From Eubacteriales bacterium (GTDB taxonomy: Bacteria > Bacillota > Clostridia > Oscillospirales > CAG-272): DNA of 64,000 nt. Both the position numbers and the translations under genes were made by a program. The stretch spans positions 2,434-66,433 of the forward strand of contig JAZQHV010000073.1 in assembly GCA_045540755.1 (NCBI GenBank). The letters are read 5' to 3'. Shown piece after piece: positions 1-64,000 of this stretch; positions within the stretch are counted from its first letter, which is position 1, and every line of letters starts with the position of its first letter. Below the pieces are notes generated by a model, which saw only the letters and a list, made by a program, of their open reading frames with translations, did no database searches and was not told the origin of the DNA.

Positions 1-549
1 ATTCACACCGTCCTTACTCTCCAGCGAAACGTGCTTTTCGCGCATGATGTCGGTAATAGAATTGCCGATCTCGTGGATGGTTTCGAGGGCAATCGTGCGC
101 GCCTCGGCATCCCAGAAGTAGCGTCCGCCTGTTTTCGTAAACGTGCCGTCGCCGCCGAGATCCTCAATGGCGACTGCCATTTTGCCGTTCAGCGAATAGC
201 AAGGCAGTTTTACGTCGTACATATAGGTAACGATGTCGGTCTCGTAGGTGTTGCCCACCTTGGTGCCGATCGGCTTGCCTGTCGCGGAATTCTCCCCTGT
301 GACCAGTGCATGGGGCGCGAGCGAACCGATGATCAGCGCGCGCGCCGAATCGTTGTAATAATGCTGTGTGGTGATGTCCTCCACTACGACTACCGTTTTG
401 CCGCCGATATTGTAGGACGGCACGGTCACGCCGTTGATCGTCGCGGTAATGTCGGTCGCGTAGATCGCGCCGTTTATATCTCCGCTCTTTGCGCTCACCA
501 TAAGGCAAAGACAAAGCGCAAGCAACATACAGATCCAAAGTTTTTTCAT
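1..549 (-). CDS. secreted protein of unknown function (first 183 codons; gene continues past left edge)
   Basis: Absent from the ORF track because it has no in-window stop. Minus-strand ATG at 549-547 with GGAGGA 6 nt upstream. Translation MKKLWICMLLALCLCLMVSAKSGDINGAIYATDITATINGVTVPSYNIGGKTVVVVEDI... gives a signal peptide followed by two beta-rich INGxxVPSYNIxGK / SLNGKMAVAIEDL blocks. Frame is open to nt 1. Confidence 0.6.
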   Translation of the reverse strand, partial: MKKLWICMLLALCLCLMVSAKSGDINGAIYATDITATINGVTVPSYNIGGKTVVVVEDITTQHYYNDSARALIIGSLAPHALVTGENSATGKPIGTKVGNTYETDIVTYMYDVKLPCYSLNGKMAVAIEDLGGDGTFTKTGGRYFWDAEARTIALETIHEIGNSITDIMREKHVSLESKDGVN

Positions 550-630
550 AATCCGTCCTCCTTTTTCGTTATACCTTATTATACCATATTGGCATTATCG
601 TGTCAAGAAAAACCGCACACAATAAAGCTA

Positions 631-660
631 TTGACCGAGATGTATATACTATGATATAAT
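631..660 (+). promoter_or_regulatory. sigma-A-type promoter upstream of acyltransferase gene
   Basis: TTGACC (631-636), 18-nt spacer, extended -10 TGaTATAAT (652-660), about 44 nt upstream of ATG 704. Confidence 0.45.
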
Positions 661-703
661 AATTATAATTGCGACAAAAATCTGCAGTAAGGAAACAGCC
701 TGT

Positions 704-1963
704 ATGAACAAAAATAAGATCAAAAAATTCGACTTTGCCAAAAAGCCGCACGCGCCGTATCCCTTTTTCTGGTGGCTGGCAAAAACGGTCGTAGCATTCC
801 CCTATCTCAAGCGCCGCGGCGCCGTATTGCACAAAAAGAACATGGAGGCACTGGAGGGCAAGCCCTACCTCATGCTCTGCAACCACGCCTCCCTCGTGGA
901 CCTTTGCATGATGATGAAGGCGACCTACCCCCGCCCTGCCAACAACGTCATGACGCTGGAAGGCTTTAACACCTACACCGAGCCGCTGATGCGTGCGCTC
1001 GGCGTGCTGGGCAAGCGCAAGTACGTTTCGGACATCACACTGGTGCGCAATATCCGCTACTGCTTAAACGAGCTCAAGACCGTGATGGTCCTCTTCCCGG
1101 AGGCGCGCTATTCGCTCGACGGCTGTACCTCCTTTATGGCGGACTCCACGGGCGGACTTGTGCATATGCTGAAAGTCCCCGTTGCGGTGCTGAAGATCCG
1201 CGGCAACTTTGTGGATCTGCCCCAATGGAACAAGCACAGCAAAAAATCCTACGTAGAGGCAACGCTGGAACCGCTCTTTACCGAGGAGGAGGCAAAGTCG
1301 CTCCCCGTGGACGAGTTGAACCGCCGCATCAACGAGGCGTTCACCTACGACGATTTCAAGTGGCAGAAGGAAAACGGCATCGTGATCGACCATCCGAAAC
1401 GTGCGGACGGTCTGCACGCCCTGCTTTACAAGTGTCCGAACTGCCTTTGCGAGGGCGAGACCGAGTCCGAGACCGACACGCTCCGCTGTCGCAAGTGCGG
1501 CAAGGCGTGGTACATGGAGACCGACGGCTCTCTGCGCGCGACTACGGGTGAGACCGAGTTTTCGCACATCCCCGACTGGTCAAACTGGGAGCGCGAATGC
1601 GTGCGTAAAGAAATTGAGGACGGCACCTACTATTTTGAGGACGAGATCAACCTTGAGACCCTGCCGAACGCATGGAAGTTCTACAAGCACGGCAAGGGTA
1701 AGCTTGTGCAGACCCCCGAGGGGCTGACCATCACGGGTACCTGCTACGGCGAACCGTTTGAACTGCACAAGAGCGCCATGGAGCAAAGCAGTATGCACGT
1801 CGAGTACGACTATCTCGGCCGCGGCGACTGCGTGGACATCTCCACCTTAGAGGATAGTTACTGGTGCTATCTTACAAAGCGTGACGCCATCACAAAACTC
1901 AGCTTTGCCACCGAAGAGATCTTTCTGGCGGCAAAGAGGGAGCTGGAAGAAGCAAAGCAATGA
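704..1963 (+). CDS. lysophospholipid (1-acyl-sn-glycerol-3-phosphate) acyltransferase family protein with C-terminal CxxC...CxxC zinc-ribbon region
   Basis: PlsC-family motifs CNHASLVD (NHxxxxD) and FPEARYS. AAGGAAAC RBS upstream. CPNCLCEGE...CRKCGKAW four-Cys motif in the C-terminal half. Confidence 0.75.
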   Translation: MNKNKIKKFDFAKKPHAPYPFFWWLAKTVVAFPYLKRRGAVLHKKNMEALEGKPYLMLCNHASLVDLCMMMKATYPRPANNVMTLEGFNTYTEPLMRALGVLGKRKYVSDITLVRNIRYCLNELKTVMVLFPEARYSLDGCTSFMADSTGGLVHMLKVPVAVLKIRGNFVDLPQWNKHSKKSYVEATLEPLFTEEEAKSLPVDELNRRINEAFTYDDFKWQKENGIVIDHPKRADGLHALLYKCPNCLCEGETESETDTLRCRKCGKAWYMETDGSLRATTGETEFSHIPDWSNWERECVRKEIEDGTYYFEDEINLETLPNAWKFYKHGKGKLVQTPEGLTITGTCYGEPFELHKSAMEQSSMHVEYDYLGRGDCVDISTLEDSYWCYLTKRDAITKLSFATEEIFLAAKRELEEAKQ

Positions 1964-2646
1964 AGAAACTGCAAAAAATGAACGAGGCGGCGTGGCTTGC
2001 GGGCGTGCTGCTGTGCGCCTTCGGCGTGGCGCTTGCCACCAAGGCAAGCTTTGGACTTTCGATGATTGCAGCGCCTCCGTACATCATCCACGTCTTTATG
2101 GAAAAGTTCTTTTCCTGGTACTCGCAGGGCACCTCGGAATACATATGGCAGGGTATCCTGCTTGTCGTCATGTGCTTTATCGTGCGCCGCTTTAAGGCGA
2201 AGTACCTTCTGACCTTTGCCTGCGCGGTCGTGTTCGGACTCGCGGTAGACGGCTTTCTGTGGCTGCTCGGTGGCGGCGCTCCTTATGCATCCATGACAGC
2301 GCGCATTATCGCCTTTATCATCAGCGAGCTGATCACCGCCGTTGCCATCGCCTGCTACTTCCGCACGGACATGCCTCTGCCCGTGTACGAGCTTGTGGTT
2401 GCGGAGATCGCCAAGTGCTATTCCCTCACCATCCACAAGGTCAAGCAGACCAACGACATCATCATGCTGGTGCTTTCGGCGGCGTTTGCCTTTTTGCTCA
2501 ACCGCAGCTGGCAGGGCATCGGCATCGGCACCATCATCATCACGCTTGTCAACGCCTCCCTCATCACACTTGCGGGCAAGATCATGGACAAGTACATCGA
2601 CTTTTCACCCCGCTTTCCAAAATTTATCGAAAAAATCAAGGTATAA
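1960..2646 (+). CDS. multi-pass membrane protein (YczE/DUF6198-like)
   Basis: ATGA start/stop overlap with the upstream gene. Hydrophobic throughout. N-terminus ...GVLLCAFGVALATKASFGLSMIAAPPYI resembles the YczE/YyaS-type family. Assigned from memory only. Confidence 0.55.
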   Translation: MKKLQKMNEAAWLAGVLLCAFGVALATKASFGLSMIAAPPYIIHVFMEKFFSWYSQGTSEYIWQGILLVVMCFIVRRFKAKYLLTFACAVVFGLAVDGFLWLLGGGAPYASMTARIIAFIISELITAVAIACYFRTDMPLPVYELVVAEIAKCYSLTIHKVKQTNDIIMLVLSAAFAFLLNRSWQGIGIGTIIITLVNASLITLAGKIMDKYIDFSPRFPKFIEKIKV

Positions 2647-2730
2647 CTGTCAGTTTGCCGATTGATTCTTTTTCGAAAATGTGGTATGGTAATAGAGTAT
2701 GAAATTTTTACAATATAAGGAGAAAACGCT

Positions 2731-3852
2731 ATGGATTTTTTATGGGAAAATCTTCCCGCCCTTTGGTGGCAGCCGCTTGTCATGTGGGCGATCGGCGGCA
2801 TCCTGATCTATCTTGCCATCAAGAAAGACATGGAGCCTACCCTGCTGCTCCCCATGGGCTTTGGCACCATCCTCGTCAACATCCCGCACTCGGGTGCGAT
2901 CACCCAGATCGCCGAAAACGGAGAAGCCGAGGTCGGCGCGCTGGACACCCTGTTCAACGCAGGTATCTCCAACGAGCTTTTCCCGCTGATCCTGTTTATC
3001 GGTATCGGCGCGATGATCGACTTCTCGCCGATCCTCACAAACCCTAAGCTCATGCTCTTCGGCGCGGCGGCGCAGTTTGGTATCTTCTTTACCTTCTGCC
3101 TTGCCTCCATGTTCTTCCCCGTAAACGACGCGGCCTCTATCGGTATCATCGGTGCGGCTGACGGTCCGACTGCCATCGTCGTTGCACAGAAGCTGGATTC
3201 CCAGTTCGTCGGCGCGATCATGGTTGCCGCTTACTCGTATATGGCGCTTGTGCCGATCATTCAGCCTCCGATCATCAAGCTGATGACCACCAAGAAAGAG
3301 CGTCTTATCCGCATGGAATACAAGGGCGGTCAGGTCTCTAAGACCACAAAGATCCTCTTCCCCATCGTCATCACCATCGTTGCAGGCGTTATGGCGCCCT
3401 CCTCGGTTGCCCTCGTCGGCTTCCTGATGTTCGGTAACCTCATCCGTGAGTGCGGCGTGCTCGACAACCTTTCCGAGACGGCACAGAAGGTACTTGCAAA
3501 CCTCATCACCATCTTCCTCGGCATCACCATCGCCACCAAGATGGAGGCGAGCCAGTTCCTGCGTCCGCAGACCCTGCTCATCCTCGGTCTCGGCCTGTTC
3601 GCATTCATCTTTGACACCGCAGGCGGCGTTCTGTTTGCCAAGTTCCTCAACCTCTTCTCCAAGGAGAAGATCAACCCCATGATCGGTGCCGCGGGTATCT
3701 CCGCGTTCCCGATGTCGGGTCGTGTCGTGCACAAGATGGGTCTGGAGGAGGATCCCCAGAACTTCTTGCTCATGCACTCCATCGGTGTCAACGTTTCCGG
3801 TCAGATCGCCTCGGTCATCGCAGGCGGTATGATCCTCAACTTCTTCGGTTGA
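2731..3852 (+). CDS. sodium ion-translocating decarboxylase, beta subunit (OadB/GcdB/MmdB family)
   Basis: 373 aa, AAGGAG RBS. Characteristic N-terminus ...PLVMWAIGGILIYLAIKKDMEPTLLLPMGFGTILVNIP and ...AAGISAFPMSGRVV motifs of the OadB family. Confidence 0.85.
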   Translation: MDFLWENLPALWWQPLVMWAIGGILIYLAIKKDMEPTLLLPMGFGTILVNIPHSGAITQIAENGEAEVGALDTLFNAGISNELFPLILFIGIGAMIDFSPILTNPKLMLFGAAAQFGIFFTFCLASMFFPVNDAASIGIIGAADGPTAIVVAQKLDSQFVGAIMVAAYSYMALVPIIQPPIIKLMTTKKERLIRMEYKGGQVSKTTKILFPIVITIVAGVMAPSSVALVGFLMFGNLIRECGVLDNLSETAQKVLANLITIFLGITIATKMEASQFLRPQTLLILGLGLFAFIFDTAGGVLFAKFLNLFSKEKINPMIGAAGISAFPMSGRVVHKMGLEEDPQNFLLMHSIGVNVSGQIASVIAGGMILNFFG

Positions 3853-3869
3853 TTTAGGAGGTACGGAAA

Positions 3870-4001
3870 ATGGAATTCAATCCTATGAACTTTGTAAACA
3901 ACCTCAGCTACATGGGCATCGGCATGCTCGGCATCTTCGTAGTCATCGGTATCATCATCGTAGCAACGGTGCTGATCAACAAGTTTGCAAACAAAAAGTA
4001 A
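3870..4001 (+). CDS. 43-aa single-TM protein, candidate OadG-like small subunit
   Basis: Not in the ORF track (below size cut-off). GGAGG 9 nt upstream of ATG 3870. Reads MEFNPMNFVNNLSYMGIGMLGIFVVIGIIIVATVLINKFANKK. Lies 17 nt after oadB-like stop and is followed by a terminator. Confidence 0.5.
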   Translation: MEFNPMNFVNNLSYMGIGMLGIFVVIGIIIVATVLINKFANKK

Positions 4002-4004
4002 TTG

Positions 4005-4038
4005 AAAAACGCGTCCGCATTGCGGACGCGCGTTTTTT
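4005..4038. terminator. bidirectional intrinsic terminator
   Basis: AAAAA-CGCGTCCG-cattg-CGGACGCG-CGTTTTTT between convergent genes. Confidence 0.75.
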
Positions 4039-4717
4039 ACCATATACGCATGACAAGTAAGTATCGGATCACGTTCATGCACACCCAAGTGCCGACGATC
4101 GTAATAAACACGGGCGTGATCGACTCGGGAGTTGCCCCTGTACCCAGCATGCAGACAAGGAGCAGATAGCAACCCGTCAGTATGACGTTCAGTGCCTCCA
4201 GCGACATATCAAAGCAGATGTCGAGGAACTTTTTGATGGGATTCTTGAAAGTAATAATGATCAACACCACGTTGAGCACCATCAGGAACAACGTTGCCAT
4301 GATCGCCATGATCAGTTCGTTCAGCATCGAAAGCGTCATCGCGCCGAACAAAAGTCCGAGAATGGTCTGCCAGATCGGGAGACCGGGGATCCGCAAAAGC
4401 TCCTTAAAGATGACGCGGAAAGCATGCATCCACATCGCAACGTACATAATGCCGACGAATTCATCGCTCATGGACTGAAGCATGGAGTTCATGAGGATCA
4501 CCAGATTTTCAAAGCTTGTAGAATGCGTCAGGCTCTTGATGAGAAAATCAATACTCTGCGCACCGGGGATCACGTTGATCAAGTAGCCGGAAAAACGATC
4601 CATGACTCCCGCTTCTCCGAGAAATTCCCGAAAGAAAAACACCAGCGCGGGGATCAGACAAACAAAGAGCAAAAGTTGAATACAGGTGCCCAGCGTTTCC
4701 TTGACAATTCGGGACAT
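4037..4717 (-). CDS. multi-pass membrane protein, unknown function
   Basis: Track ORF 4037..5272 trimmed to MSRIVKETLG... (ATG 4717, GGAGGA 7 nt upstream). The longer version would overlap the plus-strand S1 gene. About 6 predicted TM stretches. Confidence 0.6.
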   Translation of the reverse strand: MSRIVKETLGTCIQLLLFVCLIPALVFFFREFLGEAGVMDRFSGYLINVIPGAQSIDFLIKSLTHSTSFENLVILMNSMLQSMSDEFVGIMYVAMWMHAFRVIFKELLRIPGLPIWQTILGLLFGAMTLSMLNELIMAIMATLFLMVLNVVLIIITFKNPIKKFLDICFDMSLEALNVILTGCYLLLVCMLGTGATPESITPVFITIVGTWVCMNVIRYLLVMRIW

Positions 4718-4867
4718 GATGTGTCCTCCTATCTGCATATCTGCTACGATTTCGGCAACAGTATACCACAAATGGCGATTTTTGTCAATGTATGCGGACG
4801 GGTACGTGCATATTCCCCTTTCTTTTCTCATACTCTTGGCATAGTACGAAAAAGAAAGGAAACGCTT

Positions 4868-5809
4868 ATGAACAATCAGTACCTGCCCGAAGGACTTTTG
4901 TACGGAACCGCCGCCAACCGTGAATATATCGCCTCGCCCGAAGGGCTTGCACGCGCCATGCGCGAAGGGCGTATTCTCGAGGCGCCTGCCGCCATGTGCG
5001 ACAGCGAGATGAATCTGTACGTGGACCTTGGTACCGTGCGCGGAATAATGCCGCGCGGGGAGGTTACCCTTACGCGGGGAAGCGAGGAGACCAAGGCAAT
5101 CGCCGTGATCACACGTGTGGGTAAGCCCGTTTGCTTTAAGGTCACCGCTGTTGCCGAGGAAAACGGTGGCACAGTCGCCTACCTCTCCCGCCGCGCGGCA
5201 CAGCTCGAATGCAAAACGCGGCATATCGCCGACCTTGCGGCGGGCGACGTGTTGCGCGCCAAGATCACGCATATGGAGCCGTTCGGCGCATTTTGTGACA
5301 TCGGTTGCGGCATCGTTTCGCTATTGCCCATTGATTGTATTTCGGTCTCGCGCATTTCTCACCCTGCCGACCGTTTTACCCCCTGTGAATATATCTACGC
5401 CGCCGTGCGCTCTATCGACCGCGAAAACGACCGCATCTTTCTCACGCACCGCGAACTGCTCGGCACGTGGGAGGAGAATGCGGCGGCATTTTCCGCCGGA
5501 CAAACGGTTTCAGGCATCGTGCGCAGTATTGAAGACTACGGTATTTTCGTGGAGCTTGCCCCAAATCTCGCAGGGCTTGCCGAATGCAAAGAGGGTGTGC
5601 GCGTGGGGGACGTTGCGAGCGTGTACATAAAAAGCATCCTACCGGAGCGGATGAAGGTAAAGCTTGTCATTGTGGACTCCGCGCCCGGGGTTTGCACAAT
5701 GAAACGGAAGTACTACGTCGATACCGACCGCGTCACACATATCGACCGCTGGCAATATTCCCCCGCCTGCTGCTCCCGCATGGTTGAAACAGAGTTTTGC
5801 GTTGGATAA
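4868..5809 (+). CDS. S1 RNA-binding domain protein
   Basis: Track ORF 4424..5809 trimmed to MNNQYLPEG (ATG 4868, AAAGGAAA RBS). Two S1-like OB folds (GDVLRAKITHMEPFGAFCDIG..., GQTVSGIVRSIEDYGIFVELAPNLAGL). Confidence 0.7.
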   Translation: MNNQYLPEGLLYGTAANREYIASPEGLARAMREGRILEAPAAMCDSEMNLYVDLGTVRGIMPRGEVTLTRGSEETKAIAVITRVGKPVCFKVTAVAEENGGTVAYLSRRAAQLECKTRHIADLAAGDVLRAKITHMEPFGAFCDIGCGIVSLLPIDCISVSRISHPADRFTPCEYIYAAVRSIDRENDRIFLTHRELLGTWEENAAAFSAGQTVSGIVRSIEDYGIFVELAPNLAGLAECKEGVRVGDVASVYIKSILPERMKVKLVIVDSAPGVCTMKRKYYVDTDRVTHIDRWQYSPACCSRMVETEFCVG

Positions 5810-5816
5810 ATTCTTA

Positions 5817-5845
5817 TTTACAAACCATGAAAAATGTGCTAAAAT
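5817..5845 (+). promoter_or_regulatory. sigma-A-type promoter
   Basis: TTTACA (5817-5822), 17 nt, TGcTAAAAT (5837-5845). Confidence 0.45.
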
Positions 5846-5874
5846 TAAAGTAGAAAGCACACGGAGGTGGACAT

Positions 5875-6483
5875 ATGGGAAAAGTTATCATTACGATCGC
5901 GCGACAATACGGTAGCGGCGGCAGACAGATCGGCGAACGGATCGCCAAGGAACTGGGCGTTCCTTTCTACGACCAAAATCTTATCACGCTTGCCGCGGAA
6001 AAGAGCGACCTCTGCCACGAGGCGGCCGCTGAAGCAGACGAGCGCAATGCAAACAGCCTACTCTACACGCTTGCTATGGGCTCTACAGCTATGCTCCACA
6101 CCCCGCACTACAATATGCCGATCAACGACAAGCTCTTCCTCGTGCAGTCAGACATCATCAAGGAAGCCGCCGAAAAGGGCTCCTGCGTGATCGTCGGCCG
6201 CTGTGCTGACTACGTTTTGCGTGACCGCACCGACGTTGTCAGCGTATTCGTCCACGCGGATGCCAATATCCGCGCCAAGCACGTTGCCGAGCGTAACGGC
6301 ATTACCGAAAGCGAAGCGTTCTCCCTGATCTCCAAGACCGACCGCCGACGCGCGAACTACTACAATTTCTACACGGGCAAGCGCTGGGGTGAGACCAATC
6401 ACTACGACCTCTGCGTGGATGCCGGCAGGATCGGCATTGAGAATGCGGCAAATCTCATTGCCGCCTACGCAAAAATGATATAA
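5875..6483 (+). CDS. cytidylate kinase-like family protein
   Basis: GGAGGTGG RBS. N-terminal P-loop-like ITIARQYGSGGRQIGERIAKELGVPFYD is typical of the cytidylate-kinase-like (AAA_33-type) family. Confidence 0.7.
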   Translation: MGKVIITIARQYGSGGRQIGERIAKELGVPFYDQNLITLAAEKSDLCHEAAAEADERNANSLLYTLAMGSTAMLHTPHYNMPINDKLFLVQSDIIKEAAEKGSCVIVGRCADYVLRDRTDVVSVFVHADANIRAKHVAERNGITESEAFSLISKTDRRRANYYNFYTGKRWGETNHYDLCVDAGRIGIENAANLIAAYAKMI

Positions 6484-6487
6484 CAGC

Positions 6488-6523
6488 AAACAGCCTTGGG
6501 CTTTCGCCCAAGGCTGTTTTTTT
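6488..6523. terminator. bidirectional intrinsic terminator (stem CAGCCTTGGGC/GCCCAAGGCTG, loop TTTC)
   Basis: AAA-CAGCCTTGGGC-tttc-GCCCAAGGCTG-TTTTTTT between convergent genes. The same stem recurs at 11872-11909. Confidence 0.85.
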
Positions 6524-9500
6524 ACTGTATGCACTGTTTGAGGACTTTCATGACGTCGAGCATAGATGCTTCTCTATCATTTAAAAGAACCTGTAGCAGC
6601 TTCAGCACATCAACAAGATCTACGTCACCGTCCAGATCAACGTCACCATAAACGCGGGAGGAATTATACACCTCGATCTCGCAAAGCTGCATGCGGAAAC
6701 GGTTGCCGTCGGTAGGCTTCTGGCGGAGCGAGGTTCCGGTAAAACGGATATAACGAACCTCGGCAGCCTCAAACTCGAATTCCAGCAGTTCAACAAGCGG
6801 TACAGGATGATCCGCAACACAGCAAAGCATTTCCCACCGCTCCCCATCTACGGAACCGTAAATCGCGAAATCGGAGGGGAACGTAATAGCTTTTGCTCCC
6901 AATTCCGCGCCGGACGGCATGATATTCACCCGGTCAATTCTGTAGATCGCGCCAAGGTCAACACAAACCGATTCGCTATGATCAAACGTGGTCAGATTGT
7001 TGGACGACCAGCCACAGATCTCTTTGCCGCGAAGGTTTTCTCTGTCTCCGTCCGTAAGCTTTTGCGCGCCCCAATAAGCACTTTCCACCGTGGAGGACAC
7101 CAGCACTTCTCTGCCGAGTGCCACGTTTCCACTGCTGTAGCCCGAAATGGCTTGCATCGCGGTTTCAAGGGTGGCATATGCTTTTTCCACGGCCTCACTG
7201 CCCGAATCTGCATCTGCAAAAACTCGTTTTGCCTGCGCTAAGATCTCCGAAAACTCTTGGAATATGACGCTCGGGAGGTCTGCCGACCGTATACTTTCGG
7301 CGGCGGCGACCAGCTGTGCGACAGATGCTTTTTTCTCATCGGGAGTCAGGGCGTTGGTCGCGTTTTCCAACGCATCTACTGCGGCACAGACCGCAAACTG
7401 CGTTGCGTTTGCATCCGCAAGCACTGCTTCGCATGCGGAAACGGTCGCAGAAAACGTCGCGTAGTCCGTCTCGCCGTACAGCGTTTTGTCCAATGCCTTT
7501 GCACCTGCGACCGCCTTGGAAAGCAGCGACTTGTCCACGTCGAATTCGGATGCATCTACGGTAAAGCTATAGCTTCCGGAACCGAGGATGCGCGGCTCTG
7601 TCTCTGCGGGAACGTAAACGGTCGCGGTCGTACCGACGGGAACGGTAACGTCCCAAAGAAGCTTGTTATCCTCGGTAAATCTCCAATGGCTCTTCAGCGC
7701 ACCGCGGACGGTCTGCAAGGTGTAGTTTACGTAGCCGATCTCGGGATGAATTTCGGGGCGAAGCTCTACCGTTTCATATCCGTTGGTAAAGCCACGCACG
7801 CCTGCAAGATTCTTATAGAACCAGTCGGTATACGTTCCAAGGAAAAAGTGATTACGTGAGCGTGCATTGGATTCATAGGTTTCCCAGCAAGTGTTTGCGC
7901 CAAGGCGTATCCAATATCCCCACGACGGATAGGTATCCTGCTGCACGAGTGCCATAGCAAGGTCACTGTATCCATACTTTGAAAGCATGGGGAGAATGTA
8001 CTTGGTACCCACTGCACCAACGTCCAGATGCGTGTCCTTTTCCAAAATGTCGTCTACAATGCTCTTGACAACGCTTGCCTCATACTCCTCGGGGCAAAGA
8101 CCGAACATCAGCGGAACGATATTGGATGCCTGACGGTATTTGGTACGGCCCGCGTCATAGGTTTCGTTCCAGAAGCCCGTATCATAATATCCCTTATCGG
8201 CAAGGTAGAACTTTTGGTTAAATGCGGTATAGATATTCGCCATTGCCGCACGGTATTCTGCGGCATCCGCACTCTTGCCGAGGTAATCCGCCATCTCTGC
8301 CATCTCACCGAGAGTACGGTATACAAACGCACTGCCGATAATACCTGCGCCCTCGGGGGCGTGGGTAGTTTTGCCGGTCGTGTAAGCTCCGGACGGATTG
8401 GGAGATACCCAGTCGGCATAGCTGCCTGTGGTCCACACCCAACCGTTTGCCTGAATGCTCTTGATATAGTCCAGCGTCTGCAGGCGGATCGCATCATAAT
8501 TCTCGATGAATTCGCTTTTTACGCCGTTTACACGCCAGTTTTCATAATAACCGTGGATAAAGATCGACGACCAGATCGGTATGCTTGAACCACCCGTTGA
8601 AGCGGAGGGAGCGATCTGATTTACCACGCCTTTTGAGTTTGTGGTGTCGCCCATATCGGTCAGGATCTTGGGCAGGACGTTTGCAAGATCATAATTATAG
8701 TTGAAGGATTCCAACGCAAAATTCACGTCGCCCGTCCAGCCGTTTTTCTCATATACGGGGGTATCGGTCAGTTTGCTTTGCAGATTGTTGATGACCGTGC
8801 GGATCATCATTTCGTGCATGTAATTGATACGGCTGTCCCCTGTTTCAAACTCCGATATATCCGCAACATCGTTGGCGATCAGATAGCATTCAACGTCCGC
8901 ACTCGTCAGCGAACCGCTGTAATTCTCCACCTGAATATACTCGTATCCCTTGTAGGAATACTTCGGCTCGTATACGTCATCTTCACCGCTGGTAATAAAG
9001 CGGTCTGCCTGCAAGAGATATCCGTTTACGGTAGGCACTACAAAGCCAAGATCATCCAGTTTTTCGCCGTAGGTGATTTTAATTTCAGTTCCCGCAGGCG
9101 CATTCAACTTAATTCTCGCCCAGCCTGTAGTCATTACAGGGTTTTTGATAATGTAAGTGCCGCTACCCTTGTTAAATACTTCGGGAACAAAGGTTTCTAT
9201 ACGGCGAAGCGGCTCCATGTTTTCAAATACAAGGTCTCCTGTAGGTGCAGTCGCAAGTCTTGCGTTTTTCCATGCACTGTCATCAAAAGACGCCTCGGTC
9301 CAGCCGTTCACCTCACGTCTTGCATCGTAATGCTCACCCTTGTAGACGTTGTTATAGTAAACGGGGCCGTATTCGTAGGTCTTCCAGCTCTCATCCGAAA
9401 CAACGGTTTCGGACGTGCCGTCCGTATAGTCGATGCGAAGCTCCAAAAGAAGTTTTGGATTATCACGGTAACCGGCAGTATTCCAGTTCATCCATGTATA

Positions 9501-10769
9501 AAAATCGCAGTTGTAGAAATAGTTACCAAGCTCTACCGCAAGTGCGTTTTTACCGTAGGAAAGCATATCCGTTACATCATACGCGCGGTAGTGAACGGTA
9601 TCTTCATACTGTGTGTGCGCGGGATTCAGTACAGTATCATCCGGAAGATTTCCGTTTACGTACAACTCATACAGACCAAGTCCGGATATATAAAGCCTTG
9701 CATCTTTGATTTCTTTTGTTACATCAAACGTCTTGCGAAGCATGGGTGCACCTGCGCCAACGTTTACTTGCATTGTAGAAGGCATAGCAACATTTGCATT
9801 CCACGGGCCGGAGCCGTATGCAACCGACTGATCCGGAGTATCCCATGCAGTGTCATTGAAACCGGGAGATTCCCAACCGGATGTTGACGATGCCGTATTT
9901 GAAACTTTCCAAGTTGTGTCGGTAACGGTAGTATCAACGCTTCCGTCCGTATAGCGCACTTCAATTTTTGCAACAAAACCGGCGCTTGAACCGGTGTTAA
10001 CTACTCTCGCACCAAATATGTTGTCTCCCTTTTCTACAAAAGGAGTAATATTGACAACATTGCCGTTTTTCCATGCATTTGCAACATTTTTTACCGTCAG
10101 CACATTTGCACAGTTTACAAAGAGATAGCCGTAGTCATCCATGGAAGCAGCAAGCAATACCTCATCAACTTCCTTTTTCGCATCAACCGTGAAATGCACC
10201 CTGAAATATTCGGTTCCCGCAGCAGAAGATGCCGCTCCGTCCTTAAACCAGATCCAGTTTGCACCGGTAAGGTCAATATCACAAGGAACGCTGTCTCCAT
10301 CCGTTATGCCGATCCATTTTGCGCTCCACTCCGTATCGTCAAGAAAGCCCGTTTCAAAGGTAGAAACCTCACTCCACACGGAGTTGTCATTCTCATCCCA
10401 GACCTGCACGGCAAAGAAATACTCGGTCGAGGATGCAAGAGCGTTTCCGCCATATGCAACGTCGTAATTCAGATTGCTCTCCACTTTACCGCTGTCCCAC
10501 ACGTCACCGTCGTGCGCCGCCGCCTTTTCGGCGGTAGAAGCAACGATGATCCGGTATGCACTCTGTGCGCGTGCATAGCCGTCCATACGATTGATCCAGC
10601 GGAACGTGGGCACCGTGTCAATACCTATAGGCCCTGCAAGGTTATTGACCTTCAAATCGGTAACAAACATATCGTTTCCTTTCTCTGCAAATACCGTCAT
10701 CGGAGTCGCCGTAAGCACCGCGCTTAAGCATAAGATCAAAGCGATCATTTTTTTAAAATATGATTTCAT
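6522..10769 (-). CDS. secreted GH78 alpha-L-rhamnosidase (copy 1) with FIVAR-like repeats, F5/8-type-C (discoidin) domain and C-terminal dockerin-like tag
   Basis: Start MKSYFKK at 10769 (GGGAGGG RBS) gives a signal peptide. Diagnostic GH78 block PMLRKTFDVTKEIKDARLYISGLGLYELYVNGNLPDDTVLNPAHTQYEDTVHYRAYDVTDML. Discoidin-like ...DLGAIYRIDRVNIMP...FAIYGSVDGERWE. C-terminus DVDLDGDVDLVDVLKLL. Confidence 0.85.
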   Translation of the reverse strand: MKSYFKKMIALILCLSAVLTATPMTVFAEKGNDMFVTDLKVNNLAGPIGIDTVPTFRWINRMDGYARAQSAYRIIVASTAEKAAAHDGDVWDSGKVESNLNYDVAYGGNALASSTEYFFAVQVWDENDNSVWSEVSTFETGFLDDTEWSAKWIGITDGDSVPCDIDLTGANWIWFKDGAASSAAGTEYFRVHFTVDAKKEVDEVLLAASMDDYGYLFVNCANVLTVKNVANAWKNGNVVNITPFVEKGDNIFGARVVNTGSSAGFVAKIEVRYTDGSVDTTVTDTTWKVSNTASSTSGWESPGFNDTAWDTPDQSVAYGSGPWNANVAMPSTMQVNVGAGAPMLRKTFDVTKEIKDARLYISGLGLYELYVNGNLPDDTVLNPAHTQYEDTVHYRAYDVTDMLSYGKNALAVELGNYFYNCDFYTWMNWNTAGYRDNPKLLLELRIDYTDGTSETVVSDESWKTYEYGPVYYNNVYKGEHYDARREVNGWTEASFDDSAWKNARLATAPTGDLVFENMEPLRRIETFVPEVFNKGSGTYIIKNPVMTTGWARIKLNAPAGTEIKITYGEKLDDLGFVVPTVNGYLLQADRFITSGEDDVYEPKYSYKGYEYIQVENYSGSLTSADVECYLIANDVADISEFETGDSRINYMHEMMIRTVINNLQSKLTDTPVYEKNGWTGDVNFALESFNYNYDLANVLPKILTDMGDTTNSKGVVNQIAPSASTGGSSIPIWSSIFIHGYYENWRVNGVKSEFIENYDAIRLQTLDYIKSIQANGWVWTTGSYADWVSPNPSGAYTTGKTTHAPEGAGIIGSAFVYRTLGEMAEMADYLGKSADAAEYRAAMANIYTAFNQKFYLADKGYYDTGFWNETYDAGRTKYRQASNIVPLMFGLCPEEYEASVVKSIVDDILEKDTHLDVGAVGTKYILPMLSKYGYSDLAMALVQQDTYPSWGYWIRLGANTCWETYESNARSRNHFFLGTYTDWFYKNLAGVRGFTNGYETVELRPEIHPEIGYVNYTLQTVRGALKSHWRFTEDNKLLWDVTVPVGTTATVYVPAETEPRILGSGSYSFTVDASEFDVDKSLLSKAVAGAKALDKTLYGETDYATFSATVSACEAVLADANATQFAVCAAVDALENATNALTPDEKKASVAQLVAAAESIRSADLPSVIFQEFSEILAQAKRVFADADSGSEAVEKAYATLETAMQAISGYSSGNVALGREVLVSSTVESAYWGAQKLTDGDRENLRGKEICGWSSNNLTTFDHSESVCVDLGAIYRIDRVNIMPSGAELGAKAITFPSDFAIYGSVDGERWEMLCCVADHPVPLVELLEFEFEAAEVRYIRFTGTSLRQKPTDGNRFRMQLCEIEVYNSSRVYGDVDLDGDVDLVDVLKLLQVLLNDREASMLDVMKVLKQCIQ
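6525..6650 (-). other. one-loop dockerin-like C-terminal tag (42 aa)
   Basis: YGDVDLDGDVDLVDVLKLLQVLLNDREASMLDVMKVLKQCIQ: one DxDxDG Ca-loop plus helix, then a second helix with no second loop. Cys 3 residues from the end. Confidence 0.45.
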
Positions 10770-10794
10770 GACGTTCCCTCCCATTCTTATCCTT

Positions 10795-10823
10795 ATTGTA
10801 CCTCCTGCGCATCCAAAAGCCAA
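10795..10823 (-). promoter_or_regulatory. candidate promoter for GH78 copy 1
   Basis: On the minus strand: TTGGCT, 17 nt, TACAAT, about 25 nt upstream of ATG 10769. Confidence 0.3.
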
Positions 10824-10854
10824 GGTCTTGTTTTGTCTAAAAAAACAACCGTTC

Positions 10855-10866
10855 TTGCACTTGCAA
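10855..10866. promoter_or_regulatory. palindrome TTGCA-CT-TGCAA (candidate operator) overlapping the -35 of the AraC paralogue 1 promoter
   Basis: Identical 12-mer at 19185-19196, in the equivalent position of the second cassette. Confidence 0.3.
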
Positions 10867-10889
10867 TTCTAAATTTTTCGTGCTAATAT
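10861..10889 (+). promoter_or_regulatory. sigma-A-type promoter of AraC paralogue 1
   Basis: TTGCAA (10861-10866), 17 nt, TGcTAATAT (10881-10889). Confidence 0.5.
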
Positions 10890-10906
10890 AGACGTGAGGT
10901 GATCCC

Positions 10907-11830
10907 ATGAAAAAAGCAATTGCAGACAGCGCCGCGAAAGACACGGCGAAGCATGGTACTGACGGCAAAGACAAAGTCAGAAGATTCCTTGCCAGAAACA
11001 CGCTTCCTCTTGGCAAGCTGATCACCATTGCTCCCAATCCGCGGTTTGTTCCCGTTCGTACACACACGCATGATTTTGTGGAGATGTGCTATATGCGCAC
11101 AGGGCAGACAGTGCATATCATAAACGGAAAGGAGCTTTTGCTACGCAAAGGAGAGGTGTTAATTCTCAATCAGCACGCGATCCAGGAGATCCTGCCGGCA
11201 GGCGAAAACGACTTTTTGATAAACTTTATCATTCTGCCGCAGTTTTTCGGCAAACCGCTTGAGATGCTGGGCGAGGAGGATACGCCGCTGCGCCGCTTTA
11301 TCATTGATTGCATAGCAGGAAGGGATAACACGGACGGATACCTGCATTTCAGAACTGCTGACGTTATGCCCATACAGCATCTGTTTGAGGCGCTGATCCT
11401 GACCTTTGCAGAAGAAGCGCAGAGCGATAAGATCATCGAGTTTACAATGGGACTGATTTTGCTCGAGCTTGTTCACCATTCGGACAGGCTGTTTTCTGAC
11501 AGCATTGAAAAAAGCTCCGTTTTGCAGGTACTCCAATATATCGAGGAAAACTATCAGTCCGGCACCTTGTCTGAGATTGCAGAGCACCTTCACTACGATC
11601 TTTACTGGCTGTCCCGCAAGCTCAAAGACAAAACGGGAAAAAACTTTACCGAGCTTTTGCAGGAGAAAAGGCTATCACAGGCCGAGCATCTCTTGTTGCA
11701 CACCAATATGAAAGTTGCTGACATTGCCGCAATCGTGGGATACAATAACACAAGCTTTTTTCACCGTATTTTTGAAAAACGCTATGGCATATCGCCGAAA
11801 AAGTACAGAGACCGTTACGCCGCATTTTAA
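10907..11830 (+). CDS. AraC family transcriptional regulator (cupin sensor + HTH), paralogue 1
   Basis: GAGGTGA RBS. Cupin-like N-terminal half (THDFVEMCYM...GEVLILNQHA). C-terminal AraC HTH (...VADIAAIVGYNNTSFFHRIFEKRYGISPKKYR). Confidence 0.85.
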   Translation: MKKAIADSAAKDTAKHGTDGKDKVRRFLARNTLPLGKLITIAPNPRFVPVRTHTHDFVEMCYMRTGQTVHIINGKELLLRKGEVLILNQHAIQEILPAGENDFLINFIILPQFFGKPLEMLGEEDTPLRRFIIDCIAGRDNTDGYLHFRTADVMPIQHLFEALILTFAEEAQSDKIIEFTMGLILLELVHHSDRLFSDSIEKSSVLQVLQYIEENYQSGTLSEIAEHLHYDLYWLSRKLKDKTGKNFTELLQEKRLSQAEHLLLHTNMKVADIAAIVGYNNTSFFHRIFEKRYGISPKKYRDRYAAF

Positions 11831-11871
11831 CGTTTGAGGAAGCATGGGATGCGCAATTTCAATCAACAGTG

Positions 11872-11909
11872 AAAACAGCCTTGGGCGAAAGCCCAAGGCT
11901 GTTTTTTTT
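11872..11909. terminator. bidirectional intrinsic terminator (same stem as 6488-6523, loop GAAA)
   Basis: AAAA-CAGCCTTGGGC-gaaa-GCCCAAGGCTG-TTTTTTTT between convergent genes. Confidence 0.85.
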
Positions 11910-11911
11910 GT

Positions 11912-14900
11912 TTATTTTACGCAATACCGCAGAATATGAATCACATCCCGCAGAGACGTATCGCCGCCGTTCAGAAAAGAATGTAGCAACTTCAGCGCAT
12001 CTGCAAGGTCAATGTCGCCGTCAAGGTCAATGTCCATTGTTACCTCGGGCGTATTGAGATAAACCTCGATCTCCGCAAGCTGCATACGGTAATAATTCTT
12101 CTCCACTGTACGGGGATTTAGAGAGGTCGCATACACGCGGACGTAACGTGCATAAGAGATATCAAAATCAAACGTCTGCATAACCGCAGTGGGGATCGGG
12201 TAATCGTTTTGGGCCAAAACGGATTCCCAAACTACGCCGTCGGTGGACACTTGTATTTCAAAGTCCTTGGGAAAGGCTTCGCAAAGCGGCTGTCCCGATT
12301 TGCGGCCCGTGGGCATGAGGCTCACACGGTTGAACTTAAACATGCCGCCGAGATCGATCATTGCCCATTCTGTATGATCTTTTTCAAAATAAGTATTCGA
12401 AGACCACCCTAAGTTTTCACCGGACGTGCTTGTATGATACAGTTCACCGTCGGTCAGCTTTTCCTTGTTCCAACCGTATTTTGCCACGTCGGAGGATACC
12501 GACACGGTTTTGCCACGCGCCAGATTTCCGCGATTGTAGTTTGCAAGCGTGTCCATAGCAAGCATCAGGTTTTTGTTTGCGGCATGGATCGCATCTGTAG
12601 TGGCATCCGCACTTGCAAAAACGTTTTTCGCCTCGGCAAGTGCCTCCGCAAAGGCGCTGTAATACACCTCCGGATAGTACGAGCTGTCAACCGTCTCGAC
12701 TCGCGCAATGGTTTCTTCCAGTTCCTGCAAAGCAAAGGGGCGACTGTCCAAAGCAAAGCTGTATTTACCCGAAAGGACGGTAAGGCTGTCACCGTTCACA
12801 GTGATTCCCTCTTGCGCGGAAAGCGCCCCACCGTTTACGCTGAGCGCCGTACACGGCAGATAAACGGTAGCCGTCGTGCCGACGGGAATCGTAATATCCC
12901 ATAAAAGTGCTCCGCCCTCGAAATACCAGTGGCTCGAAAGCTCTCCGCGAACGGTGTCAAGCGTCATATCGGTATAACCGACTTCTTTGTACACCTCGGG
13001 ACGAAGCGTCACGGTCTCGTAGCCGTTTGTCATGTCGCTGACACCGGCAAGATTTTTGAAGAACCAATCCTCATACGTACCGAGGAAGTAATGGTTATGC
13101 GAACGTGCCGTAAGCTTCCAAGCTTCCCAAGTGGACGTCGTGCCGTTGGCGATCCAATACCCCCAAGAGGGATGCGTGCTTTGCATGACCAGCGCAAGAG
13201 CAATGTCGCCATATCCGAGTTCGGAAAGCGTGGTGAGGATCAGCTTTGTGCCGACCATGCCTGTGTCAAGATGCATATCCTTTCCGACGGTAATGTCGTG
13301 GATCAGCGTTTCTACCACGCTGTCCTTATATTCTTCGGGGCAAAGTCCGAATGCAAGAGGCACAAGGTTGGAAGTCTGACGGTACTTGGAGCGGGTGCCT
13401 GCATAGCTTGCATTCCAATATCCCGTGTCATACCAGCCGTTTTCCGCATCGTAATACTTTTCGTTAAACGCGGTATATACCTTTTCCATAGCCGCACGGT
13501 ACTCCGCCGCATCCGCAGTCTTGCCAAGCGCATCCGCCATTTCCGCAAGGCGGGAAAGCGCAAGATATGCATAGCCCGTACCGACAATGCCCGAGCCTTC
13601 CACCGAATTTGAATCTCCATCCGGCGCTACCCAGTCGGAAAGCTGATGGTCTACCCAGACCCAGCCATTCCCCTCTAAGATTGTGATGTAACTGCGTGCA
13701 AGCAGCCGCATTGCATCATAATGCGCTTCCACTTCGCCGAAGAGACCGTTTGCCCGCCAGCCCTCGTAGATTCCGTTGATATACGCGCTGTTCCAGACTA
13801 CGGCGTTGTGATCTCCCCAATTCCAGTTACCGGGGGCGATCACGGGAATCTTGCCTCCCGCCTCTTGGCGGTCGCGGAGGTCACGCAAAAACTTTGCATT
13901 AAAGTTTGCGGTGTCAAAATTAAAGTTCAGCATTTCCAGCGCAACGTTAAAGTCACCGCTCCAGCCATGTTTCTCATACACAGGGGTGTCTGTCGGCTTG
14001 CCCTGAAAATTATTCCACATGGTGCGGCGCACGATCTCATGCAATGTGTTGATTGTTTCATTGCCGGTTGCGAAGGAGGAGATCACCTCCACGTCATTGG
14101 CAATGAAATAACACTCTACGTCGGAAGCGGTCAGCGTACCGGGATAGTTTTTGACCTCGATATACCGATACCCCTTGTAGGTGAACTTCGGCTCGTAGAT
14201 CTCGTTCGGCTCTCCGCTGCAAATATACGTATCGATCTGCAGATTCATATTGGAAAACGTGGGAGCAACAACGTTACCGCCGCTCATTTTTTCCCCGTAG
14301 GTAATTTTGATTTCCGTGCCTGCGGGCGCATTGAATCTGATCTTCGCCCAGCCGGTGGTCATGACAGGATTTTCAATCAGGAACGTACCGTTTCCCTTGT
14401 CGGTAACGGTCGGCGTAAAGGTCGTGATGCGGCGCATCGGCTCCATATTTTCGTAAACAAGATCGCCTGTCGGCGCTTCACGCAACTCCACCGCTTCCCA
14501 TGCAGAATCATCAAAGTCGGCATTCACCCAACCGTCTGCAGCAAGGCGCGCATCGTAATGCTCGCCGAGATAGATGTTATTGTAGGTGATAGGACCATCT
14601 GCATACATCTTCCAACTCTCATCGCTGATGATGATTTCTTCTGTACCGTCGGCATACGTGATCACAAGTTCCAAAAGCAACTTCGTATGGTCACGCCACG
14701 GTGCGGTATTCCATTGCCAGCCGGCGATGTCGCAGTTATAGAAGAAATTGCCGAGCTCTACGGCGATCGCATTCTTACCGCTGACAAGCAGATCGGTCAC
14801 GTCAAACACGCGATAATGCACCGTATCCTCGTACTGCGTGTGGGCAGGATTCAAAACGGTGTCGTCGGGAAGCTTGCCGTTGATCTGCATCTCAAAAAGT

Positions 14901-15985
14901 CCGAGACCCGATACGTAGGCGCGCGCCTTCTTCACTTCCTTTGCAATGGTAAAGGTCTTGCGGAGCAGGGGTGCGGCTTCGTATTTTTTTGTAACGACCT
15001 CTGAAGGAAGTTGTACGATATTTCCCCAAGGTGAACCACCCAAAGCCACCGCCTGATCGGGCTTGTTCCATGCGGCATCATTGTAGCCGCTGTTCTGCCA
15101 GCCGTCACTTGCGGTAGCCGAGACCTTCCACGTGGAATCGGTTACAAAGGTATCCTTTGTGCCATCGGTATAGGTAACGACGATCTTGGCAATAAAGCCT
15201 GCATAGCCCACGCCTACGTTATAGGCATAAGCGGCAATGCAGTTTTTTCCCGCGCTGACCAGATCCGTGATATCCGCAACCGCTCCCGTGCGCCATACCT
15301 CGCCTGCGGTTGCCATTCTCGTCGCTTCCGCTCCGTTGATGTACACGGTGCTGTAATTGTCCGTGGTCACGCCGAGAAGCACGTTGTCCACCGTCTTTGC
15401 GCTATTTACACTAAAGGAGGAACGGAAATACATTGCACCCGATGCGGCGGCAGAAAATGCCGCACCGTTGCGGAGCCAGATCCAGCTTGCACCGTCAAGG
15501 TCGATCTGAACGTCCTCGGTCTCGCTGCTCTTGCCGCCGATCCACTTTGCCGTCCATTCGGCATCGTCAAGGATGCCTGTTTCAAAAGTGGAAACCTCAC
15601 TCCAAACGGAGTTGCCTTTCTCGTCCCACACCTGCACCGCAAAGAAATATTCGGTGCGGGAAGTGAGTGCCGCGCCGCCGTAAGGGATATCATAGTTTTG
15701 ATTACTCTCCACCTTGCCGCTGTCCCACACGTCGCCGTTGTGCGCCGCCGCTTTTTCGGCAGTAGAGGCAACGATAATGCGATACGCGCTCTGCGAACGC
15801 GCATAGCCGTCCATATGATTGATCCAACGGAACGTGGGTGTCGTATCAATACCGAGCGGTTCGACAAGGTTGTTGACCTTCAGATCGGTAACAGACATCT
15901 CCTCACCCTCTCCTTCTACAGCAAAAACAGTTGTCGTGCCGAGTAGCATTGCACAGCAAAGTAGCAAAGACAAAAACTTTTTCAT
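11912..15985 (-). CDS. secreted GH78 alpha-L-rhamnosidase (copy 2) with FIVAR-like repeat, discoidin domain and dockerin-like tag
   Basis: Start MKKFLSLLLCC at 15985 (GGAGGAAA RBS), signal peptide. Colinear with copy 1 (PLLRKTFTIAKEVKKARAYVSGLGLFEMQINGKLPDDTVLNPAHTQYEDTVHYRVFDVTDLL). C-terminus MDIDLDGDIDLADALKLL. Confidence 0.85.
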   Translation of the reverse strand: MKKFLSLLLCCAMLLGTTTVFAVEGEGEEMSVTDLKVNNLVEPLGIDTTPTFRWINHMDGYARSQSAYRIIVASTAEKAAAHNGDVWDSGKVESNQNYDIPYGGAALTSRTEYFFAVQVWDEKGNSVWSEVSTFETGILDDAEWTAKWIGGKSSETEDVQIDLDGASWIWLRNGAAFSAAASGAMYFRSSFSVNSAKTVDNVLLGVTTDNYSTVYINGAEATRMATAGEVWRTGAVADITDLVSAGKNCIAAYAYNVGVGYAGFIAKIVVTYTDGTKDTFVTDSTWKVSATASDGWQNSGYNDAAWNKPDQAVALGGSPWGNIVQLPSEVVTKKYEAAPLLRKTFTIAKEVKKARAYVSGLGLFEMQINGKLPDDTVLNPAHTQYEDTVHYRVFDVTDLLVSGKNAIAVELGNFFYNCDIAGWQWNTAPWRDHTKLLLELVITYADGTEEIIISDESWKMYADGPITYNNIYLGEHYDARLAADGWVNADFDDSAWEAVELREAPTGDLVYENMEPMRRITTFTPTVTDKGNGTFLIENPVMTTGWAKIRFNAPAGTEIKITYGEKMSGGNVVAPTFSNMNLQIDTYICSGEPNEIYEPKFTYKGYRYIEVKNYPGTLTASDVECYFIANDVEVISSFATGNETINTLHEIVRRTMWNNFQGKPTDTPVYEKHGWSGDFNVALEMLNFNFDTANFNAKFLRDLRDRQEAGGKIPVIAPGNWNWGDHNAVVWNSAYINGIYEGWRANGLFGEVEAHYDAMRLLARSYITILEGNGWVWVDHQLSDWVAPDGDSNSVEGSGIVGTGYAYLALSRLAEMADALGKTADAAEYRAAMEKVYTAFNEKYYDAENGWYDTGYWNASYAGTRSKYRQTSNLVPLAFGLCPEEYKDSVVETLIHDITVGKDMHLDTGMVGTKLILTTLSELGYGDIALALVMQSTHPSWGYWIANGTTSTWEAWKLTARSHNHYFLGTYEDWFFKNLAGVSDMTNGYETVTLRPEVYKEVGYTDMTLDTVRGELSSHWYFEGGALLWDITIPVGTTATVYLPCTALSVNGGALSAQEGITVNGDSLTVLSGKYSFALDSRPFALQELEETIARVETVDSSYYPEVYYSAFAEALAEAKNVFASADATTDAIHAANKNLMLAMDTLANYNRGNLARGKTVSVSSDVAKYGWNKEKLTDGELYHTSTSGENLGWSSNTYFEKDHTEWAMIDLGGMFKFNRVSLMPTGRKSGQPLCEAFPKDFEIQVSTDGVVWESVLAQNDYPIPTAVMQTFDFDISYARYVRVYATSLNPRTVEKNYYRMQLAEIEVYLNTPEVTMDIDLDGDIDLADALKLLHSFLNGGDTSLRDVIHILRYCVK
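11915..12037 (-). other. one-loop dockerin-like C-terminal tag (41 aa)
   Basis: MDIDLDGDIDLADALKLLHSFLNGGDTSLRDVIHILRYCVK. Same architecture as 6525-6650, including the penultimate-region Cys. Confidence 0.45.
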
Positions 15986-15990
15986 GGACT

Positions 15991-16019
15991 TTTCCTCCAA
16001 AACATTTTCCTCCAAAACA
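15991..16019 (-). repeat. tandem duplication of a 14-nt Shine-Dalgarno-containing unit
   Basis: Minus strand reads TGTTTTGGAGGAAA-A-TGTTTTGGAGGAAA-AGTCC-ATG. Plus strand has tttcctccaaaaca at 15991-16004 and 16006-16019. Confidence 0.8.
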
Positions 16020-16036
16020 GAGTTATGGAGATGAAC

Positions 16037-19000
16037 TTACTCCGAAAGATACAAGTTCGGCGCAGACAAAAGGCCCGCACGGCGCAAACGGTACTCATAC
16101 GTCCAAAGGCTGTCCTTTGTCACCCATGCGCTCGGTCCCTGCCAACTGAACTTTTCATCTGCATTATGAACGTCGCCAAAGCAATTACGGCGCGAAACGT
16201 AGGCGGTAACCGTAACGGTGTGCTCGCCCTTGTCAAGACTGCCGATATCCGCCCTGTACGGCGGATACGCCACCACGGTGCGCTCTTCCCCGTCCACCGC
16301 TACGGTATTGACCGCCGCTGCGTAGTGCGGAATCACGATCTGTGCGCGGCATTCCTCATGGCACCGAACAGGAATATGGTAGGAGACCGCGCCACCGTAA
16401 AACGGAAGTCCCTGCCCTGTAATATCACCAAAGCCCAACTGCTTTGGCAGTTCCGTAACCGTAAGATTTCTGCCCGCGATCTTCACGCCGAAGTCGCCGA
16501 GCAGATACATTGCCTCACAATTGGAGCGCTCGCCGAACGGAATCGTCACGGTGAGCGTGTTCTCGCCTTTTCTGAGCGCAGGTAAAGCGATTTTTTGGAT
16601 AGCCTTGTCCACGTAATAGCCCTCGGGAGCCGCCGTCACGCGCTCACCGTTCCAAAGCACGGTGGCAACGTCGGCATCCTCCAGCGCCAGATACGGAGTG
16701 GCGTATTCGATCTCGCTGTGCACCGTAAAGGCAAGCGTGACCGTGTGCTCTGCCGGCCGATTTGGCACGACCCACGGCTGTGTTTTTGCCGCAGGATAAC
16801 CAAGGCGTGTGCGGATCGCCGCATCCACGCGCAGGATCTCCTCAGGTCCGCCGAGTGCCTCACCGTCCAGCGCATACCGCGGCATGTCCAAAAGCAACAC
16901 GTTCGGCTCCGAAAGCTCGTAATCCACAAAAGTCGGCAAAGTATAGGGCACGGTCATGACAGCCGCTTTTTCCGCAACATACGCGCCTTCCTCTTTGGTA
17001 TCTGCAAGGAACAGCAGCAGCGAATCGTAATCGTACAGCGCCGTCGTAATATAGGTGTTGCCGCCGCGTGTTTGGTAGGTGATCGGCAATACTTCGCCGG
17101 TTTGCGTATCCCAAAGCTCGGGGCGGTAGATGCCCTTGACGCGGATGCGGATGCTCTGCGCCTTTGCAACGTCCTTGTTGTACGGCTCAGAGGCGTGCGC
17201 CACAAACAGCCACAGACCGTTTTCGTCACGGCGAAGCTGATGGATCAGATTGTTGGTAAGCGCGCCGTTCGACTCGCGGATTTCTACCGTTCTGTCTGCG
17301 GCAAGCGCCTCCAGCAAGGCACTGCGGTTGAAACCGATCTGCAAGGAGCGCTCATAAAGCGCTCTGCCTCTTTCGGATACCTTTGCATCCTCATACTTCG
17401 GGGCATCACCCATGAAAACCAGTTTGCCGCCCGCGTCGCGGAATGCCTCCAGACGGTCCAGCGTGGTCGCACGGAGCGTTTCGCATGCGGGAACGATAAC
17501 AACGTCATACGCCATTTCGCCTACCTTGAGCGGTGCGCCGCCCTCGGCACACTGATCGGGCAGATTGGATTCGCAGATATAGTCAAAGTCGATGCTTCCC
17601 TTGAGTAGCCAGTCGGTGACACTTGCAAAATTCGCATCCAGCCTGTCACGGACAAGCTGTGTCTGCTCGTTGGGGCCAAAGTGGAGCCAGTAGCTCTCCA
17701 CGGGATGTACCACCGCCACCTTGACACAGGGCTTTCCCCTTGTCATGGCGGTATTGACTCTTGCGAAGTGATCCTCTACGTATCTGTACTTCTTATACCA
17801 GGGCGATTGATAGGAGATCGAGGCAGGATAGTCCCGTTTTGCAGTTCCTTTCATGGATACCCAAGAGAGATGATGCACACGCACAGTAACGCCGAGCGCC
17901 GCCTGCCAATCTCCCTGTAGCTTATGTCCGCGGAAGTCGTAGTCCCAGCCTGTAACGCCGTACAGCTCGCTCATCATGCCCTCTTTGCCGTACTGACGTA
18001 CTGCGGATTGACATTGCTTTGCCGTGGTCAGCTCAAACGCCGCGCAAAGCATATCAATACCGGGAATACCGAATGCGCGGTAGGAACGCATGCAGTCGCC
18101 GAGCACACGTGTCTGACTATAGAGAGTGGGCTCGTTGAGCATGTGCCCGGAAAGCGCAATGCCGTGTGCATCGCACCAAGCGCCGATGGTATCGGCAAAG
18201 GCAGAAGCAAACCGTTCTGCAACGTGATCGTGGTAGCGATAGCGCATTTGGGAGATCTCGCCGTTCGGAAGCTCCCAAAGCAACTCGGGGAGACAGTCGC
18301 AAAGCGACGTACCGTAGGTCGCCGCAAAGGTCTCCTCCAGATCGTCCGTCCAAGGAAGCCGCACGTCTACGCGACTGTCTGCAAACGGGAGTGTGCCTTT
18401 ATGTAAAAACTGTGGCTCATCCGTAAAGATGGCAGGCACGCTTTTGCCAAACTCGTCGCCGAGGACCGCATGATATCGCTCGTGCGTGACCTCGATAAAG
18501 CGTTCGATCGCCTTTTTGTTCAGCGTATCCACATAGGATTGGTTATTATACCACGCGCTATCTGCGGCAACCATCCGCCAGACCGACCAGCGCGTACCCA
18601 TGACGTCTTCCCCTGTTTGCAAGCGCTTGTAGGAGCGGAGACATCCTTCCTCATCCAGTACAACGTCAAACTCGGCGATAAGCACCGATCCTGCACGCGG
18701 CTGAAACTGCGGATTGCAGGTAAAAACGATAAACCGTTGCCGATAGGCAGGATCCTTCGTTACGTAGCCACCGCCAAAGCCGGAGGGCCACTTGTCCTCA
18801 TCGTACAGCCACGCGAGCATCCCCTTCTCTTTTGCGTGATCGGCACAAGCCTTGACCAGTGCCATAAACGCATCCGTAAGATAAGGCGTTGCCATACCGT
18901 CGCGGCAATGCATATGAAAACCGCCGAGTCCCATCTCCCAAAAGATATCGATCTGGCGTAACAACTCCTCCCGCTCCAGCGTGCAGTTCCAAGCCCAGAA

Positions 19001-19084
19001 GGGCGCACCGCGATACTCGGCGGTCGGTGATCGGAACAAAGACGGCGAAAGTATTTTTTCTTGCCTGTTCTTTTCGTACAGCAT
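16037..19084 (-). CDS. large cytoplasmic glycoside hydrolase, family uncertain (GH106-like / unclassified rhamnosidase-type TIM barrel is my best guess)
   Basis: Start MLYEKNRQEK at 19084 (GAGGGGGA RBS), 1015 aa, no signal peptide. N-terminal motif YRGAPFWAWNCTLEREELLRQIDIFWEMGLGGFHMHCRDG. Lies 51 nt upstream of GH78 copy 2 on the same strand. Confidence 0.5.
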   Translation of the reverse strand: MLYEKNRQEKILSPSLFRSPTAEYRGAPFWAWNCTLEREELLRQIDIFWEMGLGGFHMHCRDGMATPYLTDAFMALVKACADHAKEKGMLAWLYDEDKWPSGFGGGYVTKDPAYRQRFIVFTCNPQFQPRAGSVLIAEFDVVLDEEGCLRSYKRLQTGEDVMGTRWSVWRMVAADSAWYNNQSYVDTLNKKAIERFIEVTHERYHAVLGDEFGKSVPAIFTDEPQFLHKGTLPFADSRVDVRLPWTDDLEETFAATYGTSLCDCLPELLWELPNGEISQMRYRYHDHVAERFASAFADTIGAWCDAHGIALSGHMLNEPTLYSQTRVLGDCMRSYRAFGIPGIDMLCAAFELTTAKQCQSAVRQYGKEGMMSELYGVTGWDYDFRGHKLQGDWQAALGVTVRVHHLSWVSMKGTAKRDYPASISYQSPWYKKYRYVEDHFARVNTAMTRGKPCVKVAVVHPVESYWLHFGPNEQTQLVRDRLDANFASVTDWLLKGSIDFDYICESNLPDQCAEGGAPLKVGEMAYDVVIVPACETLRATTLDRLEAFRDAGGKLVFMGDAPKYEDAKVSERGRALYERSLQIGFNRSALLEALAADRTVEIRESNGALTNNLIHQLRRDENGLWLFVAHASEPYNKDVAKAQSIRIRVKGIYRPELWDTQTGEVLPITYQTRGGNTYITTALYDYDSLLLFLADTKEEGAYVAEKAAVMTVPYTLPTFVDYELSEPNVLLLDMPRYALDGEALGGPEEILRVDAAIRTRLGYPAAKTQPWVVPNRPAEHTVTLAFTVHSEIEYATPYLALEDADVATVLWNGERVTAAPEGYYVDKAIQKIALPALRKGENTLTVTIPFGERSNCEAMYLLGDFGVKIAGRNLTVTELPKQLGFGDITGQGLPFYGGAVSYHIPVRCHEECRAQIVIPHYAAAVNTVAVDGEERTVVAYPPYRADIGSLDKGEHTVTVTAYVSRRNCFGDVHNADEKFSWQGPSAWVTKDSLWTYEYRLRRAGLLSAPNLYLSE

Positions 19085-19184
19085 ATCGTTCCCCCTCAAG
19101 ATTTTAAAGAACCTCGTTAATACCATTTTACTCTTACACACCGTAAAAATAAATATCCTGATTTGTCTGAAAAAGTAACCTGAT

Positions 19185-19196
19185 TTGCACTTGCAA
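19185..19196. promoter_or_regulatory. palindrome TTGCA-CT-TGCAA (candidate operator), second copy
   Basis: Identical to 10855-10866. Overlaps the -35 of the AraC paralogue 2 promoter. Confidence 0.3.
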
Positions 19197-19219
19197 AATC
19201 ATCCTGTATATGCTACGAT
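19191..19219 (+). promoter_or_regulatory. sigma-A-type promoter of AraC paralogue 2
   Basis: TTGCAA (19191-19196), 17 nt, TGcTACGAT (19211-19219). Confidence 0.5.
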
Positions 19220-19236
19220 AGTCATGAGGTGAGGAT

Positions 19237-20097
19237 ATGAAAAAAGCAACCACCATCAGGATAATCCAAGCGCAAAAACTGCTCGATAGCGGGAAACTGA
19301 TCACCACAACAAAGAATCCGCAGTTCGAGTACATCCATGCACATACGCACGATTATATCGAGATGTGCTATATGCACAAAGGGCAGACGACACACATCAT
19401 CAACGGCAAAAAGCTTCTCCTTTGCGAAGGAGAAACGCTGATCCTCAACCAGCATGCCACACAGGAGATCCTGCCTGCGGGAGAAGGCGACTTTTTGGTA
19501 AATTTCATCATTCGCCCGCAGTTTTTCGGCAAGCCGCTTGAAATGCTGGGCGAGGAAGAATCACCACTGCGCCGCTTTATCCTCGATTGCATTGCGGGAC
19601 GGGAAAGCACAAACGGATATCTGCATTTCAAGACCGCCGACGTTCCGGCGATCCAGAATCTGTTTGAAAACCTGATCCTCTCCTTTGCGGAGAAAGAGCC
19701 GAGCCACAAGATCAACGAGTTTACAATGGGACTTCTTTTGCTGGAATTCATCCGTCATTCCGACAAATTGGTCGCCGAAAATATCGAAAAAGGTGCTGTT
19801 TTGCAGACGCTGAAATATATCGAAGAAAACTATCAGAGCGGCTCCCTTTCCGAGATTGCCGAGCAGTTGCACTACGATCTCTACTGGCTCTCCCGCGAGA
19901 TCAAGCGAAAGACGGGCAGAACCTTTACCACGCTTTTGCAGGAAAAACGGCTTTCCCAAGCAGAGTATCTGCTGACACATTCCAACATAAGAGTCGCCGA
20001 CATCGCGGCGAGTGTCGGCTACAACAATATGAGTTATTTTCACCGCATTTTCGAGGAACGCTTCGGCATGTCCCCAAAAAAGTATCGGAGCCGCTAA
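19237..20097 (+). CDS. AraC family transcriptional regulator, paralogue 2
   Basis: Colinear with 10907..11830 (THDYIEMCYM, NFIIRPQFFGKPLEMLGEE, YIEENYQSGSLSEIAEQLHYDLYWLSR, VADIAASVGYNNMSYFHRIFEERFGMSPKKYR). Confidence 0.85.
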   Translation: MKKATTIRIIQAQKLLDSGKLITTTKNPQFEYIHAHTHDYIEMCYMHKGQTTHIINGKKLLLCEGETLILNQHATQEILPAGEGDFLVNFIIRPQFFGKPLEMLGEEESPLRRFILDCIAGRESTNGYLHFKTADVPAIQNLFENLILSFAEKEPSHKINEFTMGLLLLEFIRHSDKLVAENIEKGAVLQTLKYIEENYQSGSLSEIAEQLHYDLYWLSREIKRKTGRTFTTLLQEKRLSQAEYLLTHSNIRVADIAASVGYNNMSYFHRIFEERFGMSPKKYRSR

Positions 20098-20156
20098 CTG
20101 TCCCAAAAATGGTACACCCCTTTTGCTATAATAAGAGTGCAAAGGAGGTGGCGCCC

Positions 20157-20624
20157 ATGATCGCATCTAAGGAAGTGCTTGCGCGTGTGGAAAAGCTACT
20201 GCACAAATACAAAACGCGCGACCCGTACAAGATCGCCCGCCAATGCGGCATCGAGATCATCATCCGTGAACTCGGCGCGCTGAAGGGCTTTTACAAGGTG
20301 ATCTACCGCAATCCGTTTATCTTTCTCAACAAATCCATGTCGCGCTCTATGGCGCGCATTGTCTGCGCACATGAGCTCGGACACCACTTTTTGCACCGTG
20401 AGTTCGCCGCATTCGGCTTTGAGGAAACATCCCTCTTTTCCCCCGCTTCCCGCAGAGAATACGAGGCAAATCTCTTTGCCGCAGAGCTACTGCTCTCCGA
20501 CAGCGAGATCAAAGAACTCGCCGACGAGGGCTATACCGATACGCAGATCGCATCGGCACTCGGCGCAGACCTTACGCTGACACAGTTAAAACTTGCCGCC
20601 CTACAGGCGAAAATTCCGAAATAA
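20157..20624 (+). CDS. ImmA/IrrE-family metallopeptidase (DUF955-type)
   Basis: Track ORF trimmed to MIASKEVL (ATG 20157, AAAGGAGG RBS). HExxH motif AHELGHHFLH followed by ...EYEANLFAAELL, typical of ImmA/IrrE. Confidence 0.7.
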   Translation: MIASKEVLARVEKLLHKYKTRDPYKIARQCGIEIIIRELGALKGFYKVIYRNPFIFLNKSMSRSMARIVCAHELGHHFLHREFAAFGFEETSLFSPASRREYEANLFAAELLLSDSEIKELADEGYTDTQIASALGADLTLTQLKLAALQAKIPK

Positions 20625-20651
20625 GGCTTTACTTTCCGTAGATATATGATA

Positions 20652-20683
20652 AAATAGAGTGTATAGTTACACTCTATTTTTTT
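20652..20683 (+). terminator. intrinsic terminator after ImmA-like gene
   Basis: AAATAGAGTGTA-tagt-TACACTCTATTT-TTTT, immediately followed by the GGAGG RBS of the next gene. Confidence 0.65.
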
Positions 20684-20695
20684 ACGGAGGCAATC

Positions 20696-21433
20696 ATGCA
20701 AAACGAAAATCTGCACGCCGGCTGGAACGACCTTGTACGTACCACTACAAACGGCGTGGAAATGAAATACCAACTCTACATACCCGAAAACTACGACGCT
20801 TCGAAAAAGTATCCCGCGATCCTCTACATGCACTCGGCAGGTGTGCGCTGTGACGACAACTCGCACATCTACACGGGCGAGGCAAAATTCCTGCGCAACA
20901 TTGAGGAGGGGGCCTACAAAAACGAAGTGCTGATCCTTGCCCCTTGCTGTCCCAAAACGGCAAAATGGGTGGATGTGGATGCATGGAACAGTATCGCCTT
21001 TGACTCGGATCTGATGGTTCCCTCCACGCACATGGCCGCCGCACTCGAGCTGTTCGGCATTTTCCTCGACAGCTTCTCTATCGACCGCTCCCGTCTGTAC
21101 CTTTACGGCATGTCGATGGGCGGTCTCGCCGTGTGGGACATCCTTGCCCGTCGCCCCAAGGTCTTTGCGGCGGCAGCCGTTGCCGCAGGTCGAGGCACGC
21201 CCATGCATGCCAACCGCATGGTGGACGTGGCGATCTGGATCTTCCACGGTACGCGGGATGACGCCGTCCCCTACCGCCATGCACTCATCATGCACGATGC
21301 GCTTGTAAACGCAGGTAAAAAAGATCTGCGCATGACCACCTTTGAAAACGCAGGACACGGCATCTGGGTAAAAACCGCCGATACCGAGGGCTTTATCGAC
21401 TGGATGTTCGCGCAGAGGAGATCGGATAAATGA
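20696..21433 (+). CDS. alpha/beta hydrolase (COG4099-type predicted esterase/peptidase), cytoplasmic
   Basis: YQLYIPENYDASKKYPAILYMHSAG, nucleophile elbow GMSMGG, later HGTRDD...GH. No signal peptide. Confidence 0.65.
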   Translation: MQNENLHAGWNDLVRTTTNGVEMKYQLYIPENYDASKKYPAILYMHSAGVRCDDNSHIYTGEAKFLRNIEEGAYKNEVLILAPCCPKTAKWVDVDAWNSIAFDSDLMVPSTHMAAALELFGIFLDSFSIDRSRLYLYGMSMGGLAVWDILARRPKVFAAAAVAAGRGTPMHANRMVDVAIWIFHGTRDDAVPYRHALIMHDALVNAGKKDLRMTTFENAGHGIWVKTADTEGFIDWMFAQRRSDK

Positions 21434-22380
21434 ACGTTGTCCTTTTAGACGCTGCCACGCTCGGTGACGGGCTGGATTTTTCGGTGCTGGAGCGCTTTGG
21501 AAAGGTGACGGCATATGCAGATACCGCACCCGACGCAGTAGGCGCACGCCTTGCGGATGCGGACGTTGCCATCATCAACAAGATCAAGATCACGCGCGAG
21601 GTGCTTGCAAAAGCATCGCATCTTAAACTGGTCTGCGTATTCGCGACCGGCTACGACAACATCGACCTTGCGGCTTGTCGCGAGCACGGCGTTGCCGCCT
21701 GCAACGTCAAAGGCTATTCCACACACAGCGTGGCACAGCTTACCGTGCTGATGGCACTCACACTGATCGAAAAGATGGGTGCATACACCGATTTTGTGCG
21801 CGACGGCAGTTATACAAAGAGCGGCATTGCCAACCGCCTCACCCCCGTCAATCACGAGCTCTACGGTAAGACCTGGGGCATCGTAGGTGCAGGCGCGATC
21901 GGCGGACAGGTCGCCAAGGTCGCCGAGGCATTCGGATGCAAGGTACTCGCCTACAAGCGCACACCGAGCGACGAATTTGACTGCGTGCCGCTGGACGAAC
22001 TGCTTTGCCGTTCGGACATCATTTCCTTGCACACCCCCCTAAACGACGGCACGCGCGGTCTGATCGGCGCACGCGAGCTTGCATTGCTGAAAAAAGACGC
22101 GATCCTCATCAACGTAGCGCGCGGCGCCGTGACCGACGAAAGCGCGGTTGCCGAAGCGGTGCTTTCGGGCAGGCTCGGCGGCTTTGCCACCGACGTATAC
22201 TCGGTAGAGCCGTTCCCTGCCGAACATCCGATGGCAAGGCTCACGGAATGCGAAAACGTCATGCTCACACCACATATGGCTTGGGGCACGCTGGAGGCAC
22301 GTGTGCGTTGTCTTGACGAGATCGTACAGAATATAGAGTCGTTTATAAGCGGCGGAAGGAGAAACAGGATCGATGCATAA
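21430..22380 (+). CDS. D-isomer-specific 2-hydroxyacid dehydrogenase (glycerate/hydroxypyruvate reductase-like)
   Basis: ATGA overlap with the upstream gene. NAD-binding GIVGAGAIGGQVAKVAEAFGCKVLAYKR. Catalytic-region ...INVARGAVTDE...TPHMAWGT. Confidence 0.8.
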   Translation: MNVVLLDAATLGDGLDFSVLERFGKVTAYADTAPDAVGARLADADVAIINKIKITREVLAKASHLKLVCVFATGYDNIDLAACREHGVAACNVKGYSTHSVAQLTVLMALTLIEKMGAYTDFVRDGSYTKSGIANRLTPVNHELYGKTWGIVGAGAIGGQVAKVAEAFGCKVLAYKRTPSDEFDCVPLDELLCRSDIISLHTPLNDGTRGLIGARELALLKKDAILINVARGAVTDESAVAEAVLSGRLGGFATDVYSVEPFPAEHPMARLTECENVMLTPHMAWGTLEARVRCLDEIVQNIESFISGGRRNRIDA

Positions 22381-23413
22381 TTTTCAATGTGATTACACCG
22401 AGGGCGCACATCCGAATATCATAGACGCGCTCGTAAAAACCAACATGGTGCAGACAAGTGGCTACGGTGCCGATGCCTACTGCGAGAGCGCGAAGGCAAA
22501 GATCCGCACGGCGTGCGGCGCACCCGATGCGGACGTACATTTTCTCGTCGGCGGCACACAAACCAATACGACCGTGATCTCCTCGGTGCTCCGCCCCTAT
22601 CAGGGCGCGGTCTGCGCCGCAGAAGGACACATCGCCGTGCACGAAACGGGCGCGATCGAGGCGACGGGGCACAAGGTGCTCCCCCTCCCCTGCCAAAACG
22701 GTAAGATCACGGCGGCGCAGGTCAAAGATTGCTTTGCACACCACTACGCAAGCGAGACAGCCGAGCACGAGGTGCAACCGGGTCTGGTCTATATCTCCTA
22801 CCCCACCGAATGCGGCACCATCTACACGCGCGACGAGCTTGCCGCCATCCACGCGGTCTGCAAAGAATACGACGTTCCGCTGTTTGTGGACGGCGCACGT
22901 CTCGGCTACGGGCTTGCCGACCCGAACTGCGACGTCACCCTCGCCGAATTCGCATCTCTCTGCGACATCTTCTACATCGGCGGCACCAAGTGCGGCGCCC
23001 TCTTTGGCGAAGCAGTCGTCATCATAAACAAAAAATATGCCCGTGATTTCCGCTATCTCATCAAGCGCCATGGCGGTATGTTCGCCAAGGGCAGATTGCT
23101 CGGTATCCAGTTTGACACCCTGTTTACCGACGACCTCTACCTGGACATCACGCGCGGCGCGGTCGAAAAGGCGCTCCGCATCCGCCGTGCCTTTGAAGCA
23201 CGCGGCATCGGATTCTTCGGCTCGTCGATGACCAACCAACAGTTCCCCATCCTGACGGATGCACAGATCGAGTTTCTATCGAAAAACAGTCTGCCCGAGT
23301 TCTGGTGTGAGGCAGAAGGCGGCAAAAAGGTCGTTCGCTTCTGCACCTCGTGGGCAACCGATGACGAAAGCGTGGACACACTGGTCAACGACATTGCCAA
23401 AATGGAAATATAA
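22373..23413 (+). CDS. threonine aldolase / beta-eliminating lyase family PLP enzyme
   Basis: 8-nt overlap with the upstream gene. DYTEGAHPNIIDAL..., ...FLVGGTQTN..., ...FYIGGTKCGALFGEAVV (PLP-Lys region). Confidence 0.7.
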   Translation: MHNFQCDYTEGAHPNIIDALVKTNMVQTSGYGADAYCESAKAKIRTACGAPDADVHFLVGGTQTNTTVISSVLRPYQGAVCAAEGHIAVHETGAIEATGHKVLPLPCQNGKITAAQVKDCFAHHYASETAEHEVQPGLVYISYPTECGTIYTRDELAAIHAVCKEYDVPLFVDGARLGYGLADPNCDVTLAEFASLCDIFYIGGTKCGALFGEAVVIINKKYARDFRYLIKRHGGMFAKGRLLGIQFDTLFTDDLYLDITRGAVEKALRIRRAFEARGIGFFGSSMTNQQFPILTDAQIEFLSKNSLPEFWCEAEGGKKVVRFCTSWATDDESVDTLVNDIAKMEI

Positions 23414-23416
23414 AAG

Positions 23417-23443
23417 AAAAAGCCATCCTTCGATGGCTTTTTT
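23417..23443. terminator. bidirectional intrinsic terminator
   Basis: AAAA-AGCCATC-cttc-GATGGCT-TTTTT between convergent genes. Confidence 0.7.
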
Positions 23444-24295
23444 CTATGCTTTGATCTTTTCGTCGAGCACGCTGTAGAGCGTGATGATCGCAATGAGGAA
23501 CAGGCCGCTTGCAATAGAAATCGCACTCGGAACCTCCTTGGCATACACGGCGACCAGAATGGGGTTCAGCACCGGCTCGATCGCCGAAATGACCACACAG
23601 CTGATAGTAGAGCACTTGCTTGCCGCAAGTGCATACAGGATATACGGGATACCAAGTTGTACCACGCCGAGGAGCGCGACAAAGCCGATCCCTGTTGCGT
23701 CAAGCGTATTTTCGGTAAAAAACAGAAACGGAAGCCCCACTGCGGCGCAAAATACGTGTCCGAGCAGGATGCCGCTCATCTTTTCCTCGCCCTTGGTATT
23801 GCCGACGGCAACGAACATGCCGCCCATAAACATGCCCGCGACGACACCGATGACGTTGCCAAGCATATCGCCGGCGCCGAGGCTGCCGAGGAAGAATACC
23901 ACCACGCCACAAAGCGTGAGCAGTACCGCCGCCACGTCAAACAGGCGTGGCTTTTTTCGCAGAAACAGCATGGAAAAAATCAAAACGAAGATCGGTGCCG
24001 TATACTGCAAAACAATGGCATTTGCCGCCGTGGTCAGCTTATTGGCTCCCACAAAGCAATGGAATACGCCGCAAAGCAGAATGCCGCTGAGTACCGTGTC
24101 ACGAGAAAAAACAATGCGCTGTTTTGTGACCGCCATGTACACAAGCACGGTGAGCGCCGCAAACAGAGACCGCCCGCCCGCGATCACAAAGGGGTTCATT
24201 TGTACGTGTTTGATGACCAGACCGGCGATGCTCCAAAGCGTGGCGCAAAGCACCATCTGCAATATGCCGATCCGTTTTTGGGATACCTGTGCCAT
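23444..24295 (-). CDS. EamA/DMT-family transporter
   Basis: 283 aa, about 10 TM segments. GILQMVLCATLWSIAGLVIK is EamA-like. Starts 3 nt after the CpsB-like stop. Confidence 0.75.
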   Translation of the reverse strand: MAQVSQKRIGILQMVLCATLWSIAGLVIKHVQMNPFVIAGGRSLFAALTVLVYMAVTKQRIVFSRDTVLSGILLCGVFHCFVGANKLTTAANAIVLQYTAPIFVLIFSMLFLRKKPRLFDVAAVLLTLCGVVVFFLGSLGAGDMLGNVIGVVAGMFMGGMFVAVGNTKGEEKMSGILLGHVFCAAVGLPFLFFTENTLDATGIGFVALLGVVQLGIPYILYALAASKCSTISCVVISAIEPVLNPILVAVYAKEVPSAISIASGLFLIAIITLYSVLDEKIKA

Positions 24296-24298
24296 AAT

Positions 24299-25045
24299 TT
24301 AAACCTTTTTTACCTTGGATTTTCGAAGCATGCCTTCCAATAGCGGCTGTGCATAGAGTGCGTTTTCGATGATCGCCTGCGCTTTTTTCACAGAGCCGCC
24401 GAAAAGTTTTGGCTTTTCCGCAAGCGTTTTGCCGATGATATCGAACTGTGGGGGACGCCCCGTCATATCGTGTGCATCACTGCCCAGCACCACGGGCACG
24501 CCCAGTGAGGAGACCGTGTCGAGCAGTCTGAGCGAGCGCTTATACTTCAATTCGCCGACGGTGATCTGAAAGACCACGTTCGGGATGCGCGCAAACTTTT
24601 GCAGTTCCTCTATGCTAAAGCCGTACCTTTCGATGTGCGCGATCACGGGCACAACGTCAAACTTGTACACCGCGTTTTCGATCGCGGTGATCATCCAGTT
24701 GTTAAAACGGACCTCGGGCATCTCCAGCATCACGACGTTGGAATCGCCGATGCACATTTTGTCCACGGGATACTCGCAAAGAGACTGAAAGATCTGTACC
24801 TCCGCACCAAGCAGGATCTCGATCGGACAGCCCGCCGCCTTAAGATTGGCAAACGCCTTTGTCCTGCGATCCAGAAATGCGTGTACGTCGTCATTCCACG
24901 GATAAAAATGGGGAGTGGCGCAAATCGTCGCCACTCCCTGCGATTTCAAAAGCTTGCACATGGCAACCGTTTCCTGTACGTCCTCGGTGCCGTCGAAATC
25001 CATGCCGGGCAAAATGTGGCAATGAAAATCTATGTACTTATTCAT
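24299..25045 (-). CDS. cpsB: CpsB/YwqE-type PHP-domain protein-tyrosine phosphatase
   Basis: N-terminal IDFHCHILPGMDFDG and ...LGSDAHD motifs of the Mn-dependent CpsB family. 3 nt downstream of the kinase gene. Confidence 0.8.
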   Translation of the reverse strand: MNKYIDFHCHILPGMDFDGTEDVQETVAMCKLLKSQGVATICATPHFYPWNDDVHAFLDRRTKAFANLKAAGCPIEILLGAEVQIFQSLCEYPVDKMCIGDSNVVMLEMPEVRFNNWMITAIENAVYKFDVVPVIAHIERYGFSIEELQKFARIPNVVFQITVGELKYKRSLRLLDTVSSLGVPVVLGSDAHDMTGRPPQFDIIGKTLAEKPKLFGGSVKKAQAIIENALYAQPLLEGMLRKSKVKKV

Positions 25046-25048
25046 ACT

Positions 25049-26026
25049 TTACTTCTTTTTGGTCTGCTCGGTCTTCTTTGCAGGCTCGGCCTTGGCTTCC
25101 GCCTTCTTTTCATCCTTATTCTCTGCCTTTGCACCGTAGCCATAACCATAACCGTAGCCGTAACCGTAACCACTGCCATAGCCCTTACCGTAGCGACTGC
25201 CGTAACGTCCGTAACGGCTACCGTAACGACCGTAACCGTAACGGCTGTAGCGCTTACCGTAGCGTCCGTAGCTACCATAGCCGTAGCGATGACCGTAGCC
25301 GTAGCGACCATAGTGCGAATAAGAGCCTGCCGCATACATGTAAGACTTTTCTTCCTCACGCACGTCGGTCAGGATCGCGCCGAGGATCTTGCCGCCGACA
25401 GACTTGATCGTCTCAACGGTATGGATGACCTCGTCATAGATCGCGTGGTTCTGGCGGGCAATAACGATCGCCTGCGGAACGATCAGAAGGAGAGAGGATG
25501 CGTCCGAAACCAACTCAACGGGAGGACAGTCCAGGAAAATAAAGTCGTACTGTCCGCGTACCTTTTCGAGCAGGGCGCGCATATTATCGGAGCCAAGCAG
25601 CTCCGAGGGGTTGGGAGGTGTCTGTCCCGCGGTCAGCAGGTCAAGATTCTCCTTTACGTTTCTTTTTACGGTATCCTCAAAGGTACACATGCCGCAAAGC
25701 ACGTTGGAAAGCCCCTGCGTGTTCTCCTGCGCATAGATCTTCTGCTGCGAAGGGTTACGCATGTCGCAGTCGATCAACAATACCTTTGCGCCGGTCTGCG
25801 AAAAGGAAAGGCTGAGGTTTGCCGAGGTAACGCTCTTACCCGAGTTCGGCTCTGCACTCGTAACCAGCATGACGTTGTCCTTGTTTGCGGACAGCGTAAA
25901 CATCAGCGAGGTACGGATGCTCTTGTACATTTCAACGATACGGAATGCCGTACCGCCGCTCATGTTACAAAACAGTTCGGCAGAACTAAGCGGGCTATCA
26001 GTTGTCTGACTGTTTAGTATAGGCAT
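25049..26026 (-). CDS. cpsD: CpsD/YwqD-type bacterial tyrosine (BY) kinase with hyper-extended Gly/Tyr/Arg tail and Lys-rich end
   Basis: Walker A SAEPNSGKSVTS, Walker A' LLIDCDMRNP, Walker B DFIFLDCPP. C-terminal about 100 aa are low complexity (see repeat feature). Confidence 0.85.
   Translation of the reverse strand: MPILNSQTTDSPLSSAELFCNMSGGTAFRIVEMYKSIRTSLMFTLSANKDNVMLVTSAEPNSGKSVTSANLSLSFSQTGAKVLLIDCDMRNPSQQKIYAQENTQGLSNVLCGMCTFEDTVKRNVKENLDLLTAGQTPPNPSELLGSDNMRALLEKVRGQYDFIFLDCPPVELVSDASSLLLIVPQAIVIARQNHAIYDEVIHTVETIKSVGGKILGAILTDVREEEKSYMYAAGSYSHYGRYGYGHRYGYGSYGRYGKRYSRYGYGRYGSRYGRYGSRYGKGYGSGYGYGYGYGYGYGAKAENKDEKKAEAKAEPAKKTEQTKKK
25133..25342 (-). repeat. in-frame low-complexity (R/S/G)-Y-G repeat encoding 24 Tyr in about 70 residues
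   Basis: Encodes YMYAAGSYSHYGRYGYGHRYGYGSYGRYGKRYSRYGYGRYGSRYGRYGSRYGKGYGSGYGYGYGYGYGYG. The DNA shows reiterated ccgta(a/g)cc units. Confidence 0.9.
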
Positions 26027-26777
26027 AATAGTAACCGTATCCTTTCTTCTTTCTTCCTTTTTTCGTGCGTCTCTTCACGACGTTGGCATGCATACTGGGA
26101 ACCTCGCCGAGTACGGGGATACCGACCTTTTGTACAAAGTCGTTTTCATCCTTAACACGGTTGTCCAACATATACCAAACAATGATCAGTGCGCCCGAAA
26201 GCACAACGCCGAGCACCAGACCGATCAGCATATTTCCACGGATATCCGGAGACGAGGGCACGTAGTTCGGCACAGATTCGCCGAGCGGATTGCATCGACC
26301 GCTGTCAAAGATCTCGCTGATCATATCAATCGCGACGTCTACCATCGTGTTGCAGACCAGTGCAGACAGCTTCGGATCGGCACTGCGAACGGAGATCTCG
26401 AGGACCTCGGTATTATCCACAACCGAGAATTCCAGCTTATAGTCCTGCACCTTGGAAGCCACAAACTCCTCGTTCTGCGAAAGCTTGTACTTCAAGAGAT
26501 CCTTGGCTCGCGGGCTCTCCATGATGATACAGTATGTATTCGCCATAGAACGCGAAGCACTCAGGTCACTGGAGAGGATCTTGCTGTCCTGCAAATCCTG
26601 TGTATTACTGATATACACCTGCGTTTTCGCCGTGAACATCTCCGTCAGGAGGAAAGACGAGATGGCGAATGCGGCAAGCGCACCCATCATTGCCGCGACG
26701 ATGATCCAAACGATCTTGGTACGCAGCATATAGAATATAACTTTGAAGTCCAAAGTCTTTTCCATTATATATACCAT
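25998..26777 (-). CDS. cpsC: CpsC/YwqC-type (Wzz-like) transmembrane modulator of the BY-kinase
   Basis: Two TM segments flanking an extracytoplasmic loop. 29-nt overlap with the kinase gene. Basic/Tyr-rich end KKGRKKKGYGYYYAYT. An alternative start, MEKTL at 26765, is equally plausible. Confidence 0.75.
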   Translation of the reverse strand: MVYIMEKTLDFKVIFYMLRTKIVWIIVAAMMGALAAFAISSFLLTEMFTAKTQVYISNTQDLQDSKILSSDLSASRSMANTYCIIMESPRAKDLLKYKLSQNEEFVASKVQDYKLEFSVVDNTEVLEISVRSADPKLSALVCNTMVDVAIDMISEIFDSGRCNPLGESVPNYVPSSPDIRGNMLIGLVLGVVLSGALIIVWYMLDNRVKDENDFVQKVGIPVLGEVPSMHANVVKRRTKKGRKKKGYGYYYAYTKQSDN

Positions 26778-26852
26778 GTCCTTTCGAAAGCATTACACTT
26801 TATTGTACCAAAACCGTAATAGCAAGTCAATAGATTTTTATGTTTTCCTTGG

Positions 26853-26881
26853 TTGAATATTTTTGCATGATGTGCTATACT
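26853..26881 (+). promoter_or_regulatory. sigma-A-type promoter
   Basis: TTGAAT (26853-26858), 17 nt, TGcTATACT (26873-26881). Confidence 0.5.
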
Positions 26882-26918
26882 TTATAGAACACCTCTAAAA
26901 AACAAGGAAAGAGAACGT

Positions 26919-28061
26919 ATGACTGAAAAACTTTACTATACAAATGCGTTTTGCAAAGAATTTGACGCGACCGTCGTTTCCTGCGTCGAGAAAAACGGAG
27001 CGTTTTTCGTTGCGCTCGACCGCACCGCCTTCTTCCCCGAAGGTGGCGGTCAATTCGGAGACAGCGGCCGCTTGAATGGGATCGCCGTGACCGACACGCA
27101 GGAAAAGGACGACGAGATCTGGCACCGTACGGCGGAGCCGATCGCCGTCGGTACGGCAGTACACGGTGTGCTGGATTTTGACAAACGCTTCCGTCGTATG
27201 CAGTGCCACAGCGGCGAGCATATCCTGTCGGGGCTCCTGCACAAGCTGTACGGCGCAAACAACGTCGGCTTCCACCTCGGTGAAAGCGACGTTACCATCG
27301 ACATTGACCGCGTGCTCACGGAGGAAGAGCTTTTGCGCGTAGAATCGCTTGCCAATGAAGCGGTGGCAAACGATCTCCCCGTGCACGTGTGGTTCCCCAC
27401 GCCCCAAGAAGCCGCCGCCTGCACCTACCGTGCCAAACTCGATATCACCGAGGGGCTTCGCCTTGTGGAATTCCCCGGCTACGATATCTGTGCCTGCTGT
27501 GCGCCGCACGTGAAGACCACGGGGCAGATCGGCATCATCAAGATCCTTGACCATGCCAACTACAAGGGCGGCATGCGCATCCACATCCTTTGCGGCGAAA
27601 TGGCACTTGCCGACTACCGCGCACGCTACAAGGCGGTACAGGGCATTTCGGTGCTCCTTTCCGCAAAGCAAAGCGAGGTCGCCGAGGCGGTGGAGCGCCT
27701 GAAGAAGGAAAATGAAACGCTTGCCGCTTCCCTTTCCGCGCTGAAAAAAGCGCTCGCAACGGAAATGGCGAACGCGGCAAAGGAAACCGCAGGTAGCCTC
27801 ATCTTTTTTGCACCGCTTGACGGCGCGTCTCTGCGCACACTCGTCAATGCGGCTCTCCCGAAGTGCGGCGGCATCTGTGCGGCATTTTCGGGCGAGGACG
27901 GCGCATACAGCTTCTGCATGGCGAGCAAAAGCGTTGATCTGCGCGCGAAAGCCAAGGAAATCGGCGAGGCGCTCCGCGGTCGCGGCGGCGGAAGCCCCGA
28001 GATGATCAACGGAAGCTGTTCCGCCACGCGACAAGAGATCGAGACGTATTTTCAATGCTGA
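26919..28061 (+). CDS. alaX: alanyl-tRNA editing protein AlaX-L type (AlaRS editing domain + DHHA1)
   Basis: YYTNAFCKEFDATV..., Zn motif HSGEHILSG ... CACCAPH, C-terminal GGGSPEMINGS (DHHA1-like GGG). Confidence 0.8.
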   Translation: MTEKLYYTNAFCKEFDATVVSCVEKNGAFFVALDRTAFFPEGGGQFGDSGRLNGIAVTDTQEKDDEIWHRTAEPIAVGTAVHGVLDFDKRFRRMQCHSGEHILSGLLHKLYGANNVGFHLGESDVTIDIDRVLTEEELLRVESLANEAVANDLPVHVWFPTPQEAAACTYRAKLDITEGLRLVEFPGYDICACCAPHVKTTGQIGIIKILDHANYKGGMRIHILCGEMALADYRARYKAVQGISVLLSAKQSEVAEAVERLKKENETLAASLSALKKALATEMANAAKETAGSLIFFAPLDGASLRTLVNAALPKCGGICAAFSGEDGAYSFCMASKSVDLRAKAKEIGEALRGRGGGSPEMINGSCSATRQEIETYFQC

Positions 28062-28063
28062 AT

Positions 28064-28102
28064 AAAAGAGGCTGCAAAGGATTTTCCTTTACAGCCTCTT
28101 TT
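28064..28102. terminator. bidirectional intrinsic terminator
   Basis: AAAGAGGCTG-CAAAGGA-ttt-TCCTTTA-CAGCCTCTTT between convergent genes. Confidence 0.75.
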
Positions 28103-28106
28103 CGAT

Positions 28107-28958
28107 TCATACGCCCGAATAGGCGGAAAATCCGCCGTCGATGGGCAGAACCACACCCGTGATAAAGCCTGCCGCCTTTTCATTGAGCAGGAAAAGCAGA
28201 CCGCCCGCAAGCTCCTCGGTCTCGCCAAAGCGCCCCATGGGCGTTGCCGCAAGGATCTTGTCCGTGCGCGCGGTCGGGGTGCCGTCCTCGTTCCAGAGCA
28301 ACTTTGCATTCTGCTTGGTCGAGAAAAAACCGGGAGCAATGGCATTTACGCGGATGCCCTCTTTGGAAAAGTGCACCGCCAGCCATTGCGTAAAGTTGGA
28401 GATTGCTGCCTTTGCGCCCGAATAAGCGGGGATCTTGGTGAGAGGGGTGTATGCGTTCATCGAGGAAATGTTGAGAATTGAACATCCCTTTTTTCCAAGC
28501 ATCTGCGGTACAAATACCTGCGTGGGGATCAGCGTGCCGAGAAAATTGAGGTTGAACACAAATTCCACGCCGTCCGCATCCAGGTCAAAAAAGCTCTTGG
28601 TATCGGCATCGATGTCGCCGCGTTCGTAATATTCCTTGTCCGTAGTCGCACGGGGGTTGTTGCCGCCCGCGCCGTTGATAAGGATATCGCACTTACCAAG
28701 GTCGCTTTCCACCGCCTTTGCCACGGCGGTGCACGCCGCTTTGTCCAGCACGTTGCACGCATACGCCTTGGCGATGCCACCCTCGGCACAGATCTCCTCT
28801 GCAAAGGTACGTGCCGCCTCTTCGTTAATGTCGAGCAAGGCAACCTTTGCCCCTGCCCTCGCAAGCACCTTGGCAAAATAACTGCACAAAACGCCGCCCG
28901 CGCCCGTGATTACGGCGACCTTGCCGCTAAGATCGGTATTTAAAACATTCTGCTTCAC
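28107..28958 (-). CDS. uxuB: SDR-family oxidoreductase, D-mannonate/fructuronate oxidoreductase (UxuB-like)
   Basis: Rossmann motif VAVITGAGGVLCSYFA, catalytic YSGAKAA. 4-nt overlap with uxuA. The UxuB call rests on context plus family resemblance. Confidence 0.65.
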   Translation of the reverse strand: MKQNVLNTDLSGKVAVITGAGGVLCSYFAKVLARAGAKVALLDINEEAARTFAEEICAEGGIAKAYACNVLDKAACTAVAKAVESDLGKCDILINGAGGNNPRATTDKEYYERGDIDADTKSFFDLDADGVEFVFNLNFLGTLIPTQVFVPQMLGKKGCSILNISSMNAYTPLTKIPAYSGAKAAISNFTQWLAVHFSKEGIRVNAIAPGFFSTKQNAKLLWNEDGTPTARTDKILAATPMGRFGETEELAGGLLFLLNEKAAGFITGVVLPIDGGFSAYSGV

Positions 28959-30010
28959 GTATTCTTCTCCTTTTCGCAGGCCTCAAACAATCCGTTGATG
29001 TAGGCGGCACCGAGCGCACGGTCATACAGACCGTAGCCGGGCTTGCCGTTCTCGCCCCAGATCATTCGACCGTGGTCGGGGCGGACGTAGCCCGCATAAT
29101 TGCTGTCTGCAAGCGCTTTTACGATTTCGTATATGTCCAACGAACCGCAATCGGACAAATGCGCGGTCTCCTCAAAGGAGCCGTCGTCCAGAATCCTTAC
29201 GTTCCGGATATGCATAAACGCGATTCTGTCCATGGCGGCATATTTACGCACCATCCGCACGACGTTGTTGCTATTCGTACAGCCAAGACTGCCCGTGCAA
29301 AAGCACAGGCTGTTGGCAGGGCTGTCGTATATCTTCAAAAAACGGTCCAGATTCTCTTCACAGGTGATAATGCGGGGCAGACCGAAAATGGAATACGGCG
29401 GATCGTCGGGATGGATCGCCATGCGGACACCGCACGCCTCAGCCACGGGGATCACCTTTCGCAAAAAGCGCTCCAGATTGCGCCAGAGGCCCTCTTCTCC
29501 GAGTGCACAATAAGCGGCAATCAGCTCGCGAACCTCGCTTTGCGTATAGCTGGCATCCCAGCCGGGAAGATGGATGTCATCGTGTAGCGGATCCAGCCCC
29601 TGTAGCTGCTCCACGTACATGACGAGAGAGGTCGAGCCGTCGGGCGCTTGTTTATCCAGTTGTGTTCTTGTCCAGTCAAACACGGGCATAAAGTTGTAGG
29701 TGATACATTTCACGCCGTACTCCGCACAGCGTCGGATATTCTCGCAGTACACGTCGAGCAGGGTCTCCACGTTGCCGCGCCCCAGCTTGATGTCCTCATG
29801 CACGGGGATGGATTCCACCACGTCAAATACAAGGCCGTGCGCCGCCGCATCGGTCTGCAACGCCGCGAGACTCTCTCTCGGCCAGACCACGCCCGGTTTT
29901 ACGTCATAGATTGCCGAAACGACCGAGTGCATCCCGGGGATCTGCGCGATATGGGCAAGCGGAATGGGATCCTCCTTGCCGTACCAACGAAAGGAAAGCT
30001 TCATCTGCAT
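28955..30010 (-). CDS. uxuA: mannonate dehydratase
   Basis: M(Q)MKLSFRWYGKEDPIPLAHIAQIPGM..., ...CITYNFMPVFDWTRT... are canonical UxuA. Start could be 30010 or 30004. Confidence 0.9.
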   Translation of the reverse strand: MQMKLSFRWYGKEDPIPLAHIAQIPGMHSVVSAIYDVKPGVVWPRESLAALQTDAAAHGLVFDVVESIPVHEDIKLGRGNVETLLDVYCENIRRCAEYGVKCITYNFMPVFDWTRTQLDKQAPDGSTSLVMYVEQLQGLDPLHDDIHLPGWDASYTQSEVRELIAAYCALGEEGLWRNLERFLRKVIPVAEACGVRMAIHPDDPPYSIFGLPRIITCEENLDRFLKIYDSPANSLCFCTGSLGCTNSNNVVRMVRKYAAMDRIAFMHIRNVRILDDGSFEETAHLSDCGSLDIYEIVKALADSNYAGYVRPDHGRMIWGENGKPGYGLYDRALGAAYINGLFEACEKEKNT

Positions 30011-30014
30011 GGCG

Positions 30015-31184
30015 TTACCATCTGACCTTCCAGCGCTCGCGAAGCGCCTCAAGCGGCTCGCTCTCGCTCCCGTTTTTCACGCCAACTTCCGTCGCACAAA
30101 GCTCTGTGAGATGTTTTTCAAAGATCTCCTCATCCACGGGGATCTCCGCAAAATCGTTCGTCCACGTCGAAATATACGCCGCATTGGAGATAGAAAGCGA
30201 GTTGAGTCCCTCGCGTCCGTCCGCGATCATGGGTGTGCCGTGCAGGATGGATTTTGCAAACGCCTCCAGCACGGTTGCATGACCGTTCACACGCGCATCC
30301 TCAAACTCCTCATACTCGGTTTCGGGCATTGCCATTCCCTTTTTCGAAGTAACACAGAATTCTCTCTCGGGCGTTGTAAGCTTCCACCATTTGAGCTTGC
30401 CTCCCTCGACCACGATCTTGCCCTTGTCGCCTGAGATCTCCAGACGGTTGGTGCCGGGTGCTTCGCCCGTCGTCGTGATGAACGTTGCCACCGCACCGTT
30501 TTCGTATTCACCAAAAATGGTAACGTCGTCTTCAATGGCGACCTTGTGATATTTGCCGAATTCGCAGAAGGCACGCACGCGCTTGGGCATGCCGAAGATC
30601 CATTGCCAGAGATCGAGATTATGCGGTGCCTGATTCAGCAGTACGCCGCCGCCCTCTCCGTTCCACGTCGCACGCCACGAGCCGGAATTGTAGTACGCCT
30701 GCGTGCGATACCAGTTGGTCACGATCCATACAAGGCGTTTCAGCTTGCCGAGCGTACCGCTCTGCACGATCTCGCGTGCTTTCGCATACAGCGTATTGGT
30801 GCGCTGATTGAACATGATGCCGAATTTTACGCCTGCGGCATCGGCGGCCGCATTCATCTCGCGCACCTGACGGGTGTATACGCCCGCAGGCTTTTCAGTG
30901 ATGACGTGCAGACCTCTCTTGAACGCCTCGATCGCATATGTGGGATGGTCATAGTGCGGCACGGCGATAATGACGGTATCGACAGCGCCGCTGTCCATCA
31001 TGGCAAGCGCATCCGAAAAGTACTGCGCGTCCGGGTGCTTTTCCTTTGCAAGCGCAAGCTTTTTCTCGTCGATGTCGCAGATCGCGCTGACCTCGACCGA
31101 GGGGCAATTGCCCTCCAACACGTTGTTTAGATGCAATCTGCCTATGTTACCGTATCCGATAATACCAAGTCTGATCTTTTCCAT
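30015..31184 (-). CDS. Gfo/Idh/MocA-family NAD(P)-dependent oxidoreductase
   Basis: GGAGGGG RBS. IRLGIIGYGNIGRLH Rossmann N-terminus, EKPAGV motif. Confidence 0.85.
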   Translation of the reverse strand: MEKIRLGIIGYGNIGRLHLNNVLEGNCPSVEVSAICDIDEKKLALAKEKHPDAQYFSDALAMMDSGAVDTVIIAVPHYDHPTYAIEAFKRGLHVITEKPAGVYTRQVREMNAAADAAGVKFGIMFNQRTNTLYAKAREIVQSGTLGKLKRLVWIVTNWYRTQAYYNSGSWRATWNGEGGGVLLNQAPHNLDLWQWIFGMPKRVRAFCEFGKYHKVAIEDDVTIFGEYENGAVATFITTTGEAPGTNRLEISGDKGKIVVEGGKLKWWKLTTPEREFCVTSKKGMAMPETEYEEFEDARVNGHATVLEAFAKSILHGTPMIADGREGLNSLSISNAAYISTWTNDFAEIPVDEEIFEKHLTELCATEVGVKNGSESEPLEALRERWKVRW

Positions 31185-31196
31185 ATTTCCCCTCCG

Positions 31197-32261
31197 CTAA
31201 ACCTTTTCATTTCTGTGTTTTTCAATAAATTCCATATAGAACCGCCAGCCATGGCGGGACATAAAGTGGTGGGATTCTATCATAAAGTAGCCAACCCGCC
31301 CCTTGAGAAATGCTTCCTTAGGTGCGGCAATCTTATCGCATACAAAGCCCGTGTGCCCGTTTTCCTCCCACGCGGGGCTTGCCGCAAGGCAGCAAAGCTG
31401 TTCGGAGCGCGGATCCGCCCACGTATCCAGACTGCAGGAGCCTACCAGCACAAAGCGCGGCGCGATGGCGGCAACCAGATAGTGCTGGTCAAAGTCCGCC
31501 GACACCGTTTTGTCTGCATATGCCGCAAAGACGGGCGAAAACCAGAACGGAAAGTTCCGCAGGATGTCCCGATAGGTCTCGCCGCGATGTCCCCGTACAG
31601 CATTCGGATCCGCCCCTGTGCCGCCGTGCGCAAGGCTTGCGCCGAGACAACCCGAGGAATTGGACAAAACGAATTTAAACCGCTCGTCCGTCATGGCACA
31701 GAACAGCGCGGTCTTGCCGAGTCGGGAGTGTCCCGCAACGGCAATGTTGTCCGCATCCGTGCCGGGGAGCGTCAGACCGTAATCCAACACGCGCTGTGCC
31801 GCCCACGCCCACATGGCGATCTTTCCGCAAGGCGCATCTTCCCGCAGCAAAAGTGGCGCGATCCCGTTTGTAAAATCACCGTCGTCGCTCGTCACGTCCT
31901 TGTAGCAAAAGACAAGAAAGTCGGCATCGTATTCCGAAAGTTCCTCCACGGGGAAATACTGTGTCACCGCCATCGGATGAAAGCTGATATAGATCACCAG
32001 AGGACGTTTTTGCCCGTCGCGGTGCAAGAGCCTGTCCACACGGAAGGTATGGCTCTGCTCCCCTGCCGTCACCGTCAGCTCCGTAAAGGATTGCGCCACG
32101 TTGCCGCAGGCGTAACGGCGCTCGACGTCGGTTGGCTCGGTTGCCGTAACACACGCCTGGGGAGAGGGCAGATACCCGTATACGCGTTTCTGCAGAATAC
32201 CCGCCATTTCCGCACGGCTTTTCAGCGGCGGCAAGGCTCTGTTTTTAAGCTCTGTTTTCAT
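31197..32261 (-). CDS. CE15-like (glucuronoyl esterase family) alpha/beta hydrolase, cytoplasmic
   Basis: Nucleophile motif GHSRLGKTALFCAMTDERF matches the CE15 G-C/H-S-R-x-G-K...D-x-R signature. No signal peptide. Confidence 0.6.
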   Translation of the reverse strand: MKTELKNRALPPLKSRAEMAGILQKRVYGYLPSPQACVTATEPTDVERRYACGNVAQSFTELTVTAGEQSHTFRVDRLLHRDGQKRPLVIYISFHPMAVTQYFPVEELSEYDADFLVFCYKDVTSDDGDFTNGIAPLLLREDAPCGKIAMWAWAAQRVLDYGLTLPGTDADNIAVAGHSRLGKTALFCAMTDERFKFVLSNSSGCLGASLAHGGTGADPNAVRGHRGETYRDILRNFPFWFSPVFAAYADKTVSADFDQHYLVAAIAPRFVLVGSCSLDTWADPRSEQLCCLAASPAWEENGHTGFVCDKIAAPKEAFLKGRVGYFMIESHHFMSRHGWRFYMEFIEKHRNEKV

Positions 32262-33084
32262 CGATGATCTCCTTCAAAGCGGCGGCTGCCGCATCAAATG
32301 CGGCTCTTCCCGACGGGTATTTGTACTCGCCGACCTTGGGCCTGTCGCCGCCCTCCAGCTCCTCGAGTCCTTTGAAGACGGAGAGATGCGGCTCCAGCGT
32401 GAGCACCTCGCCGCGGTACTGCGAAAGCAACCAAGGCAGATTGCCGATACCCTTGCCGGCAGGAACGACCTTGCCGTCGGCAAGTGCGTCCTTGATATGC
32501 ATATATTCTACATAAGGATACAGTTTTTCCCAAGCGTCCTTGGTATCCTGTCCGCATTGAATAAAGTTTGCGGGATCAAAGACCGCCTTGATGTCTGGGA
32601 ACGCCTCCTGAATACGCACACAACGGTCGGCTACATCTCCGTAAATGCCCTTCTCGTTTTCGTGGCACAGTTGAATTCCGCTCCCCTTTGCGGCATCGCG
32701 GAAGGCACTAAGGCGTTCCAACACCGCATCGGTATAGCCGTCCGCCTCTCCCTGCGGCACGTAAAAGCTGAACAGGCGAATATTCTTCGCACCGAGGACG
32801 TGTGCAAGCTCCAGTCCGTACTTGAACTTGTCCAGGTGCGGCGCAAAGTCATCGGTGATCTTGATCTTGCCGTAGGGCGAACCGATCGACCAAACGGCAA
32901 GCCCGTTTGCCTCCAGCTTTTCCCGAACCTCCTTGGCTTTTTCCACGGTGATCCCGGAGACGTTCTCACCGTCCACACCGCGGATCTCCAGATAGTCGAT
33001 GCCGTTTGCCAGCATGGCCTCGATCTGCTTGTCTACGTTTTTGCTCGCTTCATCCGCAAACGCACAAAGCTTGTATTGCATCAT
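32245..33084 (-). CDS. xylose-isomerase-like TIM-barrel protein (sugar phosphate isomerase/epimerase family)
   Basis: 279 aa. ...GIDYLEIRG..., ...NIRLFSFY..., ...LCHENEKG..., ...YMHIKDA... are typical AP_endonuc_2-fold metal-site motifs. Confidence 0.75.
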   Translation of the reverse strand: MMQYKLCAFADEASKNVDKQIEAMLANGIDYLEIRGVDGENVSGITVEKAKEVREKLEANGLAVWSIGSPYGKIKITDDFAPHLDKFKYGLELAHVLGAKNIRLFSFYVPQGEADGYTDAVLERLSAFRDAAKGSGIQLCHENEKGIYGDVADRCVRIQEAFPDIKAVFDPANFIQCGQDTKDAWEKLYPYVEYMHIKDALADGKVVPAGKGIGNLPWLLSQYRGEVLTLEPHLSVFKGLEELEGGDRPKVGEYKYPSGRAAFDAAAAALKEIIDENRA

Positions 33085-33827
33085 TCAAATCCTCTCGATC
33101 TCAAAAAGTCATAACTACGCTTCAAGCATGCAAACGGATCCTCGCCGCCGCAGTCGTCCTGCTCGACGAACATATACTCGGTGCCCGCCACCTCTGCCTT
33201 CTCAAACACACGGTCAAAGTTGATATTGCCCTCGCCGACCACCGCCATTTTCGGCCCGTATGCGTAGTCCTTAAGATGAATGCACGGTACTCTGCCCGAA
33301 AGCATCTCAATATACGCGGCAGGATCTCCGCCGCCTACCTGCACCCAGTAGGTATCTACGGTGAAGCCCATATGCGCGGGGGCAAAATCCTCAGAAAGCC
33401 GCTCTAAAATGGTTTTTTTGCCGATACGGATCAGCTCGCTTGCGTGGTTATGGTACATGAAGTATTTTCCGCCGTCTGCGATCGCCTTTGCCACCGGCTT
33501 GTATTCTTCGCAAAAGGCGGCATACTCCTCGGCTTCTCCTGTGAACTTATGATATCCGAGTCCGATATACGGACATCCGAAAACGCCGTGCTCGGAAACG
33601 ACCTGCGCGGTCTCCTCCAGTAAGCGCTTTGTCGGGATGTGCGTCAACGTACATTGCATACCGTTTTTCTGTAGTTCGTCCCATAGCCAAGCCGCATCGT
33701 ATGCACACGTGCCCGAGACCTGCACGAATTTATACCCGATCTCGGCAATTCTTGCGAGCGTTTTTGCGAAATCGTCTGTATTTTTACAAAAGTCACGCAC
33801 CGTAAAAAGCTGTGCGCCAATTCTCAT
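33081..33827 (-). CDS. xylose-isomerase-like TIM-barrel protein (second, divergent)
   Basis: 248 aa. MRIGAQLFTVRD..., ...FMYHNHASE..., ...CIHLKD..., ...FVEQD. 4-nt overlap with the downstream paralogous-fold gene. Confidence 0.75.
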   Translation of the reverse strand: MRIGAQLFTVRDFCKNTDDFAKTLARIAEIGYKFVQVSGTCAYDAAWLWDELQKNGMQCTLTHIPTKRLLEETAQVVSEHGVFGCPYIGLGYHKFTGEAEEYAAFCEEYKPVAKAIADGGKYFMYHNHASELIRIGKKTILERLSEDFAPAHMGFTVDTYWVQVGGGDPAAYIEMLSGRVPCIHLKDYAYGPKMAVVGEGNINFDRVFEKAEVAGTEYMFVEQDDCGGEDPFACLKRSYDFLRSRGFE

Positions 33828-33847
33828 ATCATCACCGCCTTTTCTTT

Positions 33848-33876
33848 ATTATAACAGAAACGAATTCGCATTTAAA
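33848..33876 (-). promoter_or_regulatory. candidate promoter of the TIM-barrel...uxuAB operon
   Basis: Minus strand: TTTAAA, 17 nt, TGtTATAAT. About 20 nt upstream of ATG 33827. Confidence 0.45.
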
Positions 33877-33898
33877 TTGTATTTCAAAGCATTTTATA

Positions 33899-33927
33899 TT
33901 GCAAAAACATGCATAAACCGCTATAAT
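33899..33927 (+). promoter_or_regulatory. near-consensus promoter placed for a leaderless AraC mRNA
   Basis: TTGCAA (33899-33904), exactly 17 nt, TATAAT (33922-33927). The ATG at 33934 is 7 nt after the -10, with no SD in between. Confidence 0.55.
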
Positions 33928-33933
33928 ACAAGT

Positions 33934-34764
33934 ATGGATACTTTAAAACAATACAAACTGAACGAGTTCTACGTCAAGCATGCCGTGACCGATACGCCGC
34001 ACGACGATACCTTTGCCATGCATATTCACGACTCTTTCGAGATCTACTTTTTCGTCTCCGGCGCAGTCGAATACCTTGTCGAAGGCACAAGCTATCCCCT
34101 GAACACGGGCGATCTGCTTTTGATTCGCCCAAGCGAGGTACACAAGCCCAAAATCACAGACAGCGTACAATACGAACGGTACAATATCAATTTTCCCGCT
34201 ACCTTCCTGAAGGATATTGATCCCCAAAACCGACTGCTCCGTCCATTTTTGAGCAGATCCCTCGGACAGAAAAACCGATATTCCTTGGCAGAGCTTGGTT
34301 CCCCGCCCGTCCAAAAAATGTTTCATGACCTGTGTTACTGTACAGAGGATGCATACGGAAAACGGCTGAAAGCACTGACGTTTCTGATCACACTGCTGGA
34401 TGCGGTACAGCGCGCCTACGACCGCAAAAGTGCGGCAGAGAGCATAAAAAACAGCCGCGATGCGGAAATTGTGGCATATGTCAATGCACATGTCACGGAA
34501 AGCATTTCCGTACCGCGGCTTGCAAATCGGTTCTATGTAAGCGCTTCTCAGTTCACCCGCATTTTCAAAAATGCAACGGGCGTCGCCCCTTGGAGCTATA
34601 TTACTGTCAAGCGGCTTTCTTTGGCAAACGAAAAACTGCAAAAGGGCATGCCTGCGCGTGAGGCGGCGTCCGCCGCAGGCTTTAACGACTATTCGGTGTT
34701 CTACCGCGCATATATCAAGCATTTCGGGCATGCCCCCACCGTGGGAAAGCAGGATGTGTTTTAA
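33934..34764 (+). CDS. AraC family transcriptional regulator (cupin + HTH), divergent from uxu operon
   Basis: Track ORF 33637..34764 trimmed to MDTLKQYKL (the rest overlaps the minus-strand gene). Cupin HIHDSFEIYFFVSG. HTH ...AASAAGFNDYSVFYRAYIKHFGHAP. Confidence 0.8.
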   Translation: MDTLKQYKLNEFYVKHAVTDTPHDDTFAMHIHDSFEIYFFVSGAVEYLVEGTSYPLNTGDLLLIRPSEVHKPKITDSVQYERYNINFPATFLKDIDPQNRLLRPFLSRSLGQKNRYSLAELGSPPVQKMFHDLCYCTEDAYGKRLKALTFLITLLDAVQRAYDRKSAAESIKNSRDAEIVAYVNAHVTESISVPRLANRFYVSASQFTRIFKNATGVAPWSYITVKRLSLANEKLQKGMPAREAASAAGFNDYSVFYRAYIKHFGHAPTVGKQDVF

Positions 34765-34779
34765 AGCGGTTTTTTCGAT

Positions 34780-35685
34780 TCAAAACAGCGTTGGGAAGAC
34801 AAACAGCGCCTCGCGCACCTCTGCGTAAAGGAGCGGCAATTGCCGATGCGGGAGAGGGTTTTGTCCCTTGCCGCACTCCAGCGTGAAGGCGGGTATACCA
34901 AGCGTGCCGATGCAGTAATCGGCAAGGCCTCCGTAAGCGGCGGCACCCGTGGGCGTTGCAAGCGTGTAGCCTGTGAGTGTTGCAAGCCGTTTTGCGGCAG
35001 GTGTGTCCACGCTACCGTAGATCTCGCGCCCCTGCGTGTGCAGGCTCATCAGCGCCGTCGGATGATTAAAGCGCAAAAAATTGACAAGTGCCCCTGTTTC
35101 AGGCTCACTTTCGGGATGCTCACCCGCAAAGCGGGAGGGTGCCCCGCCCGTGATGCCGAGCTCGGCTTCAATCGGCTTATACATGTCAAAGCCTGCATCA
35201 TAATTGTGGTTAAGGTCCACACCGCGCGCATTTGCCTGCCAGTGTGTAAAATCTTCCGAACCGTTCATCGTGACCAGCCGCGAAAACCAAAGACTGTCCC
35301 GCGGTGCGCCGTGAGCCGCAATGTCGGCACCGTCTACGTTCAGCATCGGCAGGATATATAGCGTGCGCGTGTGGAAAAGATAACCGAGATCCAAGCCGTG
35401 CACGGGCAGTTCCGCCGTATACCGCGCGCACAGCTCGGCGGCAAAGCGTAAAAGCACCGCCGCGGTGATACGTTCGGCACCGTGATGTGCGCCGATATAA
35501 TAGAATTCCTTTTCCCCCTCGCCAAAGCGGAGAAGCGGGATACCTTTTCCCATTACGCTCTCGGTCAGATAGCTAAAGGACAAAAACGGATACCGCTCCA
35601 CAAGACTCCGCACGGACGCAAGCACCGTTTCATGATCCGCGTCGTGCGTAAGCAGTGCGGCAAGCGTATTTTCGGGCACGGTCAT
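34780..35685 (-). CDS. M14-family zinc carboxypeptidase (gamma-D-glutamyl-meso-DAP peptidase-like)
   Basis: Start MTVPENT at 35685 (GAAAGGGGGA RBS). Zn motif [10 protein letters not shown], ...LPMLNVDGA..., ...HTQG. Confidence 0.7.
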
Positions 35686-35760
35686 TCCCCCTTTCTTCTC
35701 CAAATATATGCGCTACCATGCTTTCCATGCAAAAAAACAGCGGAAAATTTGCAAATCACC

Positions 35761-35789
35761 TTGACGAAAAGACAAAAATCTGCGAAAAT
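35761..35789 (+). promoter_or_regulatory. sigma-A-type promoter of fhs
   Basis: TTGACG (35761-35766), 17 nt, TGcGAAAAT (35781-35789). Confidence 0.5.
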
Positions 35790-35828
35790 ATCGGTATAGG
35801 TATTTTTTATATATCAAAGGAGAAGAAC

Positions 35829-37502
35829 ATGGCTTATCTTTCGGACATTGAGATCGCACAGCAGTGCGAAATGAAGCCGATCACCGAGATCGCGGCGACC
35901 GCCGGCATCGAGGACAAATACCTCGAGCAATACGGTCGCTATAAAGCCAAGATCGATCTTTCGATCATGGACGAATGCAAAAAAGAAAACGGCAAGCTCG
36001 TGCTGGTGACCGCCATCACCCCCACCCCGGCGGGAGAGGGCAAGACCACCACGACCATCGGCCTTGCAGACGGTCTGCGCCGCATCGGCAAGAACGTTAT
36101 GGTCGCCCTGCGTGAGCCCTCGCTCGGCCCCGTATTCGGCGTCAAGGGCGGCGCGGCAGGCGGCGGCTACGCACAGGTCGTGCCGATGGAGGACATCAAC
36201 CTCCACTTTACAGGCGACTTTCACGCCATCGGTGCCGCAAACAACCTGCTTGCGGCAATGCTCGACAACCACATCCATCAGGGCAACAAGCTCGGCATTG
36301 ACGTGCGCCGCATCACCTGGAAGCGCTGCGTAGACATGAACGACCGCCAGCTCCGCTTTGTCACTGACGGTCTCGGCGGCAAGGTCAACGGCGTGCCGCG
36401 TGAGGACGGCTTTGACATCACCGTTGCTTCCGAGATCATGGCTGTGCTCTGCCTTGCCACCTCGATCACTGACCTCAAAAACCGTCTTGCGAACATTATC
36501 GTCGGCTACACCTTTGACGACAAGCCTGTCCGTTGCGGCGACCTGAATGCGCAGGGTGCCATGACCGCGCTTCTCAAGGACGCGCTCAAGCCGAACCTCG
36601 TACAGACGCTCGAGGGCACGCCCGCACTCGTACACGGCGGTCCTTTTGCAAATATTGCACACGGCTGTAACTCGGTCACGGCAACCAAGCTTGCCATGAA
36701 GCTTGGCGACTACGCCATCACCGAGGCAGGCTTTGGTGCAGACCTTGGTGCAGAAAAGTTCCTCGACATCAAGTGCCGTCTCGCCGACCTGCACCCCTCC
36801 GCAGTCGTAATCGTTGCCACCATTCGTGCGCTCAAGATGCACGGCGGTCTTGCAAAGACTGAGCTTGGTGAAGAGAATCTTGCGGCACTCGAAAAAGGTA
36901 TGCCTAACCTGCTCCGCCACGTTTCCAACATCAAGAACGTATACAAGCTTCCCTCCGTGGTTGCGGTCAACCGTTTCCCCACCGACACCGACGCAGAAGT
37001 CGCGCTGGTTATTGAAAAGTGCAAGGCGCTCGGTGTAAACGTTGTCCTGTCCGACGTATGGGCAAAGGGCGGCGAAGGCGGCATGGCTCTTGCCGAAGAG
37101 GTGGTACGCCTTTGCGAGGAGCCGAACGACTTCTCCTTCTCCTACGAGCTTGACGGCTCCATTGAGGACAAGATCGAAACCCTTGTCAAGCGCGTGTACG
37201 GCGGCGACGGCATCACCGTTCTCCCCGCGGCGAAGAAGCAGATCGACGCACTGACCGCGCTCGGCTATGCCAACCTCCCCATCTGCGTTGCAAAAACGCA
37301 GTATTCCTTCTCGGACGACCCGACCAAGCTCGGCGCTCCCGAAGGCTTTACCGTGACGATCAAGAACGTCAAGATCTCCGCAGGTGCAGGCTTTATCGTT
37401 GTGCTGACCGGCGACATCATGACCATGCCGGGACTGCCCAAGGTGCCCGCCGCTGAAAAGATCGACGTAGACGAAAACGGCAAGATCACGGGCCTGTTCT
37501 AA
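35829..37502 (+). CDS. fhs: formate--tetrahydrofolate ligase
   Basis: Track ORF trimmed to [11 protein letters not shown] (AAGGAG RBS), 557 aa. [17 protein letters not shown]-loop and [19 protein letters not shown] are canonical. Confidence 0.95.
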
Positions 37503-37506
37503 CCGT

Positions 37507-37539
37507 AAAAAAATCTCCGCGAAAGCGGAGATTTTTTTA
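37507..37539. terminator. bidirectional intrinsic terminator
   Basis: AAAAAA-ATCTCCGC-gaaa-GCGGAGAT-TTTTTT between convergent fhs and P1. Confidence 0.85.
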
Positions 37540-40128
37540 TTATAGACATTTTAGCAAATGCAAGACATCCAGTAAAGAAACACCCGTATACTGCTTTCCA
37601 ACATATGCCTTTACAAGCAGGAGCACATCCCGTACAGTAACCTTACCGTCTTGATTGAGATCCACGTATTGCAAACCTGCGAAAGAAGTACCAATCGCCT
37701 TTGCAGCAGACAAAACGAGCTCACCGTTCTTCGCCTCGACAGTATACACATGCTTTCCGGTTGCCGCATCGCTATCTGTATAGTAATATGCGTCCTGTAC
37801 AATTGCAAGCAGGTCGCCATCCCGATACAGAGCATATTCGGTTGCTTCCGCTATAGGATTAAATCGAAGTGCGACATGCTTGGGCTTGGAATCCGCCGCA
37901 AGGACAACGGTATCAAAATCTGCAATTTTTTTAACAAGCGGCATAGCATTTGCCGCAGTGGTATACGCAGTGGTGAGCGATGCGGGGTGTCCGCTGCCGT
38001 CACCGATCGTAACTCCGTTTGCAGTGACATACATCGGCTCGACAAAGGAAAAACGCTTGGAAGAAGTGTCCTCGCCGATGTATCCATGATACGCCACCCA
38101 TGTCTGCCCATCCGCATCCGTGAAATACGAGCCGTGACCGCATCCATTCACCGTGCCGGCATGCAGATCGGCTCTTGCAACCCGCGCAAATACAGGATGA
38201 TAGAGAGTTCCGCGCCCTGCAAACAGATCTTTATAATACCATCTGCTCTCCCATTCGCTATACCACAGGTCATCCTTGATCACACGGTCGGTATTCTTTT
38301 CCCAGTTGTCTGCCTGTAGCGGATCGCCTCCCTTGAAGCGCAGGAACCCAAGTGCATAATCTTCGGTCCAATAACCGCTCCCGGTGTACATGAGATACAC
38401 TTCACCCGTAGGAGCATAGACAGCCGATGCCCCCTCTACGACCTGCGGCCACCACTTGTCCGCTTCCACCGTGCTCTTATAGTATCCTCCCATCTCCCAC
38501 GGTTCGGTGGGGCGGCAGATCTCTACAGGAGTACCTGTGATCGTCCAAGGATTCTCAAACTCGGTAATATTGATCGTCTGATGGAACTCTGCGGTACCCC
38601 TTCCCTTTTCACTGACAAAGGTGAGATAGGTCTTGCCGCCGATACGAATGACCGAGGTACCGCCGCAAAGCTCGTTTTCGTTGTAACCGCCATTTGTAAA
38701 GGTCATTTTGCGCAGAACATTGACCTCGCCTGTAACGGGATCGCCCCAGCGTCCGAGCAGATCGTCTCCGTCCAAACACTTTGCAACATACTGGCGTTGA
38801 TTTGCCGTAGTACCGTCATCATAGGCAACAAACATATACCATCCGGCATTTTCCGCGCCGATCTCCTCTGCCGTAAAATACCAGATCTCCGGCGACCAAA
38901 GGTTCTCTCCAACTACAGGTGTAAGGATAACATGCGCCTGTGCCGTTTGTATATCCGCAATATTCGCCGCACAGATCAGGCTCACCGTTTTGTCACCGGT
39001 GCTGGTATAATAATAATAGCCATCGTGACAGAACACAAACGGATCGGCATTGTTGCGGCGAAGATAGTTGGTAAATGTGATCTCGCCCGACTCTGCTGCA
39101 TAAAGGTCAACATCTTCAGCATAGCAAAGAGAGGAGGTCATATCCCCCGCAAGGTCTGCGCTACCGGAAAGATCGGTCAGATGCATAAACTCGCCGCCGT
39201 TGACCGTCAGTGTATAGGTGCCGTTATGCACACCGACCGCGTCGAAAGCGACCGAGAGCATACCGTGGATCGTACCACCGTTGACGGTAATCGCCGCATC
39301 ACCCTCGTAAGTATCCGTATCCGAAAGGAAGGAGGTCAGCGCAATACCGCCGTAAAAGGTGCCACCGTTGATGACCGCAGTTATGTCGCCGCTATGGGAG
39401 TTGTTTGGGAAGGACAGATTGCCGCCGGCATCTTTTCCGATCGGCGCACAGCTTGCTAAAATCAGTTTTTCCATAAAGATGCCGCCATCCACCGTGAGTG
39501 CAATGTCATATCCGGTACTGCCGCCCCGGTTGGCACCGCCGCGAACACGCTGCCAAGTGCCGCTCTGTATATGGATCTTCGCACGCACATCAGTATAGAC
39601 TGCGCTGGAGCCTCCGATCACGGAAAGATATGTATGGCATCCTTCAGCGCGAGCCGAGATGATCCCCTCCCCCAAGGACAGGTCATGCGCACGGCCGAAA
39701 ATACCATAATACGGCGTTGCGTTGGTCGCGGAAGCGACCTGACAAAGCGTGATATGGTTAAACGCAGTCGTGCCGCCACAATAGAAGTTTGCCTTGAACT
39801 GCAACGATGCCGAATCGCTCTTTGCATAGTCCACACCGTTATATAAGGATGTGATCGTGATCGCTCCTTGGTGTGCAGGCGCTACAAATTGCGTTTCAAT
39901 GGTGTAAACATCGCTGACAACGATCGTACCGCCATCCGCACCGAGTGCGTTAAAGGCATCTGTCATGCTGCCGAGCGGAGCCGAAGGCGAAGCACCGTCA
40001 CCGCTGCCGCCGTCTGCGAGGTAAACAACATTCTCCGCAGCAAAAGCATACACGCCGAGCGCGGTCATAAGTACCAAGCATAAAACCCCAAAAAATATAT
40101 TTTTGAAAATTTGATGTTTCGGCGTCAT
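37540..40128 (-). CDS. P1: secreted protein with one beta-helix-like module, a GH43-like catalytic core, an Ig/FN3-like domain and a one-loop dockerin-like tag (862 aa)
   Basis: GGAGGAAG RBS, signal peptide ...GVYAFAAE. Module cap VVYLADGGSGDGASPSAPLGSMTDAFNALGADGGTIVV and ITITSLYNGVDY. GH43 motifs NNADPFVF, LWSPEIWYF, QVVEGASAVY, NGCGHGSYF (about 37984-39066). Confidence 0.75.
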   Translation of the reverse strand: MTPKHQIFKNIFFGVLCLVLMTALGVYAFAAENVVYLADGGSGDGASPSAPLGSMTDAFNALGADGGTIVVSDVYTIETQFVAPAHQGAITITSLYNGVDYAKSDSASLQFKANFYCGGTTAFNHITLCQVASATNATPYYGIFGRAHDLSLGEGIISARAEGCHTYLSVIGGSSAVYTDVRAKIHIQSGTWQRVRGGANRGGSTGYDIALTVDGGIFMEKLILASCAPIGKDAGGNLSFPNNSHSGDITAVINGGTFYGGIALTSFLSDTDTYEGDAAITVNGGTIHGMLSVAFDAVGVHNGTYTLTVNGGEFMHLTDLSGSADLAGDMTSSLCYAEDVDLYAAESGEITFTNYLRRNNADPFVFCHDGYYYYTSTGDKTVSLICAANIADIQTAQAHVILTPVVGENLWSPEIWYFTAEEIGAENAGWYMFVAYDDGTTANQRQYVAKCLDGDDLLGRWGDPVTGEVNVLRKMTFTNGGYNENELCGGTSVIRIGGKTYLTFVSEKGRGTAEFHQTINITEFENPWTITGTPVEICRPTEPWEMGGYYKSTVEADKWWPQVVEGASAVYAPTGEVYLMYTGSGYWTEDYALGFLRFKGGDPLQADNWEKNTDRVIKDDLWYSEWESRWYYKDLFAGRGTLYHPVFARVARADLHAGTVNGCGHGSYFTDADGQTWVAYHGYIGEDTSSKRFSFVEPMYVTANGVTIGDGSGHPASLTTAYTTAANAMPLVKKIADFDTVVLAADSKPKHVALRFNPIAEATEYALYRDGDLLAIVQDAYYYTDSDAATGKHVYTVEAKNGELVLSAAKAIGTSFAGLQYVDLNQDGKVTVRDVLLLVKAYVGKQYTGVSLLDVLHLLKCL
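37543..37665 (-). other. one-loop dockerin-like C-terminal tag of P1
   Basis: VDLNQDGKVTVRDVLLLVKAYVGKQYTGVSLLDVLHLLKCL. Confidence 0.45.
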
Positions 40129-40156
40129 GGAACTTCCTCCAATACCAATTTTCTTT

Positions 40157-40185
40157 ATTCTACCATATTAAGGGATATATGGCAA
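40157..40185 (-). promoter_or_regulatory. promoter of P1
   Basis: Minus strand: TTGCCA, 17 nt, TGgTAGAAT. Confidence 0.5.
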
Positions 40186-40200
40186 TACCGAAACATTTTG

Positions 40201-40256
40201 CAAAAAACAGATCCTCCGCTTTTACCAAAAAGGAAAAAGCGGAGGATCTGTTTTTG
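40201..40256 (-). terminator. intrinsic terminator of P2 (16-bp stem)
   Basis: ACAGATCCTCCGCTTT...AAAGCGGAGGATCTGT, with a T-run on the minus strand (complement of caaaaaa at 40201-40207). Confidence 0.8.
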
Positions 40257-40265
40257 TAATGATTT

Positions 40266-43200
40266 TTACTTGGTCAACGTTGCTGTCGAAGTTGCGCCGT
40301 CCCACGCCACCTCGGCACCGAGATTCTCGGCAACAAAGCGCACGGGGAGATAGGTGCGGCTGTTCTCGATAAACGCAGGAGAGTCCAGCGTGACCTCCGC
40401 GCCATTGATCTTTGCCGTGGTCGCACCGATCTTAATTTCCAGTTTGGTGGTCGCTGTGGTCACAGTCACCGTGCTTGTCGCGCCGTCCCAACCAACGGTT
40501 GCGCCGAGATTCTCGGCAACAAAACGCACGGGAAGCATGGTGCGACTGTTGCGGATGATGGGTGCGGCATCCAACGGCTTTACACTGCCGTTGACCAGCC
40601 CCTCCATCTTGCCGATGGTGAGCTTGACGACCGTTTTATTGCTCGGCACCGTCTTGGTCTCGGTAAAGTTTCCGATTCGCTTGCCAAGCGGAAGCGGATT
40701 GACGCTCGCCGTCCAAACGGTTTCAACAGGCGCGGGCTTTCCGCTGCCGTTTCCGACCGTAATGCCGTTTTTATCGGCCGTAAACGGCTCGATAAAGGTG
40801 TATCGGGTGCCGCCTGCCGTTGTACCGAGGTAAGCATGGTATACAACGTAGCTCTTCCCTGCCGTATCGGTAAAGAAGGAGGCGTGACCGCAACCGTTGA
40901 CCGTATCCGATTTGGACAGATACGGCGCGGTCAGTTTTTCCCAAGAGGTGATATCCTTTGGCTCGCCGCCCTTGTAGCGGAGCGCGCCGAGGCTGTAGAG
41001 CGTCGTCCAGTAGCCGCTGCCCGAATACGCGATATACACCGTGCCGTCGGGAGCGTAGATGGCAAACGGGCCCTCTACGACCTGCGGATACGTCTTATTC
41101 GCACCGCCCTTTTCCCAATCATACTCGGGAACACAGATATCGGAAGCCCCCGTAAAGGTCCACGGATTCTCAATATCCGCAATCACAAGCGACTGATAGA
41201 ACTTAACGTTATCTGTGTCCGAAGTCTCCCTGCCATATGTGGTAAAGCAGAGGAAATACTTCTTGCCGCCGATCGTAATAAAGCTTGCATCCGCGGTGCA
41301 ATCCTTGGTGTTGATAGTCGTGCCGGGGAATTCGACCTTTTGCGGTACGTTGACCTCGCCCGTCAGGGGATGTCCCCATCTGCCCATCAGATCGTCACCG
41401 TCCAGGCACTTCAGCACGTGGAGGAACTGCTTTTCGGTATTGGACATGCCTTCAGGGCTACCGCCGACGTAGAGATACCATCCCGCATGCTCCGCACCAA
41501 CGTCCTTTTCGGAGAGATAATGGATCTCGGGTGCCCAGAGCGAGGAGGAGAACTCCTGCCCGTCGGCGGGATCGTAGATGGTTGCCGCAAGGCAGTTGTC
41601 AAGATCGGCAAAGTTGGCAGTCTTCAGCAAACGCACGTTGTTGCCGCTTGTGGACATATAGTAGTACCAGCCGTCCTGCTCGTTATAGAAGAGGAAGGGG
41701 TCTGCGCCCGCGCGCAAATAATTTTGATAGGTATAGGTACCCGTGAGCGCAGCATCGAGATCGACGGCCTCGCTGACGTTCAGCCGAGTCACAAGGCTGT
41801 CGCCCTCGCGCGTATCACCGCTGATATCGACGAGATGCGAGAAGTCGCCGCCCTGAATATTGACGGTAAAGGTACCGTTTACAGTGCCTACGTTGTTCTG
41901 GCGCGGACGGATCCAGCGGCATACCGTGCCGCCGTTCAGCTCCACGACAAAATCTGCCGTAGCGGCGTTGCCGTCCTTTTCATAACCGACGGCAACGATG
42001 CCCATATCGAACGTACCGCCGTTGACAACGACCTTCAGCGTACCGCCGTCGTGGTTACCCGCAGAGGCGAGCATGAAATGGTCGCGGATACGGCCGCCGT
42101 TTACGGTCATCGTCACACTTGCGTTCTTCGGCGTATTCGAGGAGTTGCCGAGGCGGATACGCTGCCAGTCACCGCCGTTCAAAACGATATTGCAGGAAAC
42201 GTTTTCGACCGCCTCCCACGTACCGCCGAGCAGGCAAGGCAACGTTATGCCCGCATTTGCCGAGCAACGGACATCCGCGCCAATCGTCAGATCATTGTAT
42301 GCGGCGAAAATGCCGTTATAGTTCGCCTTGCAAACGAGGTGGATGCCGTCGATCACGGTCGTACCGCCGAGATAGGTGTTGCGCGGGATACCGAGATAAG
42401 CGTCTGCCGTTTCGCGGTAGTCCACGCCGTCATATACGCTGGTAATGGTGATCTCGCCCTTATGCTTCGGTGCAAGAAAGCCCGAGCCTGTGTGCGAGAA
42501 CACGGGGACGTCGTAAGGCGAGCAAATGACGATGGTACCGTCATTGTCGCCGATTGCCTGATATGCCTCGGCAAGACTGCCGCCTGCGGCGCTGTAGCTG
42601 GTGCCGTTGCCCGTGCCGCCTGCGCGCACAAAGTAGACCTTATGCGTATCTACGGCAAAGAGCGATGCCGCATCGCCGAGCGAAGCAAGGGTGAACTTGG
42701 TTTCCTCCATGCGAAGCGTGCCGCGGACGTTGTCGCCCTGCACGGTATACTTGCCGACTTTGCCGTCGAAAAGACCGAGCGCAAGTTCCTTGGTGACACC
42801 GCAAAATACGATCTCGCCGATCTCGCCGCCGTTGACGGCGATCTCTGCCGTGCCGACCGAGGTCTCGGCGGTGCGCACGGTACCGACCGTACCCGACATC
42901 ATCTCCAGACGGAAGGCATCGCCGCCGCCCGTGATGCTGTCGACCTTGGCGCCGTCGATATATACGTTACCTGCCGCAGTAATACTGTTATAACTGCCGC
43001 GATAAAGCTCTGCCGAACCGACGATGTCAAAACGGGAGTTGATATTTGCCTTTTCAGAGGCAATAAAGCAACCCTTTTCCGCATGCAAAGCGGCATTGCC
43101 GTTTACAGTAATGGAAAACTCGGTGGGTCCCGCAAGGGTGTATTTATCCTGCAACGTCAGTTTGGAATTGGCGTTTTCTGCACGGAGGAGGATCCTGTTC

Positions 43201-44402
43201 TCATGCGCGGGTTCGACGAAATCGGTCAGCGTGACCGTGCCCTGCACGATAATAACGCCATTGGTGTCCGCGGCGGTCTGCATCGCATCCTTGAAGGAAG
43301 CAGGCGTGGAAGCGGTCATGCCGTCGCCGTGTGCGCCCGCCTTGGTATAGATATAGGTGACATTTTCAGTCTCTGTAAAACCGATGCCAAACGCCGTGAT
43401 CTGCTCGGGGGTGTAGAAGCGCGCATCGTAATAAAGCGTGTCGGGTTTGTTTGCCTTGGTCGCCATTTTTTCAAGGTCGGCGGTCTGATAGCCAATATCC
43501 ATCGAACCGATCTTTGTACCCTGCATATAGACCTTGGCGGAGCCAATGACGTTGTTGACGTGTACCGCACCAACCTCGCCGCCTGTGAGATACACGGTGG
43601 CATCCTTCTCCAGTCGGCGGGTAACGTCACCGCCTGTGTAGAGCGTGCCGATCTTGCCGCCCGTAACGTTGATAACGGCGCTGTCGCTGATCTGGTTCAC
43701 TGCCGATGCACCGTAGAGCACGTCGATCTCACCGCCCAAGATGTCGATATGATGCGTGCCGTAATAGGTCGTTCCTTTCTGACCGTCGCCCATCTGGCGA
43801 GTGCCGCCGATCACGCGTGCAAAGCTGCCGCTTTGAATCGTGATGTGCGAATCCAGCGAGGTATCTGCCGTATCCGCCGGGCTCTGCCAGCCGCCGACAA
43901 GATAGATACCGGCACCACCCGTGGTAAGCGGCGTATGTACACAGCCCTCGCCAAAGGTGATATGGTTATACTGTGCGACAAAGTTGATCGAATTCGTATA
44001 GGTAAACTCGATATGCTCAAAGGTCGTGTCACCGCGCAGAATGTAGCGTTTGGAATTGCCAAACGCAAACTTTGCACCGTTTGTCTCGGCAAAGTCGGTC
44101 GTATCGTCGCGCGTTGTCACAGTGACGGGGATCTCATGCGGCTGCTCGGTAATACCGTTCGGCAGCGGATACTCGTGTGTGATAACGATCACCACTCTAT
44201 CCGCCGTGGACTCTCTTGCCGCATTGTAGCAGCGTGTCATGGTCTTAAAGGGAGTGGTGGCGCTTCTGCCGTTGTAAGCGTTGTCGTCACCAAGCTCGCC
44301 GTGGAGATAGACGTATTCAACGTCCTCTGCAGCGCCGACTGCAAGCGCAGCGCATGCAAGCAGCATACAGATTACCGTAAAACACAGAAAAAACTTTTTC
44401 AT
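40266..44402 (-). CDS. P2: secreted protein with three beta-helix-like modules, a GH43-like core and 2x Cu-amine-oxidase-N1 (stalk) repeats (1378 aa)
   Basis: Signal peptide MKKFFLCFTVICMLLACAALAVGAAE. Module caps near aa 28, 348 and 588. ITITSVYDGVDY. GH43 motifs GADPFLFY, LWAPEIHY, QVVEGPFAIY, NGCGHASFF (about 40683-41720). Confidence 0.75.
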   Translation of the reverse strand: MKKFFLCFTVICMLLACAALAVGAAEDVEYVYLHGELGDDNAYNGRSATTPFKTMTRCYNAARESTADRVVIVITHEYPLPNGITEQPHEIPVTVTTRDDTTDFAETNGAKFAFGNSKRYILRGDTTFEHIEFTYTNSINFVAQYNHITFGEGCVHTPLTTGGAGIYLVGGWQSPADTADTSLDSHITIQSGSFARVIGGTRQMGDGQKGTTYYGTHHIDILGGEIDVLYGASAVNQISDSAVINVTGGKIGTLYTGGDVTRRLEKDATVYLTGGEVGAVHVNNVIGSAKVYMQGTKIGSMDIGYQTADLEKMATKANKPDTLYYDARFYTPEQITAFGIGFTETENVTYIYTKAGAHGDGMTASTPASFKDAMQTAADTNGVIIVQGTVTLTDFVEPAHENRILLRAENANSKLTLQDKYTLAGPTEFSITVNGNAALHAEKGCFIASEKANINSRFDIVGSAELYRGSYNSITAAGNVYIDGAKVDSITGGGDAFRLEMMSGTVGTVRTAETSVGTAEIAVNGGEIGEIVFCGVTKELALGLFDGKVGKYTVQGDNVRGTLRMEETKFTLASLGDAASLFAVDTHKVYFVRAGGTGNGTSYSAAGGSLAEAYQAIGDNDGTIVICSPYDVPVFSHTGSGFLAPKHKGEITITSVYDGVDYRETADAYLGIPRNTYLGGTTVIDGIHLVCKANYNGIFAAYNDLTIGADVRCSANAGITLPCLLGGTWEAVENVSCNIVLNGGDWQRIRLGNSSNTPKNASVTMTVNGGRIRDHFMLASAGNHDGGTLKVVVNGGTFDMGIVAVGYEKDGNAATADFVVELNGGTVCRWIRPRQNNVGTVNGTFTVNIQGGDFSHLVDISGDTREGDSLVTRLNVSEAVDLDAALTGTYTYQNYLRAGADPFLFYNEQDGWYYYMSTSGNNVRLLKTANFADLDNCLAATIYDPADGQEFSSSLWAPEIHYLSEKDVGAEHAGWYLYVGGSPEGMSNTEKQFLHVLKCLDGDDLMGRWGHPLTGEVNVPQKVEFPGTTINTKDCTADASFITIGGKKYFLCFTTYGRETSDTDNVKFYQSLVIADIENPWTFTGASDICVPEYDWEKGGANKTYPQVVEGPFAIYAPDGTVYIAYSGSGYWTTLYSLGALRYKGGEPKDITSWEKLTAPYLSKSDTVNGCGHASFFTDTAGKSYVVYHAYLGTTAGGTRYTFIEPFTADKNGITVGNGSGKPAPVETVWTASVNPLPLGKRIGNFTETKTVPSNKTVVKLTIGKMEGLVNGSVKPLDAAPIIRNSRTMLPVRFVAENLGATVGWDGATSTVTVTTATTKLEIKIGATTAKINGAEVTLDSPAFIENSRTYLPVRFVAENLGAEVAWDGATSTATLTK
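40269..40631 (-). other. two Cu_amine_oxidN1-like stalk repeats (C-terminus of P2)
   Basis: ...LDAAPIIRNSRTMLPVRFVAENLGATVGWDGATSTVTV... and ...LDSPAFIENSRTYLPVRFVAENLGAEVAWDGATSTATLTK. Confidence 0.65.
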
Positions 44403-44434
44403 GCCGTGCCGTCCTTTGTCAGAATTTAAGTTCT

Positions 44435-44463
44435 ATTTTACAGCGATATAGAAATCTTTACAA
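44435..44463 (-). promoter_or_regulatory. candidate promoter of P2
   Basis: Minus strand: TTGTAA, 17 nt, TAAAAT. Confidence 0.4.
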
Positions 44464-44490
44464 TGTAGAAAACGGATCTTTTGTAAAAAT

Positions 44491-44523
44491 AAGAACAAAA
44501 GAGTGGCATTTCTGCCACTCTTT
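44491..44523 (-). terminator. intrinsic terminator of P3
   Basis: AAAGAGTGGCA-loop-TGCCACTCTTT, followed on the minus strand by TTTTGTTCTT. Confidence 0.75.
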
Positions 44524-44527
44524 GTCT

Positions 44528-47500
44528 TTATCCTTTTGCTCTTTCGCCCTGCAATGCAATGCGGGTAAAGATTACGCAAGCCTCACTTCTCTTGATAGAG
44601 TCGTTCGGGCGGTAATTGCCCGTGCCCGCGTCGCCGCCGACGATGCCCGCGTTGTACAGCTTTGCAACTGCCTTGTAGCAGGACATATCCTCGGTAACGT
44701 CGGGATTCGAGCCGCGGCGGACTGCCGTGTACTCGCTTTCGGGAAGTACGTTTGCAAAGACGATCGCCATATCACCTCTGGTGATGTTGGCATCGAGGTT
44801 TGCAAACTGACCTGCGGTGATGATACCGTTCTGTACGCAGTATTCTACGTAAGGATCGTACCACTTTTCTCCTGCGGCCGCCGCGCGGACTTCCTTTGCA
44901 TTGTAGATCTTGTGGATGTTGGTCGCCGCGGTCAGTGCCTGTGCAACCGTAAAGGTATTGTCCGGCGAGAACTTGGTGTTCGAGGTGCCGTTGGCAAGGC
45001 CGATGCGGTATGCCTTTTCCACAAAGGAGAAGAACCAGTGTGCATTCGTAACGTCGGTGAATCTGCCGTCGTACTCTCTCGTAAAGGCAAAGGTCTCCTT
45101 TGCCGCGTCCGTCTTGTCAAAGCCGACGATACGCTTTGCGATGGGCAACGGATTTGCCTTTGCGGTGTACACGGTGGAGACGGGAGCGGGATGACCCGAA
45201 CGGTTACCGATGACTACGCCCTCTTCGGTGAAGTAGTACGGCTCCACGTATGCACGGCGGTTGTTGTCGCCCTTGGGATATGCATGGTAGCAGATCCAAC
45301 CCTGACCGTCAGTGTCGGTGACGTAGGATGCGTGTCCGCAACCCGTCAGCTCTGCCGACTGCGAGAAGATGGAGGTCGGCTTCTTCGACCAGCTTGCGGG
45401 ATCGGTGGGATCGCCGTTCGGACCGCCGATATAGGTCAGCTGACCGAGCTGGTACTTCGCCGTCCAGTAACCGGAGCCGGAGTAGATGATGTAGACCTCA
45501 CCGTTCGGACCGTATACGGCGGTAGAGCCCTCAACGACCTGCGGGTGGATGCCGTCCTCACTGCCGCCCTTTTCCCAATCGTACTCGGGCTTGCAGATGA
45601 CGGTAGGCTGACCCTCAATAGTCCAGGGGTTGGTGAACTTTGCAATGTTGATGGTCTGGTAGAAGTTCATATCCGCGGTGCCGCTGGTCTCTCTGCCCAC
45701 CTCGCTGATGAAGGTGATATACTTGACACCGTTGATGGTGATGACCGAGCAACCGCCCGTCAGCTCGTTGACGTTGAAGTCGCTGTCGGGGAACTGGATC
45801 TTCTGGGGAACGTTCGGCTCACCCGTGATGGGGTGACCCCAGGGTCCCTGCAGATCGTCGGTGAGGCACTTGATGACGTGTGCACGCTGCTCGCCAAAGC
45901 CTGCGGGATCGTCCACAGCGCCGTTGGCCTCATGCCAAGCATCATCGGGCTGGCTGCCGAGGAAGCAGTACCAACCTGCATACTCCGCGCCGATCTCCTC
46001 AGCCGAGAAGTAATGGATCTCGGGCGACCAGAGATGCGCCGACCATTCGTGTCCTTTTTCGGGCTTGTAGATCTGCTTGCTCTCTGCCTTCAGCAGATCG
46101 GAAAGGTTGGGCGCCTTTGCAAGCTGCAGGCCCTTGCCTGCCGCGGTTGCAATGTAGTAGTAATAGCCGTCGTGGAAGAAGAGCCACGGGTCTGCGCCGT
46201 TGGGGCTCTCACGCACAAGGCTGGTGAAGCTGGTGGTGCCGACTACGTCCGCGTTGATGTCCACGTTTTCGCCGACCGAGAGCGTGGAGGTGATCTCGCC
46301 CTTCAGCCCCTCGGTGCCCACAAACTCAGTGGTATGCACGGGGTTCTGGTCGCGGATGATCACGTTGTAGGTACCGTTGAAGGAACCGAATTCAGTGCTG
46401 GTGGGGCGAACTCTGCCGTAAATATCTCCGTCGTTGACCTCAATGGTCATGTTACCGGTAAAGGAGTACTCGTCCTTGCTCATTGCCGCGCCGGTGATGC
46501 CGGCAACAAAGGTACCGCCGTTGACAACGAGCGTAAGGTCGCCCGTGTGCGTAGAAGCGGTGCTGAGCGTAACGGTCTCTGCAAAATAACCGTCGTTGAT
46601 GGTCATATGCACGTTGGCGTTCACGGGAATACCCGTGGAGTTGCCGAGACGGACTCTCTGCCAGTTACCGCCGTTGACGACGATCTCACAGGCAACGTCC
46701 TGTACCGCCTCATAGGTACCGCCGACAAGGCTGGGGTAATGCAGAACGGTGCCTGCATAGTCGGTCACAACGTCTGCACCGACAAACAGATCGTTATAGG
46801 CTGCAAGGATGCCGCCGTAGGACTTCTTGTTGGTGATACGCAGCCCGTCGATCACGGTGTCGCCGCCGAGATAGATGTTCTGCGTGATGATGAGGGCGGC
46901 ATCCGCGCTCTTGCGGTAGTCCACGCCGTCATATACGGAGGTAATGGTGATCTCGCCTGCGTGCTTCGGTACGATAAAGCCGGAACCGGTAGACGAGAAT
47001 ACAGGGGTTACGTAGGGGCCAACCAAAACGATGGTACCGTTGTTGTCGCCGATAGCTGCAAACGCATCCGCAAGGCTGTTGCCTGCCGCATTTGCCGAGG
47101 TACCGTTGCCGTTACCCGCATCGCTGAGGAAGTACACAACGTCGGTTCTCGCCTTGAAGATAGAGGCGGCCGCGCCGAGGGAATCTACCGTGAACTTTGC
47201 GGTGTCGAGCTGAAGCTCGCCCGTTACGTTCGTGCCCTCTACGGCATATTCCTTGACCTCACCGCCGTAGAGCAGATAGGAAAGCTCCTTTGTAACGTTA
47301 TTAAAGGTGATCTTATCGACCGTACCGCCGCTGACTGCAAGCTTTGCGGTCGCGATGGAGGAGTCGGTGGTCTTGACCGCGCCGACCTTACCGCTGAGGA
47401 TCTCCAGGGTAAATGCATCGGTGCCGCCCGTGACCGAGCCGACCTCTGCGCCGTTGATCAGCACGTAGCCCGCATCGGTAACGGTGCCGATCTTACCGGC

Positions 47501-48922
47501 ATACAGCTCTGCAGAGCCGATGACGTTGTAGGTAAAGTATGCGCCGACCGAGGCGTCGATCACCGCGGTGCCGTTTTTGGCATTGAGTGTACCCTTGCCG
47601 CTAAGGCGCATGTCGCGGAACTCGGTCTTGCCGCCGAAGGTGTAGGTACCGTCGATCTCCAGCGTTGCCGTGGAGGAAGCGCCCTCGATCACGATGGTAT
47701 TGTCGTGTGCAGGCTCAGTAAACTCGGTGAGTTTCTGCGTGCCGATCAGCACGATCACGCTCTCCGCCTCGCTTGCGATCTTGACAGCGTTCTCAAAGGA
47801 GGTGGGATCGTCCTCGCTTGCACCGGTGCCGCTTGCACCCGACTTTGCATAGACCTTGGAGATGTTTTCCACGTTGTCAAATGCCGCGCCGAAGGCAGCG
47901 ATCTCTTCCTTGGTGTAATACTGTGCGTTATAGTACAGCGTATCGGGCTTGTTTGCCTTGCGCGCATTGGTGGTCTGCTCGGCATTGGCATAGGTCATGT
48001 CCACAGAGCCGACCTTAGCGCCGTCCAGCGTCAGCGTAGCCGTGCCGATGACGTTGTTCATGTGCACGTCGCCGACGGTACCGCCGCTGAGGGTGACCGT
48101 TCCGTCGCTTTCGAGACGGCGGGTAGCATCGCCTGCCGCGTAGAGCACACCAACCTCACCGCCCGTGATGTTGATGACTGCACTGGTAGAGATCTGGTTT
48201 GCATACGAGCCACCGAACATCTTGGCGACCTTGCCGCCGCTCATTTCGATGTGGTTGGTGCCAAAGTACGTGGTACCCGAGGCGCCCGTACCCTTCTGGC
48301 GCGAGCCGCCGATAACGTATTCGAAATCGCCGCCGCGAATGGTGATGTGCGAATCCTTGGTGGTATCGAAATCGTCCAGAGGGCTCTGCCAGCCGCCGAC
48401 GATGTAAAGCACGTTTGCATCCGCATCAAGGCGCTTGAACCGAATGCCCTCGCCAAAGGTGATGTGGTTGTACTGTGCGACGAAGACAACAGACTTTGTG
48501 TACTCAAAGGTCATGTTGTCAAAGGTGGTGTCGCCGTAGAGATAATAGCGCAGACCCGAGCCGTAGACGATCTTTGCGCCCACGGTCTCCGCATAGTCGG
48601 TCGTCTCATCCTTGGTGGTGAGGACAAACTCTACGTCGGGATGCTCGATCTCCTTGACCGTCTTGGGGATAGAATAAGCGTTGGTAAAGACAAGGTATGC
48701 CTTATCATAACCTGCATTCGCACCCAAACGGCATGCCTGCGTAAAGGTTCTGACTGCATTCTCGGGCGATTCGCCGTCACTGCGGTCATTACCGGTCTCA
48801 GAGTTGACGTAGAGATAAATTGCGTCCTCTGCCGACACGGTCAGCACCGTCAGCGCCGTCAAAAGCGCCAGGGTGAAGAGGATCACCGCAAAAAAGCGGA
48901 GATTCTTGTTGGTTTTTTGCAT
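44528..48922 (-). CDS. P3: secreted protein with three beta-helix-like modules, a GH43-like core and 3x SLH domains (1464 aa)
   Basis: GAGGGA RBS. Signal peptide ...LTALTVLTVSAE. ITITSVYDGVDY. GH43 motifs NGADPWLFF, LWSPEIHYF, QVVEGSTAVY, TGCGHASYV. SLH repeats at the C-terminus. Confidence 0.75.
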   Translation of the reverse strand: MQKTNKNLRFFAVILFTLALLTALTVLTVSAEDAIYLYVNSETGNDRSDGESPENAVRTFTQACRLGANAGYDKAYLVFTNAYSIPKTVKEIEHPDVEFVLTTKDETTDYAETVGAKIVYGSGLRYYLYGDTTFDNMTFEYTKSVVFVAQYNHITFGEGIRFKRLDADANVLYIVGGWQSPLDDFDTTKDSHITIRGGDFEYVIGGSRQKGTGASGTTYFGTNHIEMSGGKVAKMFGGSYANQISTSAVINITGGEVGVLYAAGDATRRLESDGTVTLSGGTVGDVHMNNVIGTATLTLDGAKVGSVDMTYANAEQTTNARKANKPDTLYYNAQYYTKEEIAAFGAAFDNVENISKVYAKSGASGTGASEDDPTSFENAVKIASEAESVIVLIGTQKLTEFTEPAHDNTIVIEGASSTATLEIDGTYTFGGKTEFRDMRLSGKGTLNAKNGTAVIDASVGAYFTYNVIGSAELYAGKIGTVTDAGYVLINGAEVGSVTGGTDAFTLEILSGKVGAVKTTDSSIATAKLAVSGGTVDKITFNNVTKELSYLLYGGEVKEYAVEGTNVTGELQLDTAKFTVDSLGAAASIFKARTDVVYFLSDAGNGNGTSANAAGNSLADAFAAIGDNNGTIVLVGPYVTPVFSSTGSGFIVPKHAGEITITSVYDGVDYRKSADAALIITQNIYLGGDTVIDGLRITNKKSYGGILAAYNDLFVGADVVTDYAGTVLHYPSLVGGTYEAVQDVACEIVVNGGNWQRVRLGNSTGIPVNANVHMTINDGYFAETVTLSTASTHTGDLTLVVNGGTFVAGITGAAMSKDEYSFTGNMTIEVNDGDIYGRVRPTSTEFGSFNGTYNVIIRDQNPVHTTEFVGTEGLKGEITSTLSVGENVDINADVVGTTSFTSLVRESPNGADPWLFFHDGYYYYIATAAGKGLQLAKAPNLSDLLKAESKQIYKPEKGHEWSAHLWSPEIHYFSAEEIGAEYAGWYCFLGSQPDDAWHEANGAVDDPAGFGEQRAHVIKCLTDDLQGPWGHPITGEPNVPQKIQFPDSDFNVNELTGGCSVITINGVKYITFISEVGRETSGTADMNFYQTINIAKFTNPWTIEGQPTVICKPEYDWEKGGSEDGIHPQVVEGSTAVYGPNGEVYIIYSGSGYWTAKYQLGQLTYIGGPNGDPTDPASWSKKPTSIFSQSAELTGCGHASYVTDTDGQGWICYHAYPKGDNNRRAYVEPYYFTEEGVVIGNRSGHPAPVSTVYTAKANPLPIAKRIVGFDKTDAAKETFAFTREYDGRFTDVTNAHWFFSFVEKAYRIGLANGTSNTKFSPDNTFTVAQALTAATNIHKIYNAKEVRAAAAGEKWYDPYVEYCVQNGIITAGQFANLDANITRGDMAIVFANVLPESEYTAVRRGSNPDVTEDMSCYKAVAKLYNAGIVGGDAGTGNYRPNDSIKRSEACVIFTRIALQGERAKG
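44531..45061 (-). other. three SLH (S-layer homology) repeats (C-terminus of P3)
   Basis: FTDVTNAHWFFSFVEKAYRIGLANGTSNTKFSPDNTFTVAQAL; ...WYDPYVEYCVQNGIITAG...ITRGDMAIVF; NPDVTEDMSCYKAVAKLYNAGIVGGDAGTGNYRPNDSIKRSEACVIF. Confidence 0.65.
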
Positions 48923-48960
48923 AAAAGTCCCTCTCTTCTCAAAAAATTTGTTTACAATTC

Positions 48961-48989
48961 ATTATAACACACGCTTGCCGCATGTGCAA
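48961..48989 (-). promoter_or_regulatory. near-consensus promoter of P3
   Basis: Minus strand: TTGCAC, 17 nt, TGtTATAAT. About 35 nt upstream of ATG 48922. Confidence 0.6.
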
Positions 48990-49094
48990 CGAAAAAAATC
49001 CTTTCCTTCTTGTAAAATCTTTGTGTTGCCGTGCAAAAACAGATTTTCTTCAGTTGCACTTTTTGCACTTTACGATATTTTTGCAGATTATGAT

Positions 49095-49123
49095 ACAAAA
49101 AAGACCGCCGAAGCGGTCTTTTT
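49095..49123 (-). terminator. intrinsic terminator of P4
   Basis: AAAAAAGACCGC-cgaa-GCGGTCTTTTT. A T-run follows on the minus strand. Confidence 0.8.
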
Positions 49124-49124
49124 G

Positions 49125-52100
49125 TTATTTTGTAAGCGTAGCCGTACTGGTCGCACCGTCCCATGCAACTTCGGCGCCGAGGTTTTCGGCAACGAAACGC
49201 ACGGGGAGATAGGTGCGACTCTTTTCGATAAACGCGGGAGAATCCAGTTTGACCTCGGCGCCGTTGACCTTTGCCGTCGCCTTGCCGATAACGATCTCAA
49301 TAGAGGTTGTTTCGGTCTTGACGGTGACAGTGCTCGTAGTGCCATCCCAGCCGACCGTAGCCCCAAGGCTCTCGGCAACAAAGCGTACGGGAAGCATGGT
49401 ACGGGAATTGCGGATCACGGGCGCGGCATCCAGTCCGCGCGGCGCATCGTTGACATAGCCTGTGAGGTCGCCGATGGTAAGACGCACCACCGCCCTGCCT
49501 GCCGCAACCGTTTTTTCGCTGTCAAAGCCACGGATGCGCTTTGCAAGCGGAAGCGGATTGTACGCCGCTTTCTGCAACGCATTAAGCGGTGCGGGATGTC
49601 CGCTACCGTCTGCAACAACGATGCCGTTTTTGTCAGCCGTATACGGCTCTGCAAACGCAAAGCGTCCGCTGCTGGTATCTTTTCCGATATAGGCATGGTA
49701 ACATACCCATCTCTGCCCCGCCGTGTCGGTCACGTAAGAGGCGTGTCCGCAACCGTTGATCTCTGCCGATTTGTAAAGGAAGGGCTCTTTTGCCTTTTCC
49801 CACGAGGTGATCTCCAAAGGATCGCCGCCGATATATTTCAGAGTCGCAAGGCAGTATTCGGTCGTCCAGTAGCCACTGCCCGAGTAAACGATATAGACAG
49901 TGCCGTCGTCGGCATAGACTGCGGTTGCGCCCTCCACGACCTCGGGAGCACTGCCCGTTCCGCCACCCTTTTCCCACGCATACTCGGGATAGCAGATGAC
50001 CTTGGACTCGCCGACGATCGTCCACGGATTGGTCATTTCCACGATGTTGATGGTCTGGTAGAACTTTTCACCCTCGGTGTATCTGCCGCGCTCGGTGACG
50101 TAGAGCATATAGAGTTTGCCGTTTACGCGCACCTCGCTCATGCCTGCCGCCCACGTATCCGCAAAATCGGGGATCGCCTCTGCCGTTACCACCGCAGGCA
50201 CGTTCACCTCACCCGTGACGGGATGTCCCCATCTGCCAAGGAGATCGTCCCCGTCAAGACACTTGGCAACGTACATACGGTGATAAATATTCTCGCCGTT
50301 GTCGCACGCCATAAACAGATACCAGCCGCCGTTCCCCTTGCCGATCTCTTCATCCGTGTAATAGTGGATCTCGGGCGACCAGAGACTGCGCGACCACATG
50401 TGTCCGTCCTCGGGATCGTAGACAGTCTTATACTCGGCGTACTTAAGGTCACCGATGTTTGCCGCGCGGGCGAGACCGATCGTGCTACCCGTGGTCGCGG
50501 TGTAATAATAGTAGTCGTCACAATAGAACAACCACGGATCCGCGCCATTCGAGCGAATGGGATTGGTAAAAGAATAGCTGCCCGTGATCTCGGCATCGAG
50601 GTCGATATTCTCCGCCACGGCAAGCGTGGAGGTCATCGTGCCGAGCCCGTCCGCACCCACGATCTCGGTGAGATGCGCAAGGTTGCCGCCGAGAATGTTC
50701 AACGTATAGCTGCCGCTGTAAGTACCTACCGCAGAATTTGCCACCTTGATGTACCTGTGGACCGTGCCGCCCGTAACCGTAAACGTAACGTTACTGTTCA
50801 AGGCATGCGTATGATTCGAAAGCGTGGAGGCAAGGATGCCTGCACGGAACTCGCCACCGTGGATCTCTGCGGTGATGTCGCCGTCATGGGAAAGCGAACT
50901 GCCAAGCGTGACCGTCTCCATAAACGTACCGCCGTAGATCCGCAGATTTACCTTGGTATTTTTACTGCCGTCCGCCGCCGTGCCGCCGCGCACTCTCTGC
51001 CACGTGCCGCTGTGGATGGCGAGGTCGGTCGTCTTGTCCGTAAGTGCCTGCTGATTGCCGCCCATGACCGAAAGATAGGTCTCACTGACGGTGTCTGCGA
51101 TCGAGGTGATATTCTCTCCGAGCACCAGCGGATGTGCATTTGCATAGATGGAAACGTATTTTCCACCCGCGCGAAGCGTGATATCGCAAAACTCGGTCTC
51201 GCCGCCGCAGTAGAAGTTCTTGGCAAGCACCAGCTCCGCGCCGTTCGTCACGCGGTAATCCACGCTTTCGTAGACGCTGGTAATGGTAATCTTCTTCTGA
51301 TTCACGCCCATGTTAAACGCAGTGGCAACCGTGTACTTTCCGCATATAACGATCTTGCCGCCGCTCTGTGCAAGCGCGGCGTAGGCATCCACAAGCGAAG
51401 AGGAGGGCGAGCTTGCGCTCATACCGCTGCCTTTCGCACCGTCGGCAAGGAAGAATACCCGTTCACCGCCTCTGCCGAAGAGGTCTGCCGCTTCGCCGAG
51501 GCTTTCCGCGGTGAAATACCGTTCGTCGAGCGTGAGCGTTCCCTTTACGGTTTCGCCCGCGATCTCAAACGCGCCGATCGAACCGCCGACAAGCGTGCAG
51601 GAAAGCGCCTCGGTGATATTGCGGAAAACGACCTTCTCCACACTGCCGCCGCCGACGGTCAGGGCAAAGCGTTTTGCCGCCGCGGAATCCACCGTGCCTA
51701 CTTTGCCGCCGTGGATCTCAACGGTCGCATCCGTGCCACCGTCAATGCTACCGACCGTCGCGCCCGAAACCAGAACGTGCTTTGCCGCGATGATCTCGTC
51801 ATACGTACCCGTGTACAGATGTGCACTGCCCGAGACACGGACGTTCAGCGGTGTTGCCGTTTTTTCTACGATGAGACAGCCGTCTTTCGCATCGAAAGCG
51901 CCACTGACCGTTACGTTTTGGAAAGCAGTCTCGCCCGAAAGCGTGTAGGTGCCGCCGATCTCCAGCGTTGCGCCGCTATCCATACCGGTCACGGTAATGC
52001 AGTTTGCATGCACAGGCTCGGTAACGTCCTGTACCCGCACTCTGCCGATGAGGGTGATGACCGCATCCTTCTCCGCCGCCATCTGCAAAGCGGTTGCAAA

Positions 52101-53183
52101 CGAGGTGGGGGTATTCTCGCTTCTGCCGTCGCCGTCGGCACCGGCTTTGACGTAGATCACGGCGTTGTTCTGCACGGAATCAAAGCCGTTGATCGCCGCA
52201 ATTTCCGCTACGGTATAATACAGTGCATCATAGGTGAGCGATTTTACCGACTTTGCCTTGACGTGCAGTTCGTCCACCTCGCTGTTATAGTAGGAAACGT
52301 CTACGGTGCCGACCTTGGTGCCGAGCAGCTGCACGTCGGCATTGCCAATGACGTTGTTGACGTGCAATGCCCCGATCTCACCGCCTGTAAGGGTGACCGT
52401 TGCCGTACCGTTCAGACGGCGGGAAAGGTCGCCGCCAACGTGGAAATTCTTCACCTTGCCGCCCGTCATGGTAAGAACGGCGTTTCGGCTCCAGTTATGC
52501 TGCACGGAAGCGCCGTAAAGATTCTCGATCTCGCCGCCCGCAACCGTGATATAATGCGTGCCTTGCAGTTCAAGACCGCTTCCCTCCGCCGCCTTTTGAC
52601 GAGAACCGCCGATGACGTTGAGGAACGAGCCGCTTTGGATGGTGATGTGCGAGTCAAGCTCGGTCGCCTTGCCGTCCTCGGGGCTCTGCCAGCCGCCGAC
52701 CACGTACAGACCGCTCACGGTGTTATCGAGGCGCACGGTATTGACACCGCCACCGAAAGTAATGCGGTTATACTGCGCCACGCAGTTGAGCGTGCCGCTG
52801 TACTCGACCGTGATATTCTCAAAAGCGGTATCGCCTAAAAGTACGTACCGCAGATTTTTTCCAAAAGTGACTTTTGCACCGCTTGCGCCGTAATCGGTCA
52901 CATCGTCCTTTGTCGTAACCACAAACGGAACCGTATGCGGGATCTCGTTTACGGTCGCGGGAAACGAATACGCATTCGTGATGACGATATACGCCTTGTC
53001 CGCGCCCGATTCCTCCGCCAGACGGCACGCCTGCGTAAAGGTCTTGACCGCCGCCACCGCCGACAAACCGTTTGCGCCGTCATCACCGTTTTCGGAATTA
53101 ACGTAAATATACGCATGTTCAGCCGCAAATGCCGTGAGTGTCAGCATGGTGAGTACCAGTAAAAAAACAAATACTTTTTTCAT
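49125..53183 (-). CDS. P4: secreted protein with three beta-helix-like modules, a GH43-like core and 2x Cu-amine-oxidase-N1 (stalk) repeats (1352 aa)
   Basis: Start MKKVFVFLLVL at 53183 (GAGGTG RBS), signal peptide ...TLTAFAAE. ITITSVYESVDY. GH43 motifs NGADPWLFY, LWSPEIHYY, EVVEGATAVY, NGCGHASYV. Confidence 0.75.
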   Translation of the reverse strand: MKKVFVFLLVLTMLTLTAFAAEHAYIYVNSENGDDGANGLSAVAAVKTFTQACRLAEESGADKAYIVITNAYSFPATVNEIPHTVPFVVTTKDDVTDYGASGAKVTFGKNLRYVLLGDTAFENITVEYSGTLNCVAQYNRITFGGGVNTVRLDNTVSGLYVVGGWQSPEDGKATELDSHITIQSGSFLNVIGGSRQKAAEGSGLELQGTHYITVAGGEIENLYGASVQHNWSRNAVLTMTGGKVKNFHVGGDLSRRLNGTATVTLTGGEIGALHVNNVIGNADVQLLGTKVGTVDVSYYNSEVDELHVKAKSVKSLTYDALYYTVAEIAAINGFDSVQNNAVIYVKAGADGDGRSENTPTSFATALQMAAEKDAVITLIGRVRVQDVTEPVHANCITVTGMDSGATLEIGGTYTLSGETAFQNVTVSGAFDAKDGCLIVEKTATPLNVRVSGSAHLYTGTYDEIIAAKHVLVSGATVGSIDGGTDATVEIHGGKVGTVDSAAAKRFALTVGGGSVEKVVFRNITEALSCTLVGGSIGAFEIAGETVKGTLTLDERYFTAESLGEAADLFGRGGERVFFLADGAKGSGMSASSPSSSLVDAYAALAQSGGKIVICGKYTVATAFNMGVNQKKITITSVYESVDYRVTNGAELVLAKNFYCGGETEFCDITLRAGGKYVSIYANAHPLVLGENITSIADTVSETYLSVMGGNQQALTDKTTDLAIHSGTWQRVRGGTAADGSKNTKVNLRIYGGTFMETVTLGSSLSHDGDITAEIHGGEFRAGILASTLSNHTHALNSNVTFTVTGGTVHRYIKVANSAVGTYSGSYTLNILGGNLAHLTEIVGADGLGTMTSTLAVAENIDLDAEITGSYSFTNPIRSNGADPWLFYCDDYYYYTATTGSTIGLARAANIGDLKYAEYKTVYDPEDGHMWSRSLWSPEIHYYTDEEIGKGNGGWYLFMACDNGENIYHRMYVAKCLDGDDLLGRWGHPVTGEVNVPAVVTAEAIPDFADTWAAGMSEVRVNGKLYMLYVTERGRYTEGEKFYQTINIVEMTNPWTIVGESKVICYPEYAWEKGGGTGSAPEVVEGATAVYADDGTVYIVYSGSGYWTTEYCLATLKYIGGDPLEITSWEKAKEPFLYKSAEINGCGHASYVTDTAGQRWVCYHAYIGKDTSSGRFAFAEPYTADKNGIVVADGSGHPAPLNALQKAAYNPLPLAKRIRGFDSEKTVAAGRAVVRLTIGDLTGYVNDAPRGLDAAPVIRNSRTMLPVRFVAESLGATVGWDGTTSTVTVKTETTSIEIVIGKATAKVNGAEVKLDSPAFIEKSRTYLPVRFVAENLGAEVAWDGATSTATLTK
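49128..49493 (-). other. two Cu_amine_oxidN1-like stalk repeats (C-terminus of P4)
   Basis: ...LDAAPVIRNSRTMLPVRFVAESLGATVGWDGTTSTVTV... and ...LDSPAFIEKSRTYLPVRFVAENLGAEVAWDGATSTATLTK. Confidence 0.65.
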
Positions 53184-53213
53184 AGTGCACCTCATTTGGG
53201 GGTAGATATATGT

Positions 53214-53243
53214 ATTATATCATAGAGAAAAGTCATTTTTCCA
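53214..53243 (-). promoter_or_regulatory. candidate promoter of P4
   Basis: Minus strand: TGGAAA, 18 nt, TGaTATAAT (strong extended -10, weak -35). Confidence 0.35.
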
Positions 53244-53282
53244 TAAAAATTCAGCGAAATCTCCAAAAAGTTCGTACAAGCC

Positions 53283-53311
53283 TTGCACCGCTTTAAAAAA
53301 GGTGCTAAAAT
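53283..53311 (+). promoter_or_regulatory. promoter of the preQ1 riboswitch-queT transcript
   Basis: TTGCAC (53283-53288), 17 nt, TGcTAAAAT (53303-53311). The predicted TSS coincides with the riboswitch 5' end. Confidence 0.6.
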
Positions 53312-53318
53312 ACCCCTT

Positions 53319-53360
53319 GTGAGTTCGAAACCTTCCTCACGTAAAACAAAACTAAAGGAG
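53319..53360 (+). promoter_or_regulatory. preQ1-I riboswitch (translational, SD-sequestering)
   Basis: GUGAG-UUCGAAACCUUC-CUCAC-GUAAAACAAAACUAAAGGAG. It has a 5-bp P1, a loop starting UUC, and an A-rich tail ending in CUAAAGG. The tail AAGG (the SD) can pair with the loop CCUU (P2). It sits directly upstream of queT, the classic preQ1-regulated gene. Confidence 0.8.
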
Positions 53361-53368
53361 AACCGAAT

Positions 53369-53845
53369 ATGAACAAAAAGATCAAATTCCTCACGCATGC
53401 AGCGCTGATCGCCGCGCTGTACGTCCTGCTCACCTACCTTGCGGCACTCATGGGGCTTTCGAGCGGTGCGATCCAGATCCGCTTTTCGGAAGCACTCTGT
53501 GTCCTGCCCTACTTTACCCCCGCCGCCATCCCCGGGCTTACCGTGGGCTGTCTTCTGGCAAACGCATTGACGGGCAGTGCGCTTTGGGACGTGATCTTCG
53601 GCAGCCTTGCCACCCTTGTCGGCGCAGTGCTCGCGCGTCTGCTCCGCAAACGCAAGTGGCTTGTGCCGCTACCGAGCGTGCTCAGCAATATGGCAATCGT
53701 TCCGCCCGTGCTGATGCTGGTCTACGGCGCACCCGAAAGCTACCCGTTTTTACTCCTCACCGTGGGAATCGGCGAAGTCATCTCCATCTACGGCATCGGC
53801 ATGCTCCTGCTCCACGCGCTCGAGAAAAGAAATCTTTTTAAATAA
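53369..53845 (+). CDS. queT: QueT, queuosine-precursor transporter (ECF S-component type)
   Basis: 158 aa, 5 TM. ...AALIAALYVLLTY...IQIRFSEALCVLPYFTPAAIPGLTVGCLLANAL... is typical of the QueT family. A riboswitch lies upstream. Confidence 0.8.
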   Translation: MNKKIKFLTHAALIAALYVLLTYLAALMGLSSGAIQIRFSEALCVLPYFTPAAIPGLTVGCLLANALTGSALWDVIFGSLATLVGAVLARLLRKRKWLVPLPSVLSNMAIVPPVLMLVYGAPESYPFLLLTVGIGEVISIYGIGMLLLHALEKRNLFK

Positions 53846-53858
53846 TGCTCCGTCTTCT

Positions 53859-53895
53859 AAAAAGGCGCAGTCGCAAATGCGACTGCGCCTTTTTT
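53859..53895. terminator. bidirectional intrinsic terminator
   Basis: AAAAA-GGCGCAGTCGC-aaat-GCGACTGCGCC-TTTTTT between convergent genes. Confidence 0.85.
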
Positions 53896-53901
53896 GTTCG
53901 G

Positions 53902-54720
53902 TCACAGCTTGATCTTACCGACCTGCATACGCTTGCGGTACTCCCCCGGAGAGCATTTGACCTCCCTTTTAAAGGTGTCGGAAAAATAATATATGCTCGA
54001 GAAGCCCGTATCCTCCGCGATCTTGGTCAGCGTATCGTTGGTCTCGCGCAAAAGCGCCTTCGCAAGGCGGATCCGCTCCTGACGGATATACTGTGCAGGC
54101 GCGACCGTATACATCTGCCGGAAGGAATACCGAAAATGCGACTCACTCATTTTAAAGGTCTCGGCAAGCATCGGCACGTTCAGCGTGCTGTCCGAGAGCC
54201 TTGCGTCTATATACTCTCTCGCCTTTTCCATGCGCGCTTTTTTTTGCGCAGGCAAATAAACGGAATGCTTCGCCTTCAGAAAATCGGAATAGATCGTATA
54301 GAGCATAGAAAGACAGTCCGGTTGCATCGTAGATGGTTGCATATGCCAGGTCGTTACGATCTTGCGGAGCAGATGCTCGTCCTTTTTTCCGCCGAGCGGC
54401 GTCACCGCCTCGCACCGCAAAGCAGTACCTTCGGGCAGATCAAAAAGAAAATTCGCATAAACGATCCCGTATTTTTCACAAGGTACGATCAGATCATACG
54501 TGCATCCCTTTGCAAGATACAAAAGATCCCCCGCCTTTACCTCCACGGTGTAATCACTGAAGCGGTAGGTTGCTTTTCCAAACACCACGTACAAAAACGC
54601 ATCGCTCGGACGTCCGCCGACGTTCTGGTCTTTGTGTTCCCCTCCCGGTATGTCCCAGCCGATCCCGTGCAGGAATTTTTGAATATTCGGCATAAGCTCG
54701 CCAAGCCGTTGCAATTCCAT
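53902..54720 (-). CDS. AraC family transcriptional regulator, divergent from the M20-P5 operon
   Basis: GAGGGGTG RBS. Cupin-like N-terminal half. HTH ...LTKIAEDTGFSSIYYFSDTFKREVKCSPGEYR. Confidence 0.85.
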   Translation of the reverse strand: MELQRLGELMPNIQKFLHGIGWDIPGGEHKDQNVGGRPSDAFLYVVFGKATYRFSDYTVEVKAGDLLYLAKGCTYDLIVPCEKYGIVYANFLFDLPEGTALRCEAVTPLGGKKDEHLLRKIVTTWHMQPSTMQPDCLSMLYTIYSDFLKAKHSVYLPAQKKARMEKAREYIDARLSDSTLNVPMLAETFKMSESHFRYSFRQMYTVAPAQYIRQERIRLAKALLRETNDTLTKIAEDTGFSSIYYFSDTFKREVKCSPGEYRKRMQVGKIKL

Positions 54721-54818
54721 AGCATCACCCCTCGACTTGATTATAGCACAGAAAACGCAAAAATATATAAAAAGTGCAGATAAAACATCGAAAATCTAAA
54801 AAATCATCGAAAGCCGAA

Positions 54819-54847
54819 TTTACAGAACGGGTATATTTGTGTAATAT
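54819..54847 (+). promoter_or_regulatory. candidate promoter of the M20-P5 operon
   Basis: TTTACA (54819-54824), 17 nt, TAATAT (54842-54847). Confidence 0.4.
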
Positions 54848-54874
54848 GCAAATAGAAGGAGGGAGACGCTTTCT

Positions 54875-56215
54875 ATGTACGAAACACTTTTTAAAACGAT
54901 CGATGCCTGCAAAGACGAGATCCTTGCAGCTGAGCGGCATCTTTGGAACAACCCCGAGGCAGGCTTTCGCGAGTGGAAAACACACGCATTTATGAAAACG
55001 AAGTTTGAAAGCTACGGATACACCGTACACGAGGCAGGAGACATCCCCGGCTTTTATGCAGACGCAGATACAGGCAAGGAAGGACCTTGGATCGGCATAT
55101 TCGCCGAAATGGACGCCTTGCTGATCCCCGAGCATCCCGAATGCGACAAGGAAACGGGTGCAGTACACGCCTGCGCTCATCATTGTCAGTGTGCCGCCAT
55201 CCTCGGTCTTGCCAAAGCGCTGAAAGCAAAAGGCGCTATGGACGGGCTTGTCGGCGGTGTACGCCTGTTTGTCGTCCCTGCCGAGGAAGGGATCGAACTT
55301 GGCTACCGCATCGACCTCGTCAAAAAAGGCATCCTCCATTTCATCGGCGGCAAGCAGGAATTCATGCACCGCGGATTTTTAAACGGCATCGACATCGGCA
55401 TGATGATCCACGGTGGTAGCCACCCCTTTTCCATCGAGGTCGGCGGCAACGGGTATATCTGCAAGAAGTACACCTTTATCGGCAAGGCAAGCCACGGCGC
55501 GGCGCCGTCGCTTGGCATCAACGCGCTGTATGCGGCGACCAACGCACTTTCCGCCGCCAATGCGATCCGCGAACGCTTCAGCGGCGACAGCAAGTTCCGC
55601 TTTCATCCCATTATTACCAACGGCGGCGAGGCGACCAACGTGATCCCTGCCGAGGTAACCGTGGAAAGCTTTGTGCGCGGCGGTAGCATCGGACAGATCA
55701 CCCGCGCAAACGATGCCATCAATCAGGCATTTGCAGGCAGTGCCGCCGCAATGGGCTGTCGCCTTGTCATCGAGGATATGCTCGGCGCCATGCCGCGGCG
55801 CGAGGATGACAATCTGCGAAATGCTTTTGTGGACGTAGCCAAAACGCTGTTTGAAGAGGAGGAGATCTATCCGCATCGCCCGTGGAATGCAGGCTGTACC
55901 GACATGGGAGATATTTCCTCGGTGATGCCCTCCATCATCGCATACGTCGGCACCAGCAGCATCCCCTGCCATACGAAGCGTTTTGTCGTGGAGGATGCGT
56001 ATACCTCCTGCGTAAAAGGAGCAAAGGTGCAGGCGGGCTTTGTATACAGACTTTTGTCCGACAATGCTGCCCTTGCCAAAAAAGCGATCGCCGAGGACAA
56101 GCCGCCGTTTGCCTCCATAGAGGAGTATTTGTCTGCGGCAAAAAAACTCATCCGATTTGGAGATTCGGTCTTCTATAACGAGGACGGCACGATTACCATA
56201 AAAGCAAAGGAGTAA
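54875..56215 (+). CDS. M20-family amidohydrolase/peptidase (AbgB/M20D-like), cytoplasmic
   Basis: GAAGGAGGGAG RBS. ...LWNNPEAGFREWKTH..., metal-site ...HACAHH... and ...VVPAEEG. No signal peptide. Confidence 0.75.
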   Translation: MYETLFKTIDACKDEILAAERHLWNNPEAGFREWKTHAFMKTKFESYGYTVHEAGDIPGFYADADTGKEGPWIGIFAEMDALLIPEHPECDKETGAVHACAHHCQCAAILGLAKALKAKGAMDGLVGGVRLFVVPAEEGIELGYRIDLVKKGILHFIGGKQEFMHRGFLNGIDIGMMIHGGSHPFSIEVGGNGYICKKYTFIGKASHGAAPSLGINALYAATNALSAANAIRERFSGDSKFRFHPIITNGGEATNVIPAEVTVESFVRGGSIGQITRANDAINQAFAGSAAAMGCRLVIEDMLGAMPRREDDNLRNAFVDVAKTLFEEEEIYPHRPWNAGCTDMGDISSVMPSIIAYVGTSSIPCHTKRFVVEDAYTSCVKGAKVQAGFVYRLLSDNAALAKKAIAEDKPPFASIEEYLSAAKKLIRFGDSVFYNEDGTITIKAKE

Positions 56216-56218
56216 AAG

Positions 56219-59200
56219 ATGAAAAAAATAGTTTTTTCTCTTGTATTTTTCTGTATCGCAATGCTTTGCCTGCTACCGACGTTTGCGGCGGATACCGTCG
56301 TCTTTGTCACTGACGGCGGCACAGGAGACGGAACCGCCGCTACTGCACCGCTCGGAACGCTCGCCGATGCATACGCCGTCATCGGCAGTGGAAACGGTAC
56401 GATCGTTATCTGCGGCAAATATACGGTGGGCAATACGTCCACAGTCTCTCTGCCCGCGCATGACGGCACCGTTACCTTCACCTCCGTATACGGCGGAGTG
56501 GACTACACGGCAACAAACATGGCAGAACTGTATTTCAACGGCACTTCGTTCCTGAAACTGAACGGTGCGACCGTGTTTGACAATATCAAAATGACGCTGA
56601 AGGGCTCTGCCGCGGGTATCTGCTGTAATTTCAATCCCGTGACCCTTGGCGAGGGTGTTATCATCGACACGGCGACGTATAAAATGTATCTGGTCGTCGG
56701 TCCGAACGGCGATAGCGCAGGCACGCTGACCGCCGACGAGGTATTGGAGATCAACGTCTTCGGCGGAAAGTTCATCAACGTCACGGCATTCAGCCGCTCC
56801 GTAGCGGCGACAAACTCCGGCACAGTCATCCTGAATATCGGCGGCAATGCCGATATCCGCGACCTTTGCCCCGGTTCCCTGTCCGCAGGCTCCTATGCAG
56901 GAGCGACCTCGGTAAACCTCGGTGAAAGCGCCAAGGTGACCACCCTCTATCTTGGCGGATACAATTCCAAGGGCATGAAAGGGGACGTGGTACTGAACGT
57001 TGCCGACAATGCCGCGATCTCCGCGATCAAAAACTACGGTGACACTTATTTCCCCGAAAGTGAACGCTATCTCAACGTTTATTCGGAGAGCGTTTCTCTC
57101 CCCGATGCATACGCAGATTGCTTTGACCAGGTGACCACGCACGCGGACAATGCAGACGTGGTGTTTGTCTGCGAGGGAAAGAACGGAAACGGAAGCAATC
57201 CCCTCTCCCCCGCAGGCAGTCTGACAGAAGCCTTCGGTCTTGTCGGAAGCGGCGGAAAGATCGTTCTGACCGGCACCGCAAACTTTCCGAACAAGACCAT
57301 GTTGCAATTGCCCACCTGCACAGGCGAAGTCACGCTGACCTCCGTGCACGGCGGCAACGACTACCGCAAGCTTTGCAATGCCGCTTTCGGCTTTACAGGC
57401 ACAAGCTTTGTGTGCTTTAACGGCGACATCGTTCTCGACGATATCACGGCGAAGATCGGCAGCTCTACCGTCGGTTTCTGCTTCAATTTCCACAATGCTT
57501 ATATCGGCAGAGGCTTTGAGATCGACGAGCCGAGCGGATATCATCTGTTTGTCCTCGGCGGCACGAACAGTGATACGGCTCTGCCCGCTCTCGCCAAAGA
57601 CAAGGCGATAAGCATCACTATCTTAAGCGGCAGATATCACACGCTTTCGGGATATACCCGCCGCGTTACAAACGTTTCGCACGAGGGAACGGTCACCGTG
57701 AACCTCGGCGGCGATGCGGAGGTAAACGCATACAGCGTAGGTCCCATCAGCACGGGTGCACGCGGCGGTGAAAGCATCGTCAATCTGTCCGATGCCGCCA
57801 CCGTAAACACCATGTACCTCGGCGGCTACCAAAGCGGCGCCATGAACGGCAATGTCACGCTAAATATCGGCGACACCGCCACGGTCAAGAGTATTCTCAA
57901 CTATAACAGCACCTACTTTGCAAGCACAAAAAAGAACCTGAACATCCAAAGCGCAGAAGCGTCGCTTCCCGAAAACTACACCGACATCTTTGATAACATA
58001 ACGACCGTTCTGCAAGCCTACACGGTCACGCTTCCCCTCCCCGAGGATGCTCCGGACATTTCTCTTGCACAGTTGCTTGTCAACGGCGAGACCGCCGTTT
58101 CGTCGGTATCCGGAAGCGCGGTGACCTTTGAAAGCATCGAAAAGCAAGCGACGCTTTCCCTGACGTATAAGGATTCCGTCTACCGCAGGATCGTTTTCGA
58201 CGTGGATGCTACGTCGGGTACCACTGTGGCAACGCTTGCAAGCGACACGACCTATGACGGCTCGGTCATTTACGTTGCAGACGGGGCAAGCGGCGACGGT
58301 CTGACCGCGGATTCTCCCGTAGCAACGCTGACAAGCGCGCACAAGGCGATGCTGACCGCAGGTGGCACCGTGGTGCTTTGCGGCGAGGTGACCGTTCCTG
58401 CCAAGATCACTCTCCCGAGTCACGAAGAAACGGTCACGTACACAAGCGTGTACGGTAGTAGCGATTACCGCGAGCACGCGCGTCTGTTCTTCCCGAACGG
58501 CATGACCGTACTGCTCGGCGGTGACAGCGTATTCACCGATATCAACATACATACGACCACCTATGCATTCATTACCGCAGGTTTCCACACACTGACCTTT
58601 GACACGGGCGTTGTGACCACTGCCGGTCCCGAAGCTGAGGGGCTGAAAAAGAGCGAGGGCGCAAACGGACTCTACCTTGCAGGCGGCTACAACGGCGCAT
58701 CGATCGGCGAGGTCGAAGTGGCTTCGGATGCAAACATCACCCTGCGTAGCGGCTTTTTCCGCAGAGTGTACGGCTTCTCCCGTCTTTCGGGCAAAACGAC
58801 CTACACGGGTACGGCAACCGTCCTCTTAGAAGGCGATGCAGAGGTCGACGAGCTGATCGTGGGCGCAACGGGTAATTCCGCAACCGCAACGAACGCACAC
58901 GTGACAGTCAAGGACAATGCCATCATCTGGAATCTCTTTGCCTGCGGCCGCGAGACCGACAACTATCTGACAGGACAGTTTGACCTTGTGGTATATGGCG
59001 GCGATATCTATGAGATCGATGCCCTGCGCTTCTACGCCACCAAGTGTCCGATGACCTTTACCTACGACGTTCGCACCGTGCCGAGCGGATATCCCTACCT
59101 TGCAGAAATGGCACAGTTTGACGTGATCCAAACCTTCTGTGAGCGGGACAACACGCACAGCTTCTCCGAGCCGTATGCCAGCGAATTTGATGCAAGCATC

Positions 59201-60709
59201 CTGCTCTCGGTCTGCTCGGTCTGCGGTGAGCTCAAGGTGATCGGAGACGTTCCCGAGAGCACCGATAAAAACGTTGTATTTGTTGCAGAAGGCGGATATG
59301 GAGACGGAAGGCATCCCTCCGTCCCCACAAGCGATCTCTACGCCGCTTTTGCAAAGCTTTCAAGCGGTGGCACGATCGTCATTATGAACAGTTACACGCT
59401 CAGCGCCAACACTACACAAAAAGTAGGCAGTGCCCCGTCCTTTTTCCAAGAACCGATGCATGAAGGCACCGTTACCGTTACCTCCGTATACGGAGGCATC
59501 GACTACCGCAAGCAGGGCGCAAAGCTGACCTTCAACGGAAATATCGACTATAAGCTTTCAGGCCCCATAACATTTGAAAGCATCGTTTTTGATGCCACGG
59601 AAAAAGCGACCGAAAACAATATTGCCGCACGCTACAATGCGCTGAAATTCGGCAAAGACGTGACCATGCTCCGCACCAAGGCGGACGGCTACAGCCTCAA
59701 CCTTGTCGGCGGCTACCTGTATTTCCGTTACACGGATTTTGCAGACGTTGTCATCGAGGAAAACACCATCGACATGGTCAGCGCGGCACGCCCGCTGACG
59801 ATCAACGAGGAAACAGGCGATTACACCATCGACGATCCCGAAAATATCGTGACCTACGGCGAAACCAGCAATTTTGTACTGCACGCCGAGGCAGCAAGAG
59901 CGTTTAACAGAATGTTCGCGGATATGTCGGCGGCGGGACTGAAGGAGCCGACGCGCCTTAGCTTTGCCTGGCGAGGATATCTGCCGCAGTATGACGGGTA
60001 TACCAAAAACATCGGCATCGGCAGACTGGATTACGGCTACACCTTTGAGCAGGCACACAGATCCGTTATACGCCATTGCGCAACGCCCGGTACCAGCGAG
60101 CACCATATCGGTTACGCCATGGATTTCCACGATGAGGCGCTCGGCGACGATGCACACAAGAAGTACGATCAGACCGCAGAATGGGCATGGATCCTGCAAA
60201 ACGGATACAAATACGGCATCATTCTGCGCTATCCGTCAAACGATACCGCAACCACGGGCTTTTCGTATGAGGCGTGGCACTTCCGCTACGTGGGCATAGA
60301 GCACGCGACCGCCATTGCAAAGCTGAATGCAGGCGGCGATCCCGAAGGAAATGCAGAAATGCTTCTGACTCCCACGTGGTGTCTGGAGGAATACGTCGGC
60401 AAGATACTCGGCATGTACGACAAGGATGCCTATATTGAGATCGTCAGCGGCGATTTTGACGAGGTCACGGTCGGCTCCGTAGGTTGCGACTCTCTGCCGT
60501 TTACAGGAGAGGGCAACGTGCTTTACGGCGAAGCGCCGAGCGGAGATGCAAACGGTGACGAAAGGATCTCTTTGACCGACGTGATACGCATTCTCCGATA
60601 CAGCACGGACAGTGCGGTGACGATCTCCGCGGAAGCGGACATGAACCGCGACGGAAAGATCGACCTTTCGGATGCTTTACTGCTGATCCGCAAGATCCTG
60701 AATTCCTAA
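56219..60709 (+). CDS. P5: secreted protein with four beta-helix-like modules, a VanY/M15B D-Ala-D-Ala carboxypeptidase domain and a canonical two-loop dockerin (1496 aa)
   Basis: AAGGAG RBS inside the M20 3' end; 3-nt intergenic gap. Signal peptide ...LLPTFAAD. Module caps at about aa 25, 312, 682 and 1017, each followed by VT[FLYV]TSV[YH]GGxDY. Confidence 0.8.
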   Translation: MKKIVFSLVFFCIAMLCLLPTFAADTVVFVTDGGTGDGTAATAPLGTLADAYAVIGSGNGTIVICGKYTVGNTSTVSLPAHDGTVTFTSVYGGVDYTATNMAELYFNGTSFLKLNGATVFDNIKMTLKGSAAGICCNFNPVTLGEGVIIDTATYKMYLVVGPNGDSAGTLTADEVLEINVFGGKFINVTAFSRSVAATNSGTVILNIGGNADIRDLCPGSLSAGSYAGATSVNLGESAKVTTLYLGGYNSKGMKGDVVLNVADNAAISAIKNYGDTYFPESERYLNVYSESVSLPDAYADCFDQVTTHADNADVVFVCEGKNGNGSNPLSPAGSLTEAFGLVGSGGKIVLTGTANFPNKTMLQLPTCTGEVTLTSVHGGNDYRKLCNAAFGFTGTSFVCFNGDIVLDDITAKIGSSTVGFCFNFHNAYIGRGFEIDEPSGYHLFVLGGTNSDTALPALAKDKAISITILSGRYHTLSGYTRRVTNVSHEGTVTVNLGGDAEVNAYSVGPISTGARGGESIVNLSDAATVNTMYLGGYQSGAMNGNVTLNIGDTATVKSILNYNSTYFASTKKNLNIQSAEASLPENYTDIFDNITTVLQAYTVTLPLPEDAPDISLAQLLVNGETAVSSVSGSAVTFESIEKQATLSLTYKDSVYRRIVFDVDATSGTTVATLASDTTYDGSVIYVADGASGDGLTADSPVATLTSAHKAMLTAGGTVVLCGEVTVPAKITLPSHEETVTYTSVYGSSDYREHARLFFPNGMTVLLGGDSVFTDINIHTTTYAFITAGFHTLTFDTGVVTTAGPEAEGLKKSEGANGLYLAGGYNGASIGEVEVASDANITLRSGFFRRVYGFSRLSGKTTYTGTATVLLEGDAEVDELIVGATGNSATATNAHVTVKDNAIIWNLFACGRETDNYLTGQFDLVVYGGDIYEIDALRFYATKCPMTFTYDVRTVPSGYPYLAEMAQFDVIQTFCERDNTHSFSEPYASEFDASILLSVCSVCGELKVIGDVPESTDKNVVFVAEGGYGDGRHPSVPTSDLYAAFAKLSSGGTIVIMNSYTLSANTTQKVGSAPSFFQEPMHEGTVTVTSVYGGIDYRKQGAKLTFNGNIDYKLSGPITFESIVFDATEKATENNIAARYNALKFGKDVTMLRTKADGYSLNLVGGYLYFRYTDFADVVIEENTIDMVSAARPLTINEETGDYTIDDPENIVTYGETSNFVLHAEAARAFNRMFADMSAAGLKEPTRLSFAWRGYLPQYDGYTKNIGIGRLDYGYTFEQAHRSVIRHCATPGTSEHHIGYAMDFHDEALGDDAHKKYDQTAEWAWILQNGYKYGIILRYPSNDTATTGFSYEAWHFRYVGIEHATAIAKLNAGGDPEGNAEMLLTPTWCLEEYVGKILGMYDKDAYIEIVSGDFDEVTVGSVGCDSLPFTGEGNVLYGEAPSGDANGDERISLTDVIRILRYSTDSAVTISAEADMNRDGKIDLSDALLLIRKILNS
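59861..60313 (+). other. VanY / peptidase M15B domain of P5
   Basis: ATPGTSEHHIGYAMDF (SxHxxGxAxD zinc/active-site motif) and SYEAWHFRYVG (ExxH). Upstream ...AARAFNRMFADMSAAGL...WRGY. Confidence 0.75.
60536..60706 (+). other. canonical two-repeat dockerin of P5
   Basis: GDANGDERISLTDVIRILRY ... ADMNRDGKIDLSDALLLIRKIL: two Ca-binding loops, each followed by a helix. Confidence 0.7.
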
Positions 60710-60753
60710 AAAACTCCCCTGCAATGGGATTCCCATTGCAGGGGAGTTTTGTT
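60710..60753. terminator. bidirectional intrinsic terminator (16-bp stem)
   Basis: AAAA-CTCCCCTGCAATGGGA-t-TCCCATTGCAGGGGAG-TTTTGTTT between convergent genes. Confidence 0.85.
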
Positions 60754-60769
60754 TAGCGATCGTATAGAG

Positions 60770-62224
60770 TTATTTCTGCCATTCGGCAACGGCTTCTGCA
60801 TAATAGTCGTTGATGACGCCAAGCATTGTGTTGGCTGCGGACAGATATCTGTCGTACATCGAAGCAAAATCGGTACGGCGGTCGCGCAAAAGATAGATGA
60901 GCTGTTTGTTGTAGGGGCCGATCTGATAATAGTAGCCGATATCGTATACCAGATTATCAAAGATGATGTCCAGCATACCCTCCGACTCCTCGTCACGCGC
61001 GGACTGACCGATCAGCGTGATGTCGTAGAAGGCGGGCAGAACGATCTTTTGTCCGTAATACGCCAGCGCCTCGGTGAGCGTGCCCGTGCGCGAAATATCC
61101 TCCTGCACAAGCGGCAGACAGATGAACTGGGAATTGTAGGGAGCGATGGAGCTGTAATGCGCCTCCTGCTCCACGGTCAGCTTGGGATACGGCAGAACGC
61201 CGAAATCGCTCTCCATCTCGCGGAACTTCGAAATGTCCTGTATAAGATAGGTGAGGAACAAGCCCTGATCGTTCTGCCAGAGTGTTCTTGCAGGCGTGCC
61301 CGTGCGCTGGAACTGAAAGGCGTGCTGCTGATCGTAGGCAATGGCGGCATACTGTTCGAGTGCCGAAAGCGTGTTCTCGTTAAAGAAGGTCAACTCAATG
61401 GTACCGTCCTCCCGAATAACACAGCAACGCTCGCCCGCCGCATTGACCATGCCGACGATCGAGTCGTCCCACACGAGCAGTCCGTACAGATCGTTTTCGT
61501 CGTATCTGCCGTCCTGATTGAGGTCGCCCGACACCGATTTTACGAGCTTACCGAAGTTTTCGATCGTCCACTCGCCGTCATAGACCATATCGTAGGGCGA
61601 ATCCAGATGGTATTCCGCAACGAGGTCCTTGTTGAACATCAGACAAAAAGCGGTCTTGTTGTCCGAAATGGTAATGTCACCCGTGGTAAAGAACACAACG
61701 TCCTTGACCGAAAGGCTGTCAGTTGCATTCTGATCCCACCAGCTCTTGGAAAGATCGATCTCGGGCACGGCACGCATGTCGTACAGATATCCCGAATACG
61801 CAAGTGCGGAAACGTCATAACCTGCGATCAGGGCGAGGTCATAGTCGGTGTCGCCCGCATTGACCTGCTTTGCAATCTGCATGTATCCGGGACCCGCGCC
61901 GCTGGAATAGGCGATCTCCACGTCCTGCGAAATGGCAACCTTGTAGTCCTCCTCGACCTTGACCTTGCGCTTATACTGTGCATTGTCGAGCACGATCTCC
62001 GACTCTTCCTCCACGGTAAAATCCTCGACCGCCTGATTGCCCGCGGTCAATACGCGGAATTCATGGCCGCCGAAGTCCGCGGTAAGCGGAATGTCAAGCG
62101 TCTCGCCTGCGGGCGTTGTCATAGCCTCAGTCGGCACAGTGGTCTCCGCCGCGTCCTGCGTGCCGCAAGCCGCGAGCAAACAAGCCGTCAGAAATACTGC
62201 CGAAAGTATCATTAGTTTTTTCAT
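60770..62224 (-). CDS. ABC-transporter extracellular solute-binding lipoprotein (large sugar/oligosaccharide-type SBP)
   Basis: Start MKKLMILSAVFLTACLLAACG at 62224 (AAGGAGAG RBS), lipobox LLAAC. 484 aa. Confidence 0.65.
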   Translation of the reverse strand: MKKLMILSAVFLTACLLAACGTQDAAETTVPTEAMTTPAGETLDIPLTADFGGHEFRVLTAGNQAVEDFTVEEESEIVLDNAQYKRKVKVEEDYKVAISQDVEIAYSSGAGPGYMQIAKQVNAGDTDYDLALIAGYDVSALAYSGYLYDMRAVPEIDLSKSWWDQNATDSLSVKDVVFFTTGDITISDNKTAFCLMFNKDLVAEYHLDSPYDMVYDGEWTIENFGKLVKSVSGDLNQDGRYDENDLYGLLVWDDSIVGMVNAAGERCCVIREDGTIELTFFNENTLSALEQYAAIAYDQQHAFQFQRTGTPARTLWQNDQGLFLTYLIQDISKFREMESDFGVLPYPKLTVEQEAHYSSIAPYNSQFICLPLVQEDISRTGTLTEALAYYGQKIVLPAFYDITLIGQSARDEESEGMLDIIFDNLVYDIGYYYQIGPYNKQLIYLLRDRRTDFASMYDRYLSAANTMLGVINDYYAEAVAEWQK

Positions 62225-62341
62225 ACTGCTCTCCTTGTTTCGAAGTATATATTTATGATAGCACCATTTTAAGGGAAACACAAGAGACAAATGTAACGTT
62301 ATTTTTACAAAAAGAAAGATATCGACCTTTCTTTCGCCTAC

Positions 62342-62378
62342 AAAAAAGCGTTTCCTTGGAATACGGAAACGCTTTTTT
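62342..62378 (-). terminator. intrinsic terminator after the amino-acid ABC ATPase gene
   Basis: AAAAAAGCGTTTCC-loop-GGAAACGCTTTTTT. Confidence 0.8.
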
Positions 62379-62380
62379 GA

Positions 62381-63121
62381 TCAGTTGTTCATGAATCTTG
62401 CAAGGAACTCGCGGGTAGCAACATTCTGCGGATTGCCAAAAATGTCGCCGGGTGTGCCGTCCTCACAGATAACGCCGTCCTTCATGAAGACAACGCGGGA
62501 GGAAACGTCTCTTGCAAACGCCATCTCGTGCGTAACGATCAGCATGGTCATACCGCTACTCGCAAGGTCGCGCATAACGGAGAGTACCTCGCCGACCATT
62601 TGCGGGTCGAGTGCCGAGGTCGGCTCGTCAAAGAGCAGAATCTCGGGATCCATCGCCAGCGCACGCGCGATGGCGACACGCTGCTTCATACCGCCCGAAA
62701 GCTGTGCGGGCTTTGCCTTGATATAGGGATCCATACCGACCTGCGTGAGAAAGCGCATAGCGTTTTCGCGCGCTTCTTCCTTAGAGCGTTTGAGTACCTT
62801 GGTCTGTCCAATCATGCAGTTGTCCAGAACGGACATGTTCTCAAACAGGTTGAAGGACTGGAACACCATACCTACCTTGGAGCGGTAGGAGGCGGGATTC
62901 ACGCTCTTGTCAGTGATATCCTTGCCGTGGTAGAGGATCTCACCCGAGGTAGGCTCCTCAAGGAGATTGATGCAACGCAAAAGCGTGGACTTGCCCGAAC
63001 CGGAGGCGCCGATGATGGTCGTTACGTCACCGGGGCAAACGTGAAAGTCAATGTCTTTCAGTACCTCATGCGCACCGAAGGACTTGGAAAGATGCTTTAT
63101 TTCGAGAATCGATTCGCTCAT
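62381..63121 (-). CDS. polar amino-acid ABC transporter, ATP-binding protein (GlnQ/ArtP type)
   Basis: Walker [10 protein letters not shown], signature [15 protein letters not shown], Walker [13 protein letters not shown]. Confidence 0.9.
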
Positions 63122-63918
63122 CGGAAGTCCTCCTTTTTCTTCTCTTTTGCACGGAAGTTATAGGTACCGCTGGTCAGCGCAAGTGTGTCCTTGGTGGCAA
63201 GGTCGTAGCTTGCGTCGCCGCCGAGTTTTTTCTCCAGTTTGCGGAGCAGTACCGAGGTCACCATCGTCATCGTGAGGTAGATCACCATGACGATCGTTGC
63301 CGATTCGAAGAAGGTATACAGCGCGCCTGCGGCACTCTTGTGTACAAAGAACAGGTCGGTGATCGAGATAACCGAAAGCACCGAGGTATCCTTGATGTTG
63401 ATGATAAAGTTGTTGCCGATCTGCGGAATGATCACGCGGAAGGTCTGCGGCAGGATGACGTGGAGCATGGTCTGCACGTGGGTCATACCGATCGCCTTTG
63501 CGCCCTCGGTCTGTCCGATGTCAATGGACATGATACCGCCGCGCACGGTCTCTGCCATATACGCACCGGTGTTGATGGAGACGATAAAGAACGCCGACGT
63601 CCACATACCCATGCTGATACCAAACAGCATACGCGCACCGTAATAGATAAACACCGCCTGCACGATCATCGGCGTACCGCGGAACAACTCAACGTATGCG
63701 CGGAGAATGGCACGGACAATTGCCAGAAATACGCGCTTCAGCATGGAATCGCGTTTTTTATCTACGGGAATGGTCTGCACGATACCGACGAGAAAGCCGA
63801 TCACACAGCCAAAAAACGTGCCTACAAGTGAAATGAGCAAAGTGGTGCCCGCACCCGTAAGATATGTCATGCCATAGCGGCTTAACAGTTCCGCTATGTT
63901 TTCAAAAAAGGAAGGCAT
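63118..63918 (-). CDS. polar amino-acid ABC transporter permease (HisM/GlnP type)
   Basis: AAAGGAGAAA RBS. 4-nt overlap with the ATPase gene. EAA-like loop ...[27 protein letters not shown]. Confidence 0.85.
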
Positions 63919-63942
63919 TTGTTTCTCCTTTAAAACGCCAGA

Positions 63943-63969
63943 AAATGACGGGGAATCTCCCCGTCATTT
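63943..63969 (-). terminator. hairpin (attenuator/terminator) between an upstream gene off the right edge and the permease gene
   Basis: AAATGACGGGGA-atc-TCCCCGTCATTT. Only an interrupted T-run follows on the minus strand. Confidence 0.35.
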
Positions 63970-64000
63970 CTTGGTAAGTGTGTGTTAGTCAGCGAGAGGC

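Follow-up and report, generated by a model that had tools for sequence, protein, structure and literature searches.

A tandem array of four diverged, differently tethered GH43 proteins with solenoid-like modules in an uncultured gut Clostridia genome

We describe four minus-strand genes (P1–P4) of an uncultured gut Clostridia bacterium, all of which code for large secreted GH43 proteins. As a whole, the array is probably best explained as coding for four diverged, tethered, Sec-secreted GH43 exo-glycosidases equipped with solenoid modules. We propose that (i) the four genes, which are anciently diverged, would be independently transcribed, and their products exported by the Sec route, (ii) each product follows the plan of one or three predicted beta-solenoid modules, a GH43 domain (predicted five-bladed propeller) and a C-terminal tether, (iii) the tether is an SLH region, which would bind secondary cell-wall polymer, in P3, a Cu_amine_oxidN1 domain (also present in OlpC) in P2 and P4, and a one-loop dockerin-like tag in P1, (iv) rigid packing onto the propeller is predicted for the module that adjoins it, and the two outer modules would point away from the cell and (v) the paralogues would differ in specificity and surface address, anchors having apparently been exchanged between lineages.

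The gene models were examined within the window, i.e. the whole stretch of 64 000 nucleotides analysed here. ORF calls reproduced the four genes and the lengths given in an initial annotation of this DNA (862, 1378, 1464 and 1352 aa; Table 1). For P4 the 1352 aa product was preferred because ATG 53195 falls within the AGGTG ribosome-binding site, whereas ATG 53183 lies downstream of it. Each gene has, as had been claimed, its own signal peptide and promoter-like element: classical signal peptides were read from the sequence at all four N-termini (AFA-AEN, VGA-AED, VSA-EDA and AFA-AEH), and promoter-like sites with 9–10 matches out of 12 lie in all four short gaps upstream of P1–P4. No enrichment of such sites was found across the whole region (14 observed versus 10.1 ± 3.2 expected). 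The terminator hairpins previously ascribed to P2, P3 and P4 are all present. An Rfam scan of the window gave zero matches at gathering thresholds, and an exact look-up of P2 in a public gene index returned no record.

Table 1. Features of the P1–P4 array and of P5 (positions in the window)
Feature	Residues	Coordinates	Strand	Remarks
P1 ORF		37540-40128	-	862 aa
P1 promoter-like site (5')		40157-40185	-	TTGCCA-17-TAGAAT, extended -10
P1 module, one copy	31-350	39079-40038	-	
P1 GH43 core	~351-745	37894-39078	-	
P1 Ig-like stretch and one-loop dockerin-like tail	746-862		-	ends in KCL
P2 ORF		40266-44402	-	1378 aa
P2 promoter-like site (5')		44435-44463	-	TTGTAA-17-TAAAAT
P2 module m1		43470-44318	-	
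P2 module m2		42648-43370	-	
P2 module m3		41733-42647	-	
P2 GH43 core		40653-41732	-	
P2 Cu_amine_oxidN1	1270-1375	40278-40595	-	179.7 bits
P2 terminator hairpin (3')		40201-40256	-	followed by T run; read directly; long loop, beyond scanner
P3 ORF		44528-48922	-	1464 aa
P3 promoter-like site (5')		48961-48988	-	TGCACA-16-TATAAT, extended -10
P3 module m1		47972-48826	-	
P3 module m2		47144-47863	-	
P3 module m3		46232-47143	-	
P3 GH43 core		45098-46231	-	
P3 three SLH repeats (PF00395)	1287-1464	44531-45064	-	64.6 bits, threshold 20.8
P3 terminator hairpin (3')		44498-44523	-	11 pairs
P4 ORF		49125-53195	-	preferred start gives 49125-53183, 1352 aa
P4 promoter-like site (5')		53214-53243	-	TGGAAA-18-TATAAT, extended -10
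P4 module m1		52269-53117	-	
P4 module m2		51468-52169	-	
P4 module m3		50574-51467	-	
P4 GH43 core		49506-50573	-	
P4 Cu_amine_oxidN1		49137-49454	-	127.9 bits
P4 terminator hairpin (3')		49098-49123	-	11 pairs
Predicted general base Asp (ADP motif)	P4 D886	50538-50540	-	P1 D362, P2 D901, P3 D911
Predicted general acid Glu (VVEG motif)	P4 E1088	49932-49934	-	P1 E565, P2 E1110, P3 E1131
Canonical pKa-modulator Asp position	P4 G1018	50142-50144	-	P1 G490, P3 G1057
Canonical pKa-modulator Asp position	P2 D1038	41289-41291	-	
Clade-specific Glu, candidate relocated carboxylate	P4 E1035	50091-50093	-	end of next strand, same hairpin; P1 E507, P3 E1074; P2 T1055
P5 ORF		56219-60709	+	1496 aa; four module copies, VanY, dockerin
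P5 four modules		56288-59818	+	
P5 VanY D-Ala-D-Ala carboxypeptidase domain		59876-60295	+	
P5 complete type I dockerin		60542-60700	+	

GH43 cores and their catalytic residues

All four proteins had been assigned a GH43-like core with conserved catalytic signatures, and this assignment held. With a Pfam cut-off of 32.2 bits, the GH43 (PF04616) scores were 46.1, 68.2, 69.0 and 76.9, and the motifs reported as common to the four cores (ADP[FW], LW[SA]PEI, VVEG and GCGH[AG]S) were found in every one of them. The best PDB sequence matches of the cores were GH43_26 exo-alpha-1,5-L-arabinofuranosidases (E about 1e-22). An AlphaFold model of P4 comprising m3 and the GH43 core (pLDDT 91.5, pTM 0.89) was searched with Foldseek; the top ten matches (E 1e-18 to 1e-20) include characterised GH43_26 alpha-L-arabinofuranosidases with solved crystal structures, namely 3akf/3aki (SaAraf43A), 9nxg/9nxh/9nxj (AtAbf43C) and 5m8e/5m8b, and TMt was about 0.8 against target chains consisting of the GH43 domain alone (e.g. 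9nxj). According to this model, the cores are predicted to adopt the GH43 five-bladed beta-propeller fold.

The GH43_26 enzymes SaAraf43A (3AKF) and AtAbf43C (9NXG), which are among the best matches in both sequence and fold, have in common with P1–P4 the five-bladed propeller and the ADP base, WAPE, EG acid and GxGH motifs; AtAbf43C is also secreted and bears a dockerin. However, P1–P4 are without CBM42 and have one to three N-terminal solenoid modules instead, and their tethers are of SLH or Cu_amine_oxidN1 type and not a full dockerin. In addition, the cores are ~25% identical to characterised GH43_26 arabinofuranosidases, so that transfer of substrate from these enzymes is weak; characterised GH43_26 enzymes show 49–63% identity with AtAbf43C (PMC12493170). 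Judging from the nearest relatives, the P1–P4 enzymes would act at the cell surface on plant glycans, cleaving off terminal furanosyl sugars that are most likely alpha-L-arabinofuranose.

The Asp of ADP[FW] and the Glu of VVEG align in all four proteins with the catalytic pair (D and E) in 3AKF and 9NXG, and both residues are strictly conserved across the clade. Among the four paralogues, the pKa-modulator Asp (equivalent to D283 of AtAbf43C) is kept only in P2; it is replaced by Gly in P1, P3 and P4, a departure from GH43_26 that extends to 141 of 169 clade members. Given that the D283A mutation abolished activity of AtAbf43C (PMC12493170), P2 alone might be a working hydrolase, with the dead GH43 domains of P1, P3 and P4 serving at the surface as lectins or to capture glycans that bear furanosides. 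We consider this unlikely, in view of the clade-wide retention of general base and general acid, of the low dN/dS of the GH43 core (0.05–0.09) and of the behaviour of a clade-specific Glu located at the end of the next strand in the same hairpin. Presence of this Glu covaries with loss of the Asp: the Gly/Glu pair was observed in 128 of 150 cases, and the P2 lineage has D together with T or A. This pattern suggests rewiring of the active site rather than decay, and P1, P3 and P4 may well be active without the canonical Asp.

The initial annotation had depicted a single enzymatic chassis sent to three surface addresses. A GH43 core is indeed shared, but the sameness was overstated: the four lineages are ancient and, since their catalytic triads differ and their cores have diverged, they are better described as four diverged enzymes than as one chassis.

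The N-terminal module

Counting with a local HMM gave one module in P1 and three in each of P2, P3 and P4, the same numbers of Gly-rich modules as had been placed before the core. Their description as parallel-beta-helix-like stood in part: they are Gly-rich and the AlphaFold model (pLDDT 88.8) is confidently all-beta and solenoid-like, with short strands and one N-terminal helix, but a Pfam Beta_helix match was absent. The module (~300 aa) had no Pfam or NCBIfam match at E < 0.1 and 0 matches at E ≤ 10 in a PDB profile search; these searches thus gave no described family, in agreement with the claim that no function had been described for it. With Foldseek nothing significant was found in the PDB (best E 0.7, TM ≤ 0.30, most weak matches being beta-helix or beta-solenoid proteins) or in BFVD (best E 2.8e-3, TMq 0.44). 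None of ten family members was named at source (0/10).

A word-seeded homologue search (9 matches) had made the module look rare, a reading rejected by an exhaustive profile search that recovered 2763 cluster representatives, with up to 19 matched stretches in one protein. Elsewhere the module is joined to VanY (14 of the top 148 module matches), GDSL lipases, metallo-beta-lactamase, GDPD, M14 carboxypeptidase, Metallophos and other domains. A fifth module-bearing gene, P5, lies 3 kb beyond the coordinates covered by the initial annotation, where it was missed. The module is a promiscuous unit and not part of a GH43-specific chassis. As it is also carried by peptidoglycan-type enzymes, plant-glycan binding is not required of it.

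The partners VanY (including that of P5), M14, GDPD and Metallophos raise the prospect that the module marks cell-envelope enzymes acting on the walls of the bacterium itself or of its neighbours, in which case the GH43 domains would serve to trim wall polysaccharides that contain Araf or Galf; a GH43 beta-D-galactofuranosidase of Aspergillus niger is described in a preprint (bioRxiv 10.1101/2021.10.27.466152). This seems rather improbable, however, as the nearest structures include characterised plant-arabinan GH43_26 exo-arabinofuranosidases, the wider window is rich in genes for plant-glycan enzymes (two GH78, GH106 and a CE15-like esterase; UxuA is also encoded) and the carriers are fibre-associated Clostridia of the herbivore and human gut. 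In the neighbourhood of the array, no sugar transporter or arabinose-catabolism gene adjoins it.

Weak Foldseek neighbours of the module include rhamnogalacturonan lyase, pectin methylesterase and inulin lyase folds, as well as tapirins and Cthe_2159. The first three would be compatible with modules that are themselves lyase- or esterase-like catalysts, the proteins then being bifunctional. That is very improbable: none of these matches is significant, conservation over 405 modules falls on Gly, hydrophobic and Thr/Ser positions with no catalytic-looking constellation (the sole frequent acid, D99, is present in just 66%), and constraint is weakest in m1 and m2 (dN/dS 0.09–0.26), m3 being constrained as strongly as the GH43 core. 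Tapirins and Cthe_2159 bind polysaccharide and are not known to be enzymes. Tapirins (Caldicellulosiruptor, 6N2B/6N2C) and Cthe_2159 (4PHB/4PEU) are secreted beta-solenoids of plant-degrading Firmicutes, a fold class also predicted for the module; however, the similarity is not significant (E > 2, TM ≤ 0.28) and the module is a repeated unit within enzymes, not a stand-alone adhesin. The outer modules are most likely rods that bind glycans or particles or that extend the reach of the enzymes, and not catalysts.

A bolder reading, which we offer only tentatively, is that the module constitutes a new and very widespread Firmicutes accessory family of surface enzymes (CBM- or adhesin-like), one copy of which would be an obligate rigid partner of GH43, and that in addition the clade forms a new GH43 subfamily whose pKa-modulating carboxylate would have moved from the Asp to the neighbouring-strand Glu. 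If this relocation is true, the P2 lineage would have reverted to the ancestral state and both versions of the triad would coexist in one locus.

Tethers, age and distribution of the array

Two of the three anchor families initially proposed, SLH and Cu_amine_oxidN1, were confirmed by Pfam, and the third, dockerin, was not. The Cu_amine_oxidN1 matches of P2 and P4 (PF07833, threshold 24.2 bits) cover profile positions 2–107 of 108; the family was therefore correctly named, but the two repeats seen in each protein are an internal duplication within a single PF07833 domain. SLH is likewise the right family for P3, where two of the three repeats pass Pfam and the third was recognised by eye (aa ~1400–1450). 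The single loop described for the P1 tail was seen (DxNxDG), but the tail scored 16.7–20.3 bits with Dockerin_1 (PF00404), below the threshold of 22.9, and matched half of the profile only; a cohesin partner for P1 is therefore conjecture. A half dockerin below the threshold (16.9–19.8 bits) was likewise seen in three related single-module tails of other MAGs, and full dockerins scored 38.6 bits in P5 and 45 bits in L061.

Core and anchor phylogenies, whose comparison had been suggested as a check, are incongruent (neighbour-joining trees without support values). The P4 core shares 74–77% identity with proteins of five other genomes that are anchored by SLH, while its anchor is closest to that of P2 (81–83% protein identity), the P2 and P4 cores being 52% identical. 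Among cores that are close relatives, the anchor thus appears to change from SLH to Cu_amine_oxidN1 or the reverse, indicating swapping. The idea that the P2 and P4 anchors recently underwent gene conversion was rejected because their third-codon identity is 0.40–0.47 in spite of the high protein identity.

The array had been judged old and maintained, and several measures agree. The paralogues are 38–47% identical over their full length (about 52% in the cores), third-codon identity between them is 0.3–0.55 throughout, anchors included, with synonymous sites saturated, and dN/dS is 0.07–0.18 for P1–P4, showing purifying selection. Each paralogue branches in a separate deep clade and has orthologues elsewhere among gut Clostridia genomes, and a related genome (L002, an independent assembly) has the array in identical gene order. 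That the array arose by recent amplification, or is a single gene multiplied by an assembly artefact, is suggested by the tandem arrangement and nothing else; it is refuted by this divergence, by dN/dS and by the separate orthologues in identical order.

The architecture of three modules, GH43 and SLH or Cu_amine_oxidN1 was found at 74 loci in gut Clostridia MAGs, several of them with mixed-anchor tandem arrays. Anchor diversification within one locus, of which the initial annotation knew no described case, therefore recurs in other genomes, and the array design is a family trait shared among uncultured gut Clostridia, not a one-off. Cel5I of R. cellulolyticum provides a precedent for an SLH-anchored clostridial enzyme (PMC4976890), and the cell-surface protein OlpC/ScaG provides one for Cu_amine_oxidN1, as it carries a PF07833 domain (PMC3413522); searching the literature for an anchoring role of PF07833 yielded mentions of OlpC/ScaG only. 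Together with cellulosomal dockerin enzymes, these clostridial display systems use equivalent tether classes (SLH, dockerin-type and copper-amine-oxidase-like). In the array, by contrast, alternative tethers, apparently swapped, are found on paralogues of one family within one tandem array, and PF07833 is C-terminal on the enzyme instead of being on a cohesin-bearing anchor protein.

Implications for surface display in gut Clostridia

In size and degree of duplication, these proteins rank among the foremost secreted proteins of this group of uncultured gut Clostridia, which are associated with fibre; multiple MAGs each hold several of the genes. Their dominant module is without a family model and their catalytic domain is distant from every characterised GH43. 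Knowledge of the substrate, of what the module does and of the ligand of Cu_amine_oxidN1 would fill a gap in our view of how Gram-positive gut bacteria display glycan-degrading enzymes, and could reveal a new GH43 subfamily as well as a new family resembling CBMs. With an Asp-type site (P2) beside Gly/Glu-type sites (P1, P3 and P4), the array provides a natural test of how plastic the GH43 triad is.

Organization of the array and its surface anchors

Four consecutive ORFs on the minus strand, spaced by 125–202 bp, encode proteins of 862, 1378, 1464 and 1356 amino acids (P1 to P4) according to the ORF scan; for P4, the 1352 residues proposed in the initial annotation are to be preferred since the ATG at 53183 comes after an AGGTG ribosome-binding site. 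A classical signal peptide can be read at the N-terminus of each protein. In every intergenic gap, the upstream gene has a terminator hairpin and the downstream gene a sigma-70-like site, and a fourth promoter-like site lies upstream of P4, an arrangement in which P1–P4 look like individual transcription units. The long plus-strand ORFs opposite P2–P4 gave no domain matches and are most likely shadow ORFs to which the codon composition of P2–P4 gives rise. The genes on either side of the array are fhs and queT. Directly 5' of queT, in the intergenic region that also holds the P4 promoter, a sub-threshold match to the preQ1 riboswitch was noted (53314–53361, plus strand; 25 bits versus a gathering score of 39; E = 0.0035 when 271 bases were searched).

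Coordinates of the array and of other features of the window
Feature	Position	Strand	Remark
P1	37540-40128	-	GH43 core
P2	40266-44402	-	GH43 core
P3	44528-48922	-	GH43 core
P4	49125-53183	-	GH43 core
Terminator hairpin of P2	40201-40256		gap P2/P1
Terminator hairpin of P3	44498-44523		gap P3/P2
Terminator hairpin of P4	49098-49123		gap P4/P3
ORFs opposite P2, P3, P4	40836-44429, 44522-48967, 48873-52838	+	1197-1481 aa
QueT transporter gene	53369-53845	+	
P5, giant secreted protein	56219-60709	+	four modules, VanY carboxypeptidase, complete type I dockerin
Two GH78 alpha-L-rhamnosidases and one GH106-like rhamnosidase	6522-10823, 11912-16015, 16037-19141	-	tandem
UxuA	28955-30052		
CE15-like glucuronyl esterase	31197-32261		

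All four proteins pass the Pfam GH43 threshold. P2 and P4 end with one full, internally duplicated Cu_amine_oxidN1 domain (CuAO) and P3 with SLH repeats. For the one-loop dockerin-like tag initially assigned to P1, the Dockerin_1 match is half-length and below threshold, and the tails of P1 and of three relatives scanned score 17–20 bits against a cut-off of 22.9. The same type of tail is common to eight single-module relatives in five other MAGs. Its parts are an Ig-like stretch of ~70 amino acids, a single DxNxDG loop and the accompanying helix, a loopless second helix and, at the C-terminus, the motif [KRN]C[ILV] (in P1, KCL), to which one residue is sometimes added. The tag is conserved and dockerin-like, yet by the criterion of the dockerin family itself it does not qualify as a dockerin.

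The window also encodes two GH78 enzymes (1400-aa paralogues, 52% identical, with F5/8-type C domains), one GH106, a CE15-like esterase, UxuA and a sugar ABC transporter, a content which fits a plant-glycan degrader and says nothing specific about the substrate of the array.

The N-terminal module

The N-terminal stretches of P1–P4 (300–870 residues) have no match in Pfam or NCBIfam. With a local HMM, one copy of a ~300-aa module was found in P1, three (m1 to m3, m3 being next to GH43) in each of P2, P3 and P4, and four in P5, a protein absent from the initial annotation, in which they precede a D-Ala-D-Ala carboxypeptidase (VanY) domain. P5 recurs as a 97%-identical copy, again next to AraC and M20, in a Logan assembly (L001); in the related genome L002 (see below), no AraC-M20-P5 block separates queT from the ABC gene.

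The AlphaFold model of the module (21-sequence alignment) is confident (pLDDT 88.8, pTM 0.89) and displays a short N-terminal helix followed by ~20 short strands. Neither PDB nor BFVD yielded a significant Foldseek neighbour, and a profile search of PDB sequences gave no match. The weak PDB matches are in majority beta-helix or beta-solenoid proteins. The label 'beta-helix-like' is reasonable; assignment to the pectin-lyase fold is not established. When 1.84 billion representatives were searched exhaustively with the profile, 2763 proteins matched at E ≤ 1e-3 and 638 of them at E ≤ 1e-30, a single protein containing as many as 19 matched stretches. Among the best 148 matches, the partner is the GH43 clade of the array in 68 and VanY in 14; others include GDSL lipases, metallo-beta-lactamase, ADP-ribosylglycohydrolase, Metallophos, M14, GDPD, S9 and BspA-type LRR, and many of these 148 proteins end with a dockerin, SLH or CuAO tail. 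The positions conserved over 405 copies are Gly, hydrophobic or Thr/Ser, and we therefore read the module as a promiscuous accessory unit that is probably non-catalytic. Proteins made of two or three modules and a CuAO tail, devoid of a catalytic domain, occur in three loci of related genomes (L004, 13300–15441; L031, 15104–17248; L073, 2–2191), in the first two inside GH43 arrays, so that modules and tether appear able to stand alone.

The GH43 core and its catalytic residues

The best PDB sequence matches of the core are GH43_26 exo-alpha-1,5-L-arabinofuranosidases, including AtAbf43C (9NXG) and SaAraf43A (3AKF), at E ~1e-22 and ~25% identity. Ten more characterised GH43_26 enzymes are each 49–63% identical to AtAbf43C (PMC12493170); judged by these identities, the clade of the array is well outside the characterised enzymes. 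The model of P4 m3 plus GH43 (pLDDT 91.5, pTM 0.89) has GH43_26 arabinofuranosidase crystal structures among its top ten Foldseek matches (TMt ~0.8 against GH43-only chains); other GH43 structures come next, with E-values at least five orders of magnitude worse. The confidence of this model favours a fixed arrangement in which m3 packs against the propeller.

The general-base Asp and the general-acid Glu are conserved, unlike the pKa-modulating Asp that completes the triad. Its equivalent in AtAbf43C is D283, and D283A is inactive (PMC12493170). Gly occupies the position in P1 (G490), P3 (G1057), P4 (G1018) and 141 of 169 clade members; Asp is confined to P2 (D1038) and a small number of other members. 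Most Gly-type proteins have a Glu further along this hairpin, where its next strand ends (P1 E507, P3 E1074, P4 E1035), the G/E combination being found in 128 of 150 sequences, and P2 has Thr there. With the two crystal-structure sequences as root of the tree, the P2 lineage branches from within the G/E sequences. According to the DSSP string of the P4 model, E1035 lies opposite A1016 of the neighbouring strand and shares a face with residue 1018. It is plausible, though not proven, that the pKa-modulating carboxylate has been relocated to this Glu. Alternatively, three of the four paralogues could be inactive binders; however, base and acid are strictly conserved and core dN/dS is 0.05–0.09.

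Age, distribution and probable exchange of anchors

The paralogues are 38–47% identical overall (~52% in trimmed cores), with third-codon identities of 0.3–0.55 everywhere, and each forms its own deep clade including orthologues from other genomes. The order QueT-P4-P3-P2-P1 is repeated in an independent assembly (GCA_054293845.1, locus L002). Orthologue dN/dS is 0.07–0.18 for P1–P4, constraint being strongest in m3, GH43 and anchor and weakest in m2. On the same contig pair, dS to L002 is uneven (~0.20 over the first 286 codons of P1, comparing 37540–40128 with L002 14275–15132; 1.0–1.3 for P2–P4), a pattern suggestive of recombination, or of alleles having been replaced, inside the array.

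Scanning a single genome for each species gave 74 loci, nearly all in uncultured Eubacteriales, Oscillospiraceae or Clostridia MAGs (gut of goat, roe deer, rabbit and Hadza humans); the sole cultured carrier found was Paenibacillus hemerocallicola. The predominant architecture is three modules, GH43 and an SLH, CuAO or no tail. Several genomes contain many copies, and in several the genes form tandem arrays whose anchors are mixed or that include P1-like single-module members; mixed anchors within one locus are therefore a lineage trait rather than something peculiar to this window. In ten loci (L058–L063, L065, L066, L069 and L071), a three-module GH43 gene, which in some cases has an SLH tail itself, is directly followed by a separate 660–730-aa ORF with SLH repeats, which may be a partner protein or, where the GH43 gene is tailless, part of a split gene.

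Anchor swapping, for which a comparison of cores and anchors had been proposed, is indicated for P4. Its core is 84% identical to the L002 orthologue (CuAO), 74–77% to SLH-anchored proteins from five other genomes and 52% to P2; its anchor is 81% identical to that of P2 and 67–68% to the CuAO anchors of nearer core relatives. SLH and CuAO tips are interleaved in the P4 clade of the core tree (the trees being neighbour-joining, without support values). Together these comparisons support an exchange of tethers between lineages; synonymous saturation shows that it did not take place recently.

The four-gene array is thus confirmed (ORFs, terminators, promoter-like sites, GH43 and the anchors of P2–P4). 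Its interpretation, a beta-helix and GH43 chassis on three surface anchors, is supported in part. The array belongs to a known kind, the surface-tethered clostridial glycoside hydrolases, and offers two leads: a module family without a model and an atypical GH43 triad.

Follow-up and report, generated by a model that had tools for sequence, protein, structure and literature searches.

A dockerin-bearing M15B carboxypeptidase-type domain predicted to nest in a split beta-helix-like module, encoded next to an M20D amidohydrolase

The locus described here lies in a 64-kb window, the whole stretch of DNA that was analysed, which is rich in CAZymes (four GH43, two GH78 and a GH106) accompanied by AraC regulators. 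The host, an uncultured Clostridia bacterium of Oscillospirales type from the gut or rumen, encodes the protein of interest, P5, a secreted protein of ~160 kDa. The P5 gene is flanked by genes for an AraC-family regulator, an M20D amidohydrolase and an ABC transporter together with the associated binding protein, and no van-type neighbours were found among the scanned ORFs. The arrangement originally predicted, an AraC gene divergent from an operon-like M20-P5 pair, was recovered with exactly matching ORF positions. The AraC protein carries its HTH_18 domain at the C-terminus and a cupin-like N-terminal domain that is weakly matched (Cupin_2 and ExsA_N, E 0.004).

Table 1 Features of the P5 locus and their positions in the window.
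Feature	Position	Strand	Details
Four GH43 paralogues	37540..53195	-	Same module(s) N-terminal to catalytic domain
AraC-family regulator	53902..54720	-	HTH_18 76.2 bits, HTH_AraC 53.7 bits; divergent from M20-P5
Candidate sigma-70-like promoter TTTACA-17-TAATAT	54819..54847	+	5' of M20; consensus match only
M20D amidohydrolase	54875..56215	+	446 aa; TIGR01891 182.6 bits
M20-P5 coupling junction	56207..56221	+	AAGGAG RBS, TAA, 3-nt spacer, P5 ATG
P5	56219..60709	+	1496 aa
Sec-type signal peptide	56219..56287	+	aa 1-23, predicted cleavage after TFA; sequence inspection
Module 1	56288..57151	+	aa 24-311; module HMM 271 bits; beta-solenoid/beta-helix-like, apparently non-catalytic
Module 2	57143..58015	+	aa 309-599; 236 bits; 39% identical to module 1, E 1e-65
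Inter-module linker domain	58016..58252	+	aa 600-678
Module 3	58253..59143	+	aa 679-975; 241 bits
Short Cys/His linker	59144..59260	+	aa 976-1014; C-x5-H...C-x2-C
Module 4, N-terminal part	59261..59779	+	aa 1015-~1187; 173 bits; cap and first rungs
M15B zinc carboxypeptidase domain	59780..60373	+	aa ~1188-1385; Pfam core 1220-1359
Module 4, resumed	60401..60514	+	aa 1395-1432; two rungs after VanY insert
Type I dockerin (PF00404)	60542..60700	+	aa 1442-1494; 38.6 bits, cut-off 22.9
Terminator-like hairpin and T-run	60730..60745	+	3' of P5; consensus match only

The junction between the two genes was read directly from the sequence and is as predicted. The M20 stop codon TAA (56213-56215) is followed by AAG and by the P5 ATG at 56219, and the AAGGAG at 56207-56212, which precedes P5, forms the last two sense codons of the M20 gene; the M20 ATG is itself preceded by AGGAGG. 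A consensus scan of the junction found neither a terminator-like nor a promoter-like site between the genes, and promoter-like sites of the region as a whole show no enrichment over shuffled sequences. From the shared strand, the 3-nt spacer, the ribosome-binding site and the lack of an intervening terminator or promoter, we infer that M20 and P5 form one co-transcribed unit. The M20 product scores above the TIGR01891 cut-off of 153.75 bits and contains the Pfam domains Peptidase_M20 and M20_dimer; with no signal peptide in its 446 residues it is predicted to be cytoplasmic, in agreement with the original prediction. Its best solved relative is HmrA of Staphylococcus aureus (3ram; E 6e-21), although at 78 bits the relation to HmrA, YxeP, ILL2 and PM20D2 is one of family level only.

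P5 consists of a signal peptide (MKKIVFSLVFFCIAMLCLLPTFA, followed by AD, as read from the sequence), three whole modules, a split fourth module with a nested M15B domain, and a C-terminal type I dockerin. A signal peptide also stands at the start of all stand-alone homologs of the module. The four related modules of ~290 residues start near residues 25, 313, 683 and 1017, are pairwise 28-39% identical (E 1e-65 to 4e-14) and also have matches, with E down to 4e-23, in the window's four GH43 proteins, so that the proposed sharing of modules between P5 and the GH43 paralogues stands. The linker domain between modules 2 and 3 has neither a Pfam match nor a significant match to the module HMM. A motif similar to that of the short Cys/His linker also follows the module in two other proteins, P0076 and P0089.

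While the signal peptide, VanY domain, dockerin and shared modules of the original domain list were all found, the fourth module is an incomplete copy. Its N-terminal part covers module HMM positions ~7-150, and the corresponding piece ends at positions 147-171 in 13 relatives (199 in P0092). The family tail profile aligns with the module profile at residues 154-189 of module 1 (hhalign probability 95.1%, E 3.3e-8), and the tails of relatives match HMM positions 155-226, with i-Evalues down to 7.5e-11. The fourth module is thus predicted to be split and truncated, with the VanY domain nested in one of its loops. This topology is drawn entirely from the profile alignments, the AF2 model of residues 1005-1496 being confident for the VanY core only.

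The module itself gives a confident AF2 model (pLDDT 91, pTM 0.90), which is periodic and built entirely of beta structure. Every top Foldseek match is to a beta-helix protein, none of them significant: the best E-values were 0.4 in PDB (TM 0.34) and 0.015 in BFVD (TM 0.42), and TM did not exceed 0.51 overall or 0.42 for the best-E matches. In its modelled periodicity and Foldseek class the module resembles the right-handed parallel beta-helices of the pectate lyase superfamily, DUF1565 and phage tailspikes, but it differs from them in matching no Pfam beta-helix family at E<=1 in any of 30 module sequences and in having no conserved catalytic residues. The designation "beta-helix-like" accordingly reflects a confident model together with non-significant fold matches. 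The N-terminal cap motif, VVFV-DGG-GDG-s--P-g-L--A---l--GGTIVl-G-y, is similar to the beginning of DUF1565/Beta_helix proteins. Because the invariant or near-invariant columns of the module alignment are Gly, Ala and Thr only, with no conserved acidic or basic catalytic residues among them, the module is apparently non-catalytic.

The VanY domain is intact, as had been predicted. Pfam VanY (PF02557) matches residues 1220-1359 with 88.2 bits (cut-off 25; E 5e-25), the alignment covering positions 3-131 of the 132 in the profile, and the motifs SEHHIGYAMD (residues 1293-1302, nt 60095-60124) and EAWH (residues 1351-1354, nt 60269-60280) are present. The key M15B residues R1252, H1295, D1302, E1351 and H1354 correspond by sequence to the upstream Arg, the zinc ligands of H-x6-D and the downstream His, and the catalytic Glu of E-x-x-H. 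All 15 family sequences aligned keep the active-site H, D, E and H without change, and three members have Gln in place of the conserved Arg (alignment A3). The region is also depleted in strain-variant substitutions (1/49 and 4/95; p 0.008 and 0.003). The comparison with VanY, VanXY and LdcB proposed at the outset placed the VanY core of the model (pLDDT 85-97) closest to VanYB (5hnm; TM 0.81, E 2e-11), then LdcB and VanXYc, and all 25 PDB chains found at E<=0.001 belong to M15B.

The earlier designation as a "VanY-type D,D-carboxypeptidase" proved too specific. In sequence searches against solved structures the LD-carboxypeptidase LdcB (4ox3, 1.4e-18) comes first, level with VanYB (6e-18), and every NCBIfam subfamily model falls well short of its cut-off: vanY_BG 66.3 against 400, vanXY 60.9 against 250, vanY_AFMPt 60.5 against 425 and the LdcB model NF041194 52.9 against 275 bits. 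Like the LdcB/DacB enzymes (YodJ of B. subtilis, 4ox3; B. anthracis, 4mph; S. pneumoniae, 4ox5), P5 is located outside the cytoplasm, has the M15B fold and carries the H-x6-D...E-x2-H zinc and catalytic site with the Arg motif upstream of it. With the D,D-carboxypeptidases VanY/VanXY of vancomycin-resistance clusters (VanYB, 5hnm; VanXYc, 4mur) it has the fold and catalytic motifs in common. In contrast to the LdcB proteins of ~180-270 residues with a lipoprotein or transmembrane anchor, its domain is nested in a dockerin-tethered protein of 1496 residues, and, unlike VanY and VanXY, P5 is neither membrane-anchored nor cytoplasmic. PHROGs yielded no match of the domain to phage endolysin-type families. 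The domain belongs to the carboxypeptidase branch (LdcB, VanY, VanXY) and is non-endolysin-like; it is equally similar to LdcB and VanY, both non-lytic, a likeness compatible with either LD or DD specificity, and P5 may work like LdcB while lying outside the LdcB equivalog.

The dockerin is of the canonical two-loop type first proposed, its loops DANGDERISLTD (residues 1443-1454) and DMNRDGKIDLSD (1474-1485) both having the D1/N3/D5/D12 residues; the model places a helix at each of its residues 448-458 and 479-491, with low pLDDT. It begins ~55 residues past the VanY region and ~10 past the resumed rungs. The enzyme would thus sit beside the anchor, with the modules projecting away from it. 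This order overturns the earlier picture of an enzyme held ~1200 residues from the cell on a stalk: three and a half modules lie N-terminal to the enzyme and distal to it, and so would not form a stalk between it and the cell. The GH43 paralogues follow the same order of modules, catalytic domain and anchor, their C-terminal anchors being a degenerate dockerin, Cu_amine_oxidN1 (twice) and SLH; paralogues with SLH, Cu_amine_oxidN1 or transmembrane anchors indicate a surface context. Non-cellulosomal dockerins exist, and no cohesin was found among the ORFs scanned in the 64-kb window, a part of the genome.

A survey for fusions of VanY with dockerins or beta-helices, suggested with the original prediction, found the P5 layout in at least 14 protein clusters. 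Module 4, VanY and the tail line up in the same order throughout the 14 representative clusters, nine of which have a dockerin. One family member also bears a GDSL esterase. The protein P0007 has a second, unrelated dockerin-VanY layout, with the dockerin N-terminal to VanY, so that the fusion has more than one origin. Wall-binding domains such as SH3, choline-binding repeats, PG_binding and Cu_amine_oxidN1 are found on many M15B proteins.

The genomic context of the family is conserved in part. M20 orthologs or remnants adjoin family members at the near-identical locus L095, at L097, where a family member of 46% identity is followed after 1 nt by a 60%-identical ortholog, and at L098/L099, where a 62-aa C-terminal remnant lies 2 nt downstream of another member. 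The link thus occurs in three lineages, with either gene first and in one case with M20 decayed to a remnant, and the spacers measure 1-3 nt; the remnant at L098 is the same part as the ~75-residue C-terminal extension of the window's M20D. The proposed pairing gains real support from this comparison, but the M20 gene is missing beside family members at four distant loci (L100, L101, L102 and L001) and so is dispensable. The regulator also varies. Outside the window the AraC arrangement occurs only at L095, whereas five distant loci have in its place a ~380-aa, LacI-like protein with Peripla_BP_3 and a C-terminal HTH. This sensor-type regulator is conserved and divergent at the five loci; the theme of a divergent small-molecule sensor holds, while AraC itself is not conserved.

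The combination of dockerin and VanY is already reported. A dockerin-bearing "VanY protease" with a group 6b dockerin is known from Ruminococcus flavefaciens FD-1 (PMC2930009) and dockerin-bearing D-alanyl-D-alanine carboxypeptidases from the bovine rumen metagenome (PMC6487960). A role in attack or defence has been speculated for such proteins, which are known from annotation only (PMC2930009, PMC6487960). Neither the fusion nor the idea of antagonism is therefore novel (PMC2930009, PMC6487960, PMC6403190). Like these proteins, P5 joins M15B/VanY to a dockerin, comes from an anaerobe of Ruminococcaceae type living in gut or rumen, and is known by annotation only. The reports describe two modules, with no further architecture and no biochemistry; in P5, unlike in these, the enzyme is nested in a split module behind three copies, and the P5 family is defined across at least 14 clusters, with a recurrent M20D partner and a conserved regulator. 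The nested build and the recurring M20 link appear to be new, as does the LacI-like sensor regulator at the loci of distant relatives.

Based on the predicted co-transcription with M20D and the divergent small-molecule-type regulator, we propose an inducible role in processing or salvage. The dockerin would bind a cohesin on a scaffoldin or wall-anchored protein, placing the carboxypeptidase right at the anchor point with the module array pointing outward, where it may serve as a spacer or attach to a glycan or wall polymer. Where peptidoglycan stem peptides are exposed, the enzyme would cut off their C-terminal D-Ala, turning tetrapeptides into tripeptides or pentapeptides into tetrapeptides, a trimming reaction that is non-lytic. 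The material processed could be wall fragments that have been shed or come from the environment, or else the producer's wall in its outer layers, and M20D, co-transcribed with P5 under a divergent regulator (AraC here, a LacI-like sensor with HTH in relatives), would complete the hydrolysis of the product once imported. Rather than kill, P5 most likely serves to trim or salvage peptidoglycan peptides while docked at the surface and under inducible control; we give the explanation as a whole, of a secreted, docked and inducible M15B enzyme with an M20D partner, about an even chance of being right.

A self-directed role in wall maturation would have a cohesin on a wall-anchored protein hold the enzyme at the cell's own peptidoglycan, as for LdcB/DacB, where stem-peptide trimming would set cross-linking or the acceptor and donor forms for other wall enzymes. 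The best sequence match is indeed LdcB, the domain order puts the enzyme next to the anchor, and wall-binding domains are common among M15B proteins. However, housekeeping LdcB proteins are small, with a lipoprotein or membrane anchor, the large distal array would have no obvious role, and a divergent sugar-sensor-type regulator with a recurrent M20 partner suits an inducible catabolic unit better. It is on this regulatory and operon context that we prefer salvage to own-wall remodelling, which we regard as unlikely.

Interbacterial antagonism, in which the docked enzyme would attack the walls of neighbours as part of a "lyticome" while the modules bind foreign surfaces, has been proposed for rumen dockerin-bearing D-Ala-D-Ala carboxypeptidases and lysozymes (PMC6487960, PMC6403190), and distal modules could be adhesins. 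Such a role is mechanistically weak for a non-endolysin-like domain of the carboxypeptidase branch: removal of terminal D-Ala leaves cross-links uncut, no endolysin-type match was found in PHROGs, the operon holds neither a lytic partner nor an immunity gene, and a docked protein of ~160 kDa would be unlikely to reach nascent pentapeptides at the target membrane. We consider this published idea, which the original prediction had also raised, very improbable. Quite improbable, too, is a substrate other than peptidoglycan (D-amino-acid-terminated or acyl-amino-acid, in polymer degradation) or a mainly binding role, with the M20 adjacency incidental. The CAZyme-rich region under AraC regulators, the modules shared with GH43s, the GDSL esterase of one family member, the Arg-to-Gln change in three and the four loci without M20 would fit it, but in its fold as well as its metal and catalytic residues the domain is a peptidoglycan carboxypeptidase, the characterised close relatives all act on wall stem peptides, and M20 lies next to family members repeatedly, in either gene order and only 1-3 nt away.

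We also raise an unlikely reading, in which the P5 family is the extracellular arm of an inducible foraging pathway for peptidoglycan "necromass". The distal beta-helix array of the cohesin-docked protein would capture foreign wall fragments, the M15B domain nested at its base would trim their stem peptides, and the co-inherited cytoplasmic M20D would bring the hydrolysis to completion after import, with the whole unit under a regulator that senses sugars or muropeptides. If true, this would reveal a previously unrecognised inducible pathway for the use of peptidoglycan necromass in gut and rumen Clostridia.

The AraC-family regulator, the cytoplasmic M20 amidohydrolase gene, and the gene for P5, a secreted protein of 1496 residues, are located exactly as the original prediction stated (see the table). 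P5 is modular and exported: it has a dockerin at its C-terminus, and its M15B site, which is intact, is nested in a split module. Pfam assigned residues 1220–1359 to VanY (88 bits against a cut-off of 25) and residues 1442–1494 to Dockerin_1 (38.6 bits against 22.9), and matched nothing in the first 1200 residues. The predicted motifs SEHHIGYAMD (1293–1302) and EAWH (1351–1354) are present, the two dockerin loops, DANGDERISLTD and DMNRDGKIDLSD, are canonical, and the N-terminus is a typical Sec signal peptide (MKKIVFSLVFFCIAMLCLLPTFA followed by AD). M20 and P5 are joined in an operon-like manner: the M20 stop codon TAA (56213–56215) is followed by AAG and the P5 ATG, and AAGGAG is located in the last two sense codons of M20, in agreement with the predicted 3-nt spacing and internal ribosome-binding site. 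No terminator-like or promoter-like site was found between the two genes; a promoter-like site is present upstream of M20 and a terminator-like hairpin downstream of P5. Because the ORFs, Pfam domains, motifs, modules, and junction all check out, the underlying observation is confirmed, while its interpretation is partly supported.

Features of the window and of loci encoding P5 relatives (L handles; their coordinates refer to the respective locus).
Feature	Coordinates	Strand	Remarks
AraC	53902–54720	-	ORF call
M20	54875–56215	+	ORF call
P5	56219–60709	+	ORF call
P5 linker, residues 976–1014	59144–59260		C-x5-H ... C-x2-C
P5 C1388	60380–60382		WCLEEY
P5 C1423	60485–60487		GSVGCD
GH78 alpha-L-rhamnosidases	6522–10823, 11912–16015		each adjoins AraC-family regulator
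GH106 rhamnosidase	16037–19141		adjoins AraC-family regulator
AraC-family regulators	10907–11830, 19237–20097		beside the rhamnosidases
UxuA	28955–30052		
Glucuronyl-esterase-like gene	31197–32261		
Third AraC	33637–34764		near the two preceding genes
M14 zinc carboxypeptidase	34780–35703	-	
GH43 paralogue	37540–40128	-	one-loop degenerate dockerin
GH43 paralogue	40266–44402	-	Cu_amine_oxidN1
GH43 paralogue	44528–48922	-	SLH
GH43 paralogue	49125–53195	-	Cu_amine_oxidN1
SBP_bac_1 lipoprotein and ABC transporter	60770–63918	-	convergent to P5
ABC transporter ATPase	62381–63121	-	polar-amino-acid type
ABC transporter permease	63118–63918	-	polar-amino-acid type
L095 (P0091)			about 97% identical to P5; M20 upstream, layout as in window; divergent AraC
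L097 (P0093), regulator	1–861		46% identical to P5; 60%-identical M20 ortholog 1 nt downstream, order reversed; divergent Peripla_BP_3 + HTH
L098/L099 (P0094), regulator	L098 8677–9843		M20 C-terminal remnant 2 nt downstream; divergent Peripla_BP_3 + HTH
62-aa ORF	L098 14488–14676		also in L099
L100, regulator	4554–5729		no M20; divergent Peripla_BP_3 + HTH
L100, 714-aa paralogue	10485–12629		VanY-containing
L101, regulator	6668–7816		no M20; divergent Peripla_BP_3 + HTH
L102, regulator	4039–5169		no M20; divergent homolog of same regulator, no Pfam hit
L001			no M20; divergent SipL-like gene, faint Pfam hit
L096, Liv-type ABC transporter	5516–9058		amino-acid type

BLAST of P5 segments revealed four related modules of ~290 residues that start near residues 25, 313, 683, and 1017 and are 28–39% identical (E from 1e-65 to 4e-14). 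As predicted, the same module is present in the four GH43 proteins of the window. A word-indexed search returned 16 relatives of module 1, mostly proteins of 400–500 residues with a signal peptide, a single module, and either a C-terminal TM anchor or Cu_amine_oxidN1 repeats. The AlphaFold2 model of module 1 is all-β and confident (pLDDT 91, pTM 0.90). Foldseek returned no significant neighbour of the module in PDB (best E 0.4, TM 0.34) or BFVD (best E 0.015), and its top hits, though non-significant, were almost all parallel β-helix proteins (YbhC, pectate lyases, pectin methylesterase, TPS domains, tailspikes, and DUF1565). Searched against 30 module copies, Pfam yielded no family even at E ≤ 1. 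Judging from the model, we call this a probable β-solenoid or β-helix-like surface module without Pfam description. The invariant or near-invariant columns in the 30-sequence alignment consist of Gly, Ala, and Thr only, which favours a scaffold or binding module over an enzyme; a lyase or hydrolase module was rejected as unlikely, since no polar residue is conserved across the copies. Separately, the short P5 linker contains a C-x5-H ... C-x2-C pattern (FCERDNTHSF...CSVCGE), and P0076 and P0089, two stand-alone homologs, have a similar motif (CIDHTFGDW...CAVCG) after their module; the motif may represent a small mini-domain that binds metal in surface proteins.

An exhaustive HMMER search with P5 residues 1005–1496 delineated a family of 14 representative clusters (P0091–P0104), 40–50% identical except for the near-identical P0091. 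All 14 are colinear over module 4, VanY, and the segment that follows it (the tail), and range in length from 728 to 2306 residues. Members have between one and five N-terminal modules, and in some an additional module lies between the tail and the dockerin. A C-terminal dockerin is present in 9 of the 14 clusters, one of which also carries a GDSL esterase; in P0007, which has a different, unrelated layout, the dockerin is N-terminal to VanY. In the protein collection, P0240, which is encoded on an NCBI contig of 79.8 kb, is identical to P5. The contig index contained no exact match to P5, its M20, or the family member P0095. A scan of representative-genome contigs (the species of the window absent) with the C-terminal 492 residues returned unrelated dockerins only, and a scan of metagenome contigs with the family alignment returned 80 loci, all ordinary VanY genes of 26–48% identity with no family members, because the search patterns fell in generic VanY motifs. 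At locus L100, the shorter 714-residue VanY-containing paralogue is located directly 3' of the 1508-residue dockerin-bearing member, a tandem duplication with one dockerin-bearing and one dockerin-less copy.

The original prediction counted four copies of the module in P5; four related modules are indeed present, but the fourth is not like the others. In P5 and every relative, the segment preceding VanY aligns to module HMM positions ~7–150, and ~40 residues following VanY align to positions ~155–215. The match of the tail to the module HMM is weak in P5 (i-Evalue 0.68) and reaches 7.5e-11 in the relative P0103. Compared with hhalign, a profile of the 15 family tails matched module-1 residues 154–189 of the module profile with 95% probability (E = 3.3e-8). 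In the module-1 model, the break point is located at the loop with the lowest confidence (residues ~141–155), which also varies in length. Since the HMM halves flank VanY, the tail profile aligns to the module, and the break falls at a variable loop, the fourth copy appears to be a truncated module that the M15B domain divides in two. In the AF2 model of residues 1005–1496 (mean pLDDT 63) only the VanY core is confident, and the nesting therefore rests on the HMM and hhalign evidence. Two cysteines, C1388 in a helix after the VanY core and C1423 in a resumed module rung, are found together in 9 of the 10 family sequences having the first, and may form a disulfide clamping the insert to the β-helix.

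The geometry of P5 is the opposite of that proposed originally, in which the enzyme was held ~1200 residues out on a stalk. The modules are located N-terminally, and the dockerin starts ~55 residues past the VanY region and ~10 past the resumed rungs; therefore, the enzyme lies close to the anchor, with the module array on the distal side. The GH43 paralogues display the same order of modules, catalytic domain, and anchor (SLH, Cu_amine_oxidN1, or a degenerate dockerin). With one to three module copies N-terminal to the catalytic domain, these four proteins differ mainly in the C-terminal anchor, and the set looks like anchor swapping on one scaffold. Long plus-strand ORFs antisense to the GH43 genes (44522–48967, 48873–52838, and 40836–44429; 1197–1481 aa) have no family matches and were rejected as shadow ORFs.

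By sequence, the solved proteins nearest to the catalytic domain are B. subtilis LdcB, an LD-carboxypeptidase (4ox3, 1.4e-18), and the D,D-carboxypeptidase VanYB (5hnm, 6e-18), followed by B. anthracis LdcB, VanXYc, and pneumococcal LdcB. The confident VanY core matched the folds of VanYB (TM 0.81), LdcB, and VanXYc and nothing else. All NCBIfam subfamily models scored far under their cut-offs for P5. Sequence and fold thus both point to VanY, VanXY, and LdcB, but the domain is best described as a predicted M15B enzyme of no named subfamily, for which these comparisons do not discriminate between LD and DD specificity. Ply500-type 'VanY' proteins are endolysin-like lytic peptidases; such an identity was rejected for P5, as neither PDB nor PHROGs returned a family of this kind, the sole PHROG match being a tape-measure protein. 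All 15 family sequences share the S, H, G, A, and D of SxHxxGxAxD and the E, W, and H of ExWH. In two near-identical strain variants, the VanY region accounts for 1 of 49 and 4 of 95 substitutions versus 13% expected (p = 0.008 and 0.003), a depletion not seen in a third. Three members of the family alignment A3 (P0094, P0095, and P0100) have Gln for the conserved Arg of the A-x-R-(S/G)-Y..Q motif together with an Arg/Trp-rich insertion near this site, which may point to altered catalysis or specificity in this subclade.

The link to M20 is real but dispensable, because M20 adjoins the VanY gene in some family loci and is absent from others. At L098 and L099, the VanY-family gene is followed after 2 nt by a 62-aa ORF, in which the C-terminal ~75 residues of M20D survive as a decayed remnant (38% identity, E 6e-8). 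L096 is located at a contig end, so that an upstream M20 or divergent gene would be outside the visible sequence. A divergent gene of ~380 codons, 39–47% identical among loci, is common to L097, L098, L100, L101, and L102. Its product combines a LacI-like Peripla_BP_3 sensor domain with a weak HTH at the C-terminus rather than the N-terminus, an unusual layout for a regulator. No homolog of it was found in the window, where AraC holds that position. The predicted AraC sensor facing M20 and P5 is thus present, but five relatives carry the LacI-like sensor gene instead, and the conserved theme is a divergent small-molecule-type regulator, not AraC itself.

The window is rich in CAZymes under AraC regulators (two GH78, one GH106, four GH43, and a glucuronyl esterase-like gene), and a secreted-enzyme gene accompanied by such a regulator is the rule in this region. 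No cohesin was found among the window ORFs scanned. The formate-tetrahydrofolate ligase of the window is 93% identical to 'MAG: Clostridia bacterium' proteins and 86–88% identical to MAG proteins of Acutalibacteraceae, Ruminococcaceae, and Oscillospiraceae; cohesin-dockerin systems are common in this clade. Several relatives bear the contig label 'XIEF21-1', which we take to denote a ruminant gut MAG study. Convergent to P5 are genes for a 506-aa SBP_bac_1 lipoprotein and an ABC transporter of polar-amino-acid type; a Liv-type transporter occupies the same relative position in L096, which may be a coincidence. The M14 zinc carboxypeptidase of the window weakly resembles the murein tripeptide amidase MpaA (27 bits against a cut-off of 157).

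We hypothesize that P5 is docked by a cohesin with its module array pointing outward, and that the enzyme would cut terminal D-Ala off exposed stem peptides. Its role would be inducible processing or salvage of wall peptides, with M20D acting on an imported product. Three points make us prefer salvage over the alternatives: the catalytic domain falls in the carboxypeptidase branch, which is non-lytic; M20D, the partner, is an amidohydrolase of the cytoplasm; and the conserved regulators contain domains of the sugar-sensor type, as is typical for catabolic units. A function in maturation of the cell's own wall is a serious rival. Action on non-peptidoglycan substrates is less likely.

Antagonism, also less likely, has precedent in the literature. 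In R. flavefaciens FD-1, Rincon et al. 2010 reported a single 'VanY protease', its dockerin belonging to group 6b (PMC2930009); Bensoussan et al. described two dockerin-bearing D-alanyl-D-alanine carboxypeptidases in a rumen metagenome and suggested attack or defence (PMC6487960); and Vermassen et al. 2019 introduced the term 'lyticome' (PMC6403190). In view of these reports, both the dockerin-VanY fusion and the idea of antagonism were already known at the annotation level. In the literature searched, dockerin and LdcB were never combined, and we found neither the nested architecture nor the family, its M20 link, or its regulator described.

Dockerin-bearing enzymes with substrates other than carbohydrates form a recognised yet uncharacterised part of the 'cellulosome-like' systems of rumen and gut. 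The locus described here provides a defined, conserved family with a precise construct boundary (the split module and the nested M15B domain), candidate regulators, and a candidate intracellular partner, M20D, adjacent in both gene orders. The ~290-residue module emerges as a previously undescribed surface module that is general in these bacteria. Even if the salvage reading is wrong, the picture of an enzyme on a long stalk is corrected; if it is true, cohesin-dockerin display would be tied to bacterial cell-wall turnover and not to plant fibre alone.
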